Shown here piece after piece: positions 1 through 64,000 of a DNA stretch of 64,000 nucleotides; within the stretch, counting starts at the first letter, position 1; the number at the start of each line of letters is the position of its first letter. A model generated the notes under the pieces. That model had not been told where the DNA came from. It did no database searches and was given only the letters and a program-made list of their open reading frames with translations. The stretch lies in the NCBI GenBank assembly GCA_964436855.1, contig CAYTED010000003.1, positions 33,393 to 97,392 of the forward strand. Direction: 5' to 3'. This stretch comes from an uncultured Bdellovibrionales bacterium (GTDB lineage: Bacteria > Patescibacteriota > Minisyncoccia > Moranbacterales > UBA1568). The position numbers and the translations under genes are program-made.

Positions 1-334
1 TCGTTCAGAAATCATCCTCTCAAAAAAGGTTTTTTTCATATCGAAACCTCGCGGGATGGATGATGCTCCTTGCTTTCTTCTACGGAGCGATCATCCTTCT
101 CGTCATATCATAAAATAACAAAAATCCCCACGATAGCGGGGATTGTATGTTTTAGTTGCGATCGTTCGATTCGAAATCAATCACTCTTTTTTTTCACAAT
201 TGTTTAGCGATAAAATCATCGTAAGAAAATATTTCATGACAGATGATTGTATCTGGACAGAAACTTTTCTCGACAACAAATTGAGAGACTATCAAAAGAG
301 CACAGAATCGAAACCTGAACAATAAACAGGAGTT

Positions 335-1129
335 CTAATTCATCTCCGCCAATCGGATCCACTCCTCCACCGACAGCTCCTGCGCGCGGACAGTCGGGAG
401 AAGGTTACACTTCGCGAGTCTCGCCTCGACCGTTTCGCGGGAAATATGAAGCGAATTCGCAAGATTATTCGCCAGTGTTTTCCGACGCGCGGCAAATCCC
501 GCACGAACGATTTGAAAAATTTTTCGATCTTCTTCTCGATCAAAAACTCTCTTCGGAAGGAGTTTTACGACCGCACTTTCCACTTCCGGAATCGGATCAA
601 ATGCTTCGCGCGACACGACAAATTCTTTCGTCACATCGGCATAGTATTGCGCCATCACGGAAAGAAGCGACATATCGCCGGGTTTCGCCGCCAATCTTTC
701 CGCCACCTCATTCTGCACCATAAGAACGAGCATCGACGGTTGCGCCGAGAGTGAAAGAAGCGTCCGAATAATCGGCGCGGTAATATAGTACGGAATATTC
801 GCCACCACTTTATATTTGCGATGAATATATCCGACATTCGCAAGCATTTCTTCCAAGTGAATATCAAGAATATTCCCTTCAAGGATTGAAACATTTTCAG
901 AATGAACGAAGTGCTCATTCAATCGTTCAACAAGTCGATGATCGAGTTCGACAGCGTGTACCATCGCTCCTGCCTGTGCAAGTTTTTCGGTAAGTGCTCC
1001 GGTTCCCGGACCGATTTCAAGCACCCTATCACTCGACTGCACCCCGGCAGCTTCGAGAATCCGCGCGAGCACATCCTCATCTTTCAAAAAATTCTGCCCG
1101 AGCGACTTCTTCGCTTTTATATGTTCCAT
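335..1129 (-). CDS. rsmA: 16S rRNA (adenine1518/adenine1519-N6)-dimethyltransferase
   Basis: 264 aa; SAM-binding motif VLEIGPGTGALT, NIPY motif and full-length KsgA/RsmA architecture. Confidence 0.9.
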   Translation of the reverse strand: MEHIKAKKSLGQNFLKDEDVLARILEAAGVQSSDRVLEIGPGTGALTEKLAQAGAMVHAVELDHRLVERLNEHFVHSENVSILEGNILDIHLEEMLANVGYIHRKYKVVANIPYYITAPIIRTLLSLSAQPSMLVLMVQNEVAERLAAKPGDMSLLSVMAQYYADVTKEFVVSREAFDPIPEVESAVVKLLPKRVFDREEDRKIFQIVRAGFAARRKTLANNLANSLHISRETVEARLAKCNLLPTVRAQELSVEEWIRLAEMN

Positions 1130-1221
1130 ATATTCCTGACAACTTATGATATTTTTTTCGTGAATCTCCCCGAGCTTACGCTCGGGGGGGTTATATGCGC
1201 GCTAAAATCTCCCAGAACATT

Positions 1222-1260
1222 TTGTACACAAAAATAAGCGGTCGCTTACAATTGTGCACA
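1222..1260. promoter_or_regulatory. Imperfect inverted repeat TTGTACACAAAAATAAGCGGTCGCTTACAATTGTGCACA upstream of rsmA; second copy at 60658-60695
   Basis: Arms TGTACACA / TGTGCACA separated by ~22 nt; near-identical motif recurs in another intergenic region. Confidence 0.35.
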
Positions 1261-1322
1261 GTTCGTTTTTTTTATTTCCTATTTTTAACTCCTTTTTCTG
1301 TCTCTATGTTCAACATTCACTT

Positions 1323-2297
1323 CTAATTAACTATTTCCTCCATCTTCACATTAATCACGCCGGCGCCGATAGAGGCAATTTTTGCAAAAGCGACTTTGTC
1401 GAGGTCGATAATGCGCCCCGGAACAAACGGGCCGCGATCATTGATTCGTACAATCACCGATTTTCCATTCTCCATATTCGTTACCTTCACATAACTTCCG
1501 ATCGGAAGCCACGGATTCGCCGCTGCCATCGTTCCGGTGAAGGCATACCACGATGCCGCGCCCCGATGCGACTTTCCGAGTTTCACATAGGTTCCCTGTG
1601 TCGTCAATTCCGGAACCGACTCCTTCACAATTTCCGTATTCGTAATTTTTCGATTCACCTCTTTGCCATCGTGATACGCCACACGATAGGTTGTCCGCTT
1701 GGTTCCGTTTTCTCCTTTTTGCGTCACGATCGTTTTTCGAAACGAAAGTTCCGAATCTTCCGTTATTTTTTTCTCAAATGCAATCGACGTATCTTTATGC
1801 TCCTCGCGAATCTCGACGCGTGTAACGGAAATCTTTACATCTTCTGTGAGATATTCGCCCCGTTCCGGTTTTACAATATCGTCTTCATCAAGCGAAATAT
1901 TCACATCGGAAAACATTTCTCCTATCGTTCGTGCGCGCGACACTATTCCCATTTCCTTGCCATCGACTCTTACCGTTGCCGTTCGCGCTCGCGTAATCAA
2001 AATCGTTTGATGCGGAAAAATATTCGATGAAAGTTCCGGCCATACCGTATCTTCGGATCGCAATTTTACTCCACCGTTTCGGAGCACGGCTTCCACCGTT
2101 TTCCCGGACACGCCCGAAAGTTCCGCAATAATCCCATCATCATTGATTGTTATCGTTTTTTCCCCGTCAAAATTCAATTTCTCGTCCTTATAAAAAACAA
2201 AATATATGCCTATACCAAGCAACAGAAAAAATAGGAAGATTTTCTTCCTCTTTTTCAAATCCTGATTCTTTATTCTTGATTCCTGATTCATCCGCAC
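1323..2297 (-). CDS. Membrane-anchored G5-domain protein with C-terminal RlpA-like double-psi beta-barrel (putative cell-wall binding/lytic transglycosylase-like)
   Basis: N-terminal TM helix; C-terminal GAASWYAFTGTMAAANPWLPIGSYVKVTNMENGKSVIVRINDRGPF matches the RlpA DPBB signature. Confidence 0.65.
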   Translation of the reverse strand: MRMNQESRIKNQDLKKRKKIFLFFLLLGIGIYFVFYKDEKLNFDGEKTITINDDGIIAELSGVSGKTVEAVLRNGGVKLRSEDTVWPELSSNIFPHQTILITRARTATVRVDGKEMGIVSRARTIGEMFSDVNISLDEDDIVKPERGEYLTEDVKISVTRVEIREEHKDTSIAFEKKITEDSELSFRKTIVTQKGENGTKRTTYRVAYHDGKEVNRKITNTEIVKESVPELTTQGTYVKLGKSHRGAASWYAFTGTMAAANPWLPIGSYVKVTNMENGKSVIVRINDRGPFVPGRIIDLDKVAFAKIASIGAGVINVKMEEIVN

Positions 2298-2298
2298 A

Positions 2299-3825
2299 TT
2301 ATTCTTCCTCCGTAAACCGATACTGCAATGCCTCCGCGATATGCGTCGATGTTATTTGAGGAAGCGCCGAAAGATCCGCAATCGTTCGCGCGACTTTCAA
2401 AATCCGATGATACGCGCGTGCCGACAACCGATATTTCGACACCGCATTGTGAAGAATTTCTTTCGAAATATCATCGAGCGCGCAGTGTACTCGAAGCACT
2501 TCCGTGCCCATCTCGGCATTTGATCGAACACTCGTTCCCTCGAACCGCTTTCTCTGAATCGCACGCGCTGCCTCGACTCGCTTTCGAATTGATTCGCTTG
2601 ATTCCGATAAAACGCTTTCTTCCAATTTCTCTACCCTCATTCGCGGTACCGATACCTGAAGGTCTATTCTATCAAGAATCGGGCCGGAAATCTTCCGTTT
2701 GTATTTTTCGATACTATACGGCGGACACACGCACGGCCGGTCCGGATCACCAAAGAAACCGCAGGGGCACGGATTCATCGCCGCTACCAGGGTAAATCGC
2801 GCCGGAAATCGATGCGTCCCCTTGGCGCGTGAAACGGTAATATGACCCTCTTCGAGCGGTTGACGAAGATTTTCTATCACCTGCCGAGAAAATTCCGGAA
2901 ACTCGTCGAGAAAAAGTACGCCGCGATGCGCCAAACTGATTTCTCCCGGCTTCGGAAAGGCTCCCCCGCCCACGAGCGACACCGCACTCGCCCCATGATG
3001 CGGCGCTCGAAACGGGCGCTCTCTGACCAATGCGTCGTGCTTTGGCAAAAGCCCCGCTATTGAGAAGATTTTCGTTGTCTCAAGACTTTCATCAAAAGTA
3101 AGCCGCGGAAGAATCGTCGGGAGTGCCCGGGCGAGCAAGGTTTTCCCCGATCCGGGAGGGCCGGAAAAAAGAAGGTTGTGCGCTCCGGCAGCCGCAATCT
3201 CGAGTGCGCGTTTCGCTTGCTCTTGTCCGCGAATAAATGCCATATCGGTCGCGCTTGAGAGTGTTTCTTCCGTTTCAAACACCGTTTTTTCAAACGGAAG
3301 AATTTTTTCCTCTCCCGAAAAATGTCTCGCGAGCGAGTAAAGATCTTTTACAGGAAGAATAGAAATGCCATCGACAAGCGCCGCCTCTTTCGCATTCGCC
3401 TCCGGAAGGTAGAGCTCTTCAAATCCGGCCTCCTTTGCAAACAGAGCGATCGGAAGCGCACCGTGCACGCGACGCGTCTCTCCGGAAAGCGACAACTCTC
3501 CGAAAAAAAGTTTCTTTGACGGATCAAGGTTCACCTGCTCGGTCGAAAGCAAAAATGCGACCGCGAGGGGTAAATCATAAATCGGCGCATTCTTCGGAAT
3601 ATCCGCCGGCGCCAAGTTGGCGGTTACGCGACCGGAGTGGTGCGGCGGCTTGAAACCGCTATTTTTAAGCGCCGAGCTTACGCGATCACGCGATTCACGT
3701 ACTGAGGTATCCGGTAATCCGACAAGCGTAAACTGGTGCAATCCCTGTGAGAGAATATCCACTTCAACTTCCACCGGAAAACTCTCAAGACCAAGCGTTG
3801 CCGCGGAAAAGACTTTGGAAGGCAT
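2299..3825 (-). CDS. comM: YifB/ComM family Mg-chelatase-like AAA+ ATPase
   Basis: 508 aa; Lon-like N-terminal domain followed by Walker A GPPGSGKT and Mg-chelatase ChlI-like region. Confidence 0.9.
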   Translation of the reverse strand: MPSKVFSAATLGLESFPVEVEVDILSQGLHQFTLVGLPDTSVRESRDRVSSALKNSGFKPPHHSGRVTANLAPADIPKNAPIYDLPLAVAFLLSTEQVNLDPSKKLFFGELSLSGETRRVHGALPIALFAKEAGFEELYLPEANAKEAALVDGISILPVKDLYSLARHFSGEEKILPFEKTVFETEETLSSATDMAFIRGQEQAKRALEIAAAGAHNLLFSGPPGSGKTLLARALPTILPRLTFDESLETTKIFSIAGLLPKHDALVRERPFRAPHHGASAVSLVGGGAFPKPGEISLAHRGVLFLDEFPEFSRQVIENLRQPLEEGHITVSRAKGTHRFPARFTLVAAMNPCPCGFFGDPDRPCVCPPYSIEKYKRKISGPILDRIDLQVSVPRMRVEKLEESVLSESSESIRKRVEAARAIQRKRFEGTSVRSNAEMGTEVLRVHCALDDISKEILHNAVSKYRLSARAYHRILKVARTIADLSALPQITSTHIAEALQYRFTEEE

Positions 3826-3957
3826 AAAACAATATTAAAATTGAAAAATCAAAATGAAAAATGACAAATCAAAATTGAAAATGTATTCCGAATCTTACAT
3901 TTTACATGGTCATTTTCCTGTCTGCCGACAGGCAGGGATTTTTGAGATTTACATTTT

Positions 3958-4359
3958 TCATTTCTCAACAAGAGGCTCTTTACTCCGAGTAGCCAGAACG
4001 ATCACACATACTCCAGCCACTGTTAAGTATACATCCGCCAGATTGAAGATTGGAAACCACTCGAATACCCGAATATAATCGGTTATACAGCCAAATTGCC
4101 AGCGTTCGAAAAGATTCGAGAGGCCGCCGGAAAGAAAAAGAATAAACGGAACGATGTGCCCGTATTTCCACAGCACACAACCTCCAAGAAAAAGAAATAC
4201 ACCGCTAAAAAAAGAAAGTATGTTCGAGGGAATGTCCGTTCCAAATCCACCCAATGAATTACAGATTGAATATGGTATGAGTATCCGAGTGCTCTGTGCT
4301 ATACCAAAAAGAAAAAAGACGGCAACGATCCCTCGAAAAACCGCCTTTTTCGTATTCAT
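3958..4359 (-). CDS. lspA: Lipoprotein signal peptidase II
   Basis: Four TM segments and the FNLADVYLTVAG motif typical of LspA; start chosen at MNTKKAVF. Confidence 0.8.
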   Translation of the reverse strand: MNTKKAVFRGIVAVFFLFGIAQSTRILIPYSICNSLGGFGTDIPSNILSFFSGVFLFLGGCVLWKYGHIVPFILFLSGGLSNLFERWQFGCITDYIRVFEWFPIFNLADVYLTVAGVCVIVLATRSKEPLVEK

Positions 4360-4369
4360 ACCGCCAAGA

Positions 4370-4726
4370 TTACTCTCCGACAACACACGTTGTGTGTGTT
4401 CGTGCCGCCGGATAGGCATTCAGCCGATCAAAATCGATTTCTTTTCCGCACGACTCGCATTTTCCATATGTACCCGCCTCTACTCGAGAAAGCGCGTCGT
4501 TTACCTCACGCAATTCGTGTTCGAGTGTTACTTCAAGCGCCTTATTGTCTACATATTCTTCCACCTCGCTTGCGTTTTCATCGCGATCCGTCCCCATATC
4601 TTGATACTTCGTCTCATATTCCCCTTCTCCATCCACCGGCTTTGCAAATCGTGAAAGCTCGCCTTTTAAGCGTTCCGCTTCTCCAAGAAGTTTTTCTTTC
4701 AATTGAGCCGTTTTTGCCGCATCCAT
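4370..4726 (-). CDS. DksA/TraR family C4-type zinc-finger protein
   Basis: Coiled-coil N-terminus followed by CESCGKEIDFDRLNAYPAARTHTTC zinc-finger; start at MDAAKTAQL. Confidence 0.7.
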   Translation of the reverse strand: MDAAKTAQLKEKLLGEAERLKGELSRFAKPVDGEGEYETKYQDMGTDRDENASEVEEYVDNKALEVTLEHELREVNDALSRVEAGTYGKCESCGKEIDFDRLNAYPAARTHTTCVVGE

Positions 4727-4934
4727 ACGTTTAGAACCTGTCCGAAATCTCCATATTCTGCTGCAACACTGAAATGTTAGCTGCAAAAAGTTCAGATCTC
4801 GTCAGGTTATATTCTAATAGCCTTCCTCCATCTTCACTTTCTTCGCTCAACATTTCAGTGTTTCGCGACGAAAGAGAGATTTCGGACAGGCTCTTACATT
4901 AAACCGTTACAAGGAAAGTATAGCATAAAAATTT

Positions 4935-5330
4935 CTAAAGAAACACCCTCTCCAAATGCCGTATTTCCCGTATTTTTCCATTCATAGCATCTAAAAAAAT
5001 GGAAAGAACGTCAAAGTGATATGGGAAGGCCTCTCTTTTCTTCGCTCGAAGATACGAAACGGCAATTTTTTCCAACCGGTGAAGCTTTGTGCGCGTCACG
5101 CTCTCTTCCGGAAGCGGCGCATTTTCTTTCCATTCCCGCGTTTTTACCTCCACAAAGACAATTTCTCCTTTATATTCCGCGACAATATCAAGCTCTCCGA
5201 GTCGCCTTCCCTTCGTATTTGCGTAATTCCGATCGAGAATCCGATACCCTTTCTTCCGTAAAAAATCCGTCGCAACATCTTCGCCAAAATTCCCGGCACT
5301 CTTCGTTTGTTTTTTCCAAAATGAGAACAT
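4935..5330 (-). CDS. yraN: YraN family (UPF0102) endonuclease
   Basis: 131 aa; GEDVATDFLRKKGYRILDRNY...GELDIVA...EVKTR pattern typical of UPF0102. Confidence 0.8.
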   Translation of the reverse strand: MFSFWKKQTKSAGNFGEDVATDFLRKKGYRILDRNYANTKGRRLGELDIVAEYKGEIVFVEVKTREWKENAPLPEESVTRTKLHRLEKIAVSYLRAKKREAFPYHFDVLSIFLDAMNGKIREIRHLERVFL

Positions 5331-5366
5331 ACCCTATTCTACTTTGAGTTATGAAACTCTCAAAAG

Positions 5367-5461
5367 TGTCACTTCGACCGATCCGCCAGCTGGCGGAGAG
5401 TGGAGGAATCTCTTTTCTTTCAAATGAAATATAAGATCCCTCGACTTCGCTCGGGATGACA
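5367..5461 (+). repeat. MITE/REP-like hairpin element, TGTCAYYYCGACCGA ... TCGGGATGACA termini (copy a)
   Basis: ~95-nt element with terminal and nested inverted repeats; homologous copies at 12194-12278 (+) and 11144-11229 (-); short hairpin-only versions at 10316-10343 and 50791-50815. Confidence 0.7.
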
Positions 5462-6471
5462 GAAAGAGGAGTTTTGTAATTTAAGATTTTGCAGCCTCAC
5501 TTCGCAGCGGGCGAAAAAGCAACAAAAAAACGGCCCGTCTTGGCCATCTCACACCTATTTCTTCCATTTTTTTTCACTCCCCTTACCTTCCTTTCTCTAT
5601 TATTTATTACCTCCCGGCACCATTTTTGAGCATTGTTGGTGCCGGGCGCTACGTCTGCGCCCTAATAATAATTTATTTGGCTGAGTGTAGCGCCCGACTG
5701 ATGCGCCAACACGTACTTTGGATTCTGTCGCCCACGGGTGTGAAGGCAACGGGAATTCACAATGAGGCACGTGTGTTTTGTGCGCATCTCTGAATCGGTT
5801 CCGACGAAGCGATTCCTCCTTTACTACCGTCCTCTGGCGTATTGCCGTTTTGTTGAAAGAACTATTTTTTTTCTTTTTTTCTTTGTTTTTGTTCCTCCCG
5901 ATTTATCGTGAGAGGTCGGCAGCCGGACAAGAGAAGTTTCCAATTGATTTCGATTCGAAACTTTTTTTGTCCGACTCCCTTTTTTTGTTTTTGTTTTTGT
6001 CCCATCAGTCGGATTTTTTGATGGGGTAAGAAAGGTCAAAGTTTACCTTTCTTGTTCGGACAGTAGAAGGGTTCCTGCCGCAATAGGGGGATATTGCGAC
6101 TGGAACCCTTCTACCCTTTAGAGCACTTCCGCGTTTGGCACATTTCTTCGTTGCAACCTCCGGTGCTCGACACCGTATCTTGATCAGTACGGCTTACTCC
6201 GCTCCTCGGTTGCGTCTTGAGCTGTACTCAAACGCGAAAGTTCTCTCCTCTAGTTGTCAAAGTTCACCGTTACAGATCAATTATAGCAAAAAAATCACCT
6301 TCGGTCAATCGAAAAAATGCTTTTTTGTTTTTGTTTTTGTTGAGCCAAAATATTTTTTCTCAAAAAATTCTTTTTTAAGAAAATTTTTCGAATTTTTTCA
6401 GGAAAAAAATAGTCGTGGATTTTTTTGTGGCTTCATTCAGCCGTAAAAAGATATTCTCATCGAACACGTTC

Positions 6472-7788
6472 TCACAACGACGGGCCGAATGTGTCGATTA
6501 TCGATCGAAGAGTATTCTTGCTTGTTCCAATCGCCCATTTTTTCCCAAGCAAAGCGTAGTCGACAGAGAGACCTTCTCCACCGGTAATATTGAAGTATCG
6601 TATTTCAAATCCATTATGCGAACCGGAAGAAAACTTTCCCGTTGATATTTTTGCTTTCGGAGAATGATTGAGATATATCGCCTGCAGTGCGAACGGGATC
6701 TCGCTTTCACTTTTTTCGATCGCCTGTTTCAACAAATCTTTATTCTTAAACGACACCGTGAGACCGGCTCGAGCGACACCATCGTCAAGAAAAAGATACA
6801 AAGAAAACGACTCTTCGATTTGGTCGAGTACGGCTTGCGAGAGCGATATTTTCATTAGGGAGGCAAATCTTGCAAAGGCAACCGGATTATTGTTTTTATC
6901 GGTTACAAAGAATTCGACGGGTTGCGCTATGCCGCTTACTCGGAGCAATTCGCTTTTCTCCAAAAGAAGTCCCCGAAACGCTTCAGGCGTTATCGTTTCA
7001 ACATCAACGGAGAGATAGTTCGGAGAAGAAAGCGAGAAGGGAGTCGAAACATTCGGAGCCTCCGAACTCTGCTCTGATTGAGGAAGAGCTGTTTCGGTCG
7101 GAGTCATTTCCTGCGCTTGCATATTCGGCTCCTCGGTACTCTTTGAAGAGAAGAAAAAATAGGCAAACGCACCACCGGCAAGAAGCGCCACAAAAAGAAG
7201 GACAAGCCCCGCGATCAATAATCCTTTACCGCTTTTTTCCGCGGGTTTCTCCTGAAAAACCGGCTTTCCGGAAAACGGGAGTTCTTTTTTCGGGCGCATC
7301 CCACCGTTCCCGGGAAATGCATCGGGAGCGATTGGAAGCGTTGACGGAGGAATCGAAGAAATCGGTTTCGGCGGAAGAGTATCGAGCTTCAAGGGATTTT
7401 CAGTAGAGTCTTTTCTTGTTGGTTCCGACAGATTCTCTTCTTTTTCGAGTAAAAACGGACTTGACTCACGAGGATCCGGTCGCGCCCCGCTTCGATCAAC
7501 AGCGGTTACCACTACCGGGGACGTGAGGCCATTTCGTGTTGCTGGCGGAGTATTCCGCAAGGCGGGATTATCATTGAAAATTCCCGGCCGACTTACTGCG
7601 GCCTTCGCTTGTACATTTTGTTTCGGAGCTTTTTTCCCGGCAAGCACATCAAGGTCATCTTGCATCGTATTCACCGAGTCAAGAATTTCACTCGGGAGAT
7701 CCGATCCATTGGACGATTTGTTTCCAAAGATACCCATAAAAAAATTTGTTTTTTCAAAAAGAGAAAGGAGAGAAGTGCTAGAGCTCAT
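6472..7788 (-). CDS. Hypothetical single-pass membrane protein with disordered Pro/Ser-rich N-terminal region
   Basis: 438 aa ORF; one TM helix (LLIAGLVLLFVALLAGGAFAYFFF); no recognisable catalytic motif. Confidence 0.5.
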   Translation of the reverse strand: MSSSTSLLSLFEKTNFFMGIFGNKSSNGSDLPSEILDSVNTMQDDLDVLAGKKAPKQNVQAKAAVSRPGIFNDNPALRNTPPATRNGLTSPVVVTAVDRSGARPDPRESSPFLLEKEENLSEPTRKDSTENPLKLDTLPPKPISSIPPSTLPIAPDAFPGNGGMRPKKELPFSGKPVFQEKPAEKSGKGLLIAGLVLLFVALLAGGAFAYFFFSSKSTEEPNMQAQEMTPTETALPQSEQSSEAPNVSTPFSLSSPNYLSVDVETITPEAFRGLLLEKSELLRVSGIAQPVEFFVTDKNNNPVAFARFASLMKISLSQAVLDQIEESFSLYLFLDDGVARAGLTVSFKNKDLLKQAIEKSESEIPFALQAIYLNHSPKAKISTGKFSSGSHNGFEIRYFNITGGEGLSVDYALLGKKWAIGTSKNTLRSIIDTFGPSL

Positions 7789-7820
7789 CTCAAAAATAGT
7801 TTCGAAACGCTTTTCGTAGA

Positions 7821-7942
7821 TTTTCGTGCGAAAAATGCACGGATTGAGAAGGGCTATCGGGCGATAACCCGACGAGATACGAGCATTTTGCAGCCGAAAA
7901 GAACGGAAAGCAAGTCGAAAATTATTTTTGAGATGAGCTCTG
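7821..7942 (+). repeat. ~125-nt non-coding repeat, copy 1 (GATTGAGRAGGGCTATYCGG..GATAACCCGA..TTTTGCAGCC..)
   Basis: ~75% identical to 21724-21847; the ORF present in copy 2 is not conserved here (stop in frame), so probably RNA or DNA element. Confidence 0.6.
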
Positions 7943-7982
7943 CTCCTTTCATTATATACGGCAATTCTTTTTCACGGAAGAT

Positions 7983-10109
7983 CTACTCGGTCGCAATTCC
8001 CGATTCGGCTTCCATCCTTCGCTTTGCCTGCTTGTGTGAAAGATTGATCCGTCCCTGCGCATCGATTTCTTTCACTACAACCGGAACGATATCGCCAATC
8101 TTCACCACATCTTCCACTTTTTCCACGCGATAATCGGCAAGTTCGGAAATATGAATGAGTCCTTCTTGGTTCGGCAACACTTCCGCAAAGGCACCGAAAT
8201 TCATAAGACGCGTAATACGACCCTGGAACAATTCGCCCGCTTTCACTTCACGAGTGATGTTTTTGATCCAATCTGTCGCTTCTTTCGCGCTCGTTTCATC
8301 GGTCGAGGTAATGAAAACCGATCCATCATCCTCGATATCGATCGACACGCCGGTTTCATCGATAATCCGGTTAATCATCTTCCCGCCGGGGCCGATCACA
8401 TCGCGGATTTTCTCCGGGTTGATATGAAGAGTGATGATACGCGGCGCATACGGAGACATTTCTTTGCGCGATTCTGGCAAAGTTTCAAGCATTTTTCCGA
8501 GAATTTCGAGACGGGCTCGCTTTGCTTGCGCGATCGCCACCGCAAGCATCGACGGTGTGAGTCCATCGATCTTCACATCCATCTGCATCGCAGTAATACC
8601 ATCCGTCGTTCCCGCAACCTTGAAATCCATATCGCCATAATGATCTTCCAGTCCTTGAATGTCGGTCAGTACCTTGTATTCCCCTTCTTTTCCAGTAATC
8701 ACTCCCATCGCAATACCCGATACCGGCTTCTTGATCGGAACACCCGCATCCATAAGCGCGAGCGTTGAACCACACGTTGACGCCATCGACGATGAACCAT
8801 TTGAGGAGAGCACTTCGGAGACAAGTAGAATAGTGTACGGAAATTCTTCTTTCGGCGGAAGCATCGGGAGGAGCGCCTTTTCCGCGAGGGCGCCGTGCCC
8901 AACTTCTCGCCGTCCCGGACCACGCATCGGCTTCACCTCACCCACCGAATACGGCGGAAAATTGTAGAAGTGCATATATCGCTTCTTCATATCGACTTCC
9001 ATCGTATCAACCACCATTTCATCGCCGGGCGCGCCGAGTGTCGCAACCGTGAGCACCTGCGTCTCACCGCGCGTAAAGAGCCCGGTGCCGTGCGTTCGCG
9101 GGAGAACTCCCACACGAGACCAGATCGGTCGGATTTCTTCGAGACCACGCCCATCCGGACGAGCGTCTTTCTTCAAGATATTCTCGTGTACAATCTCATC
9201 GGACACCTCTTCATACACAATGCCCGTTATTTCCTTCGCGTATTTTTCATCCGGAAAGTTTTCCTTCACGTATTCGGCAAGTTTTTCCTCAATTTCGGAA
9301 ACCTTCTCCTGCATCGCCTGTTTCGGGCGAAGATAAAGCGCTTCATTCAAACCAGAATTCTTCAAGAATTCCCGCACACCCGCTTCAAACGCCTCCGATC
9401 CCAAGAGCATCGCCGCTTCGCGCTTTTCTTTGCCGATTTCCGTGCGGATATCTTCGATAAAGGTCGCGATTTTCTGAATCGCCTCAAAACCAAATTCAAA
9501 CGCCTTTGCCATCGTTTCTTCGGGAATTTCGTTCGCACCCGCCTCAATCATATTGATTTTTTCCTTCGTTCCCGAAAGAAGCAGGTCGAGCTTCCCGACT
9601 TCGCGCTCATCCGTCGCCGGATTCAAGACAAAATCGCCATTCGTCATTCCGACACGCACCGCACCAATCGGCCCGTTCCACGGAATATCCGAGAGGGCAA
9701 GCGCCGCCGAAGCCGCATTCATCGCAACCGTATCCGGATCGTTTTCACCATCAAAACAGAGGGTTGTAACCACCACCTGCACATCGGTCCGCATCCGTGA
9801 ATTGAAAAGTGGTCGGATCGTCCGATCCACCGCGCGCCCCGAAAGAATCGCGTCATCCGACGGGCGACCTTCACGTTTGATAAAACGCGACCCTTTAATT
9901 TTCCCCGCCGCGTAATACCGTTCTTCGTAATCCACCATCAAAGGAAAGTAGCCCATAATATTGGACGCACCCTTTCCCATCGTTGCTGCCGCAAGGACAA
10001 CCGTATCGCCGTACTGCGCTGTTACCGAACCGTTCGCCTGTCCGGCGAGCAAACCGGCCGTAATTTTAAGCTCGCGGCCGCCGAGCTGCAGACTCCATGA
10101 TTTTTCCAT
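7983..10109 (-). CDS. pnp: Polyribonucleotide nucleotidyltransferase (PNPase)
   Basis: Two RNase PH domains, KH and C-terminal S1 domain; start at [11 protein letters not shown]. Confidence 0.95.
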
Positions 10110-10373
10110 AGGAAAACCACGGCACGGAAAGAAGCTAAGAAACACGGCCTTACGCCAAAACCTTTGACGCACCGCTGTGCCTTCTAGCCATCTTCGTGCC
10201 ACATTTTTACTTGTTAACCACTTTTACCGTACGGGAAATCCGGTGCTTTGTCAAAAAAAAATTGAACTGTGGGTGCAAAAAATCATTCTTGTTTTGAATG
10301 CGCCATTTCATTCTCTGTCATCCCCGCGGAGGCGGGGATGACAAATAGAGGAAAAGTGAGTTCTTGCTCTCAC

Positions 10374-10408
10374 AAAAAACGCCCGGGATCCCGGGCGTTT
10401 TCTTTTTG
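10374..10408. terminator. Rho-independent terminator (bidirectional hairpin GCCCGGGATCCCGGGC flanked by A/T tracts)
   Basis: Perfect 16-nt GC palindrome followed by TTTTCTTTTT on the + strand and preceded by AAAAAA. Confidence 0.7.
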
Positions 10409-10420
10409 TATATAAATATT

Positions 10421-10918
10421 CTAAATGAGGAACTTCCGTTTGTCTTCGGAAATATTTGTAAAATCATCTGCTCCTTCGATGAGTTTTGCCGAAGCGGATT
10501 CGCCGAACGCGATCACCTCCACCCGGCAACCCGTGATTCCTTGGAGATACTCAACGAGCGGGAGATAGTCTCCGTCGCCGGATACAAGTACGATCACATC
10601 GAGTTTCGGCGCCATTTTGATCGCATCAACCGCAATACCGACATCCCAATCCCCTTTTTTCGATCCATCCGGAAAAATCTGGAGATCTTTCGTCTTCACG
10701 TCGTATCCGCTCTTCTCAAGCGCTTCGAAAAATTTTTCTTCCGTTTGTTCAACTGTCTTCACGCCGTATGCGATCGCGCGAATAAGTTTCCGCCCCGATA
10801 CCGCCGCGTCGAGCACGGCTTTAAAATTCACTTTTTTGCTATAAATGATCCGCGCGCTGTAGTACATATTCTGAATGTCTACGAGCACCCCGACCCGTTG
10901 TTCTGCAAACTTTGCCAT
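10421..10918 (-). CDS. NYN domain (LabA-like, PIN-related) protein
   Basis: 165 aa; VGVLVDIQNMYY...DWDVGIAVDAIKMA...VIVLVSGDGDYLPLVEYL typical of NYN/LabA. Confidence 0.75.
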   Translation of the reverse strand: MAKFAEQRVGVLVDIQNMYYSARIIYSKKVNFKAVLDAAVSGRKLIRAIAYGVKTVEQTEEKFFEALEKSGYDVKTKDLQIFPDGSKKGDWDVGIAVDAIKMAPKLDVIVLVSGDGDYLPLVEYLQGITGCRVEVIAFGESASAKLIEGADDFTNISEDKRKFLI

Positions 10919-11143
10919 AATCGTCTATGAGCGAAGCGAATAGCTACGATTATGAGCATCCGCCACGATTCCCTTATAAAAATTATTTCTTATACCAAAC
11001 GAGCCGTCAGGCGGTCCACTCATTCGTTCCCAAATATCAAAACGATACTTCGCAGGGAATCGGGCGGACAGCCATAATTTTTTTCATATTATTTCTTTTT
11101 TCAGTCTACCACCTCCCCCACAAAATACGAAAACACCCACTCA

Positions 11144-11229
11144 TGTCATCCCGAGCAAAGTCGGGGGATCTCCCTATCAAGAAAGAGATTCCTCGACTCT
11201 CCGCCAGCCGGCGGATCATTCGGAATGAC
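11144..11229 (-). repeat. MITE/REP-like hairpin element (copy c, inverted orientation)
   Basis: The reverse complement is ~80% identical to copy a, including GATCCGCCRGCTGGCGGAGAGT.GAGGAATCTCTTT. Confidence 0.7.
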
Positions 11230-11331
11230 AAGCGGGGGTTGGCTCACAGAACAATACAGAGAGAAGGCTCAAGAATGGTAAACAAAATACCAAGATACGA
11301 AAACCACTCCTCGATGGAGCGGTTTGGAAGA

Positions 11332-11595
11332 TTACAATCCGAGTTTTTCGACGAGCTTCTTCGCGGCATCCGCATTGGTTCGCTCGAGATACGCAAGCAA
11401 TTTCTTTCGCTTCGCCACCATCTTGAGAAGTCCCCGACGCGAATGAAAATCTTTCTTGTTTTTCTTCAAATGAGCCGTCAATCGCTTGATCTGCTCCGTA
11501 AAGAGGGCGATCTGATATTCCGGAGAACCGGTATCTTTCTCGTGCCGCTTCACTTCCTTTGTTACCCGCCCCTTCTGCTTGTTTGAAAGCGCCAT
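11332..11595 (-). CDS. rpsO: 30S ribosomal protein S15
   Basis: 87 aa; canonical S15 sequence and conserved position upstream of pnp. Confidence 0.95.
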
Positions 11596-11785
11596 ACACT
11601 TTGTCGAGCTCTACCCTCGTGCCGATACTCGTACACCAAGGTAGGCTACCAAAAAAAATTATTACAGATTGAGAATGACACAACTTTTTCCTTTTGGCAA
11701 ATTTCGGAAAATTTTTCATTGACTGACCCCTAAAAATATGATTTATAGGAGACAGCCCGATTTTGGGTATTTTTGGAGCTTAAAA

Positions 11786-12100
11786 ATGATTTTCGAGATC
11801 GAAGCGCATCACCGTCCGTGGCGAAGAACCTTTACGCCAAGAAACTCCCTCCGTGAATGCGTGCTCAATGAATTCACGCTTCAGGGAGTTGCCTCGTTCG
11901 ATGTCCTTAGGCAGATCTTCCGAGGCGGCGGCGTCCCCATCGAGTTCGGCGACGATGCGGTTATTCTTTCACCGAACATTCCGATCACGGTGAATAAGAT
12001 GGCTGTTATGCAGGGAGATAAGCGGGTCATCCCGACAAACACTGGCATTCTCACGCTCGGAATCGATATGCTCACATTCAGTGTCATCGCCACATCCTGA
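11786..12100 (+). CDS. Hypothetical small protein
   Basis: ~104 aa ORF followed by a strong intrinsic terminator; no recognisable domain. Confidence 0.35.
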   Translation: MIFEIEAHHRPWRRTFTPRNSLRECVLNEFTLQGVASFDVLRQIFRGGGVPIEFGDDAVILSPNIPITVNKMAVMQGDKRVIPTNTGILTLGIDMLTFSVIATS

Positions 12101-12120
12101 AGGAAGTCGCGAGTCAACCA

Positions 12121-12153
12121 AAAACCCTCCGTTTCACCGGAGGGTTCGTTTTT
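12121..12153 (+). terminator. Rho-independent terminator
   Basis: CCCTCCGTTTCACCGGAGGG hairpin followed by TTCGTTTTTT. Confidence 0.7.
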
Positions 12154-12193
12154 TATCTATTTTGAATTACGAAACTCCCAGAGATGTCATTCC

Positions 12194-12278
12194 AACCGAG
12201 TCTGCGGGTGGAGGAATCTCTCCTCTTTCAGAGAAAATGCACGATCCCTCGACTCCGCTCGGGATGACAGAAATATGG
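12194..12278 (+). repeat. MITE/REP-like hairpin element (copy b)
   Basis: TGTCATTCCAACCGAG...GGAGGAATCTC...GATCCCTCGACTCCGCTCGGGATGACA; homologous to 5367-5461. Confidence 0.7.
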
Positions 12279-12334
12279 GTTTTATCACGAAGCTCTCTCC
12301 GCATTTACCAATTCAGAAATGCAGCGTATATACC

Positions 12335-14785
12335 TTACAAGATGGTAAACGCGCTCACCTGATCGCCTGCTTGCGGGCGCATCACGCGCACACCCTGCGT
12401 TACGCGAGAGAGAAGCGGGACCGATTTGAACGGCACGCGGATAATCGTTCCTTTTTCCGATGTGAGAATAAGATCGTCTTCGATATTTCCCATACTCGTG
12501 ATCATCGCGCCGACGAGTTTTCCGGTTTTCGGCGTAACTTTCATCGTCTTGATTCCCGAACCGCCACGTTTCTGCACCTTGTAACTCTTGAGGTCGCTCC
12601 GTTTCCCGAGTCCGTTCTGCGAGAGAATGAGAAGCTCCATTCCTTTCAGGTCGTCCTTTTTTACGACATCCGCACTCACCACTTCGTCGCCATTGTCGAG
12701 CTTGATCCCGCGCACACCCGCCGCGCCGCGACCCATCGGCCGCACATCGGTTTCTTTGAATCGGATCGCTTGACCGTCTTTTGTTACCATGACAAGTTCG
12801 TCCGATCCGGTCGTAATCCGTACCCATCCGAGAAGGTCGCCCTTGTCGAGTGTGATCGCGATGAGCCCGCTCCGGCGCACATTTGCAAATTCTTCGATTT
12901 TTGACTTCTTTACCGTACCGTTCTTTGTCGCCATAAAGAGAAACTTTCCTTCGCCTTTCCGTACCGCAACCATTTCGGTGATTTTTTCTTCCGACGAAAT
13001 CTGGAGAAAGTTCACCACGGCTTGACCCTTTGCCGTACGCGACGATTCCGGAATTTCGTACGCCTTCGTCTGAAATACTTTTCCGGTATTCGTAAAAAAC
13101 ATCAGGTCGTCGTGCGTCTCAAGCGTGATTACCTGCGCGATCTTGTCTTCTTCCTTCGCAACTGCACCAATTACACCCTTTCCGCCACGCTTCTGCACGC
13201 GATACACGGTCGGGTTCATCCGCTTGATATAGCCATCCTCGGTAAGCGTAATAATCGCTTCTTCATTCGGAATGAGATCTTCTTGTCGAAACTCGCCGAT
13301 CCCGCCCTTCACGACCTTTGTCTTTCGTTCATCGCCGTACTTGTCGCGCAATTCGATAAGCTCGCTTTTCACGAGTCCGAGAATTTTCTTCCGGTGCTTC
13401 AGAAGATCTTCGAGATAGGCGATCAGTTTGTACTTTTCTTCGAGTTCGTCTTCGATTTTCTTCCGTTCGAGTCCGGCGAGTGTCTGAAGGCGCATTTCGA
13501 GAATCGCCGTCGCCTGACGCTCGGAGAGCTTGAACTTCTTCATTAAGTTCATATGCGCCTCTTCTTTGGTCGGCGATTTCTTGATCGTATTGATGATTTC
13601 GTCGATATGATCGAGCGCTTTTTTCAAACCTTCAAGAATATGCGCGCGATCTTTCGCCTTCGCAAGGTCGTGTTCGGTGCGACGAATCACGACTTTCTCG
13701 CGGTGTGCGATATAGTGCTCCAAGATCGACTTTAGGTTGAGAATCTGCGGGTCGATACCATCGACGAGCGCGAGCATGTTTACGTTAAAATTTTTCTGAA
13801 GATCGGTAAGTGAATAGAGCTGATTCAAAATCTTTTCCGGATAAGCCTCTTTCTTAAGATCAACCACGATCCGCACACCGTCTTTGTCGGATTCATCACG
13901 GAGATCCTTGATTCCGACAATACGTCCGTCTTTCACGAGGTTCGCGATATTCTCGATCAGGGTTGCTTTGTTCGTCGCGTAGGTGATTTCCGTAATGACA
14001 ATTTGATACGCTCCGGCTTTCGCCTCGACAATTTCCGCGCGACCACGCGTCGTGATTTTCCCGCGACCGGTCGCATACGCTTCGCGAATATCGCGCTCGT
14101 TGTAAATAATCCCGCCCGTCGGGAAGTCCGGACCTTTGACGAATTGCATCAAGTCTTCGATCCCTGCATCCGGATTGTCGATCAGGTGCACGATTCCGTC
14201 CGAGAGTTCATTTAAATTGTGCGGCGGAATATTAGTCGCCATACCGACCGCGATACCAACCGTCCCATTGAGGAGTAGTTGCGGAAGTTTTGCCGGAAGC
14301 ACGGTCGGTTCCTCGTGCATCCCATCGAAGTTCGGGATGAAGTCCACCGTGTCTTTCTCGATATCAATCAACAATTCCTCCGCGATTGCGGCGAGTTTCG
14401 CTTCGGTATATCGGTATGCCGCCGCGCCATCGCCGTCAAGCGAGCCGAAGTTTCCCTGCCCGTGAACGAGCGGATAGCGAAGCGAAAAATCCTGCGCCAT
14501 ACGAACCATAGTCTCGTACACCGCCGAGTCGCCGTGCGGATGATATTTTCCAAGCACCTCACCGACAACCGTCGCCGATTTTCGGAATTTTGCGCTTGAT
14601 CGAAGTCCGGTTGACCACATCGAGTACAAAATGCGACGATGCACCGGTTTCAAACCATCGCGAACATCGGGAAGCGCGCGCGATACAATAACCGACATCG
14701 CATAATCAAGATACGACTGCTTCACTTCATCGGTGATATTCCGACCCTCAACCTTTCCTTCAAATAATGTTTCTGTCTTTGCCAT
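12335..14785 (-). CDS. gyrA: DNA gyrase subunit A
   Basis: 816 aa; [23 protein letters not shown] active-site region and C-terminal beta-pinwheel repeats. Confidence 0.97.
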
Positions 14786-14823
14786 ACGGAAAAAATACCC
14801 CTACTTATAATTTTTTTGAAATC

Positions 14824-15129
14824 CTACCGACTCCGTCCGAATTCCGATCGAAAATATTCATCCGCCTGTTCGAGATCGGAAGCGGACTCCCCCCGAGAAG
14901 ATGGGTCGCCGATATTTTGTATCGACGTTCCTTCTTTATCCGGAAGAATCGTTTCTTTCAACGCCGGCGCTTCTTGCGAAATTCCGCGCAGCCCTTCCCG
15001 CGCCGAGAGAATCCACAAAAACACCACCGCTATCATTGAAACCACCACCGCAACAAGAAGATACTTCGCTCGAACACCTTCGGGCTCCGACTGAATATTT
15101 CGAATTTTTTGTTCAATGTTCCCGATCAT
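14824..15129 (-). CDS. Hypothetical small membrane protein
   Basis: 101 aa; one TM helix (LLVAVVVSMIAVVFLWIL); position between gyrA and the MBL gene. Confidence 0.3.
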   Translation of the reverse strand: MIGNIEQKIRNIQSEPEGVRAKYLLVAVVVSMIAVVFLWILSAREGLRGISQEAPALKETILPDKEGTSIQNIGDPSSRGESASDLEQADEYFRSEFGRSR

Positions 15130-15150
15130 ACCATTCGTTACGATAGAAAC

Positions 15151-15813
15151 CTACTCCCGATCGATCACAATGATTTCCATATTTTTCCCCTCCAAGTCTT
15201 TCTTTTTCAGGGAAAGCTTGGTGATTTTTCCTTCGGGGCAATACCCGGCTTCCATACAAAACGCTTTCATATCGCCAAAATTTCCCGTCATTCCGCTTGT
15301 CTTGTAGTGCATCGGGATCGCGATTTTCGGTTCAACTTTCCGGATAATGTCGTCCGAGAGTTTCGGTGAAACAGCGTCTCCACCACCGACCGGCAGAAGC
15401 AAAATATCGATGCCGTTCATTTTTTCAAGCAAGTCGGCAGGGAGATCGTGCCCGATGGCGCCAAGATAACAAATGTGAATCCCTTCGGACTCGAATACGA
15501 ACACTGTATTCGCACCTCGTTCGGAACCACCCTTATCATCACGATACGAAGAAAACCCGAGCGCCGTTACGCCTTTTGCCGCATATTCCCCCGGCGCATC
15601 GAGAATCACCGGTTCTTCCTTCAAAAGTCCGGAGATATCATCATCATTTCGATCCATATGAGAGAGAAGAACAATATCCGCGCGTCCAAACGGCGCCCGA
15701 AGACCGACTGCTTTCCCGCACGGATCCGTAAAGATCACGACGTCTTCCGTCGCCCGCCCCGCCGGTTTCGTCGTTATCTTAAAGCAATAGTCGCCGTAAT
15801 ATTCGATTTGCAT
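15151..15813 (-). CDS. Metallo-beta-lactamase-fold hydrolase (UPF0173-like)
   Basis: MQIEYYGDYCFKI...ADIVLLSHMDRND...HICYLGAIGHDL...IAIPMHYKT pattern of MBL-fold proteins; metal ligands partly atypical. Confidence 0.6.
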   Translation of the reverse strand: MQIEYYGDYCFKITTKPAGRATEDVVIFTDPCGKAVGLRAPFGRADIVLLSHMDRNDDDISGLLKEEPVILDAPGEYAAKGVTALGFSSYRDDKGGSERGANTVFVFESEGIHICYLGAIGHDLPADLLEKMNGIDILLLPVGGGDAVSPKLSDDIIRKVEPKIAIPMHYKTSGMTGNFGDMKAFCMEAGYCPEGKITKLSLKKKDLEGKNMEIIVIDRE

Positions 15814-16126
15814 AGGTAAAACGCTCAATCAATGACTGTCCTATTCTAACCGAAAACAACGCGGAAATCAAACACATACATTCTCTCTTCACACTTGCAT
15901 TTTTTTTCGTTTCCGGTATAATCAGTTCGTTATAAAAAGTAACACAACTGAATACGGGGATGCCATTCAATCCTCGGAAGAAATCCTTCTTAAAGCCTTT
16001 TCCGGGCTTTTCAGATTTCAACTGTTTTTGAATCGCATCCGTTTTCATCGGATGTTTTGCTTTTTATCAGACAGATGCGCTCATAATTTTTTACGGGATT
16101 GCGCATCGTCCCAAAAGCAATATTCT

Positions 16127-17278
16127 ATGACTCAAGCAACTGAAGAAGAAAAGCAGGTTTCCGCTATGGAAGCCCTTCTCGAGAAGGAATCTATTGTCAT
16201 TCCGGAAATCGGCGATGTGATCGAAGGAGCGGTTTCGTTCGTTTCCTCCAATCACGCCCTGATCGATCTTGGCGCCCTTGGAACCGGTATCGTTCTCGGC
16301 AAGGAAATGAAGGACGGGATGCGCAGCGGATCGAAATTGAAAGTCGGCGATCGTGTGACCGCCACTCTTGTTTCCTATGAGGGAGAAGAGGGGTATATCG
16401 AGCTTTCCGTTCGCGAAGCGTCTCACGAACGCTCATGGGAAGATATCGAAGCAAAGCGAAAGAATATGGAGGTCGTTACGACCAAGGTCGTCGACGCGAA
16501 CAAGGGCGGACTGATGGTGGAGGTGAACGGCATCGTCGGCTTCCTCCCGGTTTCCCAGCTTTCAAACGAACACTATCCGCGCGTTGAAGACGGCGACAAG
16601 ATGAAAATCCTCGAACTCTTGAAGAAGCTCATCGGAACCGAAATTCATGTTCGCATCCTCGACAGCGATCGTGAGGGAGACAAACTTATCGTCTCGGAAA
16701 AGGCCGCGCAGAGCGAAAAAGAGCGCGCTCTTATCAACAAGCTCCACGTCGGAGACACAATTTCCGGAGAAGTGAGCGGCGTGGTTGACTTTGGCGCATT
16801 CGTCAAATTTTTCCCGCCGGAAGTTGAAGGAGAGAAAAAACCGACCGAAAAACTCGAGGGCTTGGTTCACATTTCCGAACTCGCATGGCAATTGATCGAC
16901 GATCCGCGTGAAATCGTAAAAACCGGCGATCACGTTGAAGCAAAAATCATCGGCATCGAAGATACGCGTATCTCTCTTTCGATGAAATCGCTCCGTGAAG
17001 ATCCGTGGACCCGCGCCGAAGAGAAGTATCATGTAGACGACACCGTCCTCGGAAAAGTCGACAAGATCAATCACTTTGGAGCTTTCGTCTATCTCGACAA
17101 AGACATTCACGGTCTTGCGCACGTTTCGGAATTTCACGATGTGTACCCGAATCGAAAGATGGAAGAAATTTTCCAAATCGGCGAAACCTACAACTGGAAA
17201 ATTCTTTCGATTGAGCCAAGATCGCATCGAATGGGACTTCTGCCAATAAAAGAGAAAATCGAGGCGTCAAAGGAATAA
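16127..17278 (+). CDS. rpsA: 30S ribosomal protein S1 (four S1 domains)
   Basis: Repeated S1 domains (GDVIEGAV, GDRVTATLV, GDTISGEV, GDHVEAKIIG); start at MTQATEEEK. Confidence 0.85.
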   Translation: MTQATEEEKQVSAMEALLEKESIVIPEIGDVIEGAVSFVSSNHALIDLGALGTGIVLGKEMKDGMRSGSKLKVGDRVTATLVSYEGEEGYIELSVREASHERSWEDIEAKRKNMEVVTTKVVDANKGGLMVEVNGIVGFLPVSQLSNEHYPRVEDGDKMKILELLKKLIGTEIHVRILDSDREGDKLIVSEKAAQSEKERALINKLHVGDTISGEVSGVVDFGAFVKFFPPEVEGEKKPTEKLEGLVHISELAWQLIDDPREIVKTGDHVEAKIIGIEDTRISLSMKSLREDPWTRAEEKYHVDDTVLGKVDKINHFGAFVYLDKDIHGLAHVSEFHDVYPNRKMEEIFQIGETYNWKILSIEPRSHRMGLLPIKEKIEASKE

Positions 17279-17363
17279 TGTCCCTGCTTCCCAAAAAAGA
17301 AAACCCGCTCGCACAAAGAGCGGTTTTCTTTTCAAAAGGGAGAAAGTATGCATTAATTCCCAT

Positions 17364-17942
17364 ATGAACGCACATCATATTTTTATCATTTCCGGACCAT
17401 CCGGCGCCGGCGAAGATTCCGTTATTGCCGGACTCAATCGTCTGTTTGACACGGAAACCGTCCATACCACAACAACGCGAGAACCTCGAAAGGGTGAGGG
17501 CGATGGAAATCCGTATTTTTTCGTCTCGTACGAAACATTCCAAAAGAGCATTGAGGAAGGTCGGTTTATCGAGTGGGCCGAACAATATAACGGGAATCTC
17601 TACGGTATTACCAAAGAAGAATTCGAGCGCATCGAACGTTCGGGAAAAATCGCTTTCTGGAAAATAGACTATAAGGGCGTTATTTCCGCGAAAAAACTCT
17701 TCCCGAATATTGTCGCCATTCTCCTCACCGCCCCGCTTCACACTCTCGAATCACGTATCCGCAGACGCGACAACCCCGGCGAAGATTTTATCCGGGAGCG
17801 AATGGAATACACCAAAGAATGGCTCAAGCATACCGATATCTATGACTACACGATCGAAAACACCGAGGGCAAACTCGAAGAAACCATCGAACAAGCGGCG
17901 CGCATCATTAGAACATCCCTCGAGGAAGCCGGCCGCCGTTAA
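17364..17942 (+). CDS. gmk: Guanylate kinase
   Basis: P-loop ISGPSGAGEDS and GMP-binding region; 192 aa. Confidence 0.9.
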   Translation: MNAHHIFIISGPSGAGEDSVIAGLNRLFDTETVHTTTTREPRKGEGDGNPYFFVSYETFQKSIEEGRFIEWAEQYNGNLYGITKEEFERIERSGKIAFWKIDYKGVISAKKLFPNIVAILLTAPLHTLESRIRRRDNPGEDFIRERMEYTKEWLKHTDIYDYTIENTEGKLEETIEQAARIIRTSLEEAGRR

Positions 17943-18933
17943 TGTTCCCCCGAACGCTCGGGCGCTTATTCGCCGTATTCAAAACGAGAGCCATCGAAAA
18001 AACCTCTGGCATTACGGATCGTCGTTTATCTTCGGGATTTCCGGAGGCGCCGACAGTACCGCCCTCCTCGATATCCTCGCCTTCCTTGCGCCCAAATACG
18101 ACTTTCGCATTGTGGTCGCTCATGTAAATTATCGTCTCCGTGGAACAGATTCGAACGAAGACGAACGCTTCGTCCGATCACTCGCAAAAAAATATGAGTT
18201 CCCTTGCGAGGTCCTTCGCCCCCGTATTCCAAAAAAAGGGAATCTCGAAGAAAATTTGAGAGTTCTTCGCTATGATTTCTTTGAAAAACTCCGGAAAAAA
18301 TACCGGTATGAAAGCATTGTAACCGCCCACCAAGAAGACGATCAGGCGGAAACCTTTCTCCTGCGATTGTTTCGCGGATCAGGGCTTGCGGGGCTTTCCG
18401 CTATCCCAGAGAAAAACAACTCCGTTATTCGGCCACTCCTCACGGTTTCTCGCAAAGAAATTCTCTCCTACCTCGCTACACGCAATCTCCCCTTTCGTAC
18501 CGACAAAAGCAATTTCGACACTCGTTTTCTTCGCAACCGTATCCGAAATGAGCTTCTTCCGCTCCTTGAAACACAATACGAGCAGGCTATTCGAAAAAAT
18601 TTGTCCCGTTCCGCAACACTCCTTGCGGCAGAACTTTCCTCAAAAAAAGAGTTGAGTGTTCAACTTTTTCCCTTTTTGAAAAATAAGGAAGAACAGTCGA
18701 TTACCTTTGATCGAAACGATTATCTCTCCCTTTCCGATACCGAAAAAAAACATCTCTTTCCATCTTTGTTCCATTGTTTCAAAAAAGATCTGAACCCCCT
18801 CTCCGGTAACGCCCTGCTCGAAATTGATCGGCTCCTTCTTTCGCAAAAATCAAAAAATCAATCCTTTCATATGAAAGGATTGAAACTTCTCCGAAAAGGT
18901 GATAAGGTAACCCTCGTAAAAAGCCTTTTGTAA
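17842..18933 (+). CDS. tilS: tRNA(Ile)-lysidine synthetase
   Basis: PP-loop SGGADS, conserved TilS core and C-terminal domain. No ATG/GTG/TTG lies between the gmk stop and the PP-loop, so the start either overlaps gmk (ATG at 17842) or is non-canonical. Confidence 0.8.
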   Translation: MTTRSKTPRANSKKPSNKRRASLEHPSRKPAAVNVPPNARALIRRIQNESHRKNLWHYGSSFIFGISGGADSTALLDILAFLAPKYDFRIVVAHVNYRLRGTDSNEDERFVRSLAKKYEFPCEVLRPRIPKKGNLEENLRVLRYDFFEKLRKKYRYESIVTAHQEDDQAETFLLRLFRGSGLAGLSAIPEKNNSVIRPLLTVSRKEILSYLATRNLPFRTDKSNFDTRFLRNRIRNELLPLLETQYEQAIRKNLSRSATLLAAELSSKKELSVQLFPFLKNKEEQSITFDRNDYLSLSDTEKKHLFPSLFHCFKKDLNPLSGNALLEIDRLLLSQKSKNQSFHMKGLKLLRKGDKVTLVKSLL

Positions 18934-18945
18934 CCCTCCAAAATT

Positions 18946-20799
18946 ATGGACAAAATTCTTCGACACCTCTCGACGATTCTCCTTGTTTTCTTCCTCTTTG
19001 TGGGAATCGCGATTCTCTATCAAACCCCCGAGAAAAAACCGGTCAATATTTCTCTATCCGACCTTGTTTCGGAGATCAATAACGGCGAAATCAAACAAAT
19101 TACCGTCAAGGCAAACGATCTCTCTATCGAGAAAAAAGATGGAACAAAGGGAAAAGCCGTGAAAGAATCCGAATCCGCCATTACGGAAACTCTCAAGAAC
19201 TACAATGTCGATACGGAAAAACTGAAAGAGGTTTCGATCGTTATCGAGCAAGAATCCGGTTTTTCGTATTGGGCGGCGGTTATTCTTCCGTTTCTCCTCC
19301 CTTTCCTTCTTATCGGACTGTTTATTTGGTTTATGATGCGCCAAGCACAACGCGGCAACAACCAAGCGCTTTCATTCGGTCTTTCCAAGGCGCGCATTCT
19401 CGATCCGAAGGACAAGAAAAAACGTATCACTTTTAAAGACGTCGCCGGCGCCACCGAAGCGAAAGAAGAACTGATGGAAGTCGTAGAGTTCCTGAAACAT
19501 CCGAAAAAATTCCTCGATATGGGCGCAAAAATCCCGCGCGGCGTGCTCCTGCTCGGCCCTCCCGGCACCGGAAAAACCCTTATGTCAAAGGCGGTCGCTG
19601 GAGAAGCAGGCGTTCCCTTTTTCAATATCAGCGGCTCGGAATTTGTCGAAATGTTCGTCGGTGTGGGTGCCTCACGCGTCCGCGATCTCTTCAAACAAGC
19701 GAAGAAAAACGCGCCCGCTATCGTTTTTATCGACGAAATCGATGCCGTTGGACGACACCGCGGCGCGGGACTTGGCGGCGGACACGATGAGCGCGAACAA
19801 ACCTTGAATCAAATTCTCGTCGAAATGGACGGGTTCGAAACCGATTCAAGCGTTATTGTTATCGCCGCTACCAATCGTCCCGATGTCCTCGATCCGGCGC
19901 TTCTCCGTCCGGGACGCTTTGATCGCCGTGTTACGATGGATCTTCCGGATATCAACGAGCGGGAGCAAATCCTCTCTATTCACATTAAAGGAAAACCGAT
20001 CATCGACGGAATCAATATCCGAAATATCGCCGAACGTACCCCGGGATTTTCCGGCGCCGATCTTGCAAACCTTGTCAACGAAGCCGCCATTCTTGCCACT
20101 CGGAGAGGGAAGAAAAAAATCGAACTCATCGAACTCCTTGAGTCGATCGAAAAAGTTATCCTCGGTCCGGAACGGCGAAGTCGCGTCATCAATGAAAAAG
20201 AAAAAAGCGTCGTTGCCTATCACGAAGCGGGGCACGCGCTTGTTGCCGCATCGCTCCCGAATGCCGATCCGGTACAAAAAGTGTCTATTGTTTCCCGTGG
20301 ACATGCCGGCGGATACACGCTTGCTGTCCCAACCGAAGACAAAATGCTCCACTCAAGTTCATATTTTTCCGATGAACTCGCCACACTTCTCGGCGGGTAC
20401 GCGAGTGAGAAGCTCATCTTCGACGATACGACCACCGGTCCCTCAAACGACCTCGAGCGCGCCACCGCTATGGCACGCAATATGGTCACCCGCTATGGAA
20501 TGAGTCGCCTCGGATCCCGAACCTTCGGACACAAAGAAGAGCTTATTTTCCTCGGCAAAGAACTTCACGAAGAACGAAATTATTCCGAAAAGACCGCCGA
20601 AGCGATTGATGCCGAAGTCTCGCGGCTCGTTACCGAGGCATTCGAACGTGCGACATCCATTCTCACCGACAAGCGCACGACACTCGATACCATCGCAAAA
20701 ACCCTCCTTGAAAAAGAAACTCTTGAGAAAGATGAATTCAATGCGCTCGTTGGTATTGTTGAACCAAGCACAGCCTCGTCAGCAAAAGAAGTCATATAA
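18946..20799 (+). CDS. ftsH: ATP-dependent zinc metalloprotease FtsH
   Basis: Two N-terminal TM helices, AAA module (GPPGTGKT, second region of homology) and HEAGHAL zinc site. Confidence 0.97.
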
Positions 20800-20803
20800 C
20801 GCT

Positions 20804-21685
20804 ATGGAAAATTTTTCTTCCCCGAAGATTCCCCCGACACGGGGAACTCCGGCGCCGGAATCATTTTCTCCCAACACCATTCTCCTCCGGGCTTTTCGAT
20901 TCACCATCCATCGAAAAGACGCTTGGGTATTCGGATTTTTTCTCTCTCTTCCTACAATCACCCTTCTCCTTCTTTCAAAATCCATTTCATTTGCCGAGAA
21001 AATCACAAGCGGAACATTCAGTAGCACCACGCTCTTCCTCTTTCTCTTTCTTTCGCTATTCTTCTTTCTCGTCGGCGAAAGCGGCCTTGTCCTCTGTTAT
21101 GACCCGTCAAAACACCCCGCATCGATTCTTTCCCGAATTGCCGCACTCGGCGCGCTCGGACGTTGGTATTTTTTCTTCTTCCTTATTCTCCTCTCGCTTT
21201 TCTCGATTCTTTTCCTTCCCTCGGTTGTTTTCCCCGGTCCGGAAGGAAGTCTCGATATTCTTCGCATACTCGGTATCGTTTTTTTTCTTCCTCTTCTCGC
21301 TCTTCTTTTCCTGATCAAAAATTTCGGTGTTTTCTATCTGCTTCTTTCGCACCTCAATCTCAAAGACTCTGCACTTCAAAGTTACGAACTTTTCCTCAAA
21401 GAAAAAAGTTTTTCTTTTCTTTCATTGCTGTTCATTCTGATTGTTACCGCGCTCTTTTTCCTATTCTCTCGAATTATGTTCGATATCATCCCCTCCCCGT
21501 TGTCTCTCGCTCCATTGCCACTCCTTGCGTGTTTTGGATATATCGCGCTCTCTTTCTTCGGAAGTATTTTCATACAGTCTCTCTGGTACTTTTCTTTCGA
21601 AAAAATAGCCGGCAATCACCCGCAGGATTGGCAAAAAGAAAAAGAAATGGTACAAAAGGAAATGGCTTCCGTGGGAGAGGTGTAA
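20804..21685 (+). CDS. Hypothetical polytopic membrane protein
   Basis: ~294 aa, at least six hydrophobic helices; starts 5 nt after the ftsH stop (MENFSSPKIP). Confidence 0.5.
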   Translation: MENFSSPKIPPTRGTPAPESFSPNTILLRAFRFTIHRKDAWVFGFFLSLPTITLLLLSKSISFAEKITSGTFSSTTLFLFLFLSLFFFLVGESGLVLCYDPSKHPASILSRIAALGALGRWYFFFFLILLSLFSILFLPSVVFPGPEGSLDILRILGIVFFLPLLALLFLIKNFGVFYLLLSHLNLKDSALQSYELFLKEKSFSFLSLLFILIVTALFFLFSRIMFDIIPSPLSLAPLPLLACFGYIALSFFGSIFIQSLWYFSFEKIAGNHPQDWQKEKEMVQKEMASVGEV

Positions 21686-21723
21686 GAGCCTGTTCTCAAA
21701 GTCTCTTTCGTCGCGAAATTCTA

Positions 21724-21847
21724 GTTTTTTGAGCGAAAAAAATGAAGATTGAGGAGGGCTATTCGGAGGATAACCCGATGAAATCTGAATCTTTTGCAGC
21801 CAAAAAACTGGAATTGCAGCAGAATACGGATTTTAAGAACAGGCTCT
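21724..21847 (+). repeat. ~125-nt non-coding repeat, copy 2 (immediately upstream of tRNA-Val)
   Basis: Homologous to 7821-7942. Confidence 0.6.
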
Positions 21848-21852
21848 AAAAA

Positions 21853-21929
21853 GGGTGTATAGCTCAGTTGGTTAGAGCGTCACATTGACATTGTGAAGGT
21901 CTCTGGTTCGAATCCAGATACACCCACCA
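21853..21929 (+). tRNA. tRNA-Val (anticodon GAC), CCA encoded
   Basis: Cloverleaf: acceptor GGGTGTA/TACACCC, anticodon loop TTGACAT, T-loop TTCGAAT. Confidence 0.9.
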
Positions 21930-21947
21930 AAAAAAGCCGCCACAATA

Positions 21948-21978
21948 AAACACCCATTCGGGGGTGTTTTTGTTTTCA
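21948..21978. terminator. Rho-independent terminator shared by tRNA-Val and the convergent secreted-protein gene
   Basis: AACACCCATTCGGGGGTGTT hairpin followed by TTTGTTTT; A/T tracts on both sides. Confidence 0.65.
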
Positions 21979-21989
21979 TATTTTTTCCT

Positions 21990-23003
21990 TCAATCTCCGT
22001 AAATCGGTTCCTTTGTCGCCGCGCGAAATTTAATCGTCGCTTCGCGTTGAATGTCCGGGAGGAATCGTGCGCCCGGCCCAAGTACTTGCGTCGCCCCATT
22101 TATGAGCGCATCGGCCTGCGCCGCGGTCGATCGCATTTCGCTCAAGATCTGGGCCTGCACCGTCCCTACGCCCTGTTGAACCAAGTTATTCATCGCCTTA
22201 TTGAGCTGCGCCGCAACAAGCGACCCGGCAAGTTCGGTCGGATTGGTCGCTCCCGCTATTATTTTGTTCGGCAAGTCTTGCGCGTTGGAATATAAGTCTT
22301 TCAGAAGAATTCCGGGTGCGGATACCTTGTTATCATCCCCGCCGACCGACGTTCCCTTGAATCCCTGATTCGCAATCGACCGCACTTCAGCAAGTTTTTT
22401 CTCCTCTTCAAGTTTCTTTTGATATACCTGCTCCATTGTCAGAGAATACCCGAGTGGATTGTTTAAAGGATTTGCCACGAGTTCACGGAATGCCCCCCAA
22501 TCACCCCGATCAATCGCATCGACTCCCCCGTAATTCTGTATGGTTACCGTTCCCGGATTGTCTCCATAAATGGTCGCTCGCGCTCGCGCCTCAAGCTGTC
22601 GCGCATAATTCCCGCCATTCCCAATACCATAATCGGTTGCGCTGATATAATTCGCCGACGATCCCATCCCTCGCGTTGTCAGTGTAAACGCATCGTTCAT
22701 ATAATCCCGTGTTCGCACTTCCGGAAGCGCGAACAATTCTTCCCGCCAATCGGTCACAAATCTCGGTCCACCACCACCTACGCCACCAATCAGTTGATTT
22801 ATCTGTTGGTTAAGTGCAGTGAACGCTGTCATTTTGAGCGCCCCAAGTTCTATTCCTTCCATTCGATGTGCGGATTGATTTGCAATAAATGTCCATATTG
22901 CAGCAGCTTGATTCGTACCCCAGCCGTCCGCACGAACCGATATCGGTAAAAGTGCCAGGATCGTCCACAAAAAAAAGATGGATTTTTTAGCAAAAGAAAT
23001 CAT
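21990..23003 (-). CDS. Hypothetical secreted protein (signal peptide, Gly/Asn/Gln-rich)
   Basis: N-terminal signal peptide MISFAKKSIFFLWTILALLPISVRA; no known domain recognised. Confidence 0.5.
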   Translation of the reverse strand: MISFAKKSIFFLWTILALLPISVRADGWGTNQAAAIWTFIANQSAHRMEGIELGALKMTAFTALNQQINQLIGGVGGGGPRFVTDWREELFALPEVRTRDYMNDAFTLTTRGMGSSANYISATDYGIGNGGNYARQLEARARATIYGDNPGTVTIQNYGGVDAIDRGDWGAFRELVANPLNNPLGYSLTMEQVYQKKLEEEKKLAEVRSIANQGFKGTSVGGDDNKVSAPGILLKDLYSNAQDLPNKIIAGATNPTELAGSLVAAQLNKAMNNLVQQGVGTVQAQILSEMRSTAAQADALINGATQVLGPGARFLPDIQREATIKFRAATKEPIYGD

Positions 23004-23011
23004 ACAAGTTT

Positions 23012-24025
23012 CTATAATTCTATTGGAACATTTGCAATTTCATATTCTGAAAGTTTTCCTTGGAAGTCTTCAACAAAAATCGAAAAGACATTCATAAATG
23101 CTTGAATTTTGGCGAGTACTGCTATACCACGAAGTGGATCGCCAGATGAATCATTAAGAAATTTTGCGTCTTCCTTGAGTTGAATGGCGTACTTTGCCAT
23201 TCGAAGTGCTTTCATATGTGTTTCTACCATAGCTTCCGGAACTTCCATTTCTCGAATTTGTTCTAACATGTGTTCTGCGTTTTTCGAAAGGTCCTCAACA
23301 TAGCCAAAATTTCCGGTAGAAAGGCTTGAAAAGGATTGATCAACAATAGATGTAGCAGTAGATTCAAGTTCCTTTATGTCTCGAAATGCCACAGGAGAAT
23401 TATTCACAAAAATATAAGCCATCGATGTCAGGTATTCCACGATATACTCCTTCTCCTTTGCCTTTCGTTCTTCCGCATCGAGTTTTTTCTCTTTCTTGGA
23501 AAGCTTTCGGATTTTTATTTCATCAATGCTTACTTCCGGCAGCACCACCTCATTATCATCCATACCATCGAGCGCTTTCGATACCGCCGCGTCCACCTGA
23601 TCGAGCGATATGTCACCCTGACCCGACTCCGTCACCAGATCCGCAACACTTTCCGAAACTTTTTTCGTGAGATTTTCTTTTGAATTATCGTTTTGCGACG
23701 AAGATTCCGCAGTCGATGTTTTTTGAATAATTCTATCCCCCGGCGCTTTCACAAGCGGATCATATCCGCCGCGCACTTCCACACCATCAGAATACCCATC
23801 TCCATCCGTATCTTTTACAAATGGATCGGTTCCATAGAGACGTTCTTCTTCATTGCTTAAACCATCACCATCACTATCTTCGAAAATATTTTTTCCGGAA
23901 AACGTATCGTCCGCCGAGACAAAAACAGTCACGGAAAAAAAGGCAAGAAGAAAAAACAAAGCTGTCGGCCGCACGCACAAGCCGAACAGCTTTTTTATAC
24001 TCTGAAAAAAAATATCACTCAACAT
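23012..24025 (-). CDS. Hypothetical secreted protein with thrombospondin type-3-like Ca-binding repeats
   Basis: Signal peptide/TM, then DSDGDGLSNEEERLYGTDPFVKDTDGDGYSDGVE (TSP3-type DxDxDG repeats) and a coiled-coil region. Confidence 0.5.
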   Translation of the reverse strand: MLSDIFFQSIKKLFGLCVRPTALFFLLAFFSVTVFVSADDTFSGKNIFEDSDGDGLSNEEERLYGTDPFVKDTDGDGYSDGVEVRGGYDPLVKAPGDRIIQKTSTAESSSQNDNSKENLTKKVSESVADLVTESGQGDISLDQVDAAVSKALDGMDDNEVVLPEVSIDEIKIRKLSKKEKKLDAEERKAKEKEYIVEYLTSMAYIFVNNSPVAFRDIKELESTATSIVDQSFSSLSTGNFGYVEDLSKNAEHMLEQIREMEVPEAMVETHMKALRMAKYAIQLKEDAKFLNDSSGDPLRGIAVLAKIQAFMNVFSIFVEDFQGKLSEYEIANVPIEL

Positions 24026-24389
24026 AATATCACTCCGGTTTTGTTTGCTTTCAGTATATCATTCTTGAAAAAAAAAGAAAAAAATCTTTTTTGAAATATC
24101 ACTTCAAGTCCACATAACTTTATAAGGCACAAGCTTCACGCGGTAGTACCAGTCTTTTATTTCCAATCTGAAACGCTCATCCGCCTTCATAATGGAAATC
24201 CATTGAATGCATTCTTGCAAAAAGGAAATCTCCAAACTCGCCCGACATACCGACGCGGGTACGTATAAAACAAGATTGAAAATAACAACTCTTAGAAATA
24301 CTCTCAATAATAAACCCTCTATAAAAAATATTAAGAAATATATTATATATTTTGTCAAGTACTTCGAGGGATAGGCTCTCTGTGAGAAT

Positions 24390-24990
24390 CAATTTGTTCC
24401 ACGTGGAACAAATTGATCTTGTAGTTTTCTTTCATAATGTTCCACGTGGAACAATCTTTTACAAAATCTTCATTGAACACAATTTATCCACATATAATTC
24501 ATTAAAAATTCGAATTTTGTTCCACGTGGAACAATTTACCTTGCCTTTATCAGATGTTCCACGTGGAACATCCACGAAAACAACGCGTTTCAGTATAAAT
24601 TTTCATATTTTAATCGTAATTTATGAATAAATTCAATAAAAGTATAACAAAAAAAAGTTCCACGTGGAACAAATTTTCAAATACTTATTTCAATAATGTT
24701 CCACGTGGAACATAAAATTGTACTTATACACTTATTATTCAGTATTATAGATAAAAAAATCATCCATGATTTCGTTTTAAGTACAGAATGTTCCACGTGG
24801 AACAATTTCATATATCTTTTTCACATACTTTTGTTCCACGTGGAACAAATTGGTGATGAAATTACATTTACACACTTGTTATACATTAAATACTAATAAT
24901 AGAGCTACTCAAAATTGTATTTTCTACAAAAATGTTCCACGTGGAACAATTTTTTGAATCTATACTGTCTCTTTGTTCCACGTGGAACAT
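24390..24990. promoter_or_regulatory. parS: Array of ten parS-like 16-bp perfect palindromes TGTTCCACGTGGAACA (centromere-like ParB-binding sites)
   Basis: GTTCCACGTGGAAC cores at 24396, 24439, 24519, 24556, 24657, 24698, 24790, 24833, 24934 and 24975. They form five pairs, 37-43 bp apart within a pair and ~123-144 bp between pairs. The sequence differs from Firmicute parS TGTTNCACGTGAAACA only by a symmetric G/C change. Confidence 0.75.
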
Positions 24991-25086
24991 TTCATTACTT
25001 TTATATTGACATAATTATAATATTATGTCTTAATTATTCGTTTGACGGAAATAGGATTCCTGAATATAGTAGAAAGGCTTTTGTTT

Positions 25087-25159
25087 GGGCCATTAGCTCA
25101 TTTGGTAGAGCACTTCCATGGCATGGAAGGGGTGACCGGTTCGAATCCGGTATGGTCCA
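25087..25159 (+). tRNA. tRNA-Ala (anticodon GGC)
   Basis: G3:U70 pair in acceptor GGGCCAT/ATGGTCC, anticodon loop ATGGCAT; CCA not encoded. Confidence 0.85.
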
Positions 25160-25186
25160 CAATATTTTTATATTTTGTCAAGTTTC

Positions 25187-25258
25187 GCCTCCATAGCTCA
25201 ATGGATAGAGCTACCCCGTCCTAAGGGGGAGATCTGGGTTCGATTCCTGGTGGGGGCA
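25187..25258 (+). tRNA. tRNA-Arg (anticodon CCT)
   Basis: Acceptor GCCTCCA/TGGGGGC, anticodon loop GTCCTAA, T-loop TTCGATT. Confidence 0.7.
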
Positions 25259-25349
25259 CAATATTTTCATCGCACCTCACAACGAAAACCTTGTCTTCTT
25301 CCAAAAAATGCGTTACACTTCGAGGCTTTGTTTATATACCAAATTCACT

Positions 25350-25691
25350 ATGCCCTCACGAAGAATCGCACGCGTCAATGAACAGGTTCGCGCCTTGTTT
25401 GCACAACTTATCGAACGAGAGCTCTCTTTGAAACAGGGGGTTATTGTTACTGTCGTGAAAGCCGATACGACGGCGGATTTACAGCATTCTAAAATTTCTC
25501 TTTCAATTTATCCGGAAGGGGAGGAGGGGTATGCGATTACCGCTGTCAAAAACCATCTTTCGGACCTGCAAAAGAAACTTCACCGGAATCTTACGATGAA
25601 AATTCGCCCCCATATCCATATTCTTTCTGATCATACCGAATCAAAAGCAAGCGAAATTGAGCTTCTTTTAAAACAAATATCCGAGGAATAA
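25350..25691 (+). CDS. rbfA: Ribosome-binding factor A
   Basis: RIARVNEQVRALFAQLIERE...VTVVKADTTADLQHSKI typical RbfA KH-like fold; start at MPSRRIARV. Confidence 0.8.
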   Translation: MPSRRIARVNEQVRALFAQLIERELSLKQGVIVTVVKADTTADLQHSKISLSIYPEGEEGYAITAVKNHLSDLQKKLHRNLTMKIRPHIHILSDHTESKASEIELLLKQISEE

Positions 25692-25707
25692 ACTTTCTTC
25701 ACGCCGT

Positions 25708-26670
25708 ATGCACCGTTTTTCTTCCGAATTCAAAAATCTTTCCTACGTCTTTGAAAAGGCCGAACGTATACTTCTCTTCGCGCACAATCGTCCCGACCCG
25801 GATTCCGTCGGATCGAATTTGGCGCTCAAATACGCGCTTGAGTTCAGTGGAAAACCGGTGGATATCGCCTGTTACGATGATTTTCCCGGATATATCTCCC
25901 CACTTTTTCCCAAAGAAACATTTCTTCATCCCGATACTATCAATCCAAGTACGTACGATGTGATTGTTGGATCCGATAGTGTCGATCGCGGATTTCATAT
26001 CTTTCGTGAAAAAATAACACATGATCCGGTCATTGCCGTGATTGATCATCATCCGAATATTTCCGTTGCCGCGGATATTTCCATTCTTGACGATGAGGCA
26101 TCTTCGGCATCCGAACTCGTGTATGATTTTTTTGTTCAATCCGGGATACCGTTTGATACGCATGCGGCAAGCGCGCTCTTGATGGGCATTCTCTTCGATA
26201 CGGGGAATTTTCAGCATACGAATACGAAACCACGGACGTTTGAAATTGGCGCCGATCTTGTCAAAAGGGGAGCAAAGCTCAAGAAAATCACCGAGACGGT
26301 CTTTACGAATCGAAAAATCGGAACGCTTCGTATCTGGGGGAAAGCGCTCCTTAAGGCGCGAATGCTCGCAGAAAACAAAATGATTGTCTCCGCGCTCACC
26401 GAGCAAGATATCAAAGAGTGTAATGCCTCGGTTGAAGAAATCAATCAGGCGGTGCCACTCCTCAACAATGTCTCCGATGCGAAATTTTCTCTCCTTTTGT
26501 TTCAGAAAGATCCCTCGACTATTCGAGGAAGTTTACGGTCGGATCAGGAAAAAAATATCGATGTTTCGAGCATTGCGAAACTTTTCGGGGGCGGGGGGCA
26601 CAAGTTTGCGAGCGGATTTGAAATTCCCGGAAGAATCGTGGAAACTGAAATGGGGTGGGAGGTAGTATAA
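25708..26670 (+). CDS. nrnA: DHH-DHHA1 phosphoesterase, NrnA-like oligoribonuclease/pAp phosphatase
   Basis: DHH motif (AVIDHHP) and C-terminal GGGGH; conserved position after rbfA. Confidence 0.8.
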   Translation: MHRFSSEFKNLSYVFEKAERILLFAHNRPDPDSVGSNLALKYALEFSGKPVDIACYDDFPGYISPLFPKETFLHPDTINPSTYDVIVGSDSVDRGFHIFREKITHDPVIAVIDHHPNISVAADISILDDEASSASELVYDFFVQSGIPFDTHAASALLMGILFDTGNFQHTNTKPRTFEIGADLVKRGAKLKKITETVFTNRKIGTLRIWGKALLKARMLAENKMIVSALTEQDIKECNASVEEINQAVPLLNNVSDAKFSLLLFQKDPSTIRGSLRSDQEKNIDVSSIAKLFGGGGHKFASGFEIPGRIVETEMGWEVV

Positions 26671-26721
26671 AAATCAAAATGAAAACATCAAAATGAAAAA
26701 TTATCCCTCTTTACGGCTCTT

Positions 26722-27309
26722 ATGACACAGAAACAAAAGCTTCTTGAAGAAATCAATACCCGATGGAAAGAGAAGTGCGCCTGCGCGCTCCGCAACACCG
26801 CGACGCAAGCAGTGCCGGGAGATGGAAACGCCGATGCCGAAATTTTGTTTATCGGAGAGGCTCCCGGACAAAAAGAAGATGAACAAGGGATTCCGTTTGT
26901 CGGTGCGGCAGGAAAATTTTTGAACGAAATGCTTCACTCCATTCACTTGAAACGAGAAGACATTTACATCACCAATGTTGTAAAGTATCGACCGCCAAAT
27001 AACCGCGATCCACTACCGGAAGAAAAAGAAGCTTGTCGGGAGTGGCTTGTGGAGCAGGTGAATTGCATTGATCCAAAACTGATCGTTCCGCTTGGTCGCC
27101 ACGCGATGGAAAACTTTCTCCCGGGAATGAAAATTTCCGACGTACACGGACAGGCGTTCCGTCGAAAATTTCCTGACATGGGCGAGCGGACTTTTTTCGT
27201 TCTCTTCCATCCTGCCGCCGCACTCTACAATGGTGGCCTCCGCGAGACGCTCATCAAAGATTTCAAGAAAATCCCAAAGGTGCTGGAGAAAATAAAAAAC
27301 GAGGCTTGA
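26722..27309 (+). CDS. Uracil-DNA glycosylase, family 4
   Basis: GEAPGQKEDEQGIPFVGAAGKFL and HPAAALYN motifs typical of family-4 UDG. Confidence 0.85.
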   Translation: MTQKQKLLEEINTRWKEKCACALRNTATQAVPGDGNADAEILFIGEAPGQKEDEQGIPFVGAAGKFLNEMLHSIHLKREDIYITNVVKYRPPNNRDPLPEEKEACREWLVEQVNCIDPKLIVPLGRHAMENFLPGMKISDVHGQAFRRKFPDMGERTFFVLFHPAAALYNGGLRETLIKDFKKIPKVLEKIKNEA

Positions 27310-27325
27310 ATCTCGTTTTTTAATC

Positions 27326-27411
27326 TGGTGGGCCAGGTGGGACTCGAACCCACATGCTTTTGAGGCACAACATTTTAAGTGTCGCGCGTATACCAATTCC
27401 GCCACTGGCCC
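27326..27411 (-). tRNA. tRNA-Leu (anticodon TAA), long variable arm, CCA encoded
   Basis: Acceptor GGGCCAG/CTGGCCC, anticodon loop CTTAAAA, long variable arm, T-loop TTCGAGT. Confidence 0.85.
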
Positions 27412-27443
27412 AAGATTTTATGTTATTCAACAAGTATTTTTTG

Positions 27444-27514
27444 AGGTCGCGTCCGGAATTGAACCGGAGTAAAGGGTTTTGCAGACCCGTGCCTCACCAC
27501 TCGGCCACGCGACC
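27444..27514 (-). tRNA. tRNA-Cys (anticodon GCA)
   Basis: Acceptor GGTCGCG/CGCGACC, anticodon loop CTGCAAA, discriminator U73 typical of tRNA-Cys. Confidence 0.8.
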
Positions 27515-27614
27515 AAATTTTCGAAGAATAACAGAATCAGCCTAGCAAATGCGCGGAGGAGAGTCAAAAGAAAAATCCCGTTCGCGAGGAACGGGATTCT
27601 TCACTCTCTTTGTT

Positions 27615-28184
27615 TTAGTCTACGACTTCGGCCTCCAAATTGCGGCGACCGAAAGCGAAGGCTTGTTGTTTGGTTTCCATATAAATATCGAAGTGATTCC
27701 CCTTAATCGCTCCACCGCGGTCTTCACAGCGGTAGACACCCATTCCTTCGATCGCGATCTTCGCACCGAACGGGTATTCCGGCGGACAGGCGAGGGTTCG
27801 ATTTTCCTCTACCTTGAGTCCCGAAGAGGTAATTCCGTTCGATTTTCCACACTCATCTGCGGCGGCCGTATAGGCAGACGCGTTGATGATAAACTTCTCC
27901 TTCGGAAGGTTTTCCCACTTTTCAGCTTGCTTTGCCTTCCATTTTTCAAGCTTGGCATCCTCTTTGTTCGCGGGATATTGGGTGGATAACTCGTTTTCGA
28001 GCGACTTATCCACATGTTCCACACGAAAGGTCCAATCGAGAAGAAACGGGTCCGAAGAAAAAGAATACAATGCGAGCTCCGTATTGAGCGTTTCAGCCGA
28101 CTCATCTGACGCAAGCGCCGTAGATGTCAGAGAAACAACTACTACCGCAAAGAGTGCTGAACGTAATAGCTTCTGAAAAGCCAT
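27615..28184 (-). CDS. Secreted 3D-domain protein (MltA/YabE-like cell-wall binding/hydrolase domain)
   Basis: Signal peptide; C-terminal TLACPPEYPFGAKIAIEGMGVYRCEDRGGAIKGNHFDIYMET matches the 3D (Asp-Asp-Asp) domain. Confidence 0.7.
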   Translation of the reverse strand: MAFQKLLRSALFAVVVVSLTSTALASDESAETLNTELALYSFSSDPFLLDWTFRVEHVDKSLENELSTQYPANKEDAKLEKWKAKQAEKWENLPKEKFIINASAYTAAADECGKSNGITSSGLKVEENRTLACPPEYPFGAKIAIEGMGVYRCEDRGGAIKGNHFDIYMETKQQAFAFGRRNLEAEVVD

Positions 28185-28273
28185 ATATTGCCTTAGAATC
28201 TTATCCTGGCCGCCCCTCCGGCCGGGTCGCCTCCTTGAACCTGCTCACAATTGAGCTCTAAGGTTGACTGGAC

Positions 28274-28302
28274 AATATAGCACATTTTATTATTCCTGTC
28301 AA
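28274..28302 (-). promoter_or_regulatory. Sigma70-type promoter (TTGACA-17-TATATT) for the 3D-domain gene, with ~90-nt GC-hairpin leader
   Basis: Minus-strand TTGACAGGAATAATAAAATGTGCTATATT; the leader contains a CCGGCCGGAGGGGCGGCCAGG hairpin before the start codon. Confidence 0.5.
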
Positions 28303-28329
28303 TGATATTATTCGAATTATGGCTTTATA

Positions 28330-28356
28330 AAAGCAAAAAACCTCTTTTCAGAGGTC
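28330..28356 (-). terminator. Rho-independent terminator downstream of the small membrane-protein gene
   Basis: CCTCTGAAAAGAGG hairpin followed by TTTTTTGCTTTT on the minus strand. Confidence 0.65.
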
Positions 28357-28396
28357 GTTTTACAGCTCACTATTCGTGATTGACAAAAGCCCTCGG

Positions 28397-28618
28397 CTAG
28401 AGCTTGCCGTTGAGGTATTTGCCGGCCACACTCAAGGCAAAAGAGGGGAGAATAATAAAAACTGTGCCAAAAATAAGCCTGATAAGCAGGATTTGGGTCG
28501 GGGTATCAGGCTGATCGGGGCCAAAAGGACTTGTCATGACCAGAATAATTCCCAAAACCCCAAAAGCAACTGAGGCATAGATAAATATTCGCGTAGCTAT
28601 CTTTTGCATGTTTTGCAT
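28397..28618 (-). CDS. Hypothetical small membrane protein (2 TM)
   Basis: Start at MQNMQKIATRIF; two hydrophobic helices; own terminator. Confidence 0.4.
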   Translation of the reverse strand: MQNMQKIATRIFIYASVAFGVLGIILVMTSPFGPDQPDTPTQILLIRLIFGTVFIILPSFALSVAGKYLNGKL

Positions 28619-28768
28619 ATACCGAGTATACCATGAGAGACATTCTTGTCCGAATAAATAGAGAGCCTCTTGCAATTCCTTTTTTCAAAAATGTACCGTT
28701 CCCTTATGTTGCAGCGAAGTACACAAATGAAAAGCCGCCACCCCCTCTCAAGAGAGCAGCGGCCACAG

Positions 28769-29041
28769 TCAGTTTTTCGTGTCCACCTCCAGCCGTAATC
28801 CTTGGATATTCCCAAATCTCATTTCTGTGAAGGGCACTTGCCCGGTTAGATTGAGCATTTGGAGAACCAATTGATGGAGCTCATTCCCTCCTGAATTTGA
28901 CCGCGTCCTCGATGCAAAATCGTCAATCACCCGCTCTATTTGGGAGAGGAGCGCTCTCGTCTCGTTAAAGTTTCTTAGATTGTGGATATAGGTTTGTGTG
29001 CCTATCCAAAGCGGACTCATTAAAATACTAATCTTCATCAT
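28769..29041 (-). CDS. Hypothetical protein
   Basis: ~90 aa ORF (MMKISILMSPLW...) between the tRNA cluster and the GIY-YIG gene; no recognisable motif. Confidence 0.3.
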   Translation of the reverse strand: MMKISILMSPLWIGTQTYIHNLRNFNETRALLSQIERVIDDFASRTRSNSGGNELHQLVLQMLNLTGQVPFTEMRFGNIQGLRLEVDTKN

Positions 29042-29197
29042 CTTGTCCACCCCAGTTCGACTGAACTTAGGGGTAATAAAAAACAAGGCTCTGGTAAGCC
29101 TCGTTTTTAGCTGCGTGCCACGTGATGAACAAAGTGAATTTTACGTGGAGCGGGTAACCCTTCTTCATAAATCTTCGGACGGGCAGGCGGGAGAATC

Positions 29198-29455
29198 TCA
29201 CTCGCTTTTAAAGTCACTTTCAAACATCTCTTTTAGTTTTCTCCTACCAGCACCACTTTTCCACCATAACTCACGTCTTTTTGCTTCTTGTACAGTTTTG
29301 AATTCTTCTGTGAATATGATTCTCAATGGTCGACGACTTTTTGTAGCCTTTACACGGCCGGACTCATGTTGCTTGAATCGTTCGGTGATATTTTGAGAAT
29401 AACCAACATAGGTCCTTTTATCTTTCAAACTTAAAAGGATATAGATGCCATACAT
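29198..29455 (-). CDS. GIY-YIG nuclease domain protein
   Basis: MYGIYILLSLKDKRTYVGYSQNITERFKQH = GIY-(10)-YVG motif with the conserved Arg and Glu; 85 aa. Confidence 0.75.
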   Translation of the reverse strand: MYGIYILLSLKDKRTYVGYSQNITERFKQHESGRVKATKSRRPLRIIFTEEFKTVQEAKRRELWWKSGAGRRKLKEMFESDFKSE

Positions 29456-29544
29456 ATTCTATTTGAGAGCGGGCCGCCTTTCATCCAGCCCGAAGGGCGG
29501 ATGGGCGAGCCTCGCTCAAAAATTTTGCTCAAGAAAAATTTTTG

Positions 29545-29616
29545 AGCGGGTAACGGGAGTCGAACCCGTATCTAGTCCTTGGCAAGGACTCATAATAGCC
29601 GCTATACGATACCCGC
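29545..29616 (-). tRNA. tRNA-Gly (anticodon GCC)
   Basis: Acceptor GCGGGTA/TACCCGC, anticodon stem AGTCC/GGACT with loop TTGCCAA, T-loop TTCGACT, U73. Confidence 0.8.
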
Positions 29617-29735
29617 TTTCGCAAAGCCTTCGGCGGGCAAACCCGCTTTTGCTTTACAGTTTTGTACAAAACTCCCCCCTCAATCAATTCATTCTGTGGG
29701 ACCGGTTGGAATCGAACCAACGACCAATCGGTTAT

Positions 29736-30359
29736 GCTTCTCACTATTGCTTTCGCAACTTTTTTCAAATTTGTGAGCTGGACTATCCCTTCACCCAAAC
29801 AGGGTGTCTGCCGTCTAGTCTCTACACCTTCCCCAGCAAAACGCAGGGGCTTGGCTCGGGATTGTCATGCGACTTGCAAAAAGTTTGTCGTTTAGATTTC
29901 CCCGAATTTGGCAGAGTATCACTTGGAAATTACTTCCCAAGCAGCCCTTCGTATTCATTACATCTTGTGTTATTGTTTCGCTATGAAAAAAATCACAACT
30001 TGTACCGTGTGTGGCAAGACATTATCCGGAAGGCAACTTCGGTTTTGTTCGATGCAATGCAAGAACCAAGTTCACCAATCATACCAAGCGCAACAGGCTC
30101 GGGGACTCAAAAGAAAAATGCTTCTCTTAAAGCGATTTGGTGGAAAATGCTCCATCTGCAATTACGACAAAAACCTCGCCGCACTTACATTTCATCATAT
30201 CGACCCGAAGCAAAAGAGTTTCCAACTTGATATGCGATCTCTTTCGAATCGAAAACAATCCCAAATCGATACCGAGATACGAAAATGCATACTCGTTTGC
30301 AATAACTGTCATGCCGAACTCCACAACCCACAACACAATTTGAAATGAACTTTTTGAGC
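29736..30359 (-). mobile_element. Group I intron (Azoarcus-like IC3 core) in the tRNA(CAU) anticodon loop
   Basis: The intron RNA contains GGGGAAATCTAAACG, CCCGAGCCAAGC, and GAAGGTGTAGAGACTAGACGGCA followed by GGGATAGTCC (P7 GACTA/TAGTC). The 5' splice site follows U33 and the intron ends in G. Of the ~624 nt, ~366 nt are the antisense HNH ORF. Confidence 0.8.
29983..30348 (+). CDS. HNH homing-type endonuclease (encoded antisense within the group I intron)
   Basis: CxxC...CSICNYDKNLAALTFHHIDPKQKSF...LVCNNCHAELHN = zinc-finger plus HNH motif; ORF 29908-30348, probable start at M26 (29983). Confidence 0.75.
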   Translation: MKKITTCTVCGKTLSGRQLRFCSMQCKNQVHQSYQAQQARGLKRKMLLLKRFGGKCSICNYDKNLAALTFHHIDPKQKSFQLDMRSLSNRKQSQIDTEIRKCILVCNNCHAELHNPQHNLK

Positions 30360-30418
30360 CGACCGCTCTAACCCCTGAGCTACGGTCCCTTCTTGTCTCT
30401 CACCTTCCCTGAGCTCTG

Positions 30419-30490
30419 TGCCGGAGGGCAGAATTGAACTGCCGACGCAAGGATTTTCAGTCCTTCGCTCTACCACTGAGCTACTCCGGC
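30419..30490 (-). tRNA. tRNA-Phe (anticodon GAA)
   Basis: Acceptor GCCGGAG/CTCCGGC, anticodon loop CTGAAAA, T-loop TTCAATT. Confidence 0.85.
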
Positions 30491-30542
30491 ATTTGAAACG
30501 AACACCTCTCTATTATCCACACATTATCCCAAAAATCAACGG

Positions 30543-30616
30543 TGCACGCTCAAGGATTCGAACCTTGGACCCCCTCGGTGTAAACGAGGTGCTCTAACCA
30601 ACTGAGCTAAGCGTGC
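30543..30616 (-). tRNA. tRNA-Val (anticodon TAC)
   Basis: Acceptor GCACGCT/AGCGTGC, anticodon stem CCTCG/CGAGG with loop TTTACAC, T-loop TTCGAAT. Confidence 0.85.
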
Positions 30617-30672
30617 GAACAACATTATTACTGTACCACAAAAAGAAAAAGCGCTTTGTGCGCTTTATTCTG

Positions 30673-30756
30673 TGCCCAAGAGAGGACTCGAACCTCCAAT
30701 CCCTTGCGGGAACTAGCACCTCAAGCTAGCGCGTATACCAATTCCGCCACCTGGGC
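30673..30756 (-). tRNA. tRNA-Leu (anticodon GAG), long variable arm
   Basis: Acceptor GCCCAGG/CTTGGGC, anticodon stem CTAGC/GCTAG with loop TTGAGGT, long variable arm, T-loop TTCGAGT. Confidence 0.8.
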
Positions 30757-30842
30757 ATTCTTCTCAAAACACAGTCTATTATCAATCGTTTCTCTCTTTT
30801 TGGCAAGAAAAATCCCGCTTGTGAGAGCGGGGGATTTCAGGT

Positions 30843-31316
30843 TCATTCAGACCCTTTCTTTTCCTCCGCCGGTATTTCTTCTTTCGGCGTTTCCATTTCA
30901 GCCGGAAGGGTTTCTCCTTCGGGCGTACCCTCTTCCACCACTACAACGTCCTTCGCCTTGAGCGCAACCTCTTTCAATTTCTTCGAAAGTACGCGGACGG
31001 ATTTCTTACGGACATAATACAGTTTTGCGCGTCGCGACTTGGTGCTCTTTACAATCTCGATTTTCTCGATTGCCGGGGAAAGAAGAGGAAGTACGAGTTC
31101 TACACCGACTCCAAAAGAAATTTTCCGCACGGTTATCGTCGGAGACGAACTTTGCCCACCCTTGAGGGCGATAACCGTCCCCTGAAAAAGTTGGGTTCTC
31201 TCTTTTCCGCCTTCTTTGATCTTCCGGTATACCTTGATCACGTCACCCGAATGAAGGTCCGGGAGAGTGGATTTTTTGCGGAGTGATTGGTTGAATTCAA
31301 TGAGTTTCTTGTGCAT
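30843..31316 (-). CDS. rplS: 50S ribosomal protein L19 with acidic/Lys-rich C-terminal extension
   Basis: GDVIKVYRKIKEGGKERTQLFQGTVIALKG core L19 sequence. Confidence 0.9.
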   Translation of the reverse strand: MHKKLIEFNQSLRKKSTLPDLHSGDVIKVYRKIKEGGKERTQLFQGTVIALKGGQSSSPTITVRKISFGVGVELVLPLLSPAIEKIEIVKSTKSRRAKLYYVRKKSVRVLSKKLKEVALKAKDVVVVEEGTPEGETLPAEMETPKEEIPAEEKKGSE

Positions 31317-31380
31317 AAACGTTCAAACATTTTCTGAAAAAAGAAAAGGGTGTTTCACCCTGAATAGAAGCGAATCCATC

Positions 31381-32367
31381 TTATCGCGTTTTTACTTCTT
31401 CGTCAAGCGCCCGAAGCACCGATAGAAAGTCTTCCGGAAGCTCGGAAGAAAAATGATAGAATTTTCCAAAAAGATTGAAAGAAAGCCCTGATGCGTGCAG
31501 GAGATGCCTCTTTGGCGCCCATATCTTTCCCAAGAGATTCCTCGAAAGCCGGCGCCCGTATACCGAGTCGCCAACTACCGGATGACCAATTGAGAGCAAG
31601 TGTACCCGAATCTGATGCGTTCGACCGGATTTCGGAAAAAGCGTCACGAGATCAAATTCGGAAAATCGCTTTTCGACCGTATATTTTGTCTCGGCGGTTC
31701 TTGCTCCGGTATCGGTCGTTTTGGCAACTCGACGGCGCAATGTGTGCGGAATCCGCGCAATACTTCCTTGTATCGATCCGATTTTCTTTGAAAGATTTCC
31801 GTATACGAGCGCCCGATACGTCTTTTGCACCTTTCTTTCTTCGAAAAGAATCTTGAGCGCCTTCCATACGGACGGTTGCTTCGCAAGCACCACTACTCCC
31901 GATGTCTCCCGATCAAGTCGGTGCACGAGACCAAATCGACACTCCTCGCCCAATAGTGCCGCCTCTTTCGGATACTTCTGAAGAAACCACGAGAGCACCG
32001 AATCTTTCCCTGTTGATGAAAGCGGTGTTTCGAGATGTGCCGGTTTCTCGAGAATCAAAAACTGTTCGTTTTCAAAAAGAATCTCCGGGAATGGAACGGG
32101 AACTGATTTTTTGCGAACTTCCGAAAACACTTCTTCGTGGAGAGAAAACGCCACGCGATCACCAGATCGCAATTTACGATTCGGTCGATTTACCGGACGA
32201 TTATTTACGATCGCCCCGAAATTTCGCACCGAGCGCGCAAATGTGTTCCGCGATTGCTCTGGAGCTCCGCATGTTTCAAAAAATTTTGAAAACAAGAAAA
32301 CGTCGAGACGCTTTCCGGCATCCTTCGGGCCGACAATTCCTTCAAATTTCCACTCTTTCTTTTTCAT
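31381..32367 (-). CDS. RluA-family pseudouridine synthase (S4 domain + catalytic domain)
   Basis: S4-like GKRLDVFL region and catalytic HRLDRETSGVVVLAK motif; start at MKKKEWKF (ORF extends to 32445). Confidence 0.8.
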   Translation of the reverse strand: MKKKEWKFEGIVGPKDAGKRLDVFLFSKFFETCGAPEQSRNTFARSVRNFGAIVNNRPVNRPNRKLRSGDRVAFSLHEEVFSEVRKKSVPVPFPEILFENEQFLILEKPAHLETPLSSTGKDSVLSWFLQKYPKEAALLGEECRFGLVHRLDRETSGVVVLAKQPSVWKALKILFEERKVQKTYRALVYGNLSKKIGSIQGSIARIPHTLRRRVAKTTDTGARTAETKYTVEKRFSEFDLVTLFPKSGRTHQIRVHLLSIGHPVVGDSVYGRRLSRNLLGKIWAPKRHLLHASGLSFNLFGKFYHFSSELPEDFLSVLRALDEEVKTR

Positions 32368-32667
32368 ACTCCGAGTATACAATGTTCTTCGTCCAAAAAA
32401 CATTTTCTCCGTATGCGCCACACGTCGTTTCTTTGATTTTTTCAAAACACTTTCTCGAGTTCCTTTTTTTTCTTATTGTGTATTTTATAAAAGAAAAAAC
32501 ACTATATATAGTAATTTTTTCGAAAAATATTTGATTTTTTTCTATTTTATGTTCCAATAATACGCTTATTTCGCGCCTATTTGACAGGCGAATTTTCCGA
32601 GTCGTATGATAGGTGAGCGTCGAGAATTTTTCTCGAACGACATCCTAATTTTTTCTCTTCCAAACAT

Positions 32668-33270
32668 ATGCATACGGAAAAAAGCTCGGAAGCTCCTTGC
32701 TCCACCGTACTCGGCGTAGGCGACACTCTTCCGGATATCGAGTTCGAATATTTTCAAGATGAATCGTTTCGAAAAATGAAACTTTCAGATCTTCGCGGGA
32801 AGTGGGTGGTTGTTCTCTTCTATCCGGCAGATTTTACTTTTGTCTGTCCGACCGAACTTGAGGAACTCGCCGAACGGTATGAAAAATTCAAGACGCTTGG
32901 CGCCGAGGTTCTTTCTTTCAGTACGGATACCGTATTTGTTCACAAGGCGTGGCATGATCACTCGAACGCAATCAAAAAAATCGCCTTTCCAATGGGAGCC
33001 GATCCGACCGGAAAAATCTCCCGCCTCTTCAATGTTTATCTTGAAGATGAGGGTCTTGCGCTTCGCGGTACGTTTGTCATTGATCCGGATGGCGTAGTGC
33101 AAACATCGGAAATTCACGCAAACAATATCGGTCGAAGCGCCGACGAAGCACTCCGAAAACTCGAGGCTGCTATTTTTGTCCGTGAACATCCGGGACAGGT
33201 ATGCCCTGCGAACTGGCAAAAGGGGAAAGAGACGCTCAAGCCGGGAGTGGATCTTGTCGGAAAAATCTAA
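32668..33270 (+). CDS. Peroxiredoxin (typical 2-Cys, AhpC/TSA family)
   Basis: FTFVCPTEL peroxidatic Cys motif and C-terminal VCPANW resolving Cys. Confidence 0.9.
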   Translation: MHTEKSSEAPCSTVLGVGDTLPDIEFEYFQDESFRKMKLSDLRGKWVVVLFYPADFTFVCPTELEELAERYEKFKTLGAEVLSFSTDTVFVHKAWHDHSNAIKKIAFPMGADPTGKISRLFNVYLEDEGLALRGTFVIDPDGVVQTSEIHANNIGRSADEALRKLEAAIFVREHPGQVCPANWQKGKETLKPGVDLVGKI

Positions 33271-33316
33271 CTATTCCAAAATATTTTCTCGCGCGCCTCA
33301 CTCTTAAAACAAACTC

Positions 33317-33883
33317 ATGCCTTACGAACAAAAAAATTTCTCGCATCTTATCGGGATGGAAGGACTTTCGGAGACACTTCTTACTAATCACTTCACGCTC
33401 TACGAAGGGTATGTCAAAAATACCAATACTCTGGTCGACCTTCTCAAACAAGCTGCTATCGGAACACCGGAATATGCCGAGTTGCATCGACGATTTGGCT
33501 GGGAGTGGAATGGCATGCGACTTCATGAGCTCTATTTCGAAAACATGAGCATGGAACGTTCTTCGTTTTCCGGAGAGAAGCTCGGTGCTCTGATCGACTC
33601 GACTTGGGGTTCTTTTGAAAATTGGAAAAATGATTTTGTCGGATGCGGCGCGATGCGTGGGATCGGCTGGGTCGTTCTCGCGCTCGACGAGGAGCACGGG
33701 AAGCTCTTCAATCTCTGGATCAATGAACACGACTTGGGACATCTCGCCGGCGCAAAACCAATTCTTGTTATGGATGTTTTCGAGCACGCATATATGATCG
33801 ATTATGGCTTGAAAAAGGCAGATTATCTCAATACTTTCTTTGATCACATTGATTGGACAGTGGTTGAGGGTCGGATTCAGTAG
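33317..33883 (+). CDS. sodA: Fe/Mn superoxide dismutase
   Basis: HHxxH-type N-terminal region and DVFEHAYMIDY metal-binding motif. Confidence 0.85.
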   Translation: MPYEQKNFSHLIGMEGLSETLLTNHFTLYEGYVKNTNTLVDLLKQAAIGTPEYAELHRRFGWEWNGMRLHELYFENMSMERSSFSGEKLGALIDSTWGSFENWKNDFVGCGAMRGIGWVVLALDEEHGKLFNLWINEHDLGHLAGAKPILVMDVFEHAYMIDYGLKKADYLNTFFDHIDWTVVEGRIQ

Positions 33884-33964
33884 GAAACACAGTCGCACGT
33901 TTTACACGCACTATTTTTACAAAACATACTGTTTTCAATTAACCCGCATTAACCGAGGGATTGT

Positions 33965-36580
33965 ATGGCCATCGAAAAAATAAAAACAAGGGAAGGGGAT
34001 ATCGTCGACTTTATGCCGGAGCGAATTGATAATGCGATCGAGCTCGCCTGTGATGCAATCGGGGAAAACGACAAAGCGTTTATTCCCGAAATTTCCAAAA
34101 AGGTCGTGCATGACCTTGAACACGTTTTCAATGAGATTTTCGTCAATCGAATGCCCTCCGTCGAAGATGTTCAGGATATTGTCGAGCGCAATCTCGTCAA
34201 GGCAAACAAATTTGAGCTTGCCAAGGCATATATTCTCTATCGAGCGGAACGACAGAAAGAACGGGCGGAACGAAAAGAAAAACTGATTCGGGAGTTTGAG
34301 AAAAATACGCTCAAGGTAACGAAGACCGACGGATCAAAAGAGCACTTTGATATCAATAAACTTCGGGCGGTTTTTGATCGAGCGGCAAAGGGCTACAGCG
34401 ATATTTGCCGTTTTGAAGACCTGATGGGTGCTTTCAAGAAAAACCTCGTCGAGGATATCAGGACTTCCGATATTGAGAAACTTCTTGTCAAAACCTGTAT
34501 TGACCTTGTAACAATCGACAATATCTCCTGGCAAAATATTGCGGCGCGTATTCTCCTTGGAGGAATCTACAAAAAGGCAATCAAAAATCGAAACATCACA
34601 CAAAAGGAGATCTATTCTCCGGAGGCATTCAAAGCACATTTTGACCGATATATACAAAAAGAACTCTACTATAAGGATTTCTACAAATATTACTCCCAAG
34701 AAGACATCCTTGAAGCAGGGAAACACCTCGATATCGCGACCGATGAGGGCTACGAATATACGACGATCGTTTCCTTTATCAAGCGATATCTTCTTAATCC
34801 GAATAAGGTTGTCGAGGAGCTTCCTCAGGAAATGTACATGGCGGTGGCACTTTTCCTCGCGATTCCTGAAAAAGACGGTGAGCGTCTTCCGCTTGCACTC
34901 AAGATTTACGAACATTGCTCGAAGCAGCGTATTTCTCTCCCCACGCCGACACTCCTCAATGCGCGTACCAATTACCATCAGCTTTCGAGTTGCTTCAAGA
35001 TCAATGTTGACGACGATTTGCGGGGGATTTACCACGCTGTGGAAAATATGGCACAAATCTCCAAGTTTGGCGGTGGTGTCGGGGTTTACCTCGGCAATAT
35101 TCGCGCGAGAGGCAGCGCTATTCGTGGGGTAAAAGGCATGTCGGGCGGGGTGAATCCTTGGATAAAAGTCATCAACGACACAGCGGTCGCCGTCAATCAG
35201 CTTGGCTCTCGGCTTGGCGCTATATCCGTCACGCTCGATATGTGGCACCTCGATATTTACGACTTCCTCGATCTGCAGACCGAAACGGGGGATATTCGAG
35301 CCAAAGCCTTTGATATTTTTCCTGCGGTTGCTGTCCCGGATCTCTTCATGGAGCGCCTTCGAAATGACGGCGACTGGACACTCTTTGATCCGCATGAGGT
35401 GAAATCCGTTACCGGAATCTCGCTTCAGGATCATTTCAATGAGGATTTCGAGACAATTTATAAGGAATTGGAACAAAACGAGCGCCTCACCATGAAGAGA
35501 TCACTCAAAGCGAAAGAGATCTTCAAGAAATTCCTCAAGACAACCGTCGAAACCGGAATGCCGTATGTATTTTTCCGCGATACGGTCAATCGCCTCAATC
35601 CCAACAAGCACGCGGGCAACATCTACTCCACTCAGCTCTGTACGGAAATTTGCCAGAATACTTCTGCTTCAAAGTTTATCGAGGAAGAAATCGAGGACGG
35701 AAAAATCATTCTTCGCTATGATCCGGGAGACCTTGTTGTTTGCAATCTCGCGTCCGTCAACGTCGCGACTGTTTTTTCGGATGAGGTGATCGCGAGCGTT
35801 TTCCCCGTACTGATGCGCGTTCTCGACAACGTCATCACGCTCAACTACTACCCGATCAAGGAAGCCAAGCGCACCTCCATGCGGTACCGAAGCGTCGGCG
35901 TCGGGTATCTCGGACTTGCCGAGTATCTTGCCACGAGAAAGATTGCTTATGATTCAGAAGAAGCACGCAAAGAAGCCGATCGCTTGTTTGAGCGGTACGC
36001 CTACCACACCTACCGCTCTTCGATCGACCTTGCAAAGGAGCGCGGACACTATGAACTCTATCCGGGAAGCGAGTACTCAAAGGGGATACTTCTTGGAAAG
36101 GCTGTTGATTGGTTTGAGATTCACACAAACTTCGGCGAGGATTGGAAGCGGCTCTTTGCCGATATGAAAGAGCATGGCGTTCGATTTGCCTATCACACCG
36201 CTCCGGCGCCGAACACTTCAACTGCCGGCGTTGTCGGCACCACTGCAGCGCTTCTCCCTATTTACAAGCGATATTTCATTGAGACAAATCTCTCCGCACC
36301 TACGATCCGTGTCGCTCCGAAGCTCTCCAAGGACAATTTCTGGTTTTACAAAGAATACGTCAATATGGATATGAACGACGTGATCGCGATGATGGCAACG
36401 ATTTATCCTTGGATCGATCAGTCTATCAGCTTCGAGTGGATGATCGACCCGGCAAAAGTAAGCCCTGCGCAACTCTACGGATACTATGTCAAAGCGTGGG
36501 AAGAGGGGATCAAAACCGTGTACTATGTCCGATCGCTTTCGGGAGAAGTAAAGGATAACTGCGTTTCCTGCAGCGGATAA
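33965..36580 (+). CDS. nrdA: Ribonucleoside-diphosphate reductase alpha subunit (class I) with N-terminal ATP-cone
   Basis: 871 aa; ATP-cone and catalytic NLCTEI (Cys/Glu) motif; C-terminal Cys pair. Confidence 0.92.
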   Translation: MAIEKIKTREGDIVDFMPERIDNAIELACDAIGENDKAFIPEISKKVVHDLEHVFNEIFVNRMPSVEDVQDIVERNLVKANKFELAKAYILYRAERQKERAERKEKLIREFEKNTLKVTKTDGSKEHFDINKLRAVFDRAAKGYSDICRFEDLMGAFKKNLVEDIRTSDIEKLLVKTCIDLVTIDNISWQNIAARILLGGIYKKAIKNRNITQKEIYSPEAFKAHFDRYIQKELYYKDFYKYYSQEDILEAGKHLDIATDEGYEYTTIVSFIKRYLLNPNKVVEELPQEMYMAVALFLAIPEKDGERLPLALKIYEHCSKQRISLPTPTLLNARTNYHQLSSCFKINVDDDLRGIYHAVENMAQISKFGGGVGVYLGNIRARGSAIRGVKGMSGGVNPWIKVINDTAVAVNQLGSRLGAISVTLDMWHLDIYDFLDLQTETGDIRAKAFDIFPAVAVPDLFMERLRNDGDWTLFDPHEVKSVTGISLQDHFNEDFETIYKELEQNERLTMKRSLKAKEIFKKFLKTTVETGMPYVFFRDTVNRLNPNKHAGNIYSTQLCTEICQNTSASKFIEEEIEDGKIILRYDPGDLVVCNLASVNVATVFSDEVIASVFPVLMRVLDNVITLNYYPIKEAKRTSMRYRSVGVGYLGLAEYLATRKIAYDSEEARKEADRLFERYAYHTYRSSIDLAKERGHYELYPGSEYSKGILLGKAVDWFEIHTNFGEDWKRLFADMKEHGVRFAYHTAPAPNTSTAGVVGTTAALLPIYKRYFIETNLSAPTIRVAPKLSKDNFWFYKEYVNMDMNDVIAMMATIYPWIDQSISFEWMIDPAKVSPAQLYGYYVKAWEEGIKTVYYVRSLSGEVKDNCVSCSG

Positions 36581-36600
36581 AAAAGAGAATCTGGAATCTA

Positions 36601-36722
36601 GAATAAAGAATCTAGACGAAGCCATCTTGAAACAACCCTTCACTCCCTGTAACTCTGCAATAGAAAATAAGTGGATAATATTTTCGAAAATAAATAACCG
36701 AATCCAGATTCAAAATTCTAGA
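36601..36722. promoter_or_regulatory. nrdA-nrdB intergenic region with three copies of palindromic GAATCTAGA / TCTAGATTC motif
   Basis: GGAATCTAGAAT, AGAATCTAGACG and AATTCTAGATTCTT within 120 bp; does not match the NrdR-box consensus. Confidence 0.3.
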
Positions 36723-36739
36723 TTCTTCATTCCTCTCCT

Positions 36740-37783
36740 ATGACCGAAGCAATGCAAACAAACGCGCTCTTCAATCCGACGGGCAACGATTCCGTCGAGT
36801 CGAGAACGATCATAAAGGGCGGAACCACGGGACTTTTCAATCTCAATGCCACGAAATACCCATGGGCGAAGTCGCTCTATCAGATTATGATCGGAAATTT
36901 TTGGGTGCCCGAAAAAGTCTCCGGTCTCAAAGACGATGCGCGGATGTTTCATTCGGATCTCTCTCCCGAAGAACAGCTTGCTTATAAAGGCATTCTCTCT
37001 TTCCTCATCTTTCTTGATTCAATTCAAACGGTGAATCTTCCCCATTTCTCGGACTATGTGACTTCGCCCGAGGTCAATCTCATTCTCTCGATACAGGCCT
37101 ATCAAGAGGCCATTCACTCGCAATCGTATGCGACGATTCTTGAAACCGTGGTCGAGAGTAAAGAGCGTGAAGAAATCTATTATTTTTGGCGAAACGATAA
37201 GATTTTGCTCGAGCGAAACAAATATATCGGCCAGATGTACCAGGATTTCATCGATCATCCGTCGGACACCAATTTCTTCCGTGGAATCGTCGCGAACTTC
37301 CTGCTCGAATCAATTTATTTCTACAACGGATTTGCTTTCTTTGACACCTTGGTCGATCGCATGAAAATGCTCGCAACCGGGCGAATGATCGCCTATATTC
37401 GCCGTGACGAGCTCACGCACGTAACGATCTTCTCCAATATCATCCGCGAAATCAAACGAGAGTTTCCGGAGATTTACGACGAATCGCTCATCAAGGACAT
37501 GATGAAAACCGCCGCTGAGCAGGAAATTGCGTGGGGAAAGCATATTCTCGGCGATCGTATTCCCGGCATCAACGGGCAAACCACCACCGAATACACACAT
37601 TGGCTCGCCAATAAGCGTCTCGGTATGCTCAATATCGATCCCCTCTATCCGGAAGCGATCGAAAATCCCTACAAACATCTCGATCGACTCCAAGACGTCA
37701 ACTCCGACAAAGGAAACTTCTTTGAGACAACCGTGGTGAACTACACGCAGTCATCGAGCCTGAATGGCAGCTGGGATTTTTAA
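36740..37783 (+). CDS. nrdB: Ribonucleoside-diphosphate reductase beta subunit (class I, ferritin-like di-metal)
   Basis: EAIHSQSY and ELTHV E..H metal ligands, tyrosyl radical region. Confidence 0.9.
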   Translation: MTEAMQTNALFNPTGNDSVESRTIIKGGTTGLFNLNATKYPWAKSLYQIMIGNFWVPEKVSGLKDDARMFHSDLSPEEQLAYKGILSFLIFLDSIQTVNLPHFSDYVTSPEVNLILSIQAYQEAIHSQSYATILETVVESKEREEIYYFWRNDKILLERNKYIGQMYQDFIDHPSDTNFFRGIVANFLLESIYFYNGFAFFDTLVDRMKMLATGRMIAYIRRDELTHVTIFSNIIREIKREFPEIYDESLIKDMMKTAAEQEIAWGKHILGDRIPGINGQTTTEYTHWLANKRLGMLNIDPLYPEAIENPYKHLDRLQDVNSDKGNFFETTVVNYTQSSSLNGSWDF

Positions 37784-37867
37784 ATTCTCCCATGCATTGG
37801 TTTTTGTGCAAAATCACGAGTATTCATTTCTCGTTGATTTTTTTATTTTGTTGTATAATCATGCTAT

Positions 37868-39181
37868 ATGCGCTTCAAAAAAATAAAACTTTTTTTTATT
37901 TTTTTTCTTGTGTTTTTTAACGCACCGGAATATTCCTTTGCACTAACCAGTAAAGAGTGCACTGACCTCCACGGACAAAAATTTCCAAAAAACACCTCTT
38001 GTCCATCATCGCTTCCAAATTCTTCCGGGGCACTCGCTGCACCGTTTTTTGATTTCCAATGCTGTCTAAAACAGCCACCACCGGATAAGCAAAAGCTCTG
38101 TTATAACAACGCCGACGAAGTAATCGACTGCGCCTCTACAACACCACGCGTCAGTGATTCCGATTGCGGTGCGGCTTTTGGCGGAATAGCCATCCCAAAC
38201 ACACGCTCTTGCCCAGATTCAAATCCTTTTTTTATCGGTCCGATATCTTCTTCGCTACAATCGAATCTTAACTGCTGCGGATCAAGAGAAAAACCACTTA
38301 TTCCGCAACAAGTTCAAATAGAAGGCGCAGACAAGCCTAAACCCCAATCATTCAACCCCAATCTTCAATATTCTCTTCTTGAAAAACTTCCGGGGATTAG
38401 CGGAACGGAATTCAGTTTGCCGGAATATATCGCCGCCGTCTACAAACTGGCAATCTGGATTGTCGGTCTCTCGGCGCTCTTTATGTTTCTCCTCGGCGCT
38501 TTTATGTATATGCTTTCCGCTGGAAATACCTCCAAAATGGGTTCCGGTAAAGACATTATGCAAGACGCACTCATCGGTCTCGTCCTTGCGCTTGCCTCTT
38601 ACCTTATTCTCTACGTCATCAACCCGGATCTTCTCAAGCTCAAGCTCTCCAGCCTCTCGCTTTCTTCCCAAGGAGCCCAGGAGCAGGCAGCCTCGCCGAC
38701 ATCTGTCAGTATTCCCGTTCCGGGAGATATGAAAAGCGCCGCCGCACAGATCCTCTCGAACGGAAAAATCACCCTCGCAACAAACGGTTCTTGTCGATCC
38801 GAATCCGGACCGGTTACCCCGAGAAAAAATATGGAAGATATCGCTGCGGGAAAATCAATGGACGGGTGTTATTCCGGATGCAATGCGCCAAATGCCAAGC
38901 CCTGCAACCTTCGCATCAATCCCTCTGAAAACATGCTTGATGCGATCCTTATCGTCTCACAAAAATACGCCATTTCCATAACCAGTTTTTCCGGAGGAAG
39001 CCACTCAAAAACATCCCGGCATTACAGCGGACGCGCGACCGATCTTACATCGGGCAATAAATCCGATTGGCCGGGAATCGTGGCTGAATTCAAAAAAAAT
39101 GGCGCCAGTCAGGCTTTTTGTGATAAAAATGGCAATCAGGTAAGCTGCGACAGCGCCGATCATATTCATGTGGGTTACTAA
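37868..39181 (+). CDS. Cys-rich secreted/membrane protein with C-terminal LAS-type (peptidase M15/VanY-like) zinc D,D-peptidase domain
   Basis: Signal peptide and Cys-rich N-domain, then a central two-helix hydrophobic hairpin. The C-terminus has SRHYSGRATD (SxHxxGxAxD) and DHIHVGY, diagnostic of LAS metallopeptidases. Confidence 0.55.
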   Translation: MRFKKIKLFFIFFLVFFNAPEYSFALTSKECTDLHGQKFPKNTSCPSSLPNSSGALAAPFFDFQCCLKQPPPDKQKLCYNNADEVIDCASTTPRVSDSDCGAAFGGIAIPNTRSCPDSNPFFIGPISSSLQSNLNCCGSREKPLIPQQVQIEGADKPKPQSFNPNLQYSLLEKLPGISGTEFSLPEYIAAVYKLAIWIVGLSALFMFLLGAFMYMLSAGNTSKMGSGKDIMQDALIGLVLALASYLILYVINPDLLKLKLSSLSLSSQGAQEQAASPTSVSIPVPGDMKSAAAQILSNGKITLATNGSCRSESGPVTPRKNMEDIAAGKSMDGCYSGCNAPNAKPCNLRINPSENMLDAILIVSQKYAISITSFSGGSHSKTSRHYSGRATDLTSGNKSDWPGIVAEFKKNGASQAFCDKNGNQVSCDSADHIHVGY

Positions 39182-39190
39182 AATGTCCGT

Positions 39191-40333
39191 ATGAAAACAT
39201 TTTTTTTCATTTCCCTTTCGATTTTTCTTGTCGTGCTTGTTTTTTTTGGGGCATATAATTTTCTCTATCGGAACAATCCACTCGATCCGACTGTCCCCGG
39301 AAGCGATATCACCAGTTTTTCTTCGGATAATAAAGCTCCGAAAGAACCTGCCACGCAGTCGAAAATAGAACTCATCATCAATGAAAAAAGCGTCGGGCAA
39401 ACCCTTGCCGATACCGGCCGCCTTTTTTATTTCACCACCACCGGAAAGACCCTCAAATCCCTCTCTCTCGAAACAAAGGAATCGGAAACCCTGATCGACT
39501 CCCTCCCCGGAACACCGATCGAGGCAATATGGGCGAAAGGAAAAGATAAAGCCCTTCTTCTTCTTGAAAATTCCGGATCTCTTCGGTGGCATCTCGTCCG
39601 ACTCGATGACCGGTCGGTACTTCCTCTCAAAGAAAACCTGAAGTATCCCGCCTTTTCCAATCTCGGTGATCGAATTTTCTATCAATTCAACGATCCAAAA
39701 ACGGGAGATGTAACACTCAATACAGCCAACCCGGATGGCAGCAACTGGAAGACCCTCGTCGATATTCCAACCAAAAACATTTTCATCGCCGCTATCCCAA
39801 AAAGCGTGGATGTTTCGATTTGGAATCGGCCGAACGGGAATGAAACGAGTTACTTTCAAGGTATCCCCGGAGGAGGAGGCGAACTAAAAAACATCCTCAC
39901 CGGAAAATATGGCGGCGATTACCTCTGGTCTCCCAATGGGGGCAAGGCTCTCATAAGCTCCCTGAAAGAAAAAGGCGGATCAAAGATTTTCCTCTCGACT
40001 ATCAATCGAAACGGGGGGGAATTCACCAATCTCGATGTCCGAACACTCGTTTCGAAAGCAACTTGGTCAAAAGATGAAAAGACTGTCTACTATGCACTCC
40101 CCGGATCGCTTCCGGATAACATCACTCTTCCAAATGATTATTTTTCTCAAAAACTCGAAACAACCGACACGTTCTGGAAGGTAAACATTGAAACCGGTGA
40201 AAAGAGTCGTCTTGTTGAAATAAGCGATATCGGATTCGAATTCGACAGCACCAATCTTTTTCTTTCAGAAAGGGAAGACATCCTCTACTTTCTCAATCGA
40301 CGCGACGGAAAAACCTATGCGATCGAACTTTAG
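39191..40333 (+). CDS. Membrane-anchored beta-propeller (TolB/PD40-like) protein
   Basis: N-terminal TM anchor; repeated beta-strand-rich segments with WxxxG/DG turns resembling TolB-type propellers. Confidence 0.45.
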   Translation: MKTFFFISLSIFLVVLVFFGAYNFLYRNNPLDPTVPGSDITSFSSDNKAPKEPATQSKIELIINEKSVGQTLADTGRLFYFTTTGKTLKSLSLETKESETLIDSLPGTPIEAIWAKGKDKALLLLENSGSLRWHLVRLDDRSVLPLKENLKYPAFSNLGDRIFYQFNDPKTGDVTLNTANPDGSNWKTLVDIPTKNIFIAAIPKSVDVSIWNRPNGNETSYFQGIPGGGGELKNILTGKYGGDYLWSPNGGKALISSLKEKGGSKIFLSTINRNGGEFTNLDVRTLVSKATWSKDEKTVYYALPGSLPDNITLPNDYFSQKLETTDTFWKVNIETGEKSRLVEISDIGFEFDSTNLFLSEREDILYFLNRRDGKTYAIEL

Positions 40334-41556
40334 TTTTTCTTCCTGAAAAGAAAAATTCCAAGCATTCCAAACCAAAAAGTAAAGGCGAGATTGTTCCGAT
40401 AGATCGGAGTATCCACCATTCCCGAAAACAAAAGAAAGATTCCAAATCCCAAACAAACGAGAAAAAAAGCTTCATTCTCGTTTTTTTGTTCCCCCTCTAG
40501 AAAGAAGCCTTCCTTTAGAACGACAAGAAAAAGAAGTGCGATGCCAAGAAATCCTCCAATCCCAGCATCGAGCCACAGCGTAAGAAAAATGTTATGCGGG
40601 TGTGGCGCTGACCATTCGAGATACGGCGGGAAAAACCTCTGATACTCGAGATATTTCTCCGGAAAATTCCCCTGTCCAATACCGAAAATCGGATGGTCCG
40701 AGAGAATTTTTGCTGCCGATCGCCAGATCATCTCCCGAGAAGCGACCGATGACCGCCTGTCTCCGGAAACCAGACTTTGCCATTTTTCACTCCCTCCCTC
40801 AACAAAGAAAACCGTCACAAGAAAACAGATCAGTATAATGTAAAAAGCAATCGTCCTTTCTTTTGAAAGCTCTGAAGCAACATACCTCCTCAAAAGAATC
40901 CCCATTGCTCCAGCCGCCACTCCGATTATCGCCGCGTATGAGTGCGTGAGAAAAATCGTTCCCCCGAGAAAGAAGAGTGCCATCCCCAACAACAAAGAAT
41001 TCTTTTTCTGGAAAAACAGATTTCCCGCGAAAAAGAGGGGGAGTACAAGCGAAAAAGCAAGCTGATTCGGTGAATCGAACCCTCCGCGCAATCGACCGTC
41101 ATACGTTATCGCCGTATCGGAAAAAGCAATAGCCAGAAATGTTTGAAACGAGAAGAGGAGTCCGGAAAAAACAAAAGAAAGCGCCACATCGTTCATTCGC
41201 ATATTCCCTTTATAAAACCAAACGGAGAGGAGGAACACATACAAAATCGGGAATACATACCAACTTTTCAATTCGCCGTATGCAGACACCAGAATACCAT
41301 TTACGAGCGCGCTTACAAACCAACCAAGAAAGAGGAGGACAATCGACGCTCTGACAAGAAACGGAAGGAAAAGAAAGGTGCTCCACAAACCGGAAAAACC
41401 CGCCCGTCCCTCCGATACAAGAAAAAGAACGAGCGCAACAATGATCGCCATTTCCGGAATATACAGAGGCACGCCCGCAATCACCGCTCGTTCGGTGGAA
41501 AACGGGAGAAGTATCGGAAGAGAAAGAAGTATTCCGGTTATGATGGCTTTTTGCAT
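40330..41556 (-). CDS. O-antigen ligase (Wzy_C) family membrane protein
   Basis: ~11 TM helices; periplasmic loop FGIGQGNF...SAPHPHNIFLTLWLDAGIGG characteristic of WaaL/O-antigen ligase family. Confidence 0.75.
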   Translation of the reverse strand: MQKAIITGILLSLPILLPFSTERAVIAGVPLYIPEMAIIVALVLFLVSEGRAGFSGLWSTFLFLPFLVRASIVLLFLGWFVSALVNGILVSAYGELKSWYVFPILYVFLLSVWFYKGNMRMNDVALSFVFSGLLFSFQTFLAIAFSDTAITYDGRLRGGFDSPNQLAFSLVLPLFFAGNLFFQKKNSLLLGMALFFLGGTIFLTHSYAAIIGVAAGAMGILLRRYVASELSKERTIAFYIILICFLVTVFFVEGGSEKWQSLVSGDRRSSVASREMIWRSAAKILSDHPIFGIGQGNFPEKYLEYQRFFPPYLEWSAPHPHNIFLTLWLDAGIGGFLGIALLFLVVLKEGFFLEGEQKNENEAFFLVCLGFGIFLLFSGMVDTPIYRNNLAFTFWFGMLGIFLFRKKN

Positions 41557-42875
41557 AGAGATTCTTTCATTGCAACAAGAAAAAGAAGTATCGGGAGAAT
41601 ATGTACCGAAAAAAGCGCGCTATCGACTAAGGAATGAACGAAAAAAACGATACTTGCCGAAGCAATCCCCGCAAAGAGAGGGGTTCTCAACTCCTCGCCG
41701 GAGAATCGACTGGCGAACAATCCGAGAAAAAACAAAAGTCCGAATACTCCGATTTCCGCCCAAAGATCGAGATAGAGATTGTGTGCATAAAACGGGTCCC
41801 GATACGAAGCGCTCGGAAATACGGAGAGCGGGTAATTCCCGAGACCAACACCAAAAAAAGGATTTTCGGAAATAATCCCCGCGACTTCTTTCCAAATACC
41901 GATCCTCGCCGCATTTGAACCTTCTTCGAAAGAAAATACCGAAAGAAAGCGCTCGCGAATCACACCGCCGCCAAAGAAAAGAATCGCAAGAAATACCAGA
42001 ACCGCCGCGCCTTTTTTCACAGAAAATACGTCTTTCAAAAAATGCCGCCGCGCCATCGATGTCGCACAAAAGAATATTCCTCCCACCAAAAGCGCAAGAT
42101 ACCCGCCGCGAGAAAACGAAAAGAGAACCGCGGAAAAAAGAAGTATAGCGATGGAAAGAAATACAGTCTTTTTCTCGGAGAAAAAAATACCCAGCGAGAG
42201 AAATCCGGTTATCCCGAAAAAAAGTGCGGCGATGTGCGGATCGGGGAATAATCCGACCGCGCGAAGTATCGGTTTGCCAAGTATTTCCACAAAAAGACTC
42301 GGGTGTTCGGCAACCGATCTTGCAAAGCTCTCCCCAAGCCATATTGGGTATACCTCTTCCACAAGCACCCGGAAAACTCGTTCGGCAGAAAAGAAAAACT
42401 GCGCAAAAAACTGGAGAAGCGCGGCCCCGCCGGCAATTGCCGCTCCGAACACGGTTGGCTTCAGAAGAAATGAAACGCCCTTCCTTGAAAGAACATCGGA
42501 GAAAACGAAGAGAAGCGGGAACAAGCTCGCAAGAAACGCCCATTTTCGAAGAGTCCACATTGGTTCTTCACTCCAAAAAACCGAGAGAAGAGCGATACCA
42601 AGAAATCCCGACCAGAAAAAAAGAATTTTCGGACCTGGAAGCGATACCTCACCGCGCGCAAGCGATCGAATGAGCCACCATACAAAAATCCCGGCTGCCG
42701 CCACTCTCGCGAGAGAAAGATCCACCCCTTCCGATGGATTGAGGGCGAATTGAAATGGAAGCGCGAAAAGAAATATGGCGACGCATCGATCAAGCATAGA
42801 GATTTCGAAGTATGGAAAAAATGAGTGCCGAAATTCGGTGTCCGTTTTTACAATAAAACCGCTCTTGCGATTCAT
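41538..42875 (-). CDS. O-antigen ligase (Wzy_C) family membrane protein, second paralog
   Basis: FGVGLGNYPL...FYAHNLYLDLWAEIGVFG loop; polytopic membrane protein. Confidence 0.75.
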   Translation of the reverse strand: MNRKSGFIVKTDTEFRHSFFPYFEISMLDRCVAIFLFALPFQFALNPSEGVDLSLARVAAAGIFVWWLIRSLARGEVSLPGPKILFFWSGFLGIALLSVFWSEEPMWTLRKWAFLASLFPLLFVFSDVLSRKGVSFLLKPTVFGAAIAGGAALLQFFAQFFFSAERVFRVLVEEVYPIWLGESFARSVAEHPSLFVEILGKPILRAVGLFPDPHIAALFFGITGFLSLGIFFSEKKTVFLSIAILLFSAVLFSFSRGGYLALLVGGIFFCATSMARRHFLKDVFSVKKGAAVLVFLAILFFGGGVIRERFLSVFSFEEGSNAARIGIWKEVAGIISENPFFGVGLGNYPLSVFPSASYRDPFYAHNLYLDLWAEIGVFGLLFFLGLFASRFSGEELRTPLFAGIASASIVFFVHSLVDSALFSVHILPILLFLVAMKESLCKKPS

Positions 42876-43551
42876 AGTACCGGAATTTTTGTTCCCTTCT
42901 CTTTGAAAAACTCTCTCCTCCGCGGTGTTTTACCCGAAAACAATCGATTCGATCTATTTTTTTTCCGAAACGAGTCGCGCGCGCACAATAGTCCATATCC
43001 TCAAAATAGAGAAAAAATCGTTCATCGAAACCGGAGAGCGATTCAAATACGACTCTTGGCGTAAAGAGTGCCCCGCCGCTTACCCATTCAATCCGATGTG
43101 CCTGTCGATTTGAAAAAAACGGGAGTTTCGCCAAAATCGACCGCAGGAGCGACGCCCGCCTCCCGAAGCTCCCTTTTTCTTCGGTACCTTTTTCTGAAAT
43201 AAGAATCGCGCCAAGCGCACCGATATGTTTTTCTTTCAAACAAAACTCCAGCATATGGGGAAAATCCCCGGAAAGAATTTCGGTATCCGGATTGAGAAAA
43301 AAAAGAATATCTCCGCGAGCGATTTTTGCGCCGATATTCGCCCCCGCCGCAAATCCGACATTTTGAGAATGAAAAAGAATGAGAGAATGATGCGCTGAAA
43401 GCCGCTCCAAAATCAATCGTTCCGATGGATCGTTGTTGACAACAATAATCTCAGCGGGAACGCCATTCAGAGAAGCAGCGAGAGAGCGAATCGAGAGGGA
43501 AAGCACGCGGGCGCTCCTATAATTCACGTAAATGATTGAGAGGAGGGGCAT
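42790..43551 (-). CDS. Glycosyltransferase family 2
   Basis: LSIIYVNYRS...IIVVNNDPS...VGFAAGANIG...FLNPDT GT2 signature. Confidence 0.8.
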   Translation of the reverse strand: MPLLSIIYVNYRSARVLSLSIRSLAASLNGVPAEIIVVNNDPSERLILERLSAHHSLILFHSQNVGFAAGANIGAKIARGDILFFLNPDTEILSGDFPHMLEFCLKEKHIGALGAILISEKGTEEKGSFGRRASLLRSILAKLPFFSNRQAHRIEWVSGGALFTPRVVFESLSGFDERFFLYFEDMDYCARATRFGKKIDRIDCFRVKHRGGESFSKRREQKFRYYESQERFYCKNGHRISALIFSILRNLYA

Positions 43552-44401
43552 TCTCCCGAGATCGGCGCTCATACGCTTCAAATGCATGGGAAACCTGGAA
43601 CGCCTCCTTTTTCCGTGTCCCGAAAAACCAAATGATGGCTTTATTATAACGTTTTCTTAAGAAATAAGACATCCGGAACCAAATCCTCGCCCAGCCCTTC
43701 GAGTGTTTTTCAAAAAAGAGAAGCCCCGAAAGCACTAAATAAAAGATTTTTTTCGGGTTTCTCACGCTTACTTCCCGATGGAAAACCTTTGATTTTAGCT
43801 CTACAAAAAGCTTCCATCCGCCTTTTTTCAGACGGACCGACAAATCGGCATCTTCGTAATAGAGAAAAAACCGCTCATCAAACAGCCCTTCCTGCTCGAT
43901 CGCCTTTTTCCGTATAAAAAATGCGCAACCGGTCAGGTACCCCGTCTCGAAAGCATCTTTTTGAGACAACTCTCTTTGATGCATTGTCCGTATTCGAACA
44001 AAATCGATGCTTCCGCCGGCAAACCACACCTTTCCTTCCGGGAAAAGAATTATCGGGCTTGCGGCGCCGATTTTCGGGTATTTTTCAAGAAGCTCGACAA
44101 GATGCGTGAGCGAATCCGGGGCAACCGTTGCATCGTTATTGAGAAGCCAAAAAAAATCCGCACCACTTTCTTGCGCAGCGCGAATGCCCACATTCATTCC
44201 TCCGGCGAACCCGAGGTTTTGATCATTTTTGATCGTACGAACACCCGGAAATTTTTCAGTTATGCGAAAAGAATCATCGGCCGAATTATTGTCCACAACA
44301 AAAACCTCCCGATCCGTATATTTCAGAGAAAAAACGGATTGCAGGCACTGGCGTAAGCAATCCGCGCCATTGTAATTAAGAATAATAATAGCGACTTTCA
44401 T
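43517..44401 (-). CDS. Glycosyltransferase family 2
   Basis: VAIIILNYNGADCL...FVVDNNSADDS...LGFAGGMNVG GT2 signature. Confidence 0.8.
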   Translation of the reverse strand: MKVAIIILNYNGADCLRQCLQSVFSLKYTDREVFVVDNNSADDSFRITEKFPGVRTIKNDQNLGFAGGMNVGIRAAQESGADFFWLLNNDATVAPDSLTHLVELLEKYPKIGAASPIILFPEGKVWFAGGSIDFVRIRTMHQRELSQKDAFETGYLTGCAFFIRKKAIEQEGLFDERFFLYYEDADLSVRLKKGGWKLFVELKSKVFHREVSVRNPKKIFYLVLSGLLFFEKHSKGWARIWFRMSYFLRKRYNKAIIWFFGTRKKEAFQVSHAFEAYERRSRENAPPLNHLREL

Positions 44402-44416
44402 CCCCTCGAAATTCAA

Positions 44417-45883
44417 TCATTCTATATGCATATCCACGCTTGCTGCGGATTCCTTGGCAAGCCTTCTCCCCGAGAGAATAATATCGATCTCGTCGCGAGA
44501 AACTCCTCGGAAAAGCCAGAGGAGGGCAAGGTAGAGGAATACCGCCGCAAATCCAAGCACAAGAAACGGCATTGTTTTGTCAAAAAAGAAGAGAAATACA
44601 CCCATACCGAAGCCCGCGAGAAAAATTCGCCCGATTCCGGAAAATCCCGGAAAAAAAGCCGCGCTTTTCCAAGCAATAGAGGCCGAGAGAACAACAACGA
44701 GCATTTCCGTTAAAAGCGACGCGGTCGCCGACCCCATATAGGAAAACCTTGGAATAAGAAAGAGGTTGATTCCAATGTTGAATACCGCCGCGAGCGAAAG
44801 CGCCCACATTAATTTCTTCTGCGCGTTCGAAACAAGCACGATCATATTGAAATAATGCCCGAAAAAAATGAATGCGAGCGAAAAAACGAGGATTTCCAGA
44901 ACCGGAATCGATGCGACGAAGCTCTCCCCGCTCACAATGCGAATAATATCATCAGCGAGAAACATTGTTCCGACAAGAGTCGGCGTAACAATGATAAAAA
45001 ACACCTTGAAAGTCTTTTTGGCAATCGTTTCAAACTTCGCCCGATCAGATCGAATCGTGTGCGAAAGAAGCGGGATAATAAGCCCCGCGAGCATTGCCGG
45101 AAAAAAAACGAGGTTTTCCATCACTTTGTATGCGACATTGTAAATACCGACATCCGTACTTGATTGAAAAACCGAAAGAAGAATCGTGTCGAATTTGAAG
45201 TAAAGGAAGGTGATAATCGCGGTAATCCCCATCGGATACGATTCCCGAAGAAATTCTTTCCAGTACGAAGTATCAAACCGCAACGCGGCGGACACGTATC
45301 GACGACTCAAGAGAAATACCGTTACCGCATTGAATCCCATCGACACGAGGAGCGACGAAACCACCGCAAGAAATCCCCAGTCCGACATAATGGCAAACGC
45401 CACAAACGATACCTGAAGCACCTTTCCGATAAACTCCACCATCGCAACTCGATGCATCGCAACCCGTTTCTGAAAAACACCATTCAAAACAAGCGACATG
45501 GTCGAAAACACAATGGCGAATGCGCCGATCAAAATTCCCGCCTTCAAATCCTGCGAATAATCAAAAAAAAGAATGATGATCGGCGAAAGAAGAAAGACAC
45601 CGAATGACGAGAGGAGACGAAGCGAAAACACATTTCCAAGAATTTTTTGTTCATTGGCATTTTCGCGCGATATCTCCCGAACAGTAATCATTCCCATTCC
45701 GAGATCGGCCAATGCCGAAAAAAAGGCAAAAAATGCGAGTACGGTGGAATACCGGCCAAACCCCTCCGGCCCGAGATACCCGGTAATAAGCCGAATCGAA
45801 AAAAGCGACAAAAAAACCGTCGATACGACTTTCAGTATCGAGACAATAACCACGTTGTACGCTATTTTCCTCGCCAAAACCAT
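44417..45883 (-). CDS. wzx: Polysaccharide biosynthesis flippase (Wzx, MOP superfamily)
   Basis: 488 aa, ~12-14 TM helices, N-terminal region typical of PST/Wzx flippases. Confidence 0.75.
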   Translation of the reverse strand: MVLARKIAYNVVIVSILKVVSTVFLSLFSIRLITGYLGPEGFGRYSTVLAFFAFFSALADLGMGMITVREISRENANEQKILGNVFSLRLLSSFGVFLLSPIIILFFDYSQDLKAGILIGAFAIVFSTMSLVLNGVFQKRVAMHRVAMVEFIGKVLQVSFVAFAIMSDWGFLAVVSSLLVSMGFNAVTVFLLSRRYVSAALRFDTSYWKEFLRESYPMGITAIITFLYFKFDTILLSVFQSSTDVGIYNVAYKVMENLVFFPAMLAGLIIPLLSHTIRSDRAKFETIAKKTFKVFFIIVTPTLVGTMFLADDIIRIVSGESFVASIPVLEILVFSLAFIFFGHYFNMIVLVSNAQKKLMWALSLAAVFNIGINLFLIPRFSYMGSATASLLTEMLVVVLSASIAWKSAAFFPGFSGIGRIFLAGFGMGVFLFFFDKTMPFLVLGFAAVFLYLALLWLFRGVSRDEIDIILSGRRLAKESAASVDMHIE

Positions 45884-45943
45884 AGCCCTATTGTAAACGA
45901 AAAAAGCCCCCGTGTCTCGGGAGGGATTTTCGGAAAATGTTCT

Positions 45944-46411
45944 TTAAAGAGCGACTTGCGGGGCGGGCTTGATGATGATTTTTCGATCCTCACCTCTTCC
46001 GGAACTTTCCGTAAGGACTTTCCCGCGATTGGCGAGATAGGTATGCACAATTTTCCGCTCATAAGGGAACATCGGGCGAAGGGTGACGGTCCGGCCCGTG
46101 CGAAGCGCCTCTTCTTCGGCCTCCAAGGCCTCGCGCTCGAGAATCGGTTTCTTTTCTTCCAAATAATGATTCACATCAATAAGAAGATCGATGCGTTCCG
46201 AAAGCTTTTGGGAGAGAATCGAACGCGCGATGTATTGAAACGCCGCAAGCGAAACGCCGTGCTGCCCGATAAAAATCTTCGATCCATCCGAAAGGGCAAT
46301 ATCGGCGGAATATGCCGTTTCTCCCGATTTTTGAACGGATACCTCGCCGGAAAATCCCATTCTTTGCAGGAGTTCGGTTATAACTTGTCGCACCATTTCT
46401 TCGTGATTCAT
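45944..46411 (-). CDS. jag: Jag/KhpB-like RNA-binding protein (KH + R3H)
   Basis: Jag_N-like N-terminus, KH and C-terminal R3H (HTYLANRGKVLTESSGRGEDRKIIIKP); conserved position after yidC. Confidence 0.8.
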   Translation of the reverse strand: MNHEEMVRQVITELLQRMGFSGEVSVQKSGETAYSADIALSDGSKIFIGQHGVSLAAFQYIARSILSQKLSERIDLLIDVNHYLEEKKPILEREALEAEEEALRTGRTVTLRPMFPYERKIVHTYLANRGKVLTESSGRGEDRKIIIKPAPQVAL

Positions 46412-46423
46412 ACGTCGTTTCGG

Positions 46424-47197
46424 TTATTTCTTTACTTCTGTATGTTCCGCATGCTTCTCTTTGAAAATAAATTGCTGCTGAATAATAGTGAAAACCGTAG
46501 AAACAAGCCAGTACAGAGAAAGCCCCGCCGGAAACGTAATACCGACAAAAAGCGTCATCCCGGGTCCGAGAATAAGCATTTGCTTATTCATAATAGTCGC
46601 GAAGTCCGGCTTTTCATCCGATTGTTCCTCTTTCTTTTCCTTTTCTTTTCGCGCTTCTGCGGATTTTTTCTGCACATCAAGCATCATCTTGGTCTGATAA
46701 TACTGTGCCGCCGCCGCAAGAATCGCAAAAAGATAGCTCGGTTTCGCAAGATCGGCAATTCCGAAAAAGTGATGCGAGATCTCTCCGGGATGAGAAACAA
46801 AAGAGTAGAGTTGTGCGGCATCGACGGAAAATCCTGCCGCGGAAACGCTGATAATCGCCCGATAAATCGCAATCAGAAAAACGACCTGCACAATAAGCGG
46901 GAGGCACCCGGCAAACGGATTCACCTTATGCTCCTGATAGAGTTCCATAAGGGCTTTCTGTTGCGCCGCTTTGTCATCTTTGTATTTCCGTTGGATTTCC
47001 TTCGTGAGCGGTTGGATTTCCTGCAGCTCCTTTTGCGATTTGATTTGTTTTTTGTAGAGCGGAATAAAGAGGACTCTCAAAAGAAGGGTTGTCGCGATAA
47101 TCGCGAGGCCAAAATCGCTCCCCGGGATGGTATTGTAGAAAAAAATGAGCGAGTTATAAATCGGCTGAGCGACAAGAGTATGGAAAAGTTCAGTCAT
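46424..47197 (-). CDS. yidC: Membrane protein insertase YidC (short, Gram-positive type)
   Basis: 257 aa; conserved NPFAGCLPLIVQ helix and YidC/Oxa1 core. Confidence 0.9.
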   Translation of the reverse strand: MTELFHTLVAQPIYNSLIFFYNTIPGSDFGLAIIATTLLLRVLFIPLYKKQIKSQKELQEIQPLTKEIQRKYKDDKAAQQKALMELYQEHKVNPFAGCLPLIVQVVFLIAIYRAIISVSAAGFSVDAAQLYSFVSHPGEISHHFFGIADLAKPSYLFAILAAAAQYYQTKMMLDVQKKSAEARKEKEKKEEQSDEKPDFATIMNKQMLILGPGMTLFVGITFPAGLSLYWLVSTVFTIIQQQFIFKEKHAEHTEVKK

Positions 47198-47210
47198 AGG
47201 AATAAAAATA

Positions 47211-47558
47211 TTATTTTCGGATTTTTTGGAGGCATCCCGAAAGCGTGCGGGACACTTCTTCCAGTGTAAGCGATTCCGGCCGTTTCGTATAGAAGAAGGC
47301 GTATTCTCCCGCTGGAAAAAGCTTTTTTTTCAGATAATCACGGCTTGCTTCTCGGAGAAGTCTCTTTGCTCGATTTCGTTCCGTCGCTTTGCGAAAGTAT
47401 TTTTTCGATGCGATTACCGCTATTTTTACCTCTTTTCCTTTGTTTTCAGCGGAAAATACCACTTTCCCACCCAGAAAAAGATAAAAAAGGGGCTTTCCTT
47501 CACGAAAAACCCTTTCTATTTCCCCTGTACCGGTCATTCGATTTCCCTTGGGAAGCAT
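47211..47558 (-). CDS. rnpA: Ribonuclease P protein component
   Basis: LPKGNRMTGTGEIERVFREG...ERNRAKRLLREA RnpA signature. Confidence 0.85.
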   Translation of the reverse strand: MLPKGNRMTGTGEIERVFREGKPLFYLFLGGKVVFSAENKGKEVKIAVIASKKYFRKATERNRAKRLLREASRDYLKKKLFPAGEYAFFYTKRPESLTLEEVSRTLSGCLQKIRK

Positions 47559-47564
47559 ATCGCC

Positions 47565-47706
47565 TTTATACTGTCAGTCGCTTGCGCCCTTCACGGCGTC
47601 GCTTTGCAACGACTTTTCTCCCGTTTTTTGTTGACATCCGCTTCAAAAAGCCATGACGTCTTGTTCGGCGGCGTTTTTTCGGCTGATAGGTTCTCTTCGT
47701 GCTCAT
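47565..47706 (-). CDS. rpmH: 50S ribosomal protein L34 (apparent +1 frameshift near C-terminus)
   Basis: Not in the ORF track (<60 aa). The reverse-strand translation [42 protein letters not shown] is canonical L34. The conserved ending RLTV-stop is reached only if one G in AAGGCG is skipped. The in-frame reading instead runs to 47533. Confidence 0.75.
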
Positions 47707-47889
47707 ATCTCTGAAAAGCTTATTACAACACTCAAAAGAATACTTCCTTTTCAGAAAAAAGTCAAACGGTATGCGCTGTATGCCTCGTTATCCACTTATA
47801 CACCGGATATACACCAGCTTCCTCGATACCAATTTCGCTCCGTGATATAATGCTTTCGTTTTCTCTTTATCCCCCGTGAATATTCCCCT
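47707..47889. promoter_or_regulatory. rpmH-dnaA intergenic region: DnaA-box cluster and dnaA promoter (TATAAT at 47845-47850)
   Basis: TTATCCACT (47785-47793), TTATACACC and ATATACACC box-like repeats; GTGATATAATGC -10 element. Confidence 0.55.
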
Positions 47890-49332
47890 ATGACCAATGA
47901 AGAGCTCTGGAAAGCCGCACTTGGACAAATCGAGCTTTCCATTTCCAAGGCAAACTTCATAACGTGGTTTAAAAACACCGCCCTTCTCTCGATTTCCGAT
48001 GGATCGGTTTCTATCGCCGTCCCAAATGGATTCGCAAAAGAATGGCTTGAAAACAAGTACAATCTTTACATTCTTCGAGCGCTTCGGGATATTTCCGGAA
48101 CCGATATCAAAAAAATTCTCTGTATTATACAAGCCGAGCAAGGATCCACTCCTTCGGAACATCGGCCTCGCGGTCCGTTTATCGATGCCGTAAAAGCTCC
48201 GGAAAGGCTTTCTTTCGAACAAAACACGACTTATACACCGTCTTCACACACCCCGTCCGGCTCCTTTCAGCCGATTTCCATTGCAAAAAACGAACCCATT
48301 TACCCGCATCACTCTAATTTGAACCATCGGTATACTTTCGAAAATTTTATCGTTTCGGAGAACAACGAACTCGCCCGAGCGGCCTGTTATGCCGTTTCCC
48401 AAAATCCCGGAACTATCTACAACCCGCTTTTTATTTATGGCGGCGTCGGACTCGGGAAAACCCACCTTCTTCAATCTATCGGAAATGAACTCGTAAAAAA
48501 TCACCCGGAAAAACGCATTAAATACATTACTTCCGAACGATTTACCACCGAACTTGTCGATTCCATTCGCAATCAAACAATTGATAAATTTAAAGAATAC
48601 TACCAACATATCGACCTTCTCATTATCGATGATGTACAGTTTCTTTCCGGCAAAGAAAAGACGCAAAATGAATTTTTCCATATTTTTAATGCGCTCTACC
48701 AACTCAATAAACAAATTGTCATTTCGAGCGATCGACCACCACATGCCATCGCCACTCTTGAAGATCGGCTTCGCTCGCGATTCCAAGGCGGGATGATTAC
48801 TGATATCAGTCGTCCAAATTATGAGACACGAATCGCCATTCTTGAAGCGAAAATGCAAGAAAAAGGCTTTCTTCTCGATCGAGAATCAGTTCATTATATT
48901 TCGGAAAATATCACTCAAAACGTCCGCGAACTTGAGGGGGCGTTGAATCGTATTGTTGCGTACTGTGAATTTCACAAAATCACTCCTTCTCTCTCGGCGA
49001 CCCAAAAAATCCTCTCCCAACTCATTTTTCAAACTAAGAAAAACCTCCAAACCGAAGATATTTTCCGCATTATTACCGAATATTATAAAGTCGAAAAAGA
49101 CGATCTCATTCGAAAAGGACGGAAAAAGGAAATTTCCCATCCGCGACAGGTTGCAATGTACCTGATGCGAAGCGAGCTTCAAACTCCTTTCTCCAGTATT
49201 GGAGAAATTTTCGGCGGTCGAGATCACACCACCGCGCTTCACGCATTTGAAAAAATCCATCAAGACACCCAAGAAAATCAAAAAATAAAAGAGGAGCTCA
49301 ACACCCTAAAAGACCACCTTTATTATTCTTAA
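47890..49332 (+). CDS. dnaA: Chromosomal replication initiator DnaA
   Basis: 480 aa; AAA+ Walker A GGVGLGKTHL, sensor motifs and C-terminal DnaA-box-binding helix-turn-helix. Confidence 0.97.
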   Translation: MTNEELWKAALGQIELSISKANFITWFKNTALLSISDGSVSIAVPNGFAKEWLENKYNLYILRALRDISGTDIKKILCIIQAEQGSTPSEHRPRGPFIDAVKAPERLSFEQNTTYTPSSHTPSGSFQPISIAKNEPIYPHHSNLNHRYTFENFIVSENNELARAACYAVSQNPGTIYNPLFIYGGVGLGKTHLLQSIGNELVKNHPEKRIKYITSERFTTELVDSIRNQTIDKFKEYYQHIDLLIIDDVQFLSGKEKTQNEFFHIFNALYQLNKQIVISSDRPPHAIATLEDRLRSRFQGGMITDISRPNYETRIAILEAKMQEKGFLLDRESVHYISENITQNVRELEGALNRIVAYCEFHKITPSLSATQKILSQLIFQTKKNLQTEDIFRIITEYYKVEKDDLIRKGRKKEISHPRQVAMYLMRSELQTPFSSIGEIFGGRDHTTALHAFEKIHQDTQENQKIKEELNTLKDHLYYS

Positions 49333-49613
49333 ATACAATAATACGTGGATAACCTGTGAAAAACTCCTGTATAAATCCTTTCTTTCCTTGTGCACCCTGT
49401 GGATACTTTGTTAAAAAATACTTCAAAAAATTCTCTCCCTGAATATTTTTTCACTTTACCCCCTATTCATTCAGAATAAATCCCCAAAATCTCCCCCTAT
49501 GAATTCCTTATTTTCCCTTTTAATAAAACATTTCACTCACTTTTCCACTTATACACCACACTAATAGTAATAATATTTAATATATATTTAATTAATATTT
49601 ACTTTATAAACAT
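49333..49613. promoter_or_regulatory. oriC: Candidate oriC: DnaA boxes plus AT-rich DNA-unwinding element between dnaA and dnaN
   Basis: CGTGGATAA (49344-49352) and TGTGGATAC (49398-49406) are reverse-complement matches to TTATCCACA at 8/9. CCACTTATACACC is shared with the upstream spacer. 49560-49613 is ~90% A+T. Confidence 0.6.
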
Positions 49614-50765
49614 ATGAAAATTCTTTGTACTCAAGAAAATATTACAAAAGCTATCGGGTCACTCGAGCGAGTAACCGGAAAGCAATCAAGTCTCCCGATT
49701 CTTGCGAATTTTCTCCTGGAAACAAGTAAAGGACGACTGAAGATATCTGCTACTAATCTTGAAATCGGAGTGATTGCGCATATTGGAGCGAAAATCGAGC
49801 GTGAGGGAAAAATTGTGGTTCCGGCAAAACTTTTGAGTAGTTTTATTCATAACCTTCCAGAAGGGGATGTGGTTTCCTTAGAAACGGAAAATCAAACGCT
49901 TCATATCGTGAGCGGGAATTATGATATGAAGATAAAGGGATTTGAATCAAAGGATTTCCCGATCATTCCGCAGTTTGAAGAGGAATATCTCTTTTCCCTT
50001 CCAGCACAGTCGCTCAAAAATGCCCTTTCAAGACTTCTCCCGTGCGTTTCTCTTTCGGATACCCGTATTGAGCTCACGGGAGTGCATATCTTCTTTTTTG
50101 AAAAAGAGCTTCATTTGGCGGCGACGGATAGTTTTCGGCTCGGGGAAGAGATTTTTTCTCTCCAAGATCTTCCGGAAAAGGAAAAATACGATGTGTTCCG
50201 GGAAAAAACCGAAAGCCTTATCTTGCCGGCAACGACGCTTCAGGAAGTCGCCCGGGATATTTTTCCGGAAACAGAACGAGTGGAAATTATGGTTTCTGAA
50301 AATCAAATTTTCTTCCAAATCGGGGATATTCAAATTGTTTCGAGGCTTATCAATGGGAAATATCCGGATTATAAACAGATTATCCCCCAAAACTTCACCT
50401 TTAACGTGGAAATTGAGCGGGAGCTTCTTTTGCGGGCGATCCGGATCGGAAGTATGTTTTCGTCTCAAAGTTCCGGAGAAGTGAGTTTTCGGGTGATTCC
50501 GAACGATGAAATGGTGGTGGTGAAGGCGGTTTCTCGGGAAATCGGAGAAAACACCGTGAAAATACCGGCGAAAATAGAAGGAAATGGAGAAATAACGCTT
50601 ACCTTTAATCCGAGATATATTCTCGATGGGCTTTCGGTGACACATTCTTCAAAAGTGCTTTTCTCTTGCAATACGCCGCAAAGTCCCGCTTCTCTGCGAA
50701 TGGTTGATGAAAAAGGTTCCGTGATTTCCGATTTCCTTTATATTATGATGCCGGTCCGAAAGTGA
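49614..50765 (+). CDS. dnaN: DNA polymerase III beta sliding clamp
   Basis: 383 aa, three-domain clamp; N-terminal MKILCTQENITKAIGSLERV typical. Confidence 0.95.
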   Translation: MKILCTQENITKAIGSLERVTGKQSSLPILANFLLETSKGRLKISATNLEIGVIAHIGAKIEREGKIVVPAKLLSSFIHNLPEGDVVSLETENQTLHIVSGNYDMKIKGFESKDFPIIPQFEEEYLFSLPAQSLKNALSRLLPCVSLSDTRIELTGVHIFFFEKELHLAATDSFRLGEEIFSLQDLPEKEKYDVFREKTESLILPATTLQEVARDIFPETERVEIMVSENQIFFQIGDIQIVSRLINGKYPDYKQIIPQNFTFNVEIERELLLRAIRIGSMFSSQSSGEVSFRVIPNDEMVVVKAVSREIGENTVKIPAKIEGNGEITLTFNPRYILDGLSVTHSSKVLFSCNTPQSPASLRMVDEKGSVISDFLYIMMPVRK

Positions 50766-50868
50766 TACCATGTGATAAATTCATAAGAGTCTGTCATCCC
50801 CGCGAAGGCAGGGATCTAGAATCCACAAATAAACGATTTATTGTAGGGTTAAATTCATCCGGCATACT

Positions 50869-51180
50869 ATGCGAAATCTTTCAGAATATCTTCAAAAAAA
50901 GAATTTTTCCCCGATTGTCGACAGTGGCGAAGAAATTTCTCGCGAAATAGACGACAAAACCGTATTTTCGGTATTCCGAATGGTGATTGAAGGGGAATAC
51001 GGCGCGCGCGGGAAAGAAAATATCGAGCCGCGATTCTATCAGAAGAAAAAACTCTTCGTGAGTTTCCGGAGTTCTCTTTGGGCGAGCGAAGTTTGGCTCA
51101 ATCGCGAGCACCTCAAGAAAAAACTCAACGAAACCCTTGGATTTCAGGGGATCGATGAGATAAAAGTGAGTATGAATTGA
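50869..51180 (+). CDS. dciA: DUF721/DciA-like protein (putative replicative helicase operator)
   Basis: 103 aa; LFVSFRSSLWASEVWLNREHLKKKLNE resembles the DUF721 core; conserved location after dnaN. Confidence 0.55.
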   Translation: MRNLSEYLQKKNFSPIVDSGEEISREIDDKTVFSVFRMVIEGEYGARGKENIEPRFYQKKKLFVSFRSSLWASEVWLNREHLKKKLNETLGFQGIDEIKVSMN

Positions 51181-51273
51181 TAGTTCTAAACTATTGACAA
51201 AAAATTAAAAGAAGTTCATAATTAAATGTTTTATTTAACAATACAAGCATCATTGGCCTAAAGGAGAATTAGC

Positions 51274-52035
51274 ATGAAGCTAAGACTTTGGACAGCAATT
51301 CTTTTGGTGCTATGTCTCGTGCGGATAGACATTATCACCGTTCCATCTCGACCACCGATGTATAGAGATCTAAAATACGTTAAATTTGATCCCAAACACA
51401 ACACCTTTTATGATTACGGGTTAAGTGTTGAAGGGTGGTGTGTGGTAAGTGGTGGTTTTGGTAGGGACCTATGCTCTAGGCCCGACCCTATACCCGCTAA
51501 GGATCAGCTAAAATTCTCTCTTCGAGAGGGAGTGCTAAGGGAGAGGAATTGGTCGTACCTTGTTGGCGCAATATATGTCACACAGAAACGTGTCTTAGAG
51601 CGCCTCTATGATGATATTGAAGGGAAAACGCATTACCTATTTAACTGTGCCGCGCCTCCTTTTACACCGCCAGGCATGAAAGTCGTTATGCATAATGGCA
51701 AGAGATACGCGTGGGACTTTTGTGTTGAGGTGTACTCGCCGCATAGCGAAACAAATAGTGAGTTTGTAAGGGGATATGATTATCTAAAAAAACTCGCCGG
51801 GCGACAGGCGCTAGACGCCACAACACTAGAATATCTTCTCTCAAATCCGTATCTCATACCGCTAAATTGGCGAAAACCAGGAATGCAAATTTTATTCCCT
51901 GGAACGATTTATGGGAATGAATTGGGGGTGTATCACTGTGGTCTACTTTTTAGCACGAATGGTCGGTGGTGCGCTTCGATTGTTCCTCTCGACACTGAAT
52001 GGGCCAACAATGTTGTAGCCGCGATCAAGGTATAA
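51274..52035 (+). CDS. Hypothetical secreted Cys-containing protein in a compositionally atypical cassette
   Basis: Own promoter (TTGACA-17-CATAAT at 51194-51222), strong RBS AAGGAGA and signal peptide. Codon usage is rich in CTA/AGA/AGG/ATA, unlike neighbouring genes. A 10-bp-stem terminator follows. Confidence 0.6.
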   Translation: MKLRLWTAILLVLCLVRIDIITVPSRPPMYRDLKYVKFDPKHNTFYDYGLSVEGWCVVSGGFGRDLCSRPDPIPAKDQLKFSLREGVLRERNWSYLVGAIYVTQKRVLERLYDDIEGKTHYLFNCAAPPFTPPGMKVVMHNGKRYAWDFCVEVYSPHSETNSEFVRGYDYLKKLAGRQALDATTLEYLLSNPYLIPLNWRKPGMQILFPGTIYGNELGVYHCGLLFSTNGRWCASIVPLDTEWANNVVAAIKV

Positions 52036-52040
52036 AAACA

Positions 52041-52080
52041 GCCGTCAAGGAGGGTAACCACCTTGGCGGCCTTTTGTTTG
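52041..52080. terminator. Rho-independent terminator (GCCGTCAAGG...CCTTGGCGGC stem) between the cassette gene and the convergent PBP1A gene
   Basis: 10-bp stem (one G.U) followed by CTTTTGTTTG; A-tract on the other side. Confidence 0.7.
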
Positions 52081-52089
52081 GTCTTCAAC

Positions 52090-54696
52090 TCAATAACTCA
52101 CCGAGACGTTTTTGGAGGATTTTGCTTTGTTGCCGTTCTTATCTTTCACTTCGGCTTCTATTTCAAGCGTGGAATTGTTTTTTTCCGCCGGAATAGAGTA
52201 AGACACCAAGTAGGGCTTGCTCCCGCTTGAGCCGACTTCATTTCCATTCACCCTGTAAGTGACGCTTTCGACGCCATACTCCGCATTGACGCTTGCTTGA
52301 AGCGTGAGAGATGAGGAAGAGGTGCTTCCCGGGACGGAAAGAGAAATCAAGGGGAGATATTTTTTGAAGTCGTCTTGTTCGCATTCATTTTTTGGCGGAT
52401 CATCGACGACGAATTTCTTCCGGTTTTCTTTGTTTTCATACCAGTCTTTCACACCTTTTTCCCATGATTTGTATTGTGAATCGCGGTCGGGTTTGTCCGG
52501 GATCGGTCCCAATGGATCATCGCGGTTCACATAGGAGAGAATGTCGTGTCCGGAAACGAAATCCTTTTTCTCTACGTCTTTATCGCGACAGAATTTATTC
52601 GCGAGGCAGAATTTGTCATCTCCGATTTCACAGACCTTCACGTCTTCTTTCATATCAAGTTTGCCGTTTATCATCGGCTTGTCGACGAGGGTTTTCTCGG
52701 AATCTTTGTTGTCTTTGTCTTCGCCGTCTTTTTTCTCGGTATCGTTGTCTGTTTTGTATTCCGGAAACGATTCGACGGGGGAGTTTTGGAGCGCTTTGTC
52801 AATAAAATTTCGCCAAATCGGTGCGGCGACAACCGAACCATCCGCGCCCGGAGTCATCGCGGCGTTGTCGTTGTTCCCTACCCAGACGCCGACCGCGAGC
52901 GAGGGGGTAAAACCCATTGTCCAGGCATCGCGGAATTCATTTGTCGTTCCGGTTTTCGCGGCAACTTGGCGATTGTCGAAACGAAGCAAATTTTTCTCGC
53001 CGAAAACCGGTGCTCGGTAGTCGTTGGTCGACATTACATGGTCGAGCATCGCGACATATTTTTCATCTACGACGCGTTCCCCCGGGTTTTCTTTGTATTC
53101 CTCGAGCATCGTCCCATCGGTTCCTTCGATGCGGAGAATGGCGGTTTTTTCGCGTTTCACACCGCCTGCTGCGAGGGTCGCATAGGCGTGGGCGTGATCG
53201 ATAAGCTTCACTTCACCGCCACCCAAGACGAGCGAGAGTCCGTATCGATCGGGATAATTGAGCGTCGTGATACCAAGGTCTTTTGCCATTTTGGTTGCGT
53301 CTTTTACGCCAACCAAATAGAGTGTTTTGACCGCGGGAATATTGAGCGATTGCGGAAGTGCTTCTTTCATTGGGATCGGGCCGCGGAATTTTCCATCGTA
53401 ATTCTGCGGTTCGTATTTTTTTTCTTCATTCGTATCGAATTGCGTTGGTGTGTCGTAGAGAAGGGTGTCTGGCGAATAGCCCTTGGTAAACGCGGTAAGG
53501 TAGACATAGGGTTTGATAGAAGAGCCCGGCTGTCGTTCGCGGATGGCGACGTTTACATTGCCGTCGATCGAGGCATCAAAATAGTCTTTTGATCCGACCA
53601 TGGCGAGAATTTGACCGGTTTTCGGGTCGATTGCGACGAGCGCGGCGTTTGAAGCCTTCCATTTCGTTGCATTTTTTTCAACACCTTCGCGCACTGCTTG
53701 CTCGGCGGCCATTTGTTTGTCCCAATCAAGCGTCGTGTATACTTTGAAACCATTTTGTTCGATGGCGAGATCGCCGAATTTTGTCGCGAGGTATTCTTTT
53801 ACGTACATGACGAAGTGCGGCGCGGCGATAATGTCTTTTTGCGGGGAAATTTTTGCGAGAACATCTACAGCGATAGCTTCGTTTGCTTGATCTTCGCCGA
53901 TGTAACCGAGACGCGCCATCGTTTTCAGGGCGACCTCTTGGCGGATTTTGAGTTCATTGGTTCGGGATCCGTACGGGGAATAGCGGCTGGGAGCCTTCGG
54001 GAGCGAGGCGAGGAGCGCCGCTTCGTCGAGGGAGAGATCTTTGGCGGATTTTCCAAAATAAGTTTGCGAGGCCGCTTCGATACCGTAGGCGTTCATTCCA
54101 TACGGGATTTCATTCAAATACATCGCAAGGATCTCGTCTTTCGAGAATTTCTGCTCGATTTCGATCGAGAGAATAGCCTCTTTGATCTTTCGAACGATAG
54201 TTTTCTCATTGGTGAGGAGAGAGTTTTTCACAAATTGCTGGGTGATGGTGGATGCGCCTTGAGCTGCGCCTCGATGGAGGAGATCTTTTAAGGCGGCGCG
54301 GACAATTGAGGTAATTTTAATCCCATGGTGGGAGTAAAAATCTTGATCTTCGAGCGAAAGCGTTGCGGCACGAACAGCTTCTGGCATATCAGAGAAAGGG
54401 ATAACCGTGCGTCGTTCCTCCCCGTGCACTTCGTAGAGGAGGTGCTCGCCGGTGCGGTCGTAGATTTTGGTCGATTCGGCGATAAAGCGCTTGTTTACCT
54501 TGCCGGGACTCGGAAGGTCTTTCGCGACATAGGCAAACACGGCGATTGTCGAGAAGACGCCGATAACAAAGAGAAAAAGAGTGAATTTTACACAAAAACG
54601 AAAGAATTTCCGCCATTTTGAGCGGTTTTTCGGTTTTTCTTCGCGGGGATCTTCATCTCGCGCCTTTTTCGGCCGCAAGAAGTGAATAATGGTCAT
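52090..54696 (-). CDS. Class A penicillin-binding protein (PBP1A: GT51 glycosyltransferase + transpeptidase) with long C-terminal extension
   Basis: N-terminal TM; GT51 motifs (GASTITQQF), transpeptidase SSIKP / KTG motifs; 868 aa. Confidence 0.92.
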   Translation of the reverse strand: MTIIHFLRPKKARDEDPREEKPKNRSKWRKFFRFCVKFTLFLFVIGVFSTIAVFAYVAKDLPSPGKVNKRFIAESTKIYDRTGEHLLYEVHGEERRTVIPFSDMPEAVRAATLSLEDQDFYSHHGIKITSIVRAALKDLLHRGAAQGASTITQQFVKNSLLTNEKTIVRKIKEAILSIEIEQKFSKDEILAMYLNEIPYGMNAYGIEAASQTYFGKSAKDLSLDEAALLASLPKAPSRYSPYGSRTNELKIRQEVALKTMARLGYIGEDQANEAIAVDVLAKISPQKDIIAAPHFVMYVKEYLATKFGDLAIEQNGFKVYTTLDWDKQMAAEQAVREGVEKNATKWKASNAALVAIDPKTGQILAMVGSKDYFDASIDGNVNVAIRERQPGSSIKPYVYLTAFTKGYSPDTLLYDTPTQFDTNEEKKYEPQNYDGKFRGPIPMKEALPQSLNIPAVKTLYLVGVKDATKMAKDLGITTLNYPDRYGLSLVLGGGEVKLIDHAHAYATLAAGGVKREKTAILRIEGTDGTMLEEYKENPGERVVDEKYVAMLDHVMSTNDYRAPVFGEKNLLRFDNRQVAAKTGTTNEFRDAWTMGFTPSLAVGVWVGNNDNAAMTPGADGSVVAAPIWRNFIDKALQNSPVESFPEYKTDNDTEKKDGEDKDNKDSEKTLVDKPMINGKLDMKEDVKVCEIGDDKFCLANKFCRDKDVEKKDFVSGHDILSYVNRDDPLGPIPDKPDRDSQYKSWEKGVKDWYENKENRKKFVVDDPPKNECEQDDFKKYLPLISLSVPGSTSSSSLTLQASVNAEYGVESVTYRVNGNEVGSSGSKPYLVSYSIPAEKNNSTLEIEAEVKDKNGNKAKSSKNVSVSY

Positions 54697-54787
54697 ACAA
54701 GGCTTGTTTAAGGGAAATTTTTATTTTCCACTAAGCCGATTGTACAAGAAAGAAGAGTATTTTTCAAGGTTATTGAACCAATTGCCT

Positions 54788-55726
54788 TTAAGCGGGGAGG
54801 TTAAATATATCTCTCAAAATCGGACGGATAACCATTTGGGGCTGCCCACTTGTTGGGTAATAGTGTATACGAAGATCGGGATATGTATTGGCCTCAAGGA
54901 AGTATACGGACTGCTCTTTCGGTGAAAGGGAAATGTTTTCACAAATAATATCAATTCCGCTTAAATCGAGATTGAGCGCCTTAAGGGATTTCCACGCAAG
55001 AGAGAGAAGCTCCGGGTGCACTTCAGCGGTGCAGTCGCGCGTAGACCCCCCTTCTGAAAGCCGGGAATTTTCTTGAAGACGAACGACCGTATTTTTTTCA
55101 GGGATATTTTTCAGTGTAAGCCCATTCTTTTTCAGTGTTGTCTGAACAGCAGGCGAGAGAATAATTTTTTTTAGAGCATTGATATTTTTCAAATCAATAA
55201 GTTCTTGGATGGTATTTTTTCCATTTCCGATAACGTGAGGGGGAATCATTTGAAGCGCTCCTAAGAGTTTCCCTTTATACAGGAGGAGCCTGTATTCATT
55301 TCCGGTAACCATTTGCTGGACAAGGAAGCTTTTTGAATATGTTTGTGCGACAAGAAAAAGCTCGTCGACACTCTGAATATTCATATGCACATTCATACTT
55401 TTTGATCCGCCGGATTCCTTAGTGATAAGCGGAAAAGAAAGACTGATGGATGTGATAGATTTTTTAAACTCCTCAAAGTTTTTGAAATGATGAAAAGCCG
55501 GGTGAGGAACTCCTTCTTCTTGCCAAAGAGCGTACGAAATCGCCTTGTCTTTTGAAAAACGATAAATTTCCATATAGGGATCGCGCGCTACGGAAAACAA
55601 CTCACATACAAGCAGTGATCTTGATTTATTAAAGATTCGAAATAAATGCTTTGAATCGGAAATAATTTTTGTTTCCAAGCCGAGTGCTGTAGCCTCGGAA
55701 AGAATGAGTTGAGAATTTTTTGTCAT
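54788..55726 (-). CDS. ATP-grasp amidoligase, cyanophycin-synthetase-N-terminal-like
   Basis: ATP-grasp C-terminal half GIDIICENIS...FLEANTYPDLRIHYYPTSGQP resembles the CphA N-terminal ligase domain; no Mur-ligase domain; start at MTKNSQL. Confidence 0.55.
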   Translation of the reverse strand: MTKNSQLILSEATALGLETKIISDSKHLFRIFNKSRSLLVCELFSVARDPYMEIYRFSKDKAISYALWQEEGVPHPAFHHFKNFEEFKKSITSISLSFPLITKESGGSKSMNVHMNIQSVDELFLVAQTYSKSFLVQQMVTGNEYRLLLYKGKLLGALQMIPPHVIGNGKNTIQELIDLKNINALKKIILSPAVQTTLKKNGLTLKNIPEKNTVVRLQENSRLSEGGSTRDCTAEVHPELLSLAWKSLKALNLDLSGIDIICENISLSPKEQSVYFLEANTYPDLRIHYYPTSGQPQMVIRPILRDIFNLPA

Positions 55727-55730
55727 AAAT

Positions 55731-56618
55731 TTATTTTTTTCTGGCACTTGAATATTTAGAGAGTGCATAGTCGATAATAAACGAAGAGGGGTCAATCCCC
55801 GTCACTTCCTTCAGTTTTTTCCATTGAGGAGCGCTGTTTACTTCAAGAACACAATATTTACCATCTTGTTTTTTGATGATATCTACTCCTGCAATCTCAT
55901 AATTCATTACTTGAGCAGCGTCAAGAGCAAGTTTTTTTATTTGCGGCGTTAGGGCGATACGAGACGCCTTTGCGCCAAGAGATGCGTTAGAGCGAAAATC
56001 TCCTTGAAGAATGTGTCGTTTCATTCCGGCAACAACTTGATTGCCGACAACAAAAACCCGAATATCTCCGTCGATAGGAAGGTATTCTTGTAAGAAATAA
56101 CCCCGGTTATTTTTTCTTAAAAATTCTTTTGCCTCTTGAAAATTTTCAAATTTTTTAATGCCATTTCCTTTGCTTCCAAATATTGGCTTTGCGATGATAG
56201 GAAGTCCTATTTTCTCTATTACAAAAGAAAGATCTCGTGCGGATAAGGCCTGTGCGGTTTGCGGATGTGGGATATGGTGTTGATGAAACTGACTCGCTTG
56301 AAATATTTTGTCTCCGAAAAATCCCTCTTTGCCAAGATCGTCATTAACAATGATTTTCTTCTGGTTGAGGAGATATTGAGCAAGGACGGAAACTGCCGGG
56401 CGAACCATTCGGTATCCTCCACGGAAAAGAAAAATATCACAGTCGAGCAAGTTTATATTTTTATAAATAAATACGGGCTCATTTTCTGAAAATGTGATTA
56501 TGATATTCTTCATGCGAACAGGAATCGCAATATGACCTCTTCGGATAATTTCTTCTATGAGGTCTTTGGCGTGTACTCCGGGACGGCCCCCGATAATGGC
56601 AAATTTCAATTTTTTCAT
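55731..56618 (-). CDS. rimK: RimK-family alpha-L-glutamate ligase (ATP-grasp)
   Basis: KPIFGSKGNGI, DIRVFVVGNQVVAGMKR, GDFRSNASLGA, VDIIKKQDGKYCVLEVNSAPQW: canonical RimK motifs; start at MKKLKFAIIGG. Confidence 0.8.
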   Translation of the reverse strand: MKKLKFAIIGGRPGVHAKDLIEEIIRRGHIAIPVRMKNIIITFSENEPVFIYKNINLLDCDIFLFRGGYRMVRPAVSVLAQYLLNQKKIIVNDDLGKEGFFGDKIFQASQFHQHHIPHPQTAQALSARDLSFVIEKIGLPIIAKPIFGSKGNGIKKFENFQEAKEFLRKNNRGYFLQEYLPIDGDIRVFVVGNQVVAGMKRHILQGDFRSNASLGAKASRIALTPQIKKLALDAAQVMNYEIAGVDIIKKQDGKYCVLEVNSAPQWKKLKEVTGIDPSSFIIDYALSKYSSARKK

Positions 56619-56637
56619 ATAACTAAGGGGCGTTGGA

Positions 56638-58047
56638 TTAATTTTTTGAAACATCGATAAGAAATTTCCCGAGATTTTTTCTTCCGATGATAACCGGGTA
56701 TTCGAGTTGTGAGCGATCAACAATAGAAGCTCGGGCTGAAATTTCAATACCATCAAGCAAAAGAGAACACTTCACTTTTGGGCGCAAGCTCACGCCACTT
56801 GATGAGTAGACGACGATAAGATCATCGAGATCCGGGTGCTTTCCGAGGTGTTCTTTTCTGATGTTTGCTTCAAATTCTTTCACGATTTCTCTGGGTATTT
56901 CTACCGGCTTTTTTATGTTTGAAAAATACTCCAATACGGAGGAAAACCCGAGCTCTCTCGCAAGCCCGGTATCAATTGAAGTCGAGTCCGCGCCGGTGTC
57001 GATTTTTGCTTCGACTTCAATCTCTTTTCCATTTTTACCGATAAGCTTTACTTTTTCAACCGTGCCAATGACACGTCGCCCAGAAAGCTCTTCGATTTCT
57101 TCTTCAATTTCACCACCGAAGAGATTCATTCCGAGGCGAACGCCACGCTCAGTTGTTTTAATTTTGATATCCCGAACACGGTCGAGGCGACTCTTTAATC
57201 CATCGAAGTTTGCAAGTTGAATAGAGAGGCCTGGACGTGCATTGAGCTCGAGAATTACGGGGCCGCGATCGCGATCAATCGCTACATCCGCACCAAGAAA
57301 TCCGAGGCCGGAGATTTTCTGCGCGTCAACCGCCATAGTGAGAATTTGTTTCCAATACGGAATTTTGATACCGGAGAGGGCGAGGCGCGTTCCCGGGACG
57401 TGCTCGATAATGGTTCCTTTGCCGACGATAGCGCTTGTTGTGGTACCTGTCGCCATATCGATCCCAACGCCGATCGCGCCCTGCTGGAGATTTGCTTTAC
57501 CGTCGGAGGCGCGTGTTGGAAGTCGGAGCATTGCCATTACCGGTACGGAATTAAAAATGATCACGCGGATGTCGGGGATTCCTTTGAAAGAATATGGCTT
57601 GAAGAGCTTGAGGAGTTTGAGGCGCTCTTCGAAGAAAGCAATGTCGGGTGTGTTAGACAGAGAAAACGATCCATCGAGAATGTTTTGGATATGAATTTTC
57701 AAATCATCAACGGTTACTATTGATCCGTCGGCTTTTACCCAAGCGTCTTCACGGCCCTTCTTCCGCGCATAGACAACGAGAATACCCTCACCGCCGAAAC
57801 CGCGGTTTGGTTTGAGTGCAAAACTATCGGGGAGCCTCGACCAGTCAAACCGATCGAGCTCGTCGTGATTTCGAATTTTTCCGATAAGCCCAGGGACAGG
57901 GAGGCTGGCATCAGAGAGCGTTTTTTTGCAGAGGAGTTTTCGGTCGGCAATTCGCATTCCGCGCTTGCGGTTGAATGGGCGCACATACCCAAGGTTACGT
58001 GCGTTCATCCCGAGCAATTTTCGGCTTTTTCGAAAAAATTCAAACAT
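56638..58047 (-). CDS. RimK-related alpha-L-glutamate-ligase-like ATP-grasp fused to C-terminal retropepsin-like aspartic protease (RimB/DUF785-like)
   Basis: N-terminal GMNARNLGYVRPFNRKRGMRIADRKLLCKKTL and the ATP-grasp core ILELNARPGLS. The C-terminal IGTVEKVKLIGKNGKEIEVEAKIDTGADSTSIDTGLA has a DTGA active site. Confidence 0.65.
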   Translation of the reverse strand: MFEFFRKSRKLLGMNARNLGYVRPFNRKRGMRIADRKLLCKKTLSDASLPVPGLIGKIRNHDELDRFDWSRLPDSFALKPNRGFGGEGILVVYARKKGREDAWVKADGSIVTVDDLKIHIQNILDGSFSLSNTPDIAFFEERLKLLKLFKPYSFKGIPDIRVIIFNSVPVMAMLRLPTRASDGKANLQQGAIGVGIDMATGTTTSAIVGKGTIIEHVPGTRLALSGIKIPYWKQILTMAVDAQKISGLGFLGADVAIDRDRGPVILELNARPGLSIQLANFDGLKSRLDRVRDIKIKTTERGVRLGMNLFGGEIEEEIEELSGRRVIGTVEKVKLIGKNGKEIEVEAKIDTGADSTSIDTGLARELGFSSVLEYFSNIKKPVEIPREIVKEFEANIRKEHLGKHPDLDDLIVVYSSSGVSLRPKVKCSLLLDGIEISARASIVDRSQLEYPVIIGRKNLGKFLIDVSKN

Positions 58048-58068
58048 ACCCGCGTCGGTGAGCGCGAA

Positions 58069-58725
58069 TTAGAGGTACTTGAAAATACGGCGAAATCGCC
58101 AGTATTCCGAGAGACGGAGCCCCGACCATTTGCCGAGGACGATGTTGATTGGGAAAACAAGCAATATCGCCCACGGATAGGCGAGAAGAAACTCTCGAAT
58201 CGATTCGGCACGGATAACGGCGTATCCAGCAAGTGAAATAACAAGTGTTTCGGCGGCGAGAATGAGCGCCACGCGATTTCCTTTCTCAATCTGTGTCGCA
58301 ACAAATTTTTCCGCAAGGGTGATCATAATAAGGAGTGGGAAAATCGAAATCGCCGCGAGGCCGGTGCGTTGAAAGTATCCGCCCGAGACGAGGATGCCGA
58401 GGATGACGAGTGAGATAATCGAGAGTGTGATCGCGACGCGTGGGAGATAGAGGAGACGGAATGGCTTGAGAAGATAGCGCGCGAGCGTCCCGACGGCGAT
58501 GACCGCGATGAAGACGGCGATCCCGTATTTGAGGCCGTTCGGATCGAAAGCGAGAAAAGCGAATGTAACGATCGACGGTGTATAAATGCCAAATGCTTTG
58601 ATGCCGATAACTTGGCGAAAAAACGCAACGAGGGTCGCAACGACTGGAAGAAGCAAAAGGAGTGCGACCGTTTCAAGCGGCACGCCTTCGTTTATGAAAA
58701 AGGTGATAATGGGATGGAGATTCAT
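58069..58725 (-). CDS. Seven-TM membrane protein (7TM module of the type usually fused to an inactive transglutaminase)
   Basis: 218 aa, seven hydrophobic helices; 4-nt overlap with ruvC and directly upstream of the ATP-grasp genes in the same orientation. Confidence 0.5.
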   Translation of the reverse strand: MNLHPIITFFINEGVPLETVALLLLLPVVATLVAFFRQVIGIKAFGIYTPSIVTFAFLAFDPNGLKYGIAVFIAVIAVGTLARYLLKPFRLLYLPRVAITLSIISLVILGILVSGGYFQRTGLAAISIFPLLIMITLAEKFVATQIEKGNRVALILAAETLVISLAGYAVIRAESIREFLLAYPWAILLVFPINIVLGKWSGLRLSEYWRFRRIFKYL

Positions 58726-59222
58726 ACACTTCCAGTTTTTCTTAGGGATTCCACTTTTCTTCGGCTTGCGTGGCAGAGAGCGATTGCGAGAGCGTCCGCG
58801 GTATCGTCGGGCTTTGGAATTGTTTTGAGTTTCAAGACAGCTTTCACCATCAATTGTACTTGTGTTTTGTCCGCTTTCCCATAATTCGTCAAGGCTTGCT
58901 TGACTTCGAGAGGGGTGTAGCCTGCAATACTAACACGGAGGTGCTCTAAAGTCAAGAGAATAACGCCTCGTGCTTGGGCGACGGAAATCGCCGTTTTTTG
59001 GTTATTAAAGAAGAAAAGTTCCTCCACGCCCGCCTCTTTTGGCTTCCATTTTTTGACGATTTTTTCGATATCGTCCGCGATTTCAGTAAGTCGCTTTTCG
59101 AGGGGCAAATCTTTGCTCGTTGAAATATGTCCGTACGCGACGGATTCCGGCTTTCCATTATTTATTTCAATAACCCCCCAGCCGACGGTCGCGGTTCCGG
59201 GATCGATACCGAGGATACGCAT
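58722..59222 (-). CDS. ruvC: Crossover junction endodeoxyribonuclease RuvC
   Basis: MRILGIDPGTATVGWGVIE catalytic Asp and RNase H-like fold, 166 aa. Confidence 0.92.
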   Translation of the reverse strand: MRILGIDPGTATVGWGVIEINNGKPESVAYGHISTSKDLPLEKRLTEIADDIEKIVKKWKPKEAGVEELFFFNNQKTAISVAQARGVILLTLEHLRVSIAGYTPLEVKQALTNYGKADKTQVQLMVKAVLKLKTIPKPDDTADALAIALCHASRRKVESLRKTGSV

Positions 59223-59357
59223 AAATCATGTAGCAATTAACAGCGAACAAATAATACAAGCTAAGAATAGGTTGAAAAAACACTCTTGTCATTCCGGGTT
59301 TCTTTATTTGGTGCAACTGAACCGGAACGCCAATTTTCTTATTGTTGAATTGGTATG

Positions 59358-60164
59358 TTACGAAAAATAATTGTTCAAATCCACTTTTTTTCCAAGCCGA
59401 GTCAATATTGAAAAGAGTATCTTAAATGTTTCAGCGACTTCTCTTCCTCGAATAATCATGGCAACGTCTCGTCTCATGACCGTAATTACGAGAAAGTCTT
59501 TAAAGCAGAAAATATCAGTGTCAAAATTCAGGGCATCATCGGGGAGAATGTAGCCGATGACGAGACGGCCGGTATGGGCGCGCTTCACTTCGGGATTGGT
59601 CGCTTGGATAAGCTTAATGGTTGTTTGTGAACACACCGCCTCAAGAATAACCCCTTTTTTCTTGAAAGCAGATTGCCAGGCTACGATAGTTTCGGTATGT
59701 AGATGAGAAAGTTTTTGTCTGGCAGACCCGGTTCCCTCGATAAAATATGCTCGTTCCCCGGACGGAAGATCGAGAATCATTTTATATGCTGCACGAAAAC
59801 CCGTTTTTGTAGTATGGAGTTCGATTGAATAGTGGGAGCGAACACGCTCCTCATTGAGGAGTGATTGGAGTAAGGGAATCTCTTCTTTTAATTCTTTTAC
59901 ATGTTCATCGAGCATTCTTGCGAGCGCATCAAGATCGGAACATTCATATTCGAAGTGTTTTCTGATTTTTATTCGAGAGACTAATTCATGGGCGAGTAAT
60001 CGATTGATAATAGGGTAGAGAGTAGTGCGGGGGAGGCCGGTGTCTTTTGCAAGATCAGTGATTCGTGAGCTGCCGTGCTTGAGGAGCGCAAAAAAGACAC
60101 AGATTTCCTTCTCTGAAAATCCAAAAGCCAACAGCGCCTCCTTTGTTTTTTGCGCATTCTTCAT
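59358..60164 (-). CDS. TrmB-family transcriptional regulator
   Basis: N-terminal wHTH (LAFGFSEKEICVFFALLKHGSSRITDLAKDTGLPRTTLYPIINRL) plus C-terminal TrmB-like domain. Confidence 0.7.
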   Translation of the reverse strand: MKNAQKTKEALLAFGFSEKEICVFFALLKHGSSRITDLAKDTGLPRTTLYPIINRLLAHELVSRIKIRKHFEYECSDLDALARMLDEHVKELKEEIPLLQSLLNEERVRSHYSIELHTTKTGFRAAYKMILDLPSGERAYFIEGTGSARQKLSHLHTETIVAWQSAFKKKGVILEAVCSQTTIKLIQATNPEVKRAHTGRLVIGYILPDDALNFDTDIFCFKDFLVITVMRRDVAMIIRGREVAETFKILFSILTRLGKKVDLNNYFS

Positions 60165-60337
60165 AGTTAAACTATACAAAACGTCGAATATTTAGTCAAA
60201 ACAATATTTAATATTATGGCTTTCATAAAATAATAATTTGGTAATTGTATTTAACACGTCTTTATTCCAGACATTTTAAAAAATTTTTGCTTTATTTGGT
60301 GCAGGCAATATCGCCTGTCATTTAAGAGGTTTTTCTT

Positions 60338-60532
60338 ATGGAAATCATAAGACAAGTGTCGCCCGAATGCGGGATCGGTGCATGCCCAGCTGTTTTTGAG
60401 ACCGATCAAGAAAGCTTCGTTGTCGTAGGCCGTCAGATCGACCAGAACGAAGTGGTAGCGCTTGGTCTGGAATCGAAGATTGCGCCTGGCGAGAACGCCG
60501 TCGAAGTCCCGAAAAGCACGTTCCGTGTTTAG
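60338..60532 (+). CDS. Small GC-rich ORF with ferredoxin-like N-terminal motif (possible remnant)
   Basis: Strong RBS AAGAGG. SPECGIGACPAVFETD resembles the C.G.C...CP.VFE of single-cluster ferredoxins but lacks the full Cys set. GC is clearly above the surroundings. Confidence 0.3.
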   Translation: MEIIRQVSPECGIGACPAVFETDQESFVVVGRQIDQNEVVALGLESKIAPGENAVEVPKSTFRV

Positions 60533-60780
60533 ATGGGGCGATTCTATTTAAAGGCACAGGTTCCGAGGCAGACATGAACAAAAAGCCTCATGGTTTCCCG
60601 GGTGGCGAACGCGCTACTCGGGATTTTTCTTTTTCTTCAAAATCTTTCCAAAACTTTCTGTACACAAAAGTAAGCGGTCGTGGAGAATTGTGCACGACGG
60701 GCATTGAGAATATAGTATCAACTTATGACGGCCGTCGGGAGATGATACGTTTTTCACAAAAATAGTCATTTATCGCGATT

Positions 60781-60814
60781 AAAATACAGCGGAGAGACCG
60801 CTGTATTTTTTTTG
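60781..60814 (+). terminator. Rho-independent terminator
   Basis: ATACAGCGGAGAGACCGCTGTAT hairpin followed by TTTTTTTT. Confidence 0.7.
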
Positions 60815-60836
60815 TTGACTGTTTATTGCTGATTGC

Positions 60837-61553
60837 TCACTGAAGGTTGTCCCACACGGTTTGTACATCGGTGTTGTCTTCGAGGAGTTCTTTGAGTTTT
60901 TCATACTTTTCGAGGTCGTCTGCGGAAAGCGAAACCATTTGTGTGGGGAGGTATCCGAGCTCGGCGGATTCTGGAATCATATTTTTTGATGCGAAAAAAT
61001 TTTGCACGGTCTGGAGATCTTCGACTTTGGTGATGACGAGGAAGACTTCTTCTTCGAGTTTGAAATCATCGGCGCCAGATTCGACGGCTTCTATTTCAAG
61101 CATATCGATCGAGTATTTCTCGAGTGAAAAAACGATGATGCCGCAACGCTTGAACATGAAAGAAACGGAACCACTCGGCACGAATTTCCCACCGTTCTTC
61201 GTAAGAATGGTTTTCACTTCACCGACGGCGCGGTTTTTGTTGTCGGTCATGCCTTCGATCAAGAGCGCGACTTGCCCCGGTCCGTACGCTTCATAGATCA
61301 CTTCTTCAATGAGCGCGCCTTCTTTTGCTTCGCCAGTACCGACCTTGATGGCGCGGTCGATACGATCCTTCGGCATATTGACACTCCGCGCACGATCGAT
61401 CGCGAGGCGGAGTTTGAAATTCATATCAGGATCCCCGCCGTCGCGTGCGGCGATGGAAATCAGACGACCGTGTTTGGTGAAAATGGCGGCGCGCTTGGCG
61501 TCGTTTATTCCTTTGGCGCGATGGGTGGTAGCCCAGTGGGAGTGTCCGGACAT
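60837..61553 (-). CDS. yebC: YebC/PmpR family DNA-binding transcriptional regulator
   Basis: MSGHSHWATTHRAKGINDAKRAAIFTKHGRLISIAARDGGDP canonical YebC N-terminus, 238 aa. Confidence 0.9.
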   Translation of the reverse strand: MSGHSHWATTHRAKGINDAKRAAIFTKHGRLISIAARDGGDPDMNFKLRLAIDRARSVNMPKDRIDRAIKVGTGEAKEGALIEEVIYEAYGPGQVALLIEGMTDNKNRAVGEVKTILTKNGGKFVPSGSVSFMFKRCGIIVFSLEKYSIDMLEIEAVESGADDFKLEEEVFLVITKVEDLQTVQNFFASKNMIPESAELGYLPTQMVSLSADDLEKYEKLKELLEDNTDVQTVWDNLQ

Positions 61554-61620
61554 AGTGCGTATTTAGTCAGAAAAACAATCTGTATTGTAGAGAAAAGAAG
61601 AAAAAGATCAAGGAGTTTTT

Positions 61621-62850
61621 GTGTGGGTTTTGAAAAGACGACGAGCAAACATTGACACTTGGCCGTTCCTTCGCTATTCTACGCTCTTACTTTCTGATTT
61701 TTCTCCCGAAAATATGAGCCTTTCCCCCGAACGACAGTTCTCCGAACTTTTTCTTCGATCAAACGAGATCCTTGTCCTTCTCCCGAAAAATCCATCGATC
61801 GACCTTCTTTCTTCCGCGTTCGGGATCGCTCACTTCGCGGAAAAAAACGGGAAGCGCGCCACTGTCGTCGGAGAAAATATCAAGGAGAAATCCTCGATTC
61901 TTTCATTCCTCCCTCACCCAACGGCGATCTTCGATCACCTTGCCGGCGCGCGCGAATTCGTCCTCTCCTTCAATACGAAATTCAATCCGATTATCGGCAC
62001 TCGGAGCGCGCAGGAGGAAGATGAATTTCGGGTCTACATTACGCCTGAAAAAGGTATTATTGATCCGCGGGATTTTTCGTTCATCCCGGCAAAATTCAAA
62101 TTCGACCTCGCCCTCGTCCTCGGCGCGCCTGATCGCGAATCGCTCGGCAAAACCTACGAGGACAATCCGGATATTTTCTACGAACTCCCGATTGTAAATA
62201 TCGATTATCATTCGGAAAACGAACGTTTCGGTCAGCTCAATTTCGTCGATCTCGTCGCCTCCTCCGTTTCGGAAATCGTCGCCAAACTTCTCTTCGAAAC
62301 CGCCGGGGACTCTATCAACGACACAACGGCAAACGCCCTCTATACCGGCATCGTCGCCGCAACCGAAAGCTTCCAGAAAGAAAATTCCACTCCGAAAGCA
62401 CTTGAACTCTCGGCGAAACTCCTCTCTCTCGGAGCGAATCGCGAACAAGTGATTCAGTCGCTCTATCGGAACGAATCACTCTCTCTCCTCAAACTCTGGG
62501 GCCGCGCGATGGCAAGTCTCCGCGCGCACGAAGAAATCAGCCTCGCCGCCGCGACCCTCACGTCCGAAGATCTTGTCCTCTCCCGCGCCACACCCGACAA
62601 CATTCCCGCCATTCTTGAGCGCATCCGCCGACACATTTCGTCAAACACGTTTTTTCTGATCCTTCTCCCCGGTCTCTCCGGAGAAACCTTTGCATACATT
62701 CAAGCGGCTAGTCCCGAACGACTCTTTCCGTTTCTCCAAAAATTTCCTCCGACCGAAACGATCGGCGATACCTATGTGTTTCTGTTTCCCGACTCAACAC
62801 CGGAAAAAACCGAGGAGCTTATCGCGTCGATCCTTGGAGAAAAAAAATAA
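61621..62850 (+). CDS. DHH-family phosphoesterase (NrnA/RecJ-like paralog)
   Basis: DHH-fold motifs (NIDYHSEN...). The GTG at 61621 has an AAGGAG RBS. An alternative ATG at 61717 (MSLSPERQ) gives a more typical N-terminus. Confidence 0.55.
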   Translation: MWVLKRRRANIDTWPFLRYSTLLLSDFSPENMSLSPERQFSELFLRSNEILVLLPKNPSIDLLSSAFGIAHFAEKNGKRATVVGENIKEKSSILSFLPHPTAIFDHLAGAREFVLSFNTKFNPIIGTRSAQEEDEFRVYITPEKGIIDPRDFSFIPAKFKFDLALVLGAPDRESLGKTYEDNPDIFYELPIVNIDYHSENERFGQLNFVDLVASSVSEIVAKLLFETAGDSINDTTANALYTGIVAATESFQKENSTPKALELSAKLLSLGANREQVIQSLYRNESLSLLKLWGRAMASLRAHEEISLAAATLTSEDLVLSRATPDNIPAILERIRRHISSNTFFLILLPGLSGETFAYIQAASPERLFPFLQKFPPTETIGDTYVFLFPDSTPEKTEELIASILGEKK

Positions 62851-63001
62851 CGACACTCTTCAAATATTTTTCCGCAAGAAACAAACGCTCTTTCAAAGAG
62901 TGTTTTTTGCATCCAAATTTGGTAGAATAATCATACTTGTTGATTCAAATTTTTTGACTTCTTATTTTTCATTTTGATTTTTGAATTTTTATTTTGCGTT
63001 A

Positions 63002-64000
63002 TATGGTCCAAGTTATCCGAAGCTCAAGCACGCCTGTCGGCGAAACAAAAGGGACCGAGCTTGAAGAAAAATTGAGCAAACTGAAAAGCTCTTCCATCGA
63101 AGAAAGCGCTTCTCGGCTGGCCGCAGAAGTCGGCCTCGCCTACGCCGACCTTCATCTCTTTCCGATTGTCGCCGAAGACATCCGCCTTATCCCCGAAGAA
63201 GACGCCCTGCGTCTCGGCATCGCGCTCTTTCAAAAAAATGGAAAGATTGTTCACTTCGCTCTGCTTGATCCGCGGAATACCGAGGCGAAACAATACATCA
63301 AATCTCTCACCGAAAAAAACGATTGGCAAACAACCCTCCACATCGTCTCAAAACCTTCATTCGACAAGGCAATCGCCGTCTATCACGATACGCCGATCCT
63401 GAAATCCCTCGATCTTATGAAGGTGTCCCTTTCCGGGTCCGACCTCGAAGACTTCGACAAAAATTTCGGCGCGCTCGCCAACCTCGAAAACGAAGCCGAG
63501 AAAATCTCCACCTCGCAGGTGCTCGAAATCATCCTTGCCGGCGCAAAAAAAATGCGCTCAAGCGACATTCACCTCGAGCCGGAAGAAGACGTCGTCCGTC
63601 TGCGCTATCGTATCGACGGCGTGCTTCACGACATCGGCAGATTTTCCAAGTCCGTTTCCCAGCTTGCTACGTCTCGCATTAAAATGCTCGGAAAAATGCG
63701 CCTGAATGTCCGCGATCGCGCGCAAGACGGGCATTTCTTTGTTGATCTCGAAGGAAAACGCGTCGATATCCGCGTCAATGCGATTCCGGGAAAATACGGC
63801 GAAAGTATCAATATGCGTCTCCTCTCGGGCGACGACATTATCGGAAAAATGGAAGATCTCGGGCTGCGCGGCCTCGCCTACGAACTCGTACAAAAAGAAA
63901 TTGCAAAGCCGCACGGAATGATTTTAAACACCGGTCCGACCGGGTCAGGGAAAACGACAACGCTCTATACTCTGCTGAACACGCTCAACGAACCCGGCAC
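63002..64000 (+). CDS. pilB: Type II secretion / type IV pilus assembly ATPase GspE/PilB (3' end beyond window)
   Basis: N-terminal GSPII domain, then the GspE ATPase region; Walker A GPTGSGKTTT at the window edge. Confidence 0.85.

Follow-up and report, generated by a model that had tools for sequence, protein, structure and literature searches.

Several short sequences in this stretch of DNA recur between genes, carry inverted repeats and can be drawn as hairpins, which raises the question of what kind of element they are and what multiplies them. The stretch (the window from here on) comprises 64,000 nt of contig CAYTED010000003.1, positions 33,393-97,392, forward strand (GCA_964436855.1), and its host is a member of Candidatus Moranbacteria (CPR). 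We consider it rather probable, taking the explanation as a whole, that the elements are CGTC/TGTC-tagged REPs which would act as ssDNA hairpins for a nuclease of the Ssn family; the parts of this explanation are weighed separately below.

Position and anatomy of the elements

The first-pass annotation had reported three long and two short copies in the window, all of them intergenic, and both the five loci and their intergenic position were confirmed: there are three tagged elements of ~85-95 nt (c1, c2 and c3), one solo unit and one double-tagged palindrome. Its coordinates held for c1 (5367-5461) and for c3 (11144-11230), while the second long copy lies at 12185-12269 and not at 12194-12278, and the solo unit at 50792-50816. 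The features are as follows.

5337-5366, + strand: left flank, common to c1 and c2 only, ending ..TTTGAGTTATGAAACTCTCAAAAG
5367-5461, + strand: c1, a head-head heterodimer (tags outside)
5367-5411: left unit of c1, TGTCACTTC GACCGA [TCCGCCAGCTGGCGGA] GAGTGGA GGAATCT, with one stem mismatch
5412-5433: spacer of c1
5434-5461, - strand: right unit of c1, TGTCATCCCGAGCGAAGTCGAGGGATCT
5462-5483, + strand: right flank of c1, common to c2 and partly to c3, GAAAGAGGAGTTTTGTAATT
10316-10343, no strand: double-tagged palindrome, perfect over 12 bp, TGTCATCCCCGC-GGAG-GCGGGGATGACA, with the NYN terminator on one side and pnp on the other, ~200 nt upstream of pnp
11144-11230, - strand: c3, a head-head heterodimer in reverse orientation to c1 and c2, in the spacer between rpsO and NYN, downstream of an rpsO hairpin that resembles a terminator
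11144-11170, + strand: GAGC-type unit of c3
11187-11230, - strand: GAC..GTCGAGG unit of c3, with inner hairpin CCGCCGGCTGGCGG
12185-12269, + strand: c2, a head-head heterodimer, with a bidirectional terminator (12123-12146) on one side and the gyrA stop (12335, - strand) on the other
12185-12219: left unit of c2, without the 10-nt inner hairpin found in c1 and c3
12243-12269, - strand: right unit of c2
50792-50816, + strand: solo unit, TGTC-ATCCCCGC-GAAG-GCAGGGAT-CT, 8-bp stem with one mismatch and 4-nt loop, 26 nt past the dnaN stop and ahead of a DciA-like gene

The long copies had been read as single long hairpins with terminal inverted repeats and nested repeats. The repeats are indeed present (termini TGTCAY...GGGATGACA, nested repeat GGAGGAATC...GATCCCTC), but the anatomy is that of two unlike hairpin units of ~27-45 nt, set in inverted orientation to each other with the tags facing outwards. 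Each unit consists of an unpaired 5' tag TGTC, a stem AT...AT and, immediately after it, a C tail. All eight window units start with TGTC, the first base being C or T at other loci; the stem is AT....AT in seven of the eight, with the left unit of c1 (AC....AT) as the exception, and every unit type found in other phyla has an AT-initiated stem as well. GTC stands directly 5' and C directly 3' of the palindrome in 7/8 units, the palindrome at 10316 having G in place of the tail C. In this last element, which looks like a collapsed or double-tagged unit, tag and AT-stem can be read on either strand and the C tail is missing. The short copies, previously described as consisting only of the terminal hairpin, are thus a solo unit of a related subtype and a double-tagged palindrome, and not truncated long copies.

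The spacers within the window dimers measure 16-24 nt and, since the pairs are inverted with their tags outside, single-stranded DNA would have two possible folds, a pair of small hairpins or a single long hairpin. Alignment of c1, c2 and c3 gave a mean column identity of 76%, with pairwise blocks 78-88% identical, in agreement with the ~80% estimated before. Moreover, the left flank common to c1 and c2 is partly complementary to the right flank (outer repeat TTAYRAAACTC/GAGTTTYRTAA), so that the repeated segment reaches ~20-25 nt past the tags; the flank motif TTAYGAAACTCYC, common to c1 and c2, is no repeat family in its own right (10 matches against 7.65 expected). Because spacers and some of the flanks are related, the three window dimers are copies of one master dimer.

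The nearest relatives with a comparable gene order, whose GyrA is 84-85% identical, have no units in their 22-kb syntenic regions. Their rpsO has an ordinary terminator in place of the element, and the rpsO-NYN spacer is ~300 nt longer in the window than in them. At this divergence, too large for base-exact boundaries, the comparison yields presence or absence and spacer length only; it suggests that the elements may have been gained in the host lineage.

Controls, covariation and class assignment

The pattern [TC]GTCAT-N3...N3'-ATC, which describes a tagged hairpin, occurs 8 times in the window; 300 dinucleotide shuffles had 1.3 such hairpins on average and never more than 5. Allowing at most 2 mismatches, TGTCATCCCGAG gave 11 matches against 4.75 expected, a number reached in 0/100 shuffles. 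A relaxed scan of the window with a 7-bp stem found no further units. When folded as RNA, the two full-length copies reached z = -3.6 to -6.2 on both strands, while a 76-nt piece of c2 reached only z = -1.3 and -2.3; folded as DNA, the three long copies gave z = -1.8 to -3.9. Single units, calculated with DNA nearest-neighbour energies, lie at z ~0 to -2 and are not separable from shuffles, hence the case for the unit hairpin rests on covariation. Here 47 of 50 viral-contig matches to GTCATNNNGAGCGNAGTCGANNNATC have fully complementary stem triplets, of 9 types, compared with 9.8 on average and at most 19 in shuffles.

Tags of this kind are known from the CGTC-tagged REPs, described by Di Nocera, De Gregorio & Rocco (2013, BMC Genomics 14:522; PMC3733652) as families CGTC-1 to -4. 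Their tag CGTC has the variants TGTC (often) and CCTC, the stems are "almost invariably" AT-initiated and the tails short; they occur mainly as HH dimers (tags outside) and as heterodimers, with 20-100-bp spacers whose ends are complementary, and they have no dedicated transposase (PMC3733652). Stems of 8-9 bp and loops of 4-5 nt are given for CGTC-1 to -4, families with other loops being noted too (PMC3733652). The window elements share with them the tag, the AT-start stem, the short tail, the arrangement as HH heterodimers, the spacers, the intergenic position and the absence of a transposase, and the geometry of CGTC-1 (8-bp stem, 4-nt loop) is seen in the palindrome at 10316 and in the solo unit at 50792, whose geometry is also NTS-like. 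However, the six units of the long elements depart from the canonical 8-9 bp and 4-5 nt in having a 5-bp perfect stem and big conserved loops of 12-33 nt (GAGCGAAGTCGA, or GACCGA..GAGTGGA into which a hairpin is inserted). Window units have the tail C(T/C), CGTC REPs the tail CCA, and Patescibacteria/CPR are absent from the five phyla given for these REPs (PMC3733652).

Taken together, we find it very likely that the elements are members of the CGTC/TGTC-tagged REP superfamily, to which Neisseria dRS3/NTS and the Ssn-related motifs also belong. They are a known kind of element, on record from many bacteria and extended here to a tiny-genome candidate-phylum bacterium, and no new element kind. 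Rickettsia RPE-4 and RPE-6 and Wolbachia CGTC-4, from small genomes of bacteria that are also host-dependent, belong to the same superfamily (PMC3733652). Their stem and loop sequences differ from those of the window units. RPEs are known to insert into coding genes, while the window copies are all intergenic. A full-text literature search for the element sequence strings returned only chance matches in unrelated papers, and one for peptide strings of spurious ORFs gave nothing of use.

Distribution across genomes and the rival readings

The exact 27-mer was found in at least 120 MAG stretches from ~15 phyla and in viral contigs, and this subtype is abundant in uncultured Acidobacteriota, Verrucomicrobiota, Planctomycetota, Bacteroidota, Clostridia and Patescibacteria. 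A tagged partner lies within 160 nt in 65% of 142 exact matches (50/142 are without a partner), 19 of those partners being of the GAC..GTGGAGG type, as in the window. Across loci the dimers are oriented with tags outside (HH) in 92 cases, with tags inside (TT) in 25 and in tandem in 30, and the median spacer is 34 nt.

A function at the RNA level, in which the elements would be mRNA-stabilising, terminating or RNase III/E hairpins for rpsO, pnp, gyrA and dnaN, is improbable in our judgement, even if both strands of the full-length copies give good RNA folds, c2 sits between the gyrA stop and its terminator, the solo unit lies just past dnaN and the palindrome stands ~200 nt upstream of pnp. 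The E. coli pnp leader has an RNase III hairpin. Moreover, E. coli REPs stabilise upstream mRNA (PMC3733652). Nevertheless, Rfam gave no match at the elements, either for the whole window at the gathering threshold or for 4700-12400 at E up to 5, and the unit stem contains not a single G·T (G·U-type) pair in the 150 pairs of the 50 viral-contig matches. Orientation to the flanking gene is not the same in c2 and c3, relatives with the same genes do without the elements, and the same unit stands beside unrelated genes in ~15 phyla and in viral contigs; NTS, for its part, is bound by the nuclease SsnA as ssDNA only and not in its RNA form (PMC11893778). Side effects of the elements on transcripts are possible.

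The inverted doublet of imperfect palindromes, with a long hairpin as one possible fold, is the architecture of REPINs, and action on ssDNA would also account for covariation restricted to Watson-Crick pairs. The likeness to REPIN/RAYT systems, as summarised in PMC3733652 and PMC6006769, includes the presumed recognition of an ssDNA hairpin with a 5' tetranucleotide and the lack of a target-site duplication. A REPIN in the strict sense, that is a GTAG-type REP doublet mobilised by RAYT (an IS200-like Y1 HUH enzyme), is all the same very improbable. The tag is (C/T)GTC, and TGTC in every window unit, as opposed to GTAG/GTGG, and the survey that defined the class saw GTAG REPs or long TIRs, but never CGTC REPs, on the flanks of RAYT genes (PMC3733652), so the RAYT or IS200-like gene that the first-pass annotation proposed to look for is not the published partner of such REPs. 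Comparison of 20 window ORFs of 85-270 aa with Pfam revealed housekeeping proteins throughout and no Y1 transposase (PF01797), nor does a Y1 family recur among 134 ORFs adjacent to units elsewhere. The GTAG tag, the HUH Y1 transposase and the REP-flanked RAYT gene, which characterise the REPIN/RAYT system (Bertels & Rainey 2011; Nunvar 2010; Ton-Hoang 2012), were not seen here.

We regard as highly improbable a classical MITE, namely a deletion derivative of a DDE-type IS whose TIRs are bound as dsDNA by a transposase acting in trans, with target-site duplications. No direct repeat of at least 4 nt was found at the ends of 80 non-redundant dimers (0/80) and matches of 2-3 nt stayed at permutation level, against an element whose inverted-repeat ends starting TG...CA, length of 85-95 nt, intergenic copies and absence in relatives would otherwise suit a MITE. 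What looks like a TIR is a hairpin in its own right: it shows compensatory changes and also occurs alone, as in the partnerless matches above, and in most genomes the spacers between units are unrelated from copy to copy. No gene family of any kind, transposases included, recurs beside the units: Pfam found no family more than twice among the 134 adjacent ORFs, all-against-all BLASTP of 4065 ORFs gave a largest cluster present in 6/127 loci, and a non-exhaustive collection search beside ~160 loci found neither a transposase nor a parent IS with the same ends. From the earlier description as MITE/REP-like the REP part is kept, given the CGTC/TGTC anatomy and the head-head dimers (PMC3733652), and the MITE part finds no support.

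We give next to no weight to a chance resemblance, to low sequence complexity or to an artefact of assembly: the 120 genome stretches found to carry the exact 27-mer all come from MAG or uncultured records, and 7.3 Gb of plasmids and 2.3 Gb of cultured phages yielded chance-level partial matches only, but against this reading stand the shuffle controls and the compensatory stem variants, an independent Logan assembly 100% identical across 9.9 kb in which four of the five loci lie (a single contig, identical to the window, reached via its RpsO and adding nothing on polymorphism; an exact look-up of the window GyrA returned no record), the 27-mer in closed long-read MAG chromosomes such as OY970194.1 (7.5 Mb), and a superfamily documented in isolates (PMC3733652, PMC11893778).

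A possible link to Ssn nucleases

For no CGTC REP has the route of multiplication been demonstrated in the literature (PMC3733652, PMC11893778). Chenal et al. (2025, Nat Commun 16:2388, PMC11893778) showed that NTS-type motifs form ssDNA hairpins which SsnA, a small GIY-YIG nuclease, binds and cuts; binding depends most on the C just after the palindrome and cutting most on the three upstream nucleotides (PMC11893778). NTS reads CGTCATTCCCGCGMAVGCGGGAATCYRG, with tag, AT-initiated stem and C after the palindrome as in the window units, whose tag and C tail would be the positions that SsnA needs to cut and to bind. By this likeness the units could be hairpins that are recognised, as ssDNA, by a small Ssn-family nuclease with GIY-YIG as its single domain, a mechanism that we put forward as plausible but tentative. 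The restriction of stem covariation to Watson-Crick pairs lends indirect support to an action as ssDNA. Their amplification would probably be due to an Ssn-type or other hairpin-specific enzyme acting in trans, or to import of units. A cut a few nucleotides upstream of the tag gives no account of the likeness of c1 and c2 for 20-25 nt past the tags.

Outside the window, Ssn-like GIY-YIG ORFs in three other genomes, L052 (1996-2328), L041 (4619-4978) and L012 (frameshifted) have TGTCATCCCGAGCG.AGTCGAGGGATCT-type units within 100 nt on both sides, and in two of three viral loci chosen by their Ssn-like protein alone tagged hairpins lie beside the gene. A concrete oligonucleotide and Ssn-like genes (L052, L041) are thus now on hand for the study of Ssn recognition. 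The Parcubacteria MAG L043 carries TGTCATTCCCGCGAAGGCGGGAATCC, which matches the published SRM string HGTCWYN(0-2)YYVSBRHN(0-5)WNVSBRGN(0-2)RNCYNB. None of the window elements matches this string, in contrast to the L043 unit and to NTS, taken as a control; its sole match in the window (63174-63204) is unrelated to the elements. The published string therefore misses a subtype abundant in the uncultured groups named above, Patescibacteria among them, and CPR hosts are absent from the main text of Chenal et al. 2025 (PMC11893778). The present sequence joins the CGTC-tagged REPs (2013) and the Ssn-related motifs (2025), two literatures between which we found no cross-citation.

Genomes with SRMs are expected to have an ssn gene, a single-domain GIY-YIG of the cd10448 type that the motifs typically flank; the published share is 81% among genomes with more than 200 motifs. 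No gene of the cd10448 type was found in the 64-kb window. The only GIY-YIG ORF of the window, at 29201-29458 (85 aa), was rejected as the cognate enzyme, being closer to UPF0213 than to the Ssn-like proteins and having no units beside the gene; seven metagenome relatives of this ORF have no adjoining units either and sit 3' of tRNA genes. A YraN-type nuclease gene is also present in the window (4935-5330). Since no cognate enzyme is encoded in the 64 kb, the units may be orphan, selfish or neutral passengers in this host.

A more far-reaching proposal, which we rate as rather unlikely, is that TGTCATCCCGAGCGAAGTCGAGGGATC (27 nt) and its GAC..GTGGAGG partner make up a branch of their own among the Ssn motifs, very large and missed by the SRM pattern, nearly invariant, moving horizontally among at least ~15 phyla and viruses and persisting in ~1-Mb CPR genomes without a cognate Ssn. 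If this were true, amplification would fall to another enzyme in trans (e.g. a tRNA-linked UPF0213-type GIY-YIG or a YraN-type nuclease) or to units arriving repeatedly with DNA taken up from neighbouring cells. In CPR bacteria, which rely on DNA uptake, repeats are few, and a hairpin repeat linked to ssDNA restriction could, speculatively, be relevant to the policing of incoming DNA.

Several unit matches sit at contig ends, so the units probably also break metagenome assemblies. In the window itself they produce spurious ORFs, a 219-aa ORF (10927-11586) crossing c3 and a 93-aa ORF (12081-12362) crossing c2; recognising the units as tagged REPs avoids both the spurious ORF calls and the trouble in metagenome assembly.

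Position and architecture of the elements

The five loci proposed by the first-pass annotation were found in place, except that one long copy, put at 12194-12278, had to be moved to 12185-12269, the coordinates of the other two long copies being right; all five are intergenic, as had been claimed, and are located as follows.

5367-5461 (+): long copy c1; 37 nt upstream of a YraN/UPF0102 gene
10316-10343: double-tagged palindrome; NYN terminator on one side, pnp on the other
11144-11230 (-): long copy c3; within the rpsO-to-NYN spacer
12185-12269 (+): long copy c2; gyrA stop on one side, bidirectional terminator on the other
50792-50816: solo unit; 26 nt past dnaN

The long copies, once aligned, displayed a mean column identity of 76%, with local blocks of 78-88%. 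The pattern [TC]GTCAT-N3 ... N3'-ATC, comprising the tag and the closing stem, was found eight times in the window, compared with 1.3 times on average and at most 5 times in 300 dinucleotide shuffles of it, and TGTCATCCCGAG with up to two mismatches occurred 11 times where 4.75 were expected; as both shuffle controls were exceeded, the family is not due to chance. Moreover, an independent public Logan assembly (SRR12229868) is 100% identical to positions 4783-14716, which span four of the five loci.

Each long copy had been described as a single hairpin with terminal inverted repeats; we found instead two different hairpin units arranged as an inverted pair (a dimer), with TGTC tags pointing outward (HH) and an inter-unit spacer of 16-24 nt. 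The units read as follows.

Right-hand unit of the long copies, own strand: TGTC-ATCCC-GAGCGAAGTCGA-GGGAT-CT
Left-hand unit of the long copies: TGTC-ATTCC-GACCGA[..]GAGTGGA-GGAAT-CT
Solo unit, 50792: TGTC-ATCCCCGC-GAAG-GCAGGGAT-CT
Palindrome, 10316: perfect; TGTC-AT... is legible from either strand

The left-unit loop of c1 and c3, and not that of c2, carries an additional small hairpin, CCGCCAGCTGGCGG. As single strands, the dimers are predicted to form a three-way junction or a single long hairpin. DNA folding of the three long copies gave z scores of -1.8 to -3.9, while RNA folding gave -3.6 to -6.2 on either strand for two full-length copies, and -1.3 and -2.3 for a 76-nt piece of c2; single units were not distinguished from shuffles by folding energy. 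The spacers of c1, c2 and c3 are mutually related and the flanks of c1 and c2 are alike over 20-25 nt on either side, indicating that the three are copies of one master dimer and that the segment copied somewhat exceeds the tagged dimer.

Judging by named GyrA relatives with 80-84% identity, the host belongs to Candidatus Moranbacteria (Patescibacteria). In the nearest relatives compared (84-85% in GyrA) the order gyrA ... rpsO-NYN ... pnp-hyp-yraN is conserved; no TGTC unit was found in 22 kb of these genomes, and their rpsO-NYN spacer is ~110 nt long with a plain terminator, versus 413 nt in the window, which argues that the elements were gained in the lineage of the window.

The same heterodimer, inverted, is present at c3 and c2, bracketing positions 11231-12184 (rpsO and a 120-aa ORF without Pfam match), and the GAC-type units of both point toward this segment, which could be a substrate for inversion. 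No rearrangement was seen around rpsO, which the relatives keep at the same place. Two long ORFs running through repeats, one of 219 aa (10927-11586, +) through c3 and one of 93 aa (12081-12362, +) through c2, are spurious; their peptides contain strings such as ..MSSRAKSGDLP.. and ..HDPSTPLGMTE.., and repeat-derived ORFs of this kind probably contaminate protein databases.

Conservation and distribution of the unit

Viral contigs were scanned with GTCATNNNGAGCGNAGTCGANNNATC, a pattern in which both stem triplets are left free. The triplets were perfectly complementary in 47 of 50 matches (partner-shuffled control: mean 9.8, maximum 19), with nine different triplet pairs and no G·T pair among the 50; the triplet variation is compensatory change. 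Selection on one RNA strand accounts less well for such Watson-Crick-only pairing than does selection acting on DNA or on both strands. An RNA-level role of the elements gained no support, and effects on transcripts may arise as a side effect. In heterodimers with unlike triplets (e.g. ATGTT/AACAT next to ATCCC/GGGAT) pairing is kept within the units and not across the dimer, so that the unit is the conserved structure.

The 27-mer GATCCCYCGACTYYGCTCGGGATGACA has exact matches in six IMG/VR viral contigs and in at least 120 GTDB genome stretches. According to the record titles of the matches listed, the latter include Acidobacteriota, Verrucomicrobiota (with Kiritimatiellia and Lentisphaerae), Planctomycetota, Bacteroidales, Clostridia, Negativicutes, Coriobacteriales, Chloroflexota, Gemmatimonadota, Armatimonadota, Nitrospirota, Nitrospinota, Desulfovibrionales, Bdellovibrionales, Alpha- and Gammaproteobacteria, and at least eight records of Patescibacteria. 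All 120 GTDB stretches among the matches listed (L008-L127) are of MAG or uncultured origin; since closed MAG chromosomes from long reads are represented, a short-read artefact does not account for this pattern. Neither PLSDB plasmids (7.3 Gb) nor cultured phages (2.3 Gb) yielded a full match to the 30-nt unit.

A tagged partner lies within 160 nt upstream in 65% of the 142 matches listed, at least 19 of which, from several phyla, have the GAC..GTGGAGG partner type seen in the window. Over all loci, dimers with tags outside numbered 92, versus 25 and 30 for the other arrangements; spacers (median 34 nt) often have complementary ends and are mostly unrelated between copies. The units also show micro-variation (L003, L013, L014, L023, L027, L127 and others; L031, L041, L043, L069, L076, L087): loops differ in the number of RAGCG pentamers, e.g. 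GAGCG-CAGCG-GAGCG-GAGTCGA, and the tagged end may be partly tandem-duplicated (...GGGATGACA-N8-12-GGGATGACA...), both of which look like slippage products. The core of some units is GCGAAGC, a sequence known as an unusually stable DNA mini-hairpin.

Relationship to tagged REPs and proposed link to Ssn nucleases

The elements belong to the CGTC/TGTC-tagged REP superfamily, an already known kind of element, here in a CPR bacterium: three are HH heterodimers, one is a solo unit and one is double-tagged. CGTC-tagged REPs, a class defined by Di Nocera et al. 2013 (PMC3733652), have short tails and no associated transposase; they form mostly HH dimers, in many cases of unlike units, whose spacers measure 20-100 bp and have complementary ends. 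They occur in five phyla and include Neisseria dRS3 and Rickettsia RPE-4/6. All these organizational features agree with those of the window elements, whereas in stem and loop size the solo unit and the palindrome alone agree, the window's unit subtype lying outside the sizes of the four published CGTC families.

Extended dRS3, CGTCATTCCCGCGMAVGCGGGAATCYRG, is the NTS of Chenal et al. 2025 (PMC11893778). Its nuclease SsnA, a 94-aa single-domain GIY-YIG protein (cd10448), binds NTS as single-stranded DNA and cuts a few nucleotides upstream, RNA and dsDNA not being substrates; the C directly 3' of the palindrome is most critical for binding and the three bases upstream for cutting. Related motifs (SRM) lie near 71% of ssn homologues, 81% of the genomes that hold over 200 motifs encode Ssn, and the NTS-ssn-NTS arrangement was likened to an insertion sequence (PMC11893778). 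The tag and tail C critical for SsnA are exactly the invariant parts of the units studied here. An argument against a link to Ssn is that the window's subtype falls outside the published degenerate SRM string: none of its units was matched, although the NTS control was, as was a unit from Parcubacteria.

Three Ssn-like ORFs (in L041, L052 and, frameshifted, L012) were present in loci selected by the unit without regard to any gene, each with TGTCATCCCGAGCG.AGTCGAGGGATCT-type units on both sides at no more than 100 nt. Conversely, when three viral loci were selected by an Ssn-like protein alone, tagged AT-stem hairpins were found directly beside the gene in the closer two. Both results link this unit type to Ssn-like genes elsewhere. 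No cognate Ssn enzyme for the host was found in the window: its only GIY-YIG ORF (29201-29458, -; 85 aa, single-domain, Pfam E = 3e-16) is nearest to the UPF0213 proteins BH0048 and EF2693, and does not possess the C-terminal segment seen in Ssn-like proteins (...REKQLK.W.R.KK..LI..NP.W.DL); TGTC units are absent beside it and beside its seven metagenome relatives. Tentatively, the most likely mode of action would be that the units are single-strand DNA hairpins recognized by an Ssn-type nuclease. They extend the tagged REP superfamily and link two literatures.

An association with a RAYT or IS200-like gene, raised by the first-pass annotation, gained no support: 20 other window ORFs of suitable size, scanned against Pfam, are housekeeping genes, and none is a transposase. 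A transposon-type MITE is likewise unsupported: flanking direct repeats of at least 4 nt (the target-site duplications looked for) were absent from all 80 non-redundant dimers examined, no target motif was visible, and no protein family recurs nearby, the largest BLASTP cluster covering 6 of 127 loci and no Pfam family exceeding two matches, all to ordinary housekeeping genes, among 134 immediately adjacent ORFs.

Other features of the window

The GIY-YIG ORF lies immediately 3' of tRNA-Gly, and three of its seven metagenome relatives (L170, L171, L173) likewise follow a tRNA closely on its 3' side; in these three the ORF is preceded by a conserved palindrome, AAATTT..AAATTTGAGCGAGGCTCGC. CPR genomes may contain a GIY-YIG cassette that is linked to tRNAs. 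Nearby, a group I intron (Rfam RF00028 at 29756-29998, 56.6 bits) apparently interrupts a tRNA (29700-30378, -), whose 5' half lies at ~30378-30343 and whose 3' half (..ACCGATTGGTCGTTGGTTCGATTCCAACCGGTCCCA) lies at ~29745-29700. ARAGORN made no call here; if spliced as read, the anticodon loop would be CUCAUAA (CAU).

The 16-bp palindrome TGTTCCACGTGGAACA is present ten times (nine exact copies and one with a single mismatch; none expected) within 24395-24989, 600 nt of AT-rich sequence shortly upstream of tRNA-Ala (25087). The copies are paired ~40 nt apart and could be a binding array for a regulator or initiator; rnpA, a 480-aa ORF and dnaN are at 47-50 kb, so the array does not adjoin dnaN.

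Between 5462 and 6471, ~1 kb without convincing ORF and without Rfam matches, a strong promoter-like site (TTGACC-17-TATAAT with TG, 6308-6280, -) and a terminator (5550-5527, -) suggest a putative unannotated transcript of ~750 nt. Finally, a second, unrelated repeat of ~170 nt is present at 4730-4898 and, inverted, at 21681-21850 (84% identity); with 11-13-bp terminal inverted repeats (TTAGAGCCTGTTC...GAACAGGCTCTTA) and an internal inverted repeat, it resembles a true MITE more closely than do the TGTC elements.

What the first reader, a model, noticed from the sequence alone, without database searches (positions are those of the whole stretch)
24390..24990. Dense array of ten perfect parS-like palindromes (TGTTCCACGTGGAACA) in a ~1-kb AT-rich non-coding block
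The 16-bp palindrome occurs 10 times within 600 bp. One copy extends to a 26-bp perfect palindrome, CAATTTGTTCCACGTGGAACAAATTG, at 24390-24415. The copies are organised as five pairs, 37-43 bp centre to centre, with pairs ~123-144 bp apart. The spacers are not conserved, so this is neither a tandem repeat nor a CRISPR array.

The sequence is the fully symmetric version of the Firmicute/Spo0J parS consensus TGTTNCACGTGAAACA. The block lies ~24 kb from the dnaA/dnaN origin region, consistent with an origin-proximal centromere.

Chromosomal parS sites are usually dispersed singly within genes. A compact ten-site array in a dedicated non-coding region is more typical of plasmid centromeres or of a few bacteria with clustered parS. 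The regular pairing suggests cooperative ParB (or Noc-like CTPase) loading. The array sits directly upstream of a tRNA-Ala/tRNA-Arg pair that has its own TTGACA promoter, so the two may interact.
Basis: partly seen in the sequence, partly recalled or inferred. Interest (0 to 1): 0.8.

Follow-up and report, generated by a model that had tools for sequence, protein, structure and literature searches.

The report
Dense parS centromere array, relic gene
This is a tightly packed cluster of ten binding sites for the bacterial chromosome-segregation protein ParB in an ultra-small "candidate phyla radiation" bacterium; it is a known kind of centromere, but in close relatives the same array sits in frame inside an intact membrane-protein gene, and here that gene is gone while the sites remain.

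Summary
TGTTCCACGTGGAACA occurs ten times between 24395 and 24989: nine perfect copies and one with a first-base change. They form five pairs inside a 1,061-bp, 30%-GC ORF-free block about 23 kb from dnaA. There are no other copies in the 64 kb.

The 16-mer is identical to the validated P. aeruginosa parS2/parS3. It is one base from the M. xanthus consensus (22 sites in 3 kb), so dense chromosomal parS arrays are already known.

The window comes from a Moranbacteria-like Patescibacterium. The array occupies a conserved slot: TSP3 gene | array | tRNA-Ala, tRNA-Arg, rbfA, nrnA, udg. In the nearest relatives this slot holds an intact O-antigen-ligase-like (Wzy_C) ORF. That ORF carries 10-18 parS in frame, at conserved codon positions in all three reading frames. 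At least 117 orthologues show this.

In the window, and independently in L127-L129, the ORF is gone but the sites are intact. Selection therefore acts on the DNA sites.

No ParB is encoded in the window. Canonical ParBs exist in Parcubacteria-group CPR, but ParB was not shown for this genome.

Verdict: a parS centromere array, a new member of a known kind, with an unusual gene-embedded ancestry. Confidence is about 0.85.

The parts
24026..25086 (.). AT-rich (30% GC) ORF-free block between the TSP3-repeat gene (23012-24025, minus strand) and tRNA-Ala. It is the positional equivalent of the Wzy_C-like parS-carrying gene of relatives.
   Evidence: composition, no ORF; synteny with L130, L125, L204, L209, L211; no residual Wzy homology once parS is masked
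24395..24410 (.). parS copy 1, perfect. It is the centre of a 30-bp perfect palindrome at 24388-24417.
24438..24453 (.). parS copy 2, perfect; 43 bp from copy 1
24518..24533 (.). parS copy 3, perfect
24555..24570 (.). parS copy 4, perfect; 37 bp from copy 3
24656..24671 (.). parS copy 5, one mismatch (AGTTCCACGTGGAACA). The inner 14 bp are intact.
24697..24712 (.). parS copy 6, perfect; 41 bp from copy 5
24789..24804 (.). parS copy 7, perfect
24832..24847 (.). parS copy 8, perfect; 43 bp from copy 7
24933..24948 (.). parS copy 9, perfect
   Evidence: an independent contig (L213) starts inside it
24974..24989 (.). parS copy 10, perfect; 41 bp from copy 9 and 53 bp upstream of the promoter-like site of tRNA-Ala
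25042..25070 (+). Sigma-70-like promoter (TTGACG, 17 nt, TATAGT; 10 of 12 matches) just upstream of tRNA-Ala. It is a neighbour inside the likely ParB spreading zone, not part of the array.
   Evidence: This is a consensus match only; the number of promoter-like sites in the region equals the shuffle expectation.

Best explanation
The ten palindromes are the chromosomal centromere (a parS array) of a Moranbacteria-type Patescibacterium.

Shown:
- The sequence is a canonical high-affinity parS.
- It lies about 23 kb from dnaA.
- It is kept at one conserved chromosomal slot across species, while the DNA between the sites is free to change and even to lose its coding capacity.

Inferred mechanism, from established ParABS biology:
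- Dimers of a canonical ParB CTPase bind each 16-mer through their helix-turn-helix domains.
- parS binding triggers CTP-dependent closure of the ParB clamp.
- The clamps slide off and spread over the neighbouring few kilobases, which here include the tRNA-Ala/Arg, rbfA and TSP3 genes.
- Ten loading sites within 600 bp give a high local loading rate and a single compact partition complex.
- That complex is the handle for ParA-driven segregation and/or for loading SMC near the origin.

The array descends from one that sat in frame inside an O-antigen-ligase-like membrane-protein gene. In this lineage the gene decayed and the array contracted to 600 bp, but the sites were kept.
For: Identity of the sequence:
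- The 16-mer equals P. aeruginosa parS2/parS3, and it matches the P. putida and (one base off) the M. xanthus consensus.
- It is highly non-random and confined to the array.

Link to ParB in other genomes:
- In 120 other species carrying a pair of the same 16-mer, 52 have a ParB gene in the same 8-kb piece. The median distance is about 1 kb.
- In L113, 14 copies lie directly upstream of parA-parB.

Position:
- The array is origin-proximal: dnaA/dnaN at 47.9-50.8 kb and the GC-skew minimum there.

Conservation across relatives:
- Arrays of 4-18 copies occupy the same slot between the TSP3 gene and tRNA-Ala/Arg-rbfA-nrnA-udg. This holds in L125, L127-L129, L130, L204, L209 and L211, whose proteins are only 36-82% identical to the window's.
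- In L205 the array abuts the same TSP3 gene and tRNA-Ala, but other genes separate it from rbfA-nrnA-udg.
- Nearly all copies are perfect: 17 of 17 in L204, 18 of 18 in L205, 12 of 12 in L129 and 9 of 10 here. The spacers are unalignable.

Selection acts on the DNA, not a peptide:
- In the gene-embedded arrays the palindrome is read in all three frames (FHVE, VPRG, STWN) at conserved alignment columns, across proteins only 30-44% identical.
- In the window and in L127-L129 the ORF is lost and the sites persist.

A candidate binder exists in the wider clade:
- Canonical three-domain ParBs are encoded by Parcubacteria-group CPR: Portnoybacteria, Buchananbacteria, Parcubacteria and Patescibacteria group.
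- They carry the GERRLxA CTP motif and a KSR helix-turn-helix.
Against: - No ParB, ParA or SMC gene lies in the 64-kb window. A ParB HMM gave a best E-value of 1.1, and Pfam scans of about 35 ORFs found none.
- No ParB was found in 849 kb of related CPR loci. Those loci sample the same neighbourhood repeatedly.
- None of the named CPR ParBs found is labelled Moranbacteria.
- There are no binding or localisation data.
- It is unknown why a genome of roughly 1 Mb would need 10-18 sites, when one site suffices in P. aeruginosa according to the title and text of PMC4368675.
Confidence: 0.85

Rival explanations
1. Neutral relic. The block is only the decaying remnant of the Wzy_C-like gene that carries parS in relatives. 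The sites in this organism no longer do anything, for example because the working centromere is elsewhere or ParB has been lost.
For: Positional homology with intact parS-carrying ORFs in L204, L130, L125, L209 and L211. The ORF is absent here. ParB was not shown for this genome.
Against: Nine of ten 16-mers are perfect and the tenth differs only at its outermost base. Everything between them has diverged beyond detection: masked tblastn gave a best E-value of 0.38. Neutral decay would have hit the sites as well. L127-L129, which also lack the ORF, keep 10-12 perfect copies.
Confidence: 0.05
2. Operator array for another palindrome-binding regulator. A non-ParB dimeric transcription factor would recognise the CACGTG core and control the divergent TSP3 gene and the tRNA-Ala/Arg-rbfA transcription unit.
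For: The array lies between two divergently oriented transcription units. Its last copy is 53 bp from a promoter-like site. A TrmB-type helix-turn-helix regulator is encoded in the window at 59358-60179.
Against: All 16 positions, not only the core, match validated parS. In relatives the sites are spread through the body of a 460-690-codon ORF, hundreds of bp from any promoter. The same motif sits next to parB in many phyla.
Confidence: 0.05
3. Selfish or recombinogenic repeat. This would be a MITE/REP-like palindromic element that multiplies locally.
For: L014 carries three copies of a roughly 107-bp module with three sites each. L127 and L129 differ by two copies. Assemblies break in the arrays.
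Against: There are no copies anywhere else in 64 kb. In 60 orthologous genes the sites occupy the same roughly 15 alignment columns in the same frames. They are therefore inherited, not inserted.
Confidence: 0.03
4. RNA-level element. The palindromes would act as hairpins, either as bidirectional terminators between the converging or diverging units or as a structured non-coding RNA.
For: Eight terminator-like hits against 0.7 expected, because each palindrome sits in T-rich DNA.
Against: Only the tRNAs reach any Rfam threshold. In relatives the same palindromes lie inside a long ORF that must be transcribed through. Perfect two-fold symmetry of all 16 bp is what a dimeric DNA binder needs, not what a terminator needs.
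Confidence: 0.02
5. Part of a replication origin. The AT-rich block would contain a DnaA box.
For: One perfect TTATCCACA at 24484-24492 and 30% GC.
Against: There is a single box only. Seventeen boxes at one mismatch or fewer are scattered over the window without any cluster here. dnaA-dnaN and the skew minimum lie 23-25 kb away.
Confidence: 0.02

Closest known systems
Myxococcus xanthus chromosomal parS cluster (PMC3899335)
   Same: It is a dense array of near-identical sites (consensus TGTTCCACGTGGAACG) on the chromosome. It has 22 sites in about 3 kb and lies about 35 kb from oriC. That is comparable with 10 sites about 23 kb from dnaA here.
   Different: The M. xanthus cluster lies about 4 kb upstream of parA-parB. 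Here no par genes occur within 64 kb. Density here is about twice as high: one site per 60 bp against one per 140 bp. The array here descends from a gene-embedded array.
Pseudomonas aeruginosa parS1-4 cluster; parS2/parS3 (PMC4368675, PMC7022226)
   Same: The 16-mer TGTTCCACGTGGAACA is identical and is experimentally bound by ParB. The sites are origin-proximal. ParB bound at intergenic parS3/parS4 represses the adjacent genes, a precedent for effects on the neighbouring tRNA/rbfA unit.
   Different: There are four sites spread over several genes, not ten in 600 bp. One site is sufficient there.
F plasmid sopC and other plasmid centromere arrays (own knowledge: twelve 43-bp tandem repeats, each with a 16-bp inverted repeat)
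   Same: Many ParB-type binding sites lie about four helical turns apart (37-43 bp within pairs here) in a compact block.
   Different: sopC is a true tandem repeat with conserved spacers and sits next to its sopAB operon. Here the spacers are unrelated, spacing alternates short and long, and no partition genes are adjacent. The site sequence is the chromosomal parS, not a plasmid one.
Bacillus subtilis-type chromosomal parS inside coding genes, e.g. within spo0J (own knowledge)
   Same: parS sites tolerated inside ORFs, as in the Wzy_C-like genes of the window's relatives.
   Different: In B. subtilis there are single sites in different genes spread over the origin-proximal part of the chromosome. 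In Moranbacteria 10-18 sites sit in one gene at conserved codon positions. In the window itself the ORF is lost.
Acidobacteriaceae array in L113
   Same: Fourteen copies of the same 16-mer in 1.7 kb, many as pairs 35-39 bp apart.
   Different: It lies directly upstream of parA-parB in a 60%-GC genome. Whether any long ORF spans it was not examined.

Membership tests
Chromosomal parS centromere (ParABS) | 16-bp palindrome matching the chromosomal parS consensus tGTTNCACGTGNAACa | tested here: met
   Nine exact copies and one near-exact copy of TGTTCCACGTGGAACA. This is identical to the validated P. aeruginosa parS2/3.
Chromosomal parS centromere (ParABS) | Location in the origin-proximal part of the chromosome | tested here: met
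   The array ends 22.9 kb from the dnaA start. The GC-skew minimum lies at 49-50 kb.
Chromosomal parS centromere (ParABS) | A cognate ParB (ParB_N CTPase domain + HTH_ParB + dimerisation domain) encoded in the same genome | not testable with these tools
   There is none in the window. Only the window is available, and the flanks could not be extended usefully. Canonical ParBs do exist in Parcubacteria-group CPR.
Chromosomal parS centromere (ParABS) | Sites conserved by selection at the DNA level across related genomes | tested here: met
   Same slot and perfect copies in L125-L130, L204, L209 and L211; L205 keeps the TSP3 and tRNA-Ala flanks only. All three reading frames are used at conserved columns. 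The sites survive ORF loss.
Chromosomal parS centromere (ParABS) | Specific ParB binding, CTP-dependent loading and spreading from the sites | not testable with these tools
   This needs EMSA or ChIP-seq. It is inferred only.
Plasmid-type tandem-repeat centromere (sopC / iteron arrays) | Head-to-tail repeats with conserved unit length and spacer, next to the partition operon | tested here: not met
   Spacings run 43, 80, 37, 101, 41, 92, 43, 101, 41 bp with unrelated spacers. No parA/parB is adjacent. The plasmid database matches only the tRNAs.
CRISPR / TIGR-type guide arrays | Regularly spaced repeats with unique spacers of fixed length and an associated effector gene | tested here: not met
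   Spacing is irregular. The repeat is a perfect protein-type palindrome. No cas or tas gene appears among the roughly 35 window ORFs scanned. No Rfam hit was found.
oriC (DnaA-box cluster) | Cluster of DnaA boxes with an AT-rich unwinding element next to dnaA or at the skew switch | tested here: not met
   There is a single box at 24484 and no cluster. The skew minimum lies 25 kb away.
Wzy_C / O-antigen-ligase-like gene carrying the array (state seen in relatives) | Intact ORF with Wzy_C homology spanning the parS sites | tested here: not met
   In the window the longest stop-free stretch is 101 codons. No homology remains after masking parS. The feature is met in L012, L014, L130, L125, L204, L205, L209, L210 and L211.

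The most novel reading that the evidence does not exclude
In Moranbacteria the chromosome's centromere is normally housed inside one polytopic membrane-protein gene, an O-antigen-ligase-like Wzy_C family member. It consists of 10-18 parS sites kept at fixed codon positions, mostly in loops, with neighbouring sites almost never in the same reading frame (51 of 52 short spacings are not multiples of 3).

The embedding itself may be functional. It could be a 'frame lock' that makes any recombinational deletion between repeats a frameshift in the host gene, so stabilising the array. It could instead be a way to tether the centromere to the membrane through coupled transcription, translation and membrane insertion.

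The window would then be a natural experiment in which the lock was lost and the array contracted from about 1.4 kb with 17 sites to 0.6 kb with 10 sites, yet stayed functional.
Probability: 0.3. Interest if true: 0.75.

Novelty: new member of a known kind. Interest (0 to 1): 0.5.

Why it matters
Nothing appears to be published on chromosome segregation in the candidate phyla radiation. Five full-text searches for ParB/parS with CPR or Moranbacteria names, or with O-antigen ligase, found nothing relevant.

This locus marks the probable centromere of a Moranbacteria chromosome. It shows that these roughly 1-Mb genomes keep unusually many ParB loading sites. The comparison with relatives separates what selection acts on: the 16-bp DNA sites survive the death of the gene that hosts them.

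The gene-embedded arrays offer a ready set of more than 100 natural variants. These can be used to ask how many parS sites, and at what spacing, a partition complex needs. They also explain why short-read assemblies of these genomes break at this locus.

Tried and rejected
ParB in or near the window:
- A motif search, a ParB HMM built from 39 ParBs and Pfam scans found none.
- Extending the window through exact-protein look-ups gave only short Logan contigs, or no record at all.
- ParB in 849 kb of related CPR loci: none.
- A consensus-ParB protein search returned only Firmicutes- and Actinobacteria-like hits.
- A second query was a made-up ParB-like sequence biased towards low-GC, CPR-like composition. 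It did return named Parcubacteria-group ParBs, but none labelled Moranbacteria. Cluster look-ups added no names.

Other checks:
- Residual Wzy homology in the window block after masking parS: none.
- Plasmid database: only tRNA matches, so there is no sign of an integrated plasmid centromere.
- oriC reading: rejected, with one DnaA box and no cluster.
- Known RNA families: only the tRNAs.
- Terminator-like hits are a by-product of palindromes in T-rich DNA.
- The conserved hypothetical neighbours (20606-21685 and 21990-23003) were read as possible DNA binders. They are a multi-pass membrane protein and a secreted protein.
- TIGR-Tas arrays, a CPR-associated repeat type, were considered. They were rejected on spacing, on the palindrome type and on the absence of tas genes.
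- Five literature searches on CPR plus ParB/parS gave nothing relevant.

Full report
OBSERVATION

The sequence is as described, with one small correction. TGTTCCACGTGGAACA starts at 24395, 24438, 24518, 24555, 24656, 24697, 24789, 24832, 24933 and 24974. Nine copies are perfect. The copy at 24656 has A for T at its first base.

Nothing else in the 64 kb matches, even at two mismatches. The chance expectation is 0.01, and no shuffle of 100 reached 10 matches. CACGTG occurs only twice outside the array against about 13 expected. The half-site GTTCCAC occurs three times outside it.

The copies form five pairs. Within-pair spacings are 43, 37, 41, 43 and 41 bp, and pair starts are 123-144 bp apart. 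The spacers are unrelated to one another. The first copy is the centre of a 30-bp perfect palindrome at 24388-24417.

The array lies in a 1,061-bp block (24026-25086) of 30% GC in a 46% GC window. The block has no stop-free stretch over 101 codons. A short-read contig from a different run (L213) is identical to window 24940-26799, starts inside copy 9 and contains copy 10.

SURROUNDINGS AND ORGANISM

The gene to the left is a secreted TSP3-repeat protein (23012-24025, minus strand). To the right are tRNA-Ala(ggc), tRNA-Arg(cct), rbfA, an NrnA-like DHH phosphoesterase and a uracil-DNA glycosylase.

dnaA (47890-49332), dnaN and a DciA-like gene follow rnpA-yidC-jag. The cumulative GC skew turns there. 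The array is therefore about 23 kb from the origin region.

No ParB, ParA or SMC gene lies in the window.

The window belongs to a Patescibacterium of the Moranbacteria/Moraniibacteriota type (lineage). Compared with locus L204, a Candidatus Moraniibacteriota MAG, GyrA is 82% identical over the 63 residues present in the locus. FtsH is 77%, UDG 73% and S1 70% identical. Other relatives carry the same names.

WHAT THE 16-MER IS

The exact sequence is parS2/parS3 of Pseudomonas aeruginosa. It is also the P. putida site, and it is one base from the Myxococcus xanthus consensus.

I scanned one genome per bacterial species for two exact copies separated by a 15-45 bp gap. In 52 of those 120 loci, a ParB gene detected with an HMM lies in the same 8-kb piece. 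The median distance to the nearest site is about 1 kb.

Most of these loci have 2-3 copies, and a few have dense arrays. One example is an Acidobacteriaceae genome with 14 copies in 1.7 kb directly upstream of parA-parB. M. xanthus has 22 sites in 3 kb, about 4 kb from parA and about 35 kb from oriC. Close pairs and dense chromosomal arrays of this parS are therefore a known and widespread arrangement.

CONSERVATION OF THIS PARTICULAR ARRAY

I used the neighbouring UDG protein to fetch relatives from metagenomes. Exact-protein look-ups gave further relatives. The same gene order recurs in L125, L127-L129, L130, L204, L209 and L211:

TilS - FtsH - hypothetical - tRNA-Val - hypothetical - TSP3 gene | array | tRNA-Ala - tRNA-Arg - rbfA - nrnA - udg

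These loci carry 4-17 copies in the slot, although their proteins are only 36-82% identical to the window's. L205, with 18 copies, keeps the TSP3 and tRNA-Ala flanks, but other genes separate its array from rbfA-nrnA-udg. More distant relatives keep rbfA-nrnA-udg but have neither the tRNA pair nor parS at that place.

Almost every copy is perfect: 17 of 17 in L204, 18 of 18 in L205 and 12 of 12 in L129. The spacing pattern differs by species. L127 has single sites 91-135 bp apart. L130, L204 and L205 have runs at 34-49 bp. The pairing seen in the window is therefore not a conserved feature.

L127 and L129 appear to be the same species from different samples and differ by two copies. Several assemblies end inside the arrays.

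THE UNEXPECTED PART

In L130, L125, L204, L205, L209 and L211 the slot is not non-coding. It holds an intact ORF of 460-690 codons on the strand of the TSP3 gene, in 28-35% GC DNA, and that ORF contains the whole array.

The protein is an O-antigen-ligase-like (Wzy_C) polytopic membrane protein. The same gene with 4-10 sites occurs next to gyrA in L014 and L210, and also in L012 and L062.

A database search found 259 homologues. Those that carry organism names are labelled Moranbacteria, Moraniibacteriota, Minisyncoccota or Patescibacteria. Of the 120 listed, 117 contain peptides that are the three-frame translations of the palindrome: FHVE, VPRG and STWN. Typical counts are 8-19 per protein, 1,083 in all.

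In an alignment of 60 of these proteins the sites fall into about 15 conserved columns. Each column has a fixed frame, for example 54 of 60 sequences at one column. The proteins themselves are only 30-44% identical. Only 18% of the motifs fall in predicted membrane segments, which make up 45% of residues.

One DNA word kept in three different frames at orthologous places can only be explained by selection on the DNA.

The window, and separately L127-L129, lack the ORF. After masking the parS copies, no similarity to the Wzy proteins remains: the best E-value is 0.38. Because the window's nearest relatives (L204, L130) have the intact gene, the ORF-free state is derived. The host gene decayed, the array contracted from about 1.1-1.6 kb to 0.6 kb, and the sites stayed perfect.

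IS THERE A ParB?

This could not be settled for this genome.
- The window has none.
- Its flanks could not be extended usefully.
- None of the related loci held (849 kb, all from the same neighbourhood) encodes one.

A protein search with a made-up, low-GC-style ParB-like query returned many canonical ParBs. All seven that carry informative organism names come from the Patescibacteria or Parcubacteria group: Portnoybacteria (two), Buchananbacteria, Candidatus Parcubacteria and Patescibacteria group (two). They have ParB_N, HTH_ParB and ParB_C domains and the GERRLxA motif of the CTP pocket. Their recognition helix has KSR. From my own knowledge of the ParB/Noc family, KSR is the parS-type residue, whereas Noc has KSQ.

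ParB is thus common in the wider clade, but none of the named hits is labelled Moranbacteria.

MECHANISM

Shown:
- canonical parS sequence;
- origin-proximal position;
- long-term conservation of the sites, independent of coding capacity.

Inferred from established ParABS biology: ParB dimers bind each site, close as CTP-bound clamps and slide onto flanking DNA. Ten loading sites in 600 bp give a high local loading rate and one compact partition complex. That complex serves ParA-driven segregation and/or SMC loading.

The 37-43 bp within-pair distance is about four helical turns, which would place two dimers on the same face of the DNA. The same short distances (34-49 bp) dominate in relatives, and other phyla show similar values. 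The histogram for other phyla is biased by the search pattern.

Spreading ParB would cover the tRNA-Ala/Arg-rbfA unit, whose promoter-like site lies 53 bp from copy 10. Repression of genes next to intergenic parS is documented in P. aeruginosa. No conserved relation between array and promoter was seen here. The closeness results from loss of the 5' part of the former gene: in L204 the nearest site is 400 bp from tRNA-Ala.

RIVALS

- Neutral relic. This is unlikely because the sites are intact while the rest has decayed.
- Operator array for another regulator. This is unlikely because all 16 bp match parS, and in relatives the sites lie deep inside an ORF.
- Mobile repeat. There are no dispersed copies, and the site positions are orthologous.
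- RNA hairpins or terminators. Only the tRNAs pass any Rfam threshold, and in relatives the palindromes lie inside a gene that must be transcribed.
- An origin element. There is one DnaA box and no cluster.

COMPARISON AND NOVELTY

As a kind, this is a chromosomal parS cluster, like that of M. xanthus. It is a new member from a phylum where nothing on segregation appears to be published.

It fails the tests for a plasmid-type tandem centromere, a CRISPR/TIGR array and oriC. Membership in the ParABS family is met for sequence, position and conservation. It is untested for the cognate protein and for binding.

The more novel observation concerns the lineage, not the window alone: a centromere array kept inside one membrane-protein gene, at fixed codon positions. 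Neighbouring sites are almost never in the same frame, since 51 of 52 short spacings are not multiples of 3. That count is not corrected for shared ancestry. Whether the embedding has a function is open. It could lock the array against deletions, or it could tether the centromere to the membrane.

VERDICT

Confidence is about 0.85 that this is a working parS centromere. Interest is moderate for the window itself, and higher for the gene-embedded arrays of its relatives.

Noticed in passing
L204:9389-11275, L205:9980-12052, L130:6780-8309, L125:6985-8376, L014:6843-8000, L012:6192-8000, L062:724-2262; proteins P0001-P0120: A family of Wzy_C / O-antigen-ligase-like membrane proteins of Moranbacteria carries 8-19 parS sites in frame. 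The sites are read as FHVE, VPRG or STWN at about 15 conserved alignment columns. 117 of the 120 listed homologues have them.
   Followed up: yes
L012, L014, L062, L130, L204, L205, L209, L211 (arrays inside ORFs): Of 52 spacings of 70 bp or less between neighbouring parS inside intact ORFs, only one is a multiple of 3. Adjacent sites are thus almost always in different reading frames. None of the nine window spacings is a multiple of 3 either. This is not corrected for shared ancestry.
   Followed up: partly
L113:1027-2761 with parA 2813-3703 and parB 3774-4706: An Acidobacteriaceae MAG has 14 copies of the same 16-mer in 1.7 kb, many as pairs 35-39 bp apart, directly upstream of a parA-parB operon.
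   Followed up: partly
L127:7051-8139 versus L129:6783-8139; L128: What appears to be one species sampled in different metagenomes has 10, 12 and at least 8 copies. ORF-less arrays therefore vary in copy number, by steps of about 134 bp.
   Followed up: partly
L213:1-50 (= window 24940-24989); L128:1-120; L131:1-25; L103:7144-7303: Short-read and metagenome contigs repeatedly start or end inside these arrays. The locus is an assembly breakpoint in Moranbacteria genomes.
   Followed up: partly
L062 (contig CAZQLN010000002.1): This contig is labelled Bdellovibrionales. It has 34% GC, the Moranbacteria Wzy-parS gene and a TSP3 gene 50% identical to the window's. It is probably a misbinned CPR contig.
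   Followed up: partly
window 24347-24360 and 25170-25183: The 14-mer ATATTTTGTCAAGT occurs twice, just left of the array and between tRNA-Ala and tRNA-Arg. About 0.07 occurrences are expected, and 1 of 100 shuffles reached two. It may be a promoter-like or processing element.
   Followed up: partly
window 40330-41556 and 41538-42875 (minus strand); 42790-45883: Two further Wzy_C paralogues without any parS lie next to two GT2 glycosyltransferases and a polysaccharide flippase-like gene, between the array and the rnpA-yidC-jag-dnaA region.
   Followed up: partly
window 24484-24492, 28006-28014, 30513-30521: There are three perfect DnaA boxes (TTATCCACA) in the window. One lies inside the array and none lies next to dnaA. 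Only boxes with one mismatch flank dnaA, at 47788, 49344 and 49398.
   Followed up: partly
L206:10001-11506: One orthologous Wzy gene (P0071) has only three copies within one mismatch and no perfect one. P0052 has no parS-derived peptides at all. Some Moranbacteria may therefore use a variant site or keep the array elsewhere.
   Followed up: no
window 54788-58725 (minus strand): A cluster of three ATP-grasp (RimK-like / sugar-transfer-associated) genes and a 7TM_transglut membrane protein lies next to ruvC. It was not examined further.
   Followed up: no

Follow-up and report, generated by a model that had tools for sequence, protein, structure and literature searches.

A total of seven tRNA genes were found on the minus strand at 27326-30756 of the window (the whole stretch of 64,000 nucleotides analysed in this study), which agrees with the cluster of seven predicted originally. 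One of them, a tRNA(CAU) gene, is split in its anticodon loop by a group I intron, and a small HNH endonuclease gene lies inside this intron on the opposite strand. The split gene went undetected by standard ARAGORN and by the Rfam tRNA model in the window, and it was added to the ARAGORN calls to give the above count. ARAGORN run with the intron option picks up the gene but misplaces the boundary and calls it Leu or Ser; the exon/intron boundaries listed below were re-derived from group I rules and not taken from this program.

30512-30539, minus strand: promoter-like site upstream of tRNA-Phe, TTGATT-16-GATAAT (by consensus match)
30418-30490, minus strand: tRNA-Phe, upstream in the predicted tRNA transcript
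30357-30389, minus strand: 5' exon of tRNA(CAU), GGGACCGUAGCUCAGGGGUUAGAGCGGUCGGCU, with the acceptor 5' strand, the D arm and the 5' anticodon stem up to U33 (ARAGORN intron option; same layout in 65 related loci)
29737-30356, minus strand: group I (IC3-like) intron, 620 nt (Rfam RF00028; splice-site rules in 66/66 loci)
29983-30348, plus strand: HNH endonuclease ORF, 121 aa (Pfam HNH, alignment of relatives, AlphaFold model)
29948-29982, plus strand: predicted promoter of the HNH gene (motif position conserved across loci)
29697-29736, minus strand: 3' exon of tRNA(CAU), CAUAACCGAUUGGUCGUUGGUUCGAUUCCAACCGGUCCCA, with C34-A35-U36, the 3' anticodon stem, the variable loop UGGUC, the T arm, the acceptor 3' strand and the discriminator A (sequence, ARAGORN intron option, cloverleaf tests)
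29544-29616, minus strand: tRNA-Gly, predicted to lie in the same transcript as the split tRNA

The two exons join into a 73-nt tRNA(CAU). The original prediction was correct in placing a split tRNA(CAU) on the minus strand, but the halves given there (30392-30360 and 29735-29696) lie 1-3 nt off, and the intron measures 620 nt instead of 624 nt. The mature sequence is identical for three possible splice positions, among which U33|C34 is the only one that leaves a U as the last exon nucleotide upstream of the intron and a G as the last nucleotide of the intron itself, as had been argued for an insertion after U33. This choice holds in all 66 loci of our set (the window plus 65 related loci), and the insertion is at 33/34 in every one of them. 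The intron starts with CAAAAAG and finishes with GAGAAG, its terminal omega-G being at 29737. Intron-less alleles, proposed earlier as a comparison, were sought in metagenomes, where at least 120 tRNA(CAU) genes carry the same 29-nt junction uninterrupted. The intron-less junction reads GGTCGGCT|CATAACCGA (intron-less site ...AGAGCGGTCGGCTCATAACCGATTGGTCG...), and near-identical tRNAs occur both with and without the intron. Judging from its sequence, the promoter-like site at 30512-30539 is where transcription of tRNA-Phe, the split tRNA and tRNA-Gly is likely to begin.

The intron is a genuine group I ribozyme and belongs to the IC3 type, which bears out the class proposed for it. Rfam Intron_gpI (RF00028, gathering score 50 bits) matches 29998-29756 on the minus strand over the full model (1-253) with 56.6 bits (E = 1e-11), and nine relatives checked against the same model score 54.9-82.4 bits. 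Helices P1 to P9 could be fitted with the following elements, all of them on the minus strand.

29948-29979: 3' strand of an imperfect duplex extending P1, with its partner at 30325-30355, the first ~30 nt of the intron
29942-29947: internal guide sequence GGGCUG, the 3' strand of P1 (position-wise pairing over 66 loci)
29922-29941: P2 hairpin, CUUGGGAA-GUAA-UUUCCAAG, with a GNRA tetraloop (covariation)
29740-29915: catalytic core (covariation over 66 loci)
29915-29910 with 29812-29807: P3
29906-29900 with 29861-29855: P4
inside 29740-29915: P5, P6 and P6a
29822-29816 with 29785-29780: P7
29806-29802 with 29796-29792: P8
29777-29773 with 29744-29740: P9
inside 29740-29915: P9a and P9b, with a GAAA loop on each

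The guide sequence pairs with C+1 of the intron and with U-1 (a U.G wobble), C-2, G-3, G-4 and C-5 of the exon. Pairing at +1 and at -1 to -3 was observed in 66/66 loci, at -4 in 63/66 and at -5 in 50/66, and the last intron nucleotide is G (omega-G) throughout the set. All eight pairs of P2 show compensatory changes, with 95% of the cells paired. Taken over P2-P9 and 66 loci, 97.8% of 3,491 cells are paired against 35-47% in slid controls, and 35 of the 53 helix pairs have changes on both sides; the observed values were reached by none of 500 shuffles. P4, P7 and the joining segments are invariant across the loci with the exception of one covarying P7 pair. The extension of P1 is 59% paired at fixed register compared with 37-53% in slid controls, and as this support is only moderate, a duplex-energy test was preferred. 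RNAduplex gave -18.4 kcal/mol for the extension in the window versus -8.4 for shuffles, and mean values of -17.9 versus -9.0 over the 66 loci, with z < -2 in 57 of them.

The IC3 structure was read from the 66-locus alignment, and the subgroup was assigned by homology and structure. The core is compact and lacks P5abc, P2 and P9 carry GNRA loops, and two introns that PMC13011429 labels IC3 can be aligned with the core over its whole length, at 66.7% and 66.5% identity. From its structure and conservation, splicing of this intron is predicted to be autocatalytic and guanosine-dependent.

The HNH ORF was found intact at 29983-30348, antisense to the intron, in line with the original prediction. 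It lies inside the P1 loop, with 8 nt separating its TGA stop from the 5' splice site. A profile search, which had been suggested as a check, placed it just above the threshold of Pfam HNH (PF01844; 22.8 bits, cutoff 21.4). In the protein, a CxxC...CxxxC zinc ribbon at the N-terminus precedes the HNH domain, and the invariant residues include C56, C59, H71, H72, N89, C106, N108, C109, H110 and H114. In 358 HNH protein clusters from metagenomes, the mean column identity is ~72% and all zinc and HNH residues are invariant. The gene is intact in 62 of the 66 loci and degraded in two; in two of the intact copies, TGA codons stand in frame where Gly is conserved, in keeping with genetic code 25. 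The ORF overlaps the splice site or the tRNA exon in some loci, with its stop codon at or beyond the splice site. With regard to a beta-beta-alpha-metal fold, the AlphaFold model of the protein is confident (pLDDT 90.5), and its top Foldseek matches are the HNH nucleases T4 EndoVII, Gme HNH, Cap5 and Cas9 HNH, all of them weak (E ~0.1-1, TM ~0.3). Weak HNH matches only were likewise returned by a sequence search of solved structures.

Upstream of the HNH gene, a -35-like hexamer (TTCGTA) occurs at 29948-29953 and a TG-extended -10 (TGT-TATTGT) at 29968-29976 on the plus strand, the latter ending 6 nt before the ATG at 29983. Exactly at -12 relative to the start codon, the pattern TAnnnT is found in 58 of 62 loci, compared with 0-16 loci for any other offset, and a Shine-Dalgarno-like motif is present in four of the 62. 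Both the -10 (TATTGT) and the -35 (TTCGTA) of the window are weaker than those in many relatives. Since the -10 is fixed 6 nt from the ATG, a leaderless mRNA is predicted, and the gene would be read from this promoter of its own.

Across 185,579 species genomes, 282 relatives of the HNH family were counted. The architecture of an antisense HNH gene in a tRNA intron is shared by ~72 of the best 80 (Patescibacteria, Chloroflexota). A strict automatic test of the architecture was passed by 65 of the best 80 genome loci. Six further loci were recognized by inspection (L001, L013, L040, L041, L049 and L075), five of them with an Rfam group I match, and one more (L072) is cut by a contig end that leaves the 5' exon and the antisense HNH gene visible. 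The closest named relatives are Moranbacteria MAGs, with 81% protein identity in L001 and an identical tRNA in L003. OY782391.1 and OZ246404.1 are examples of carrier genomes.

Members of the family also occur free-standing beside tRNA(CAU), namely in the tRNA clusters of phages, in Gammaproteobacteria and in a single Anaerolineaceae genome. In four gammaproteobacterial loci (L074, L055, L063 and L080), the free-standing copy is accompanied by a group I intron, which is at 36/37 in L074, where the junctions were read. Association of the family with tRNA(CAU) genes was seen in three contexts. When phage genomes were searched with the nucleotide sequence of the entire element, the only match was a 70-nt block from the core of a cyanophage psbA intron. 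Among cultured phages, the protein matched only distant relatives over its full length (36-40% identity) or proteins that share just the catalytic half, and the one distant relative checked is not beside tRNAs.

When joined, the exons of each of 65 loci form a tRNA(CAU), with 99% of the cloverleaf positions paired and compensatory changes in 10 of 21 pairs. G1:C72 is present in 54 of the 55 distinct joined sequences and C11:G24 in all 55, while the GGG/CCC anticodon stem typical of initiators (G29-G31/C39-C41) is absent. A reading as initiator tRNA was rejected on these features, and the original view that the tRNA is more Ile2-like than initiator-like is upheld. In E. coli, the joined tRNA is most similar to the tRNA-Ile gene that neighbours mug (84% identity, E = 3e-10), which we take to be ileX. 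No tRNA-Met is among the ten E. coli matches listed, a moderate support as it comes from a single reference organism. The G27.U43 pair and the UGGUC variable loop also match E. coli tRNA-Ile2. A gene for the lysidine-forming enzyme is present in the window.

17710-18933, plus strand: TilS, tRNA-Ile lysidine synthetase (TIGR02432, 182 bits, cutoff 93.6; Pfam PP-loop)
18946-20799: ftsH, following TilS

A tilS gene nearby had been predicted, and it was found ~11 kb from the split tRNA. Judging from these features, the host is most likely tRNA-Ile2, the lysidine-dependent decoder of AUA. Sequence alone does not separate this tRNA from an elongator tRNA-Met, and CAU tRNAs were counted within the 64 kb of genome visible; were the host an elongator tRNA-Met, which we consider unlikely, the intron would work alike and TilS would have no role. 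Every joined sequence is called tRNA-Met(cat) by ARAGORN, a call that does not discriminate because the anticodon alone cannot separate Met from Ile2. Introns labelled 'Met (CAT) 33/34' are listed for Microgenomatia in Table S3 of PMC13011429, but the Met exons there are unrelated in sequence, and the same paper has a homologous ORF-less intron in genes assigned to Ile2 by two methods. The E. coli match beside mug, the G27.U43 pair and the variable loop argue against tRNA-Met as well, and tRNA-Ile2 remains the preferred host in what follows.

The ORF-less IC3 introns in question, labelled 'Ile2 (CAT) 33/34', are found in Acidobacteriota (Table S5 of PMC13011429; e.g., GCA_016700075.1, 244 nt) and share tRNA type, site and subgroup with the window intron. 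A 217-nt core could be aligned end to end at 66.7% identity, including P9/P9a/P9b and the ...UAGUNNGNAAG|CAUAA 3' end. The two differ in the distance from the 5' splice site to the guide, which is ~46 nt in Acidobacteriota whereas it is ~400 nt here and holds the antisense HNH gene with its promoter.

The window intron had also been described as 'Azoarcus-type', and this holds for the subgroup (IC3) but not for the insertion site. The Azoarcus tRNA-Ile intron is inserted at 36/37; the site here is 33/34 in 66/66 loci, and orthology between the two was rejected accordingly. They are alike in the tRNA-Ile(CAU) host, in the compact IC3 core with GNRA loops on P2 and P9, and in several sequence blocks (AAAUUCGG.GAAA.CUAA, CCGAGCCAAGC, GAAGGUGUAGAGACUAGACGGCA and AUAGUCCAG). 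The Azoarcus intron measures 205 nt, lacks an ORF and follows a 5' exon whose last three nucleotides are CAU (length and exons as given in PMC13168695).

The computations establish the fold, the nucleotides at the splice sites, the conservation of ORF and promoter, the tRNA features and the existence of intron-less alleles, and we conclude with considerable confidence that the locus is a composite mobile element in which a self-splicing IC3 intron at U33/C34 of tRNA(CAU) is combined with an antisense HNH nuclease gene. The pre-tRNA would be made from the minus strand by co-transcription with the neighbouring tRNAs. In this precursor, P1 would arise by base pairing of the exon end CGGCU and C+1 of the intron with the guide GGGCUG, which lies ~410 nt further downstream. 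The initial ~30 nt of the intron and the ~30 nt that precede the guide would prolong P1 as a long imperfect duplex and so close off an ORF-bearing loop of ~350 nt, and P2-P9 would form the usual core. An external guanosine would then attack after U33, the omega-G (29737) would dock, and ligation would give the anticodon loop CUCAUAA, in which TilS could convert C34 to lysidine, a step possible only after the exons are ligated. The closed-off loop is the reverse complement of the 121-aa zinc-ribbon/HNH gene, and transcription of this gene from the opposite strand by a sigma-70-type promoter would start at the ATG and yield the leaderless message. The putative target of the nuclease is an intron-less tRNA(CAU) allele, which it may cleave or nick close to where the intron inserts; repair would then copy the intron into this allele, in a putative homing event. 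Indirect evidence for such cleavage comes from the intron-less alleles with the same junction and from the three tRNA(CAU) contexts of the family.

A different role of the HNH protein can be considered, in which the intron is immobile and vertically inherited and the protein is a maturase or serves the host. The intron features fall into a Patescibacteria type and a Chloroflexota type that largely track host taxonomy, and much of the inheritance may be vertical for this reason. Conservation of the HNH protein is also unusually high for a selfish nuclease, and degraded copies are just two in 66. On the other hand, Chloroflexota-type copies were also found in Latescibacteria, Armatimonadota and a Doudnabacteria genome, the tRNAs are near-identical with and without the intron, and the free-standing HNH genes by tRNA(CAU) in phage, Gammaproteobacteria and Anaerolineaceae have no such intron to assist. 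The ribozyme does not need the HNH protein, as the intron has ORF-less relatives. We therefore regard an immobile intron as rather improbable. That the locus is a dead tRNA gene with a decaying element, and the matches mere leftovers, is far less credible still and was rejected as a pseudogene reading. Standard tRNA finders do miss the gene, and in the window the intron exceeds the Rfam threshold by only 6.6 bits, but exons, helices, splice nucleotides, ORF and promoter are all kept with compensatory changes in 66 loci of several phyla. In addition, standard ARAGORN found no other CAU tRNA in the 64-kb window. A mobile intron with a putative homing nuclease is the reading we prefer.

Parts of this arrangement are known from other systems. 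The homing endonuclease I-Ssp6803I is encoded on its intron's own strand. Its cyanobacterial tRNA-fMet intron likewise occupies 33/34 of a CAU tRNA (PMC13011429), but the host is an initiator tRNA and the enzyme belongs to the PD-(D/E)XK and not to the HNH type. Patescibacteria also have IA introns with HNH genes at 35/36 of tRNA-Asn(GUU) (PMC13011429), and these share the phylum and an anticodon-loop site with the window intron. The catalytic half of the HNH protein is 46% identical to that of the tRNA-Asn introns over 81 aa (E = 1e-21); the ORF on the sense strand, the subgroup, the tRNA, the insertion site and the N-terminal part of the protein differ. Endonuclease genes that are antisense and have their own expression signals occur in eukaryotic nuclear rDNA introns (e.g., L2066, PMC9548176), although these belong to the His-Cys box class of eukaryotes, contain spliceosomal introns and are expressed in a Pol II-type manner. 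The words 'antisense' and 'opposite strand' are absent from the 2014 review of bacterial group I introns (PMC3984707), and in the survey of PMC13011429, IC introns are not reported for the tRNAs of Patescibacteria, nor is an HNH gene for any intron of a CAU tRNA. The antisense-HNH tRNA-intron family, present in dozens of uncultured bacteria, seems not to have been described before.

The free-standing HNH relatives resemble the nucleases of collaborative homing, such as F-CphI with the psbA intron of cyanophage S-PM2 and SegB in the T4 tRNA cluster, which are free-standing as well; those nucleases are of other families (Endo VII-like and GIY-YIG), and the gene in the window is already embedded in its intron. 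A free-standing endonuclease beside an intron has been proposed as the stage before the endonuclease gene invades the intron (PMC3984707). The HNH cassette may be a portable, self-contained unit made up of a sigma-70 promoter and a leaderless ORF. Its three forms, free-standing by an intact tRNA(CAU), free-standing by an intron-bearing tRNA(CAU) and embedded in the P1 loop, may be intermediates of such an invasion. We put forward only tentatively the fuller scenario, in which the cassette came from phage tRNA-cluster endonucleases and the tRNA transcript represses the nuclease. If it is true, the pre-tRNA and the excised intron, being perfectly complementary to the nuclease mRNA, would act as a built-in antisense repressor and keep nuclease expression low.

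Group I introns that carry endonucleases are considered rare in bacterial tRNA genes. With 282 relatives in species-representative genomes and 358 metagenome protein clusters, a large family has seemingly been overlooked, and its nuclease gene on the opposite strand, its apparent leaderless mRNA and its occasional overlap with the splice site or exon are all unusual. An essential tRNA is hidden from standard annotation in many Patescibacteria and Chloroflexota genomes as a result, which affects genome-completeness checks and tRNA inventories. The family further provides a natural series for studying the invasion of introns by endonuclease genes, and an HNH enzyme that is compact, well conserved and probably directed at a defined target, the anticodon region of tRNA(CAU).

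Two other features of the window were noted. A palindrome array at 24.4-25.0 kb was considered as the replication origin and rejected, because dnaA, dnaN and the GC-skew minimum are at 48-50 kb. The small GIY-YIG ORF predicted near the intron is present at 29198-29455 on the minus strand, and it is the sole basis for the idea that the region is a hotspot of selfish elements.

A tRNA(CAU) gene on the minus strand was found to be split by a group I intron that carries an HNH nuclease gene on the opposite strand. The split tRNA, the intron and the antisense gene are real, and the core interpretation of the original prediction holds; confidence in the structural description of the locus is high. 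Judged from its sequence, the element is a composite mobile group I intron whose nuclease gene is antisense, apparently self-promoted and probably leaderless, and we infer that it splices, expresses the nuclease and homes. The family to which the element belongs is large and went unreported in recent surveys. The features of the locus are as follows.

30389-30357, minus strand: 5' tRNA half, GGGACCGUAGCUCAGGGGUUAGAGCGGUCGGCU, read from the sequence
29736-29697, minus strand: 3' tRNA half, CAUAACCGAUUGGUCGUUGGUUCGAUUCCAACCGGUCCCA, read from the sequence
29947-29942, minus strand: guide sequence GGGCUG, pairing with intron C+1 and exon U-1 to C-5
29983-30348, plus strand: HNH ORF, whose 121-aa product has an HNH motif and two CxxC pairs
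29948-29953, plus strand: TTCGTA, -35 hexamer of the predicted promoter
29968-29976, plus strand: TGT-TATTGT, -10 element of the predicted promoter (ATG at 29983)
17710-18933: TilS (TIGR02432, 182 bits)

The gap between the tRNA halves is 620 nt, as read on the minus strand from 30500 to 29600. The content of the halves agrees with the original prediction, whereas its coordinates were 1-3 nt off. The same mature tRNA can be obtained from three cut positions. Group I introns require a U closing the 5' exon and a G closing the intron, and U33|C34 is the only cut that provides both; this splice position, already proposed from the sequence, holds in 66/66 related loci. The split gene was missed by ordinary ARAGORN and the Rfam tRNA model (nine tRNAs listed in the window) and was recovered by ARAGORN in intron mode.

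The surrounding genes (rplS, pseudouridine synthase, UDG, ribonucleotide reductase, S1, TilS, FtsH, DnaA, DnaN and YidC) are those of a bacterial chromosome segment, and the nearest nuclease relatives in our genome scan are found in MAGs of Moranbacteria and other Patescibacteria. The split gene lies in a minus-strand tRNA run of Leu-GAG, Val-UAC, Phe-GAA, the split gene and Gly-GCC, with Cys and Leu-UAA further on. Just downstream of tRNA-Gly(GCC), an 85-aa GIY-YIG domain ORF at 29198-29455 (minus strand; Pfam 59.9 bits) accounts for the GIY-YIG gene originally noted nearby. In L001 and L004, the closest relatives of the window, the neighbouring tRNA-Phe(GAA) gene is likewise interrupted by a group I intron (about 245 nt), which the tRNA-Phe of the window (30418-30490) lacks; this second tRNA intron is a presence/absence polymorphism.

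1993-2238 in L001 and about 1923-2237 in L004, minus strand: tRNA-Phe intron (Rfam 57 bits in L001)

The joined exons fold as tRNA(CAU) in 65/65 loci, with 99% of cloverleaf positions paired and compensatory changes in 10 of the 21 pairs; the exons are therefore selected as one tRNA. This host tRNA is quite probably Ile2, elongator Met being the alternative identity. The top match among all complete E. coli genomes was the tRNA-Ile gene beside mug (84% identity, E = 3e-10), which we take to be ileX, and tRNA-Met was absent among the ten matches listed in that search. Initiator hallmarks were not found in the joined exons, and an initiator tRNA is ruled out by G1:C72, C11:G24 and the missing GGG/CCC anticodon stem. 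The missing hallmarks and the tRNA-Ile match both agree with the earlier preference for Ile2 over an initiator, and the TilS gene originally noted is indeed encoded in the window.

The Rfam Intron_gpI covariance model matched 29998-29756 (minus strand) over its full length with 56.6 bits, above its gathering score of 50, in agreement with the group I assignment of the original prediction. The P1 loop is so large that the match begins only about 360 nt past the 5' splice site. The partners of the guide are intron C+1 and the exon nucleotides U-1 (a U.G wobble), C-2, G-3, G-4 and C-5; the pairs at C+1, U-1, C-2 and G-3 are each kept in 66/66 loci, that at G-4 in 63/66 and that at C-5 in 50/66. 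On the 3' side of the guide follow P2 (capped by a GUAA tetraloop), P3, P4, P5, P6, P6a, P7 (with a bulged A), P8 and a P9 domain of two hairpins capped by GAAA.

This structure was drawn on the window sequence and its pairs were then counted over the 66-sequence alignment. Standard pairs occupy 97.8% of 3,491 cells, compared with 35-47% in a control with partners slid by 1-3 columns; both-sided changes occur in 35 of the 53 pairs, and none of 500 shuffles reached the observed pairing values. The alignment is invariant in P4, in the joining segments and in most of P7, in keeping with their place in the catalytic centre. A long imperfect duplex joins the intron's first ~30 nt to the ~30 nt preceding the guide in nearly all loci (mean energy -17.9 kcal/mol versus -9.0 for shuffles; z < -2 in 57/66 loci). 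By extending P1, this duplex would bridge the ORF-bearing loop and bring splice site and guide together.

The label 'Azoarcus-type' given in the original prediction is justified for the shared blocks, which are typical of IC3 tRNA introns, but not for the insertion site, which is 33/34 here and 36/37 in the Azoarcus tRNA-Ile intron. The exon and intron lengths of the latter are found in PMC13168695. The 217-nt core of the window intron can be aligned over its whole length, P9 domain and 3' end included, to an ORF-less 33/34 intron of Acidobacteriota tRNA-Ile2 at 66.7% identity (244 nt, labelled IC3; Nakagawa et al. 2026, Table S5, PMC13011429). The P1 loop is about 46 nt in that intron in contrast to about 400 nt in the window; the window intron is therefore the 33/34 Ile2 intron carrying a cassette in its L1.

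Position 33/34 of CAU tRNAs is already known to harbour group I introns, for example a cyanobacterial tRNA-fMet intron with a PD-(D/E)XK endonuclease and Ile2 introns without an ORF (PMC13011429). Across 4,934 complete genomes the same survey reported only 12 tRNA introns with an endonuclease, HNH genes confined to tRNA-Asn and tRNA-Leu introns, and Patescibacteria tRNAs without an IC-type intron. Among eukaryotic nuclear rDNA introns, there are documented cases of endonuclease genes in antisense orientation (PMC9548176); the words 'antisense' and 'opposite strand' are both absent from a review of bacterial group I introns (PMC3984707). Full-text searches of openly accessible papers found no prior description of the element.

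The antisense HNH ORF described earlier was recovered with a Pfam HNH score of 22.8 bits against a cutoff of 21.4, and an ORF scan of the intron's own strand gave no comparable ORF. A protein search returned 358 clusters, mostly of 121-124 aa, and the family has a mean column identity of 72% with the zinc ligands and HNH residues all invariant. The AlphaFold model is confident (pLDDT 90.5), and the solved structures matched are HNH nucleases, although weakly. Its catalytic half shares 46% identity with the HNH protein of a Paceibacteria tRNA-Asn 35/36 intron, which is encoded on the sense strand whereas that of the window is antisense.

A total of 282 relatives were found in 185,579 species representatives. 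Among the best 80, the same architecture was found in 65 by a strict automatic test (tRNA(CAU) interrupted at U33|C34 by a 594-641 nt intron with a terminal G, HNH on the opposite strand) and on inspection in six more (L001, L013, L040, L041, L049 and L075), five of which also have an Rfam group I match. L072 runs into a contig end, so that no more than its antisense HNH and its 5' exon are visible; with this locus the count is about 72 of the best 80.

The HNH copies are intact in 62 of the 66 loci examined, while L003 and L014 have one premature TAA each. In two copies counted as intact, L076 (Gracilibacteria) and L039, TGA codons fall in frame where the family has invariant glycines, as expected if Gracilibacteria-type hosts use genetic code 25; the nuclease gene would thus have been translated in recoded hosts and have adapted to them. 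The stop codon occurs at three places: within the intron at 8-13 nt, which is the situation of the window; across the splice junction, with its A complementary to U33 (31 loci); or within the antisense of the 5' exon.

A TAnnnT hexamer, often preceded by TG, lies at exactly -12 to -7 from the ATG on the plus strand in 58/62 loci, compared with 0-16 loci at any other offset. About half of the loci have a TTGACA-like hexamer 16-18 nt further upstream, and Shine-Dalgarno-like motifs occur in only 4/62. Because only six nucleotides separate the -10 hexamer from the ATG, transcription is predicted to start at the A of the ATG, and the mRNA is probably leaderless. In the window, the -35 hexamer adjoins the complement of the guide sequence, and the promoter, P1 extension and C-terminal codons therefore overlap. 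A terminator-like hairpin followed by a T-run (29632-29647, plus strand; consensus match only) lies between tRNA-Gly and the split tRNA; this candidate terminator would halt plus-strand read-through ahead of the HNH gene.

Free-standing HNH relatives also occur, on the strand opposite to the tRNA gene wherever one is nearby. At 1258-1875 of Anaerolineaceae L073 the gene is divergent from an intact tRNA(CAU); its product is a 165-aa variant with a duplicated N-terminal zinc ribbon. In four gammaproteobacterial loci (L074, L055, L063 and L080) the HNH lies outside an adjacent group I intron of the opposite strand, an arrangement that resembles 'collaborative homing' systems. As read in L074 (1040-1900), it is located between rpoD and tRNA(CAU), just upstream of the latter; this tRNA gene harbours a different group I intron, which has no ORF and occupies the Azoarcus position, 36/37. 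Six IMG/VR phage contigs (L202-L207, ~1470-1930) encode free-standing HNH proteins of 118-145 aa with 49-56% identity; four of these genes (L203, L205, L206 and L207) are embedded in a phage tRNA cluster on the strand opposite to the tRNAs, and their stop codons adjoin the 3' end of a tRNA(CAU) that has no intron. In L011 and L018 the HNH has no tRNA or intron nearby.

Intron-less alleles, a comparison proposed in the original prediction, were found in metagenomes, where at least 120 intron-less tRNA(CAU) genes share the 29-nt junction, some of them differing very little from the exons of intron-bearing loci. These observations fit a homing endonuclease that would target the anticodon region of tRNA(CAU). 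They would also agree with the invasion of introns by free-standing endonuclease genes along the route reviewed as a proposal in PMC3984707.

Elsewhere in the window, three genes coincide with a low-GC stretch at 48-50 kb and with the minimum of the cumulative GC skew, so that the window probably spans the chromosomal replication origin.

46424-47197, minus strand: yidC
47890-49332, plus strand: dnaA
49614-50765, plus strand: dnaN

Ten exact copies of a 14-bp palindrome, GTTCCACGTGGAAC, occur in five pairs at 24396-24988 (~40 bp apart inside a pair, 100-140 bp between pairs) in an AT-rich intergenic stretch (GC 0.37), with a chance expectation of about 0.01 copies. A perfect DnaA box, TTATCCACA, lies within the array at about 24484. 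The array was rejected as a replication origin on gene content and GC skew, and it may be an operator or iteron array. Finally, two adjacent 337-aa ORFs were found on the minus strand (23012-24025 and 21990-23003), one with bacterial thrombospondin type-3 repeats and the other without a Pfam match.
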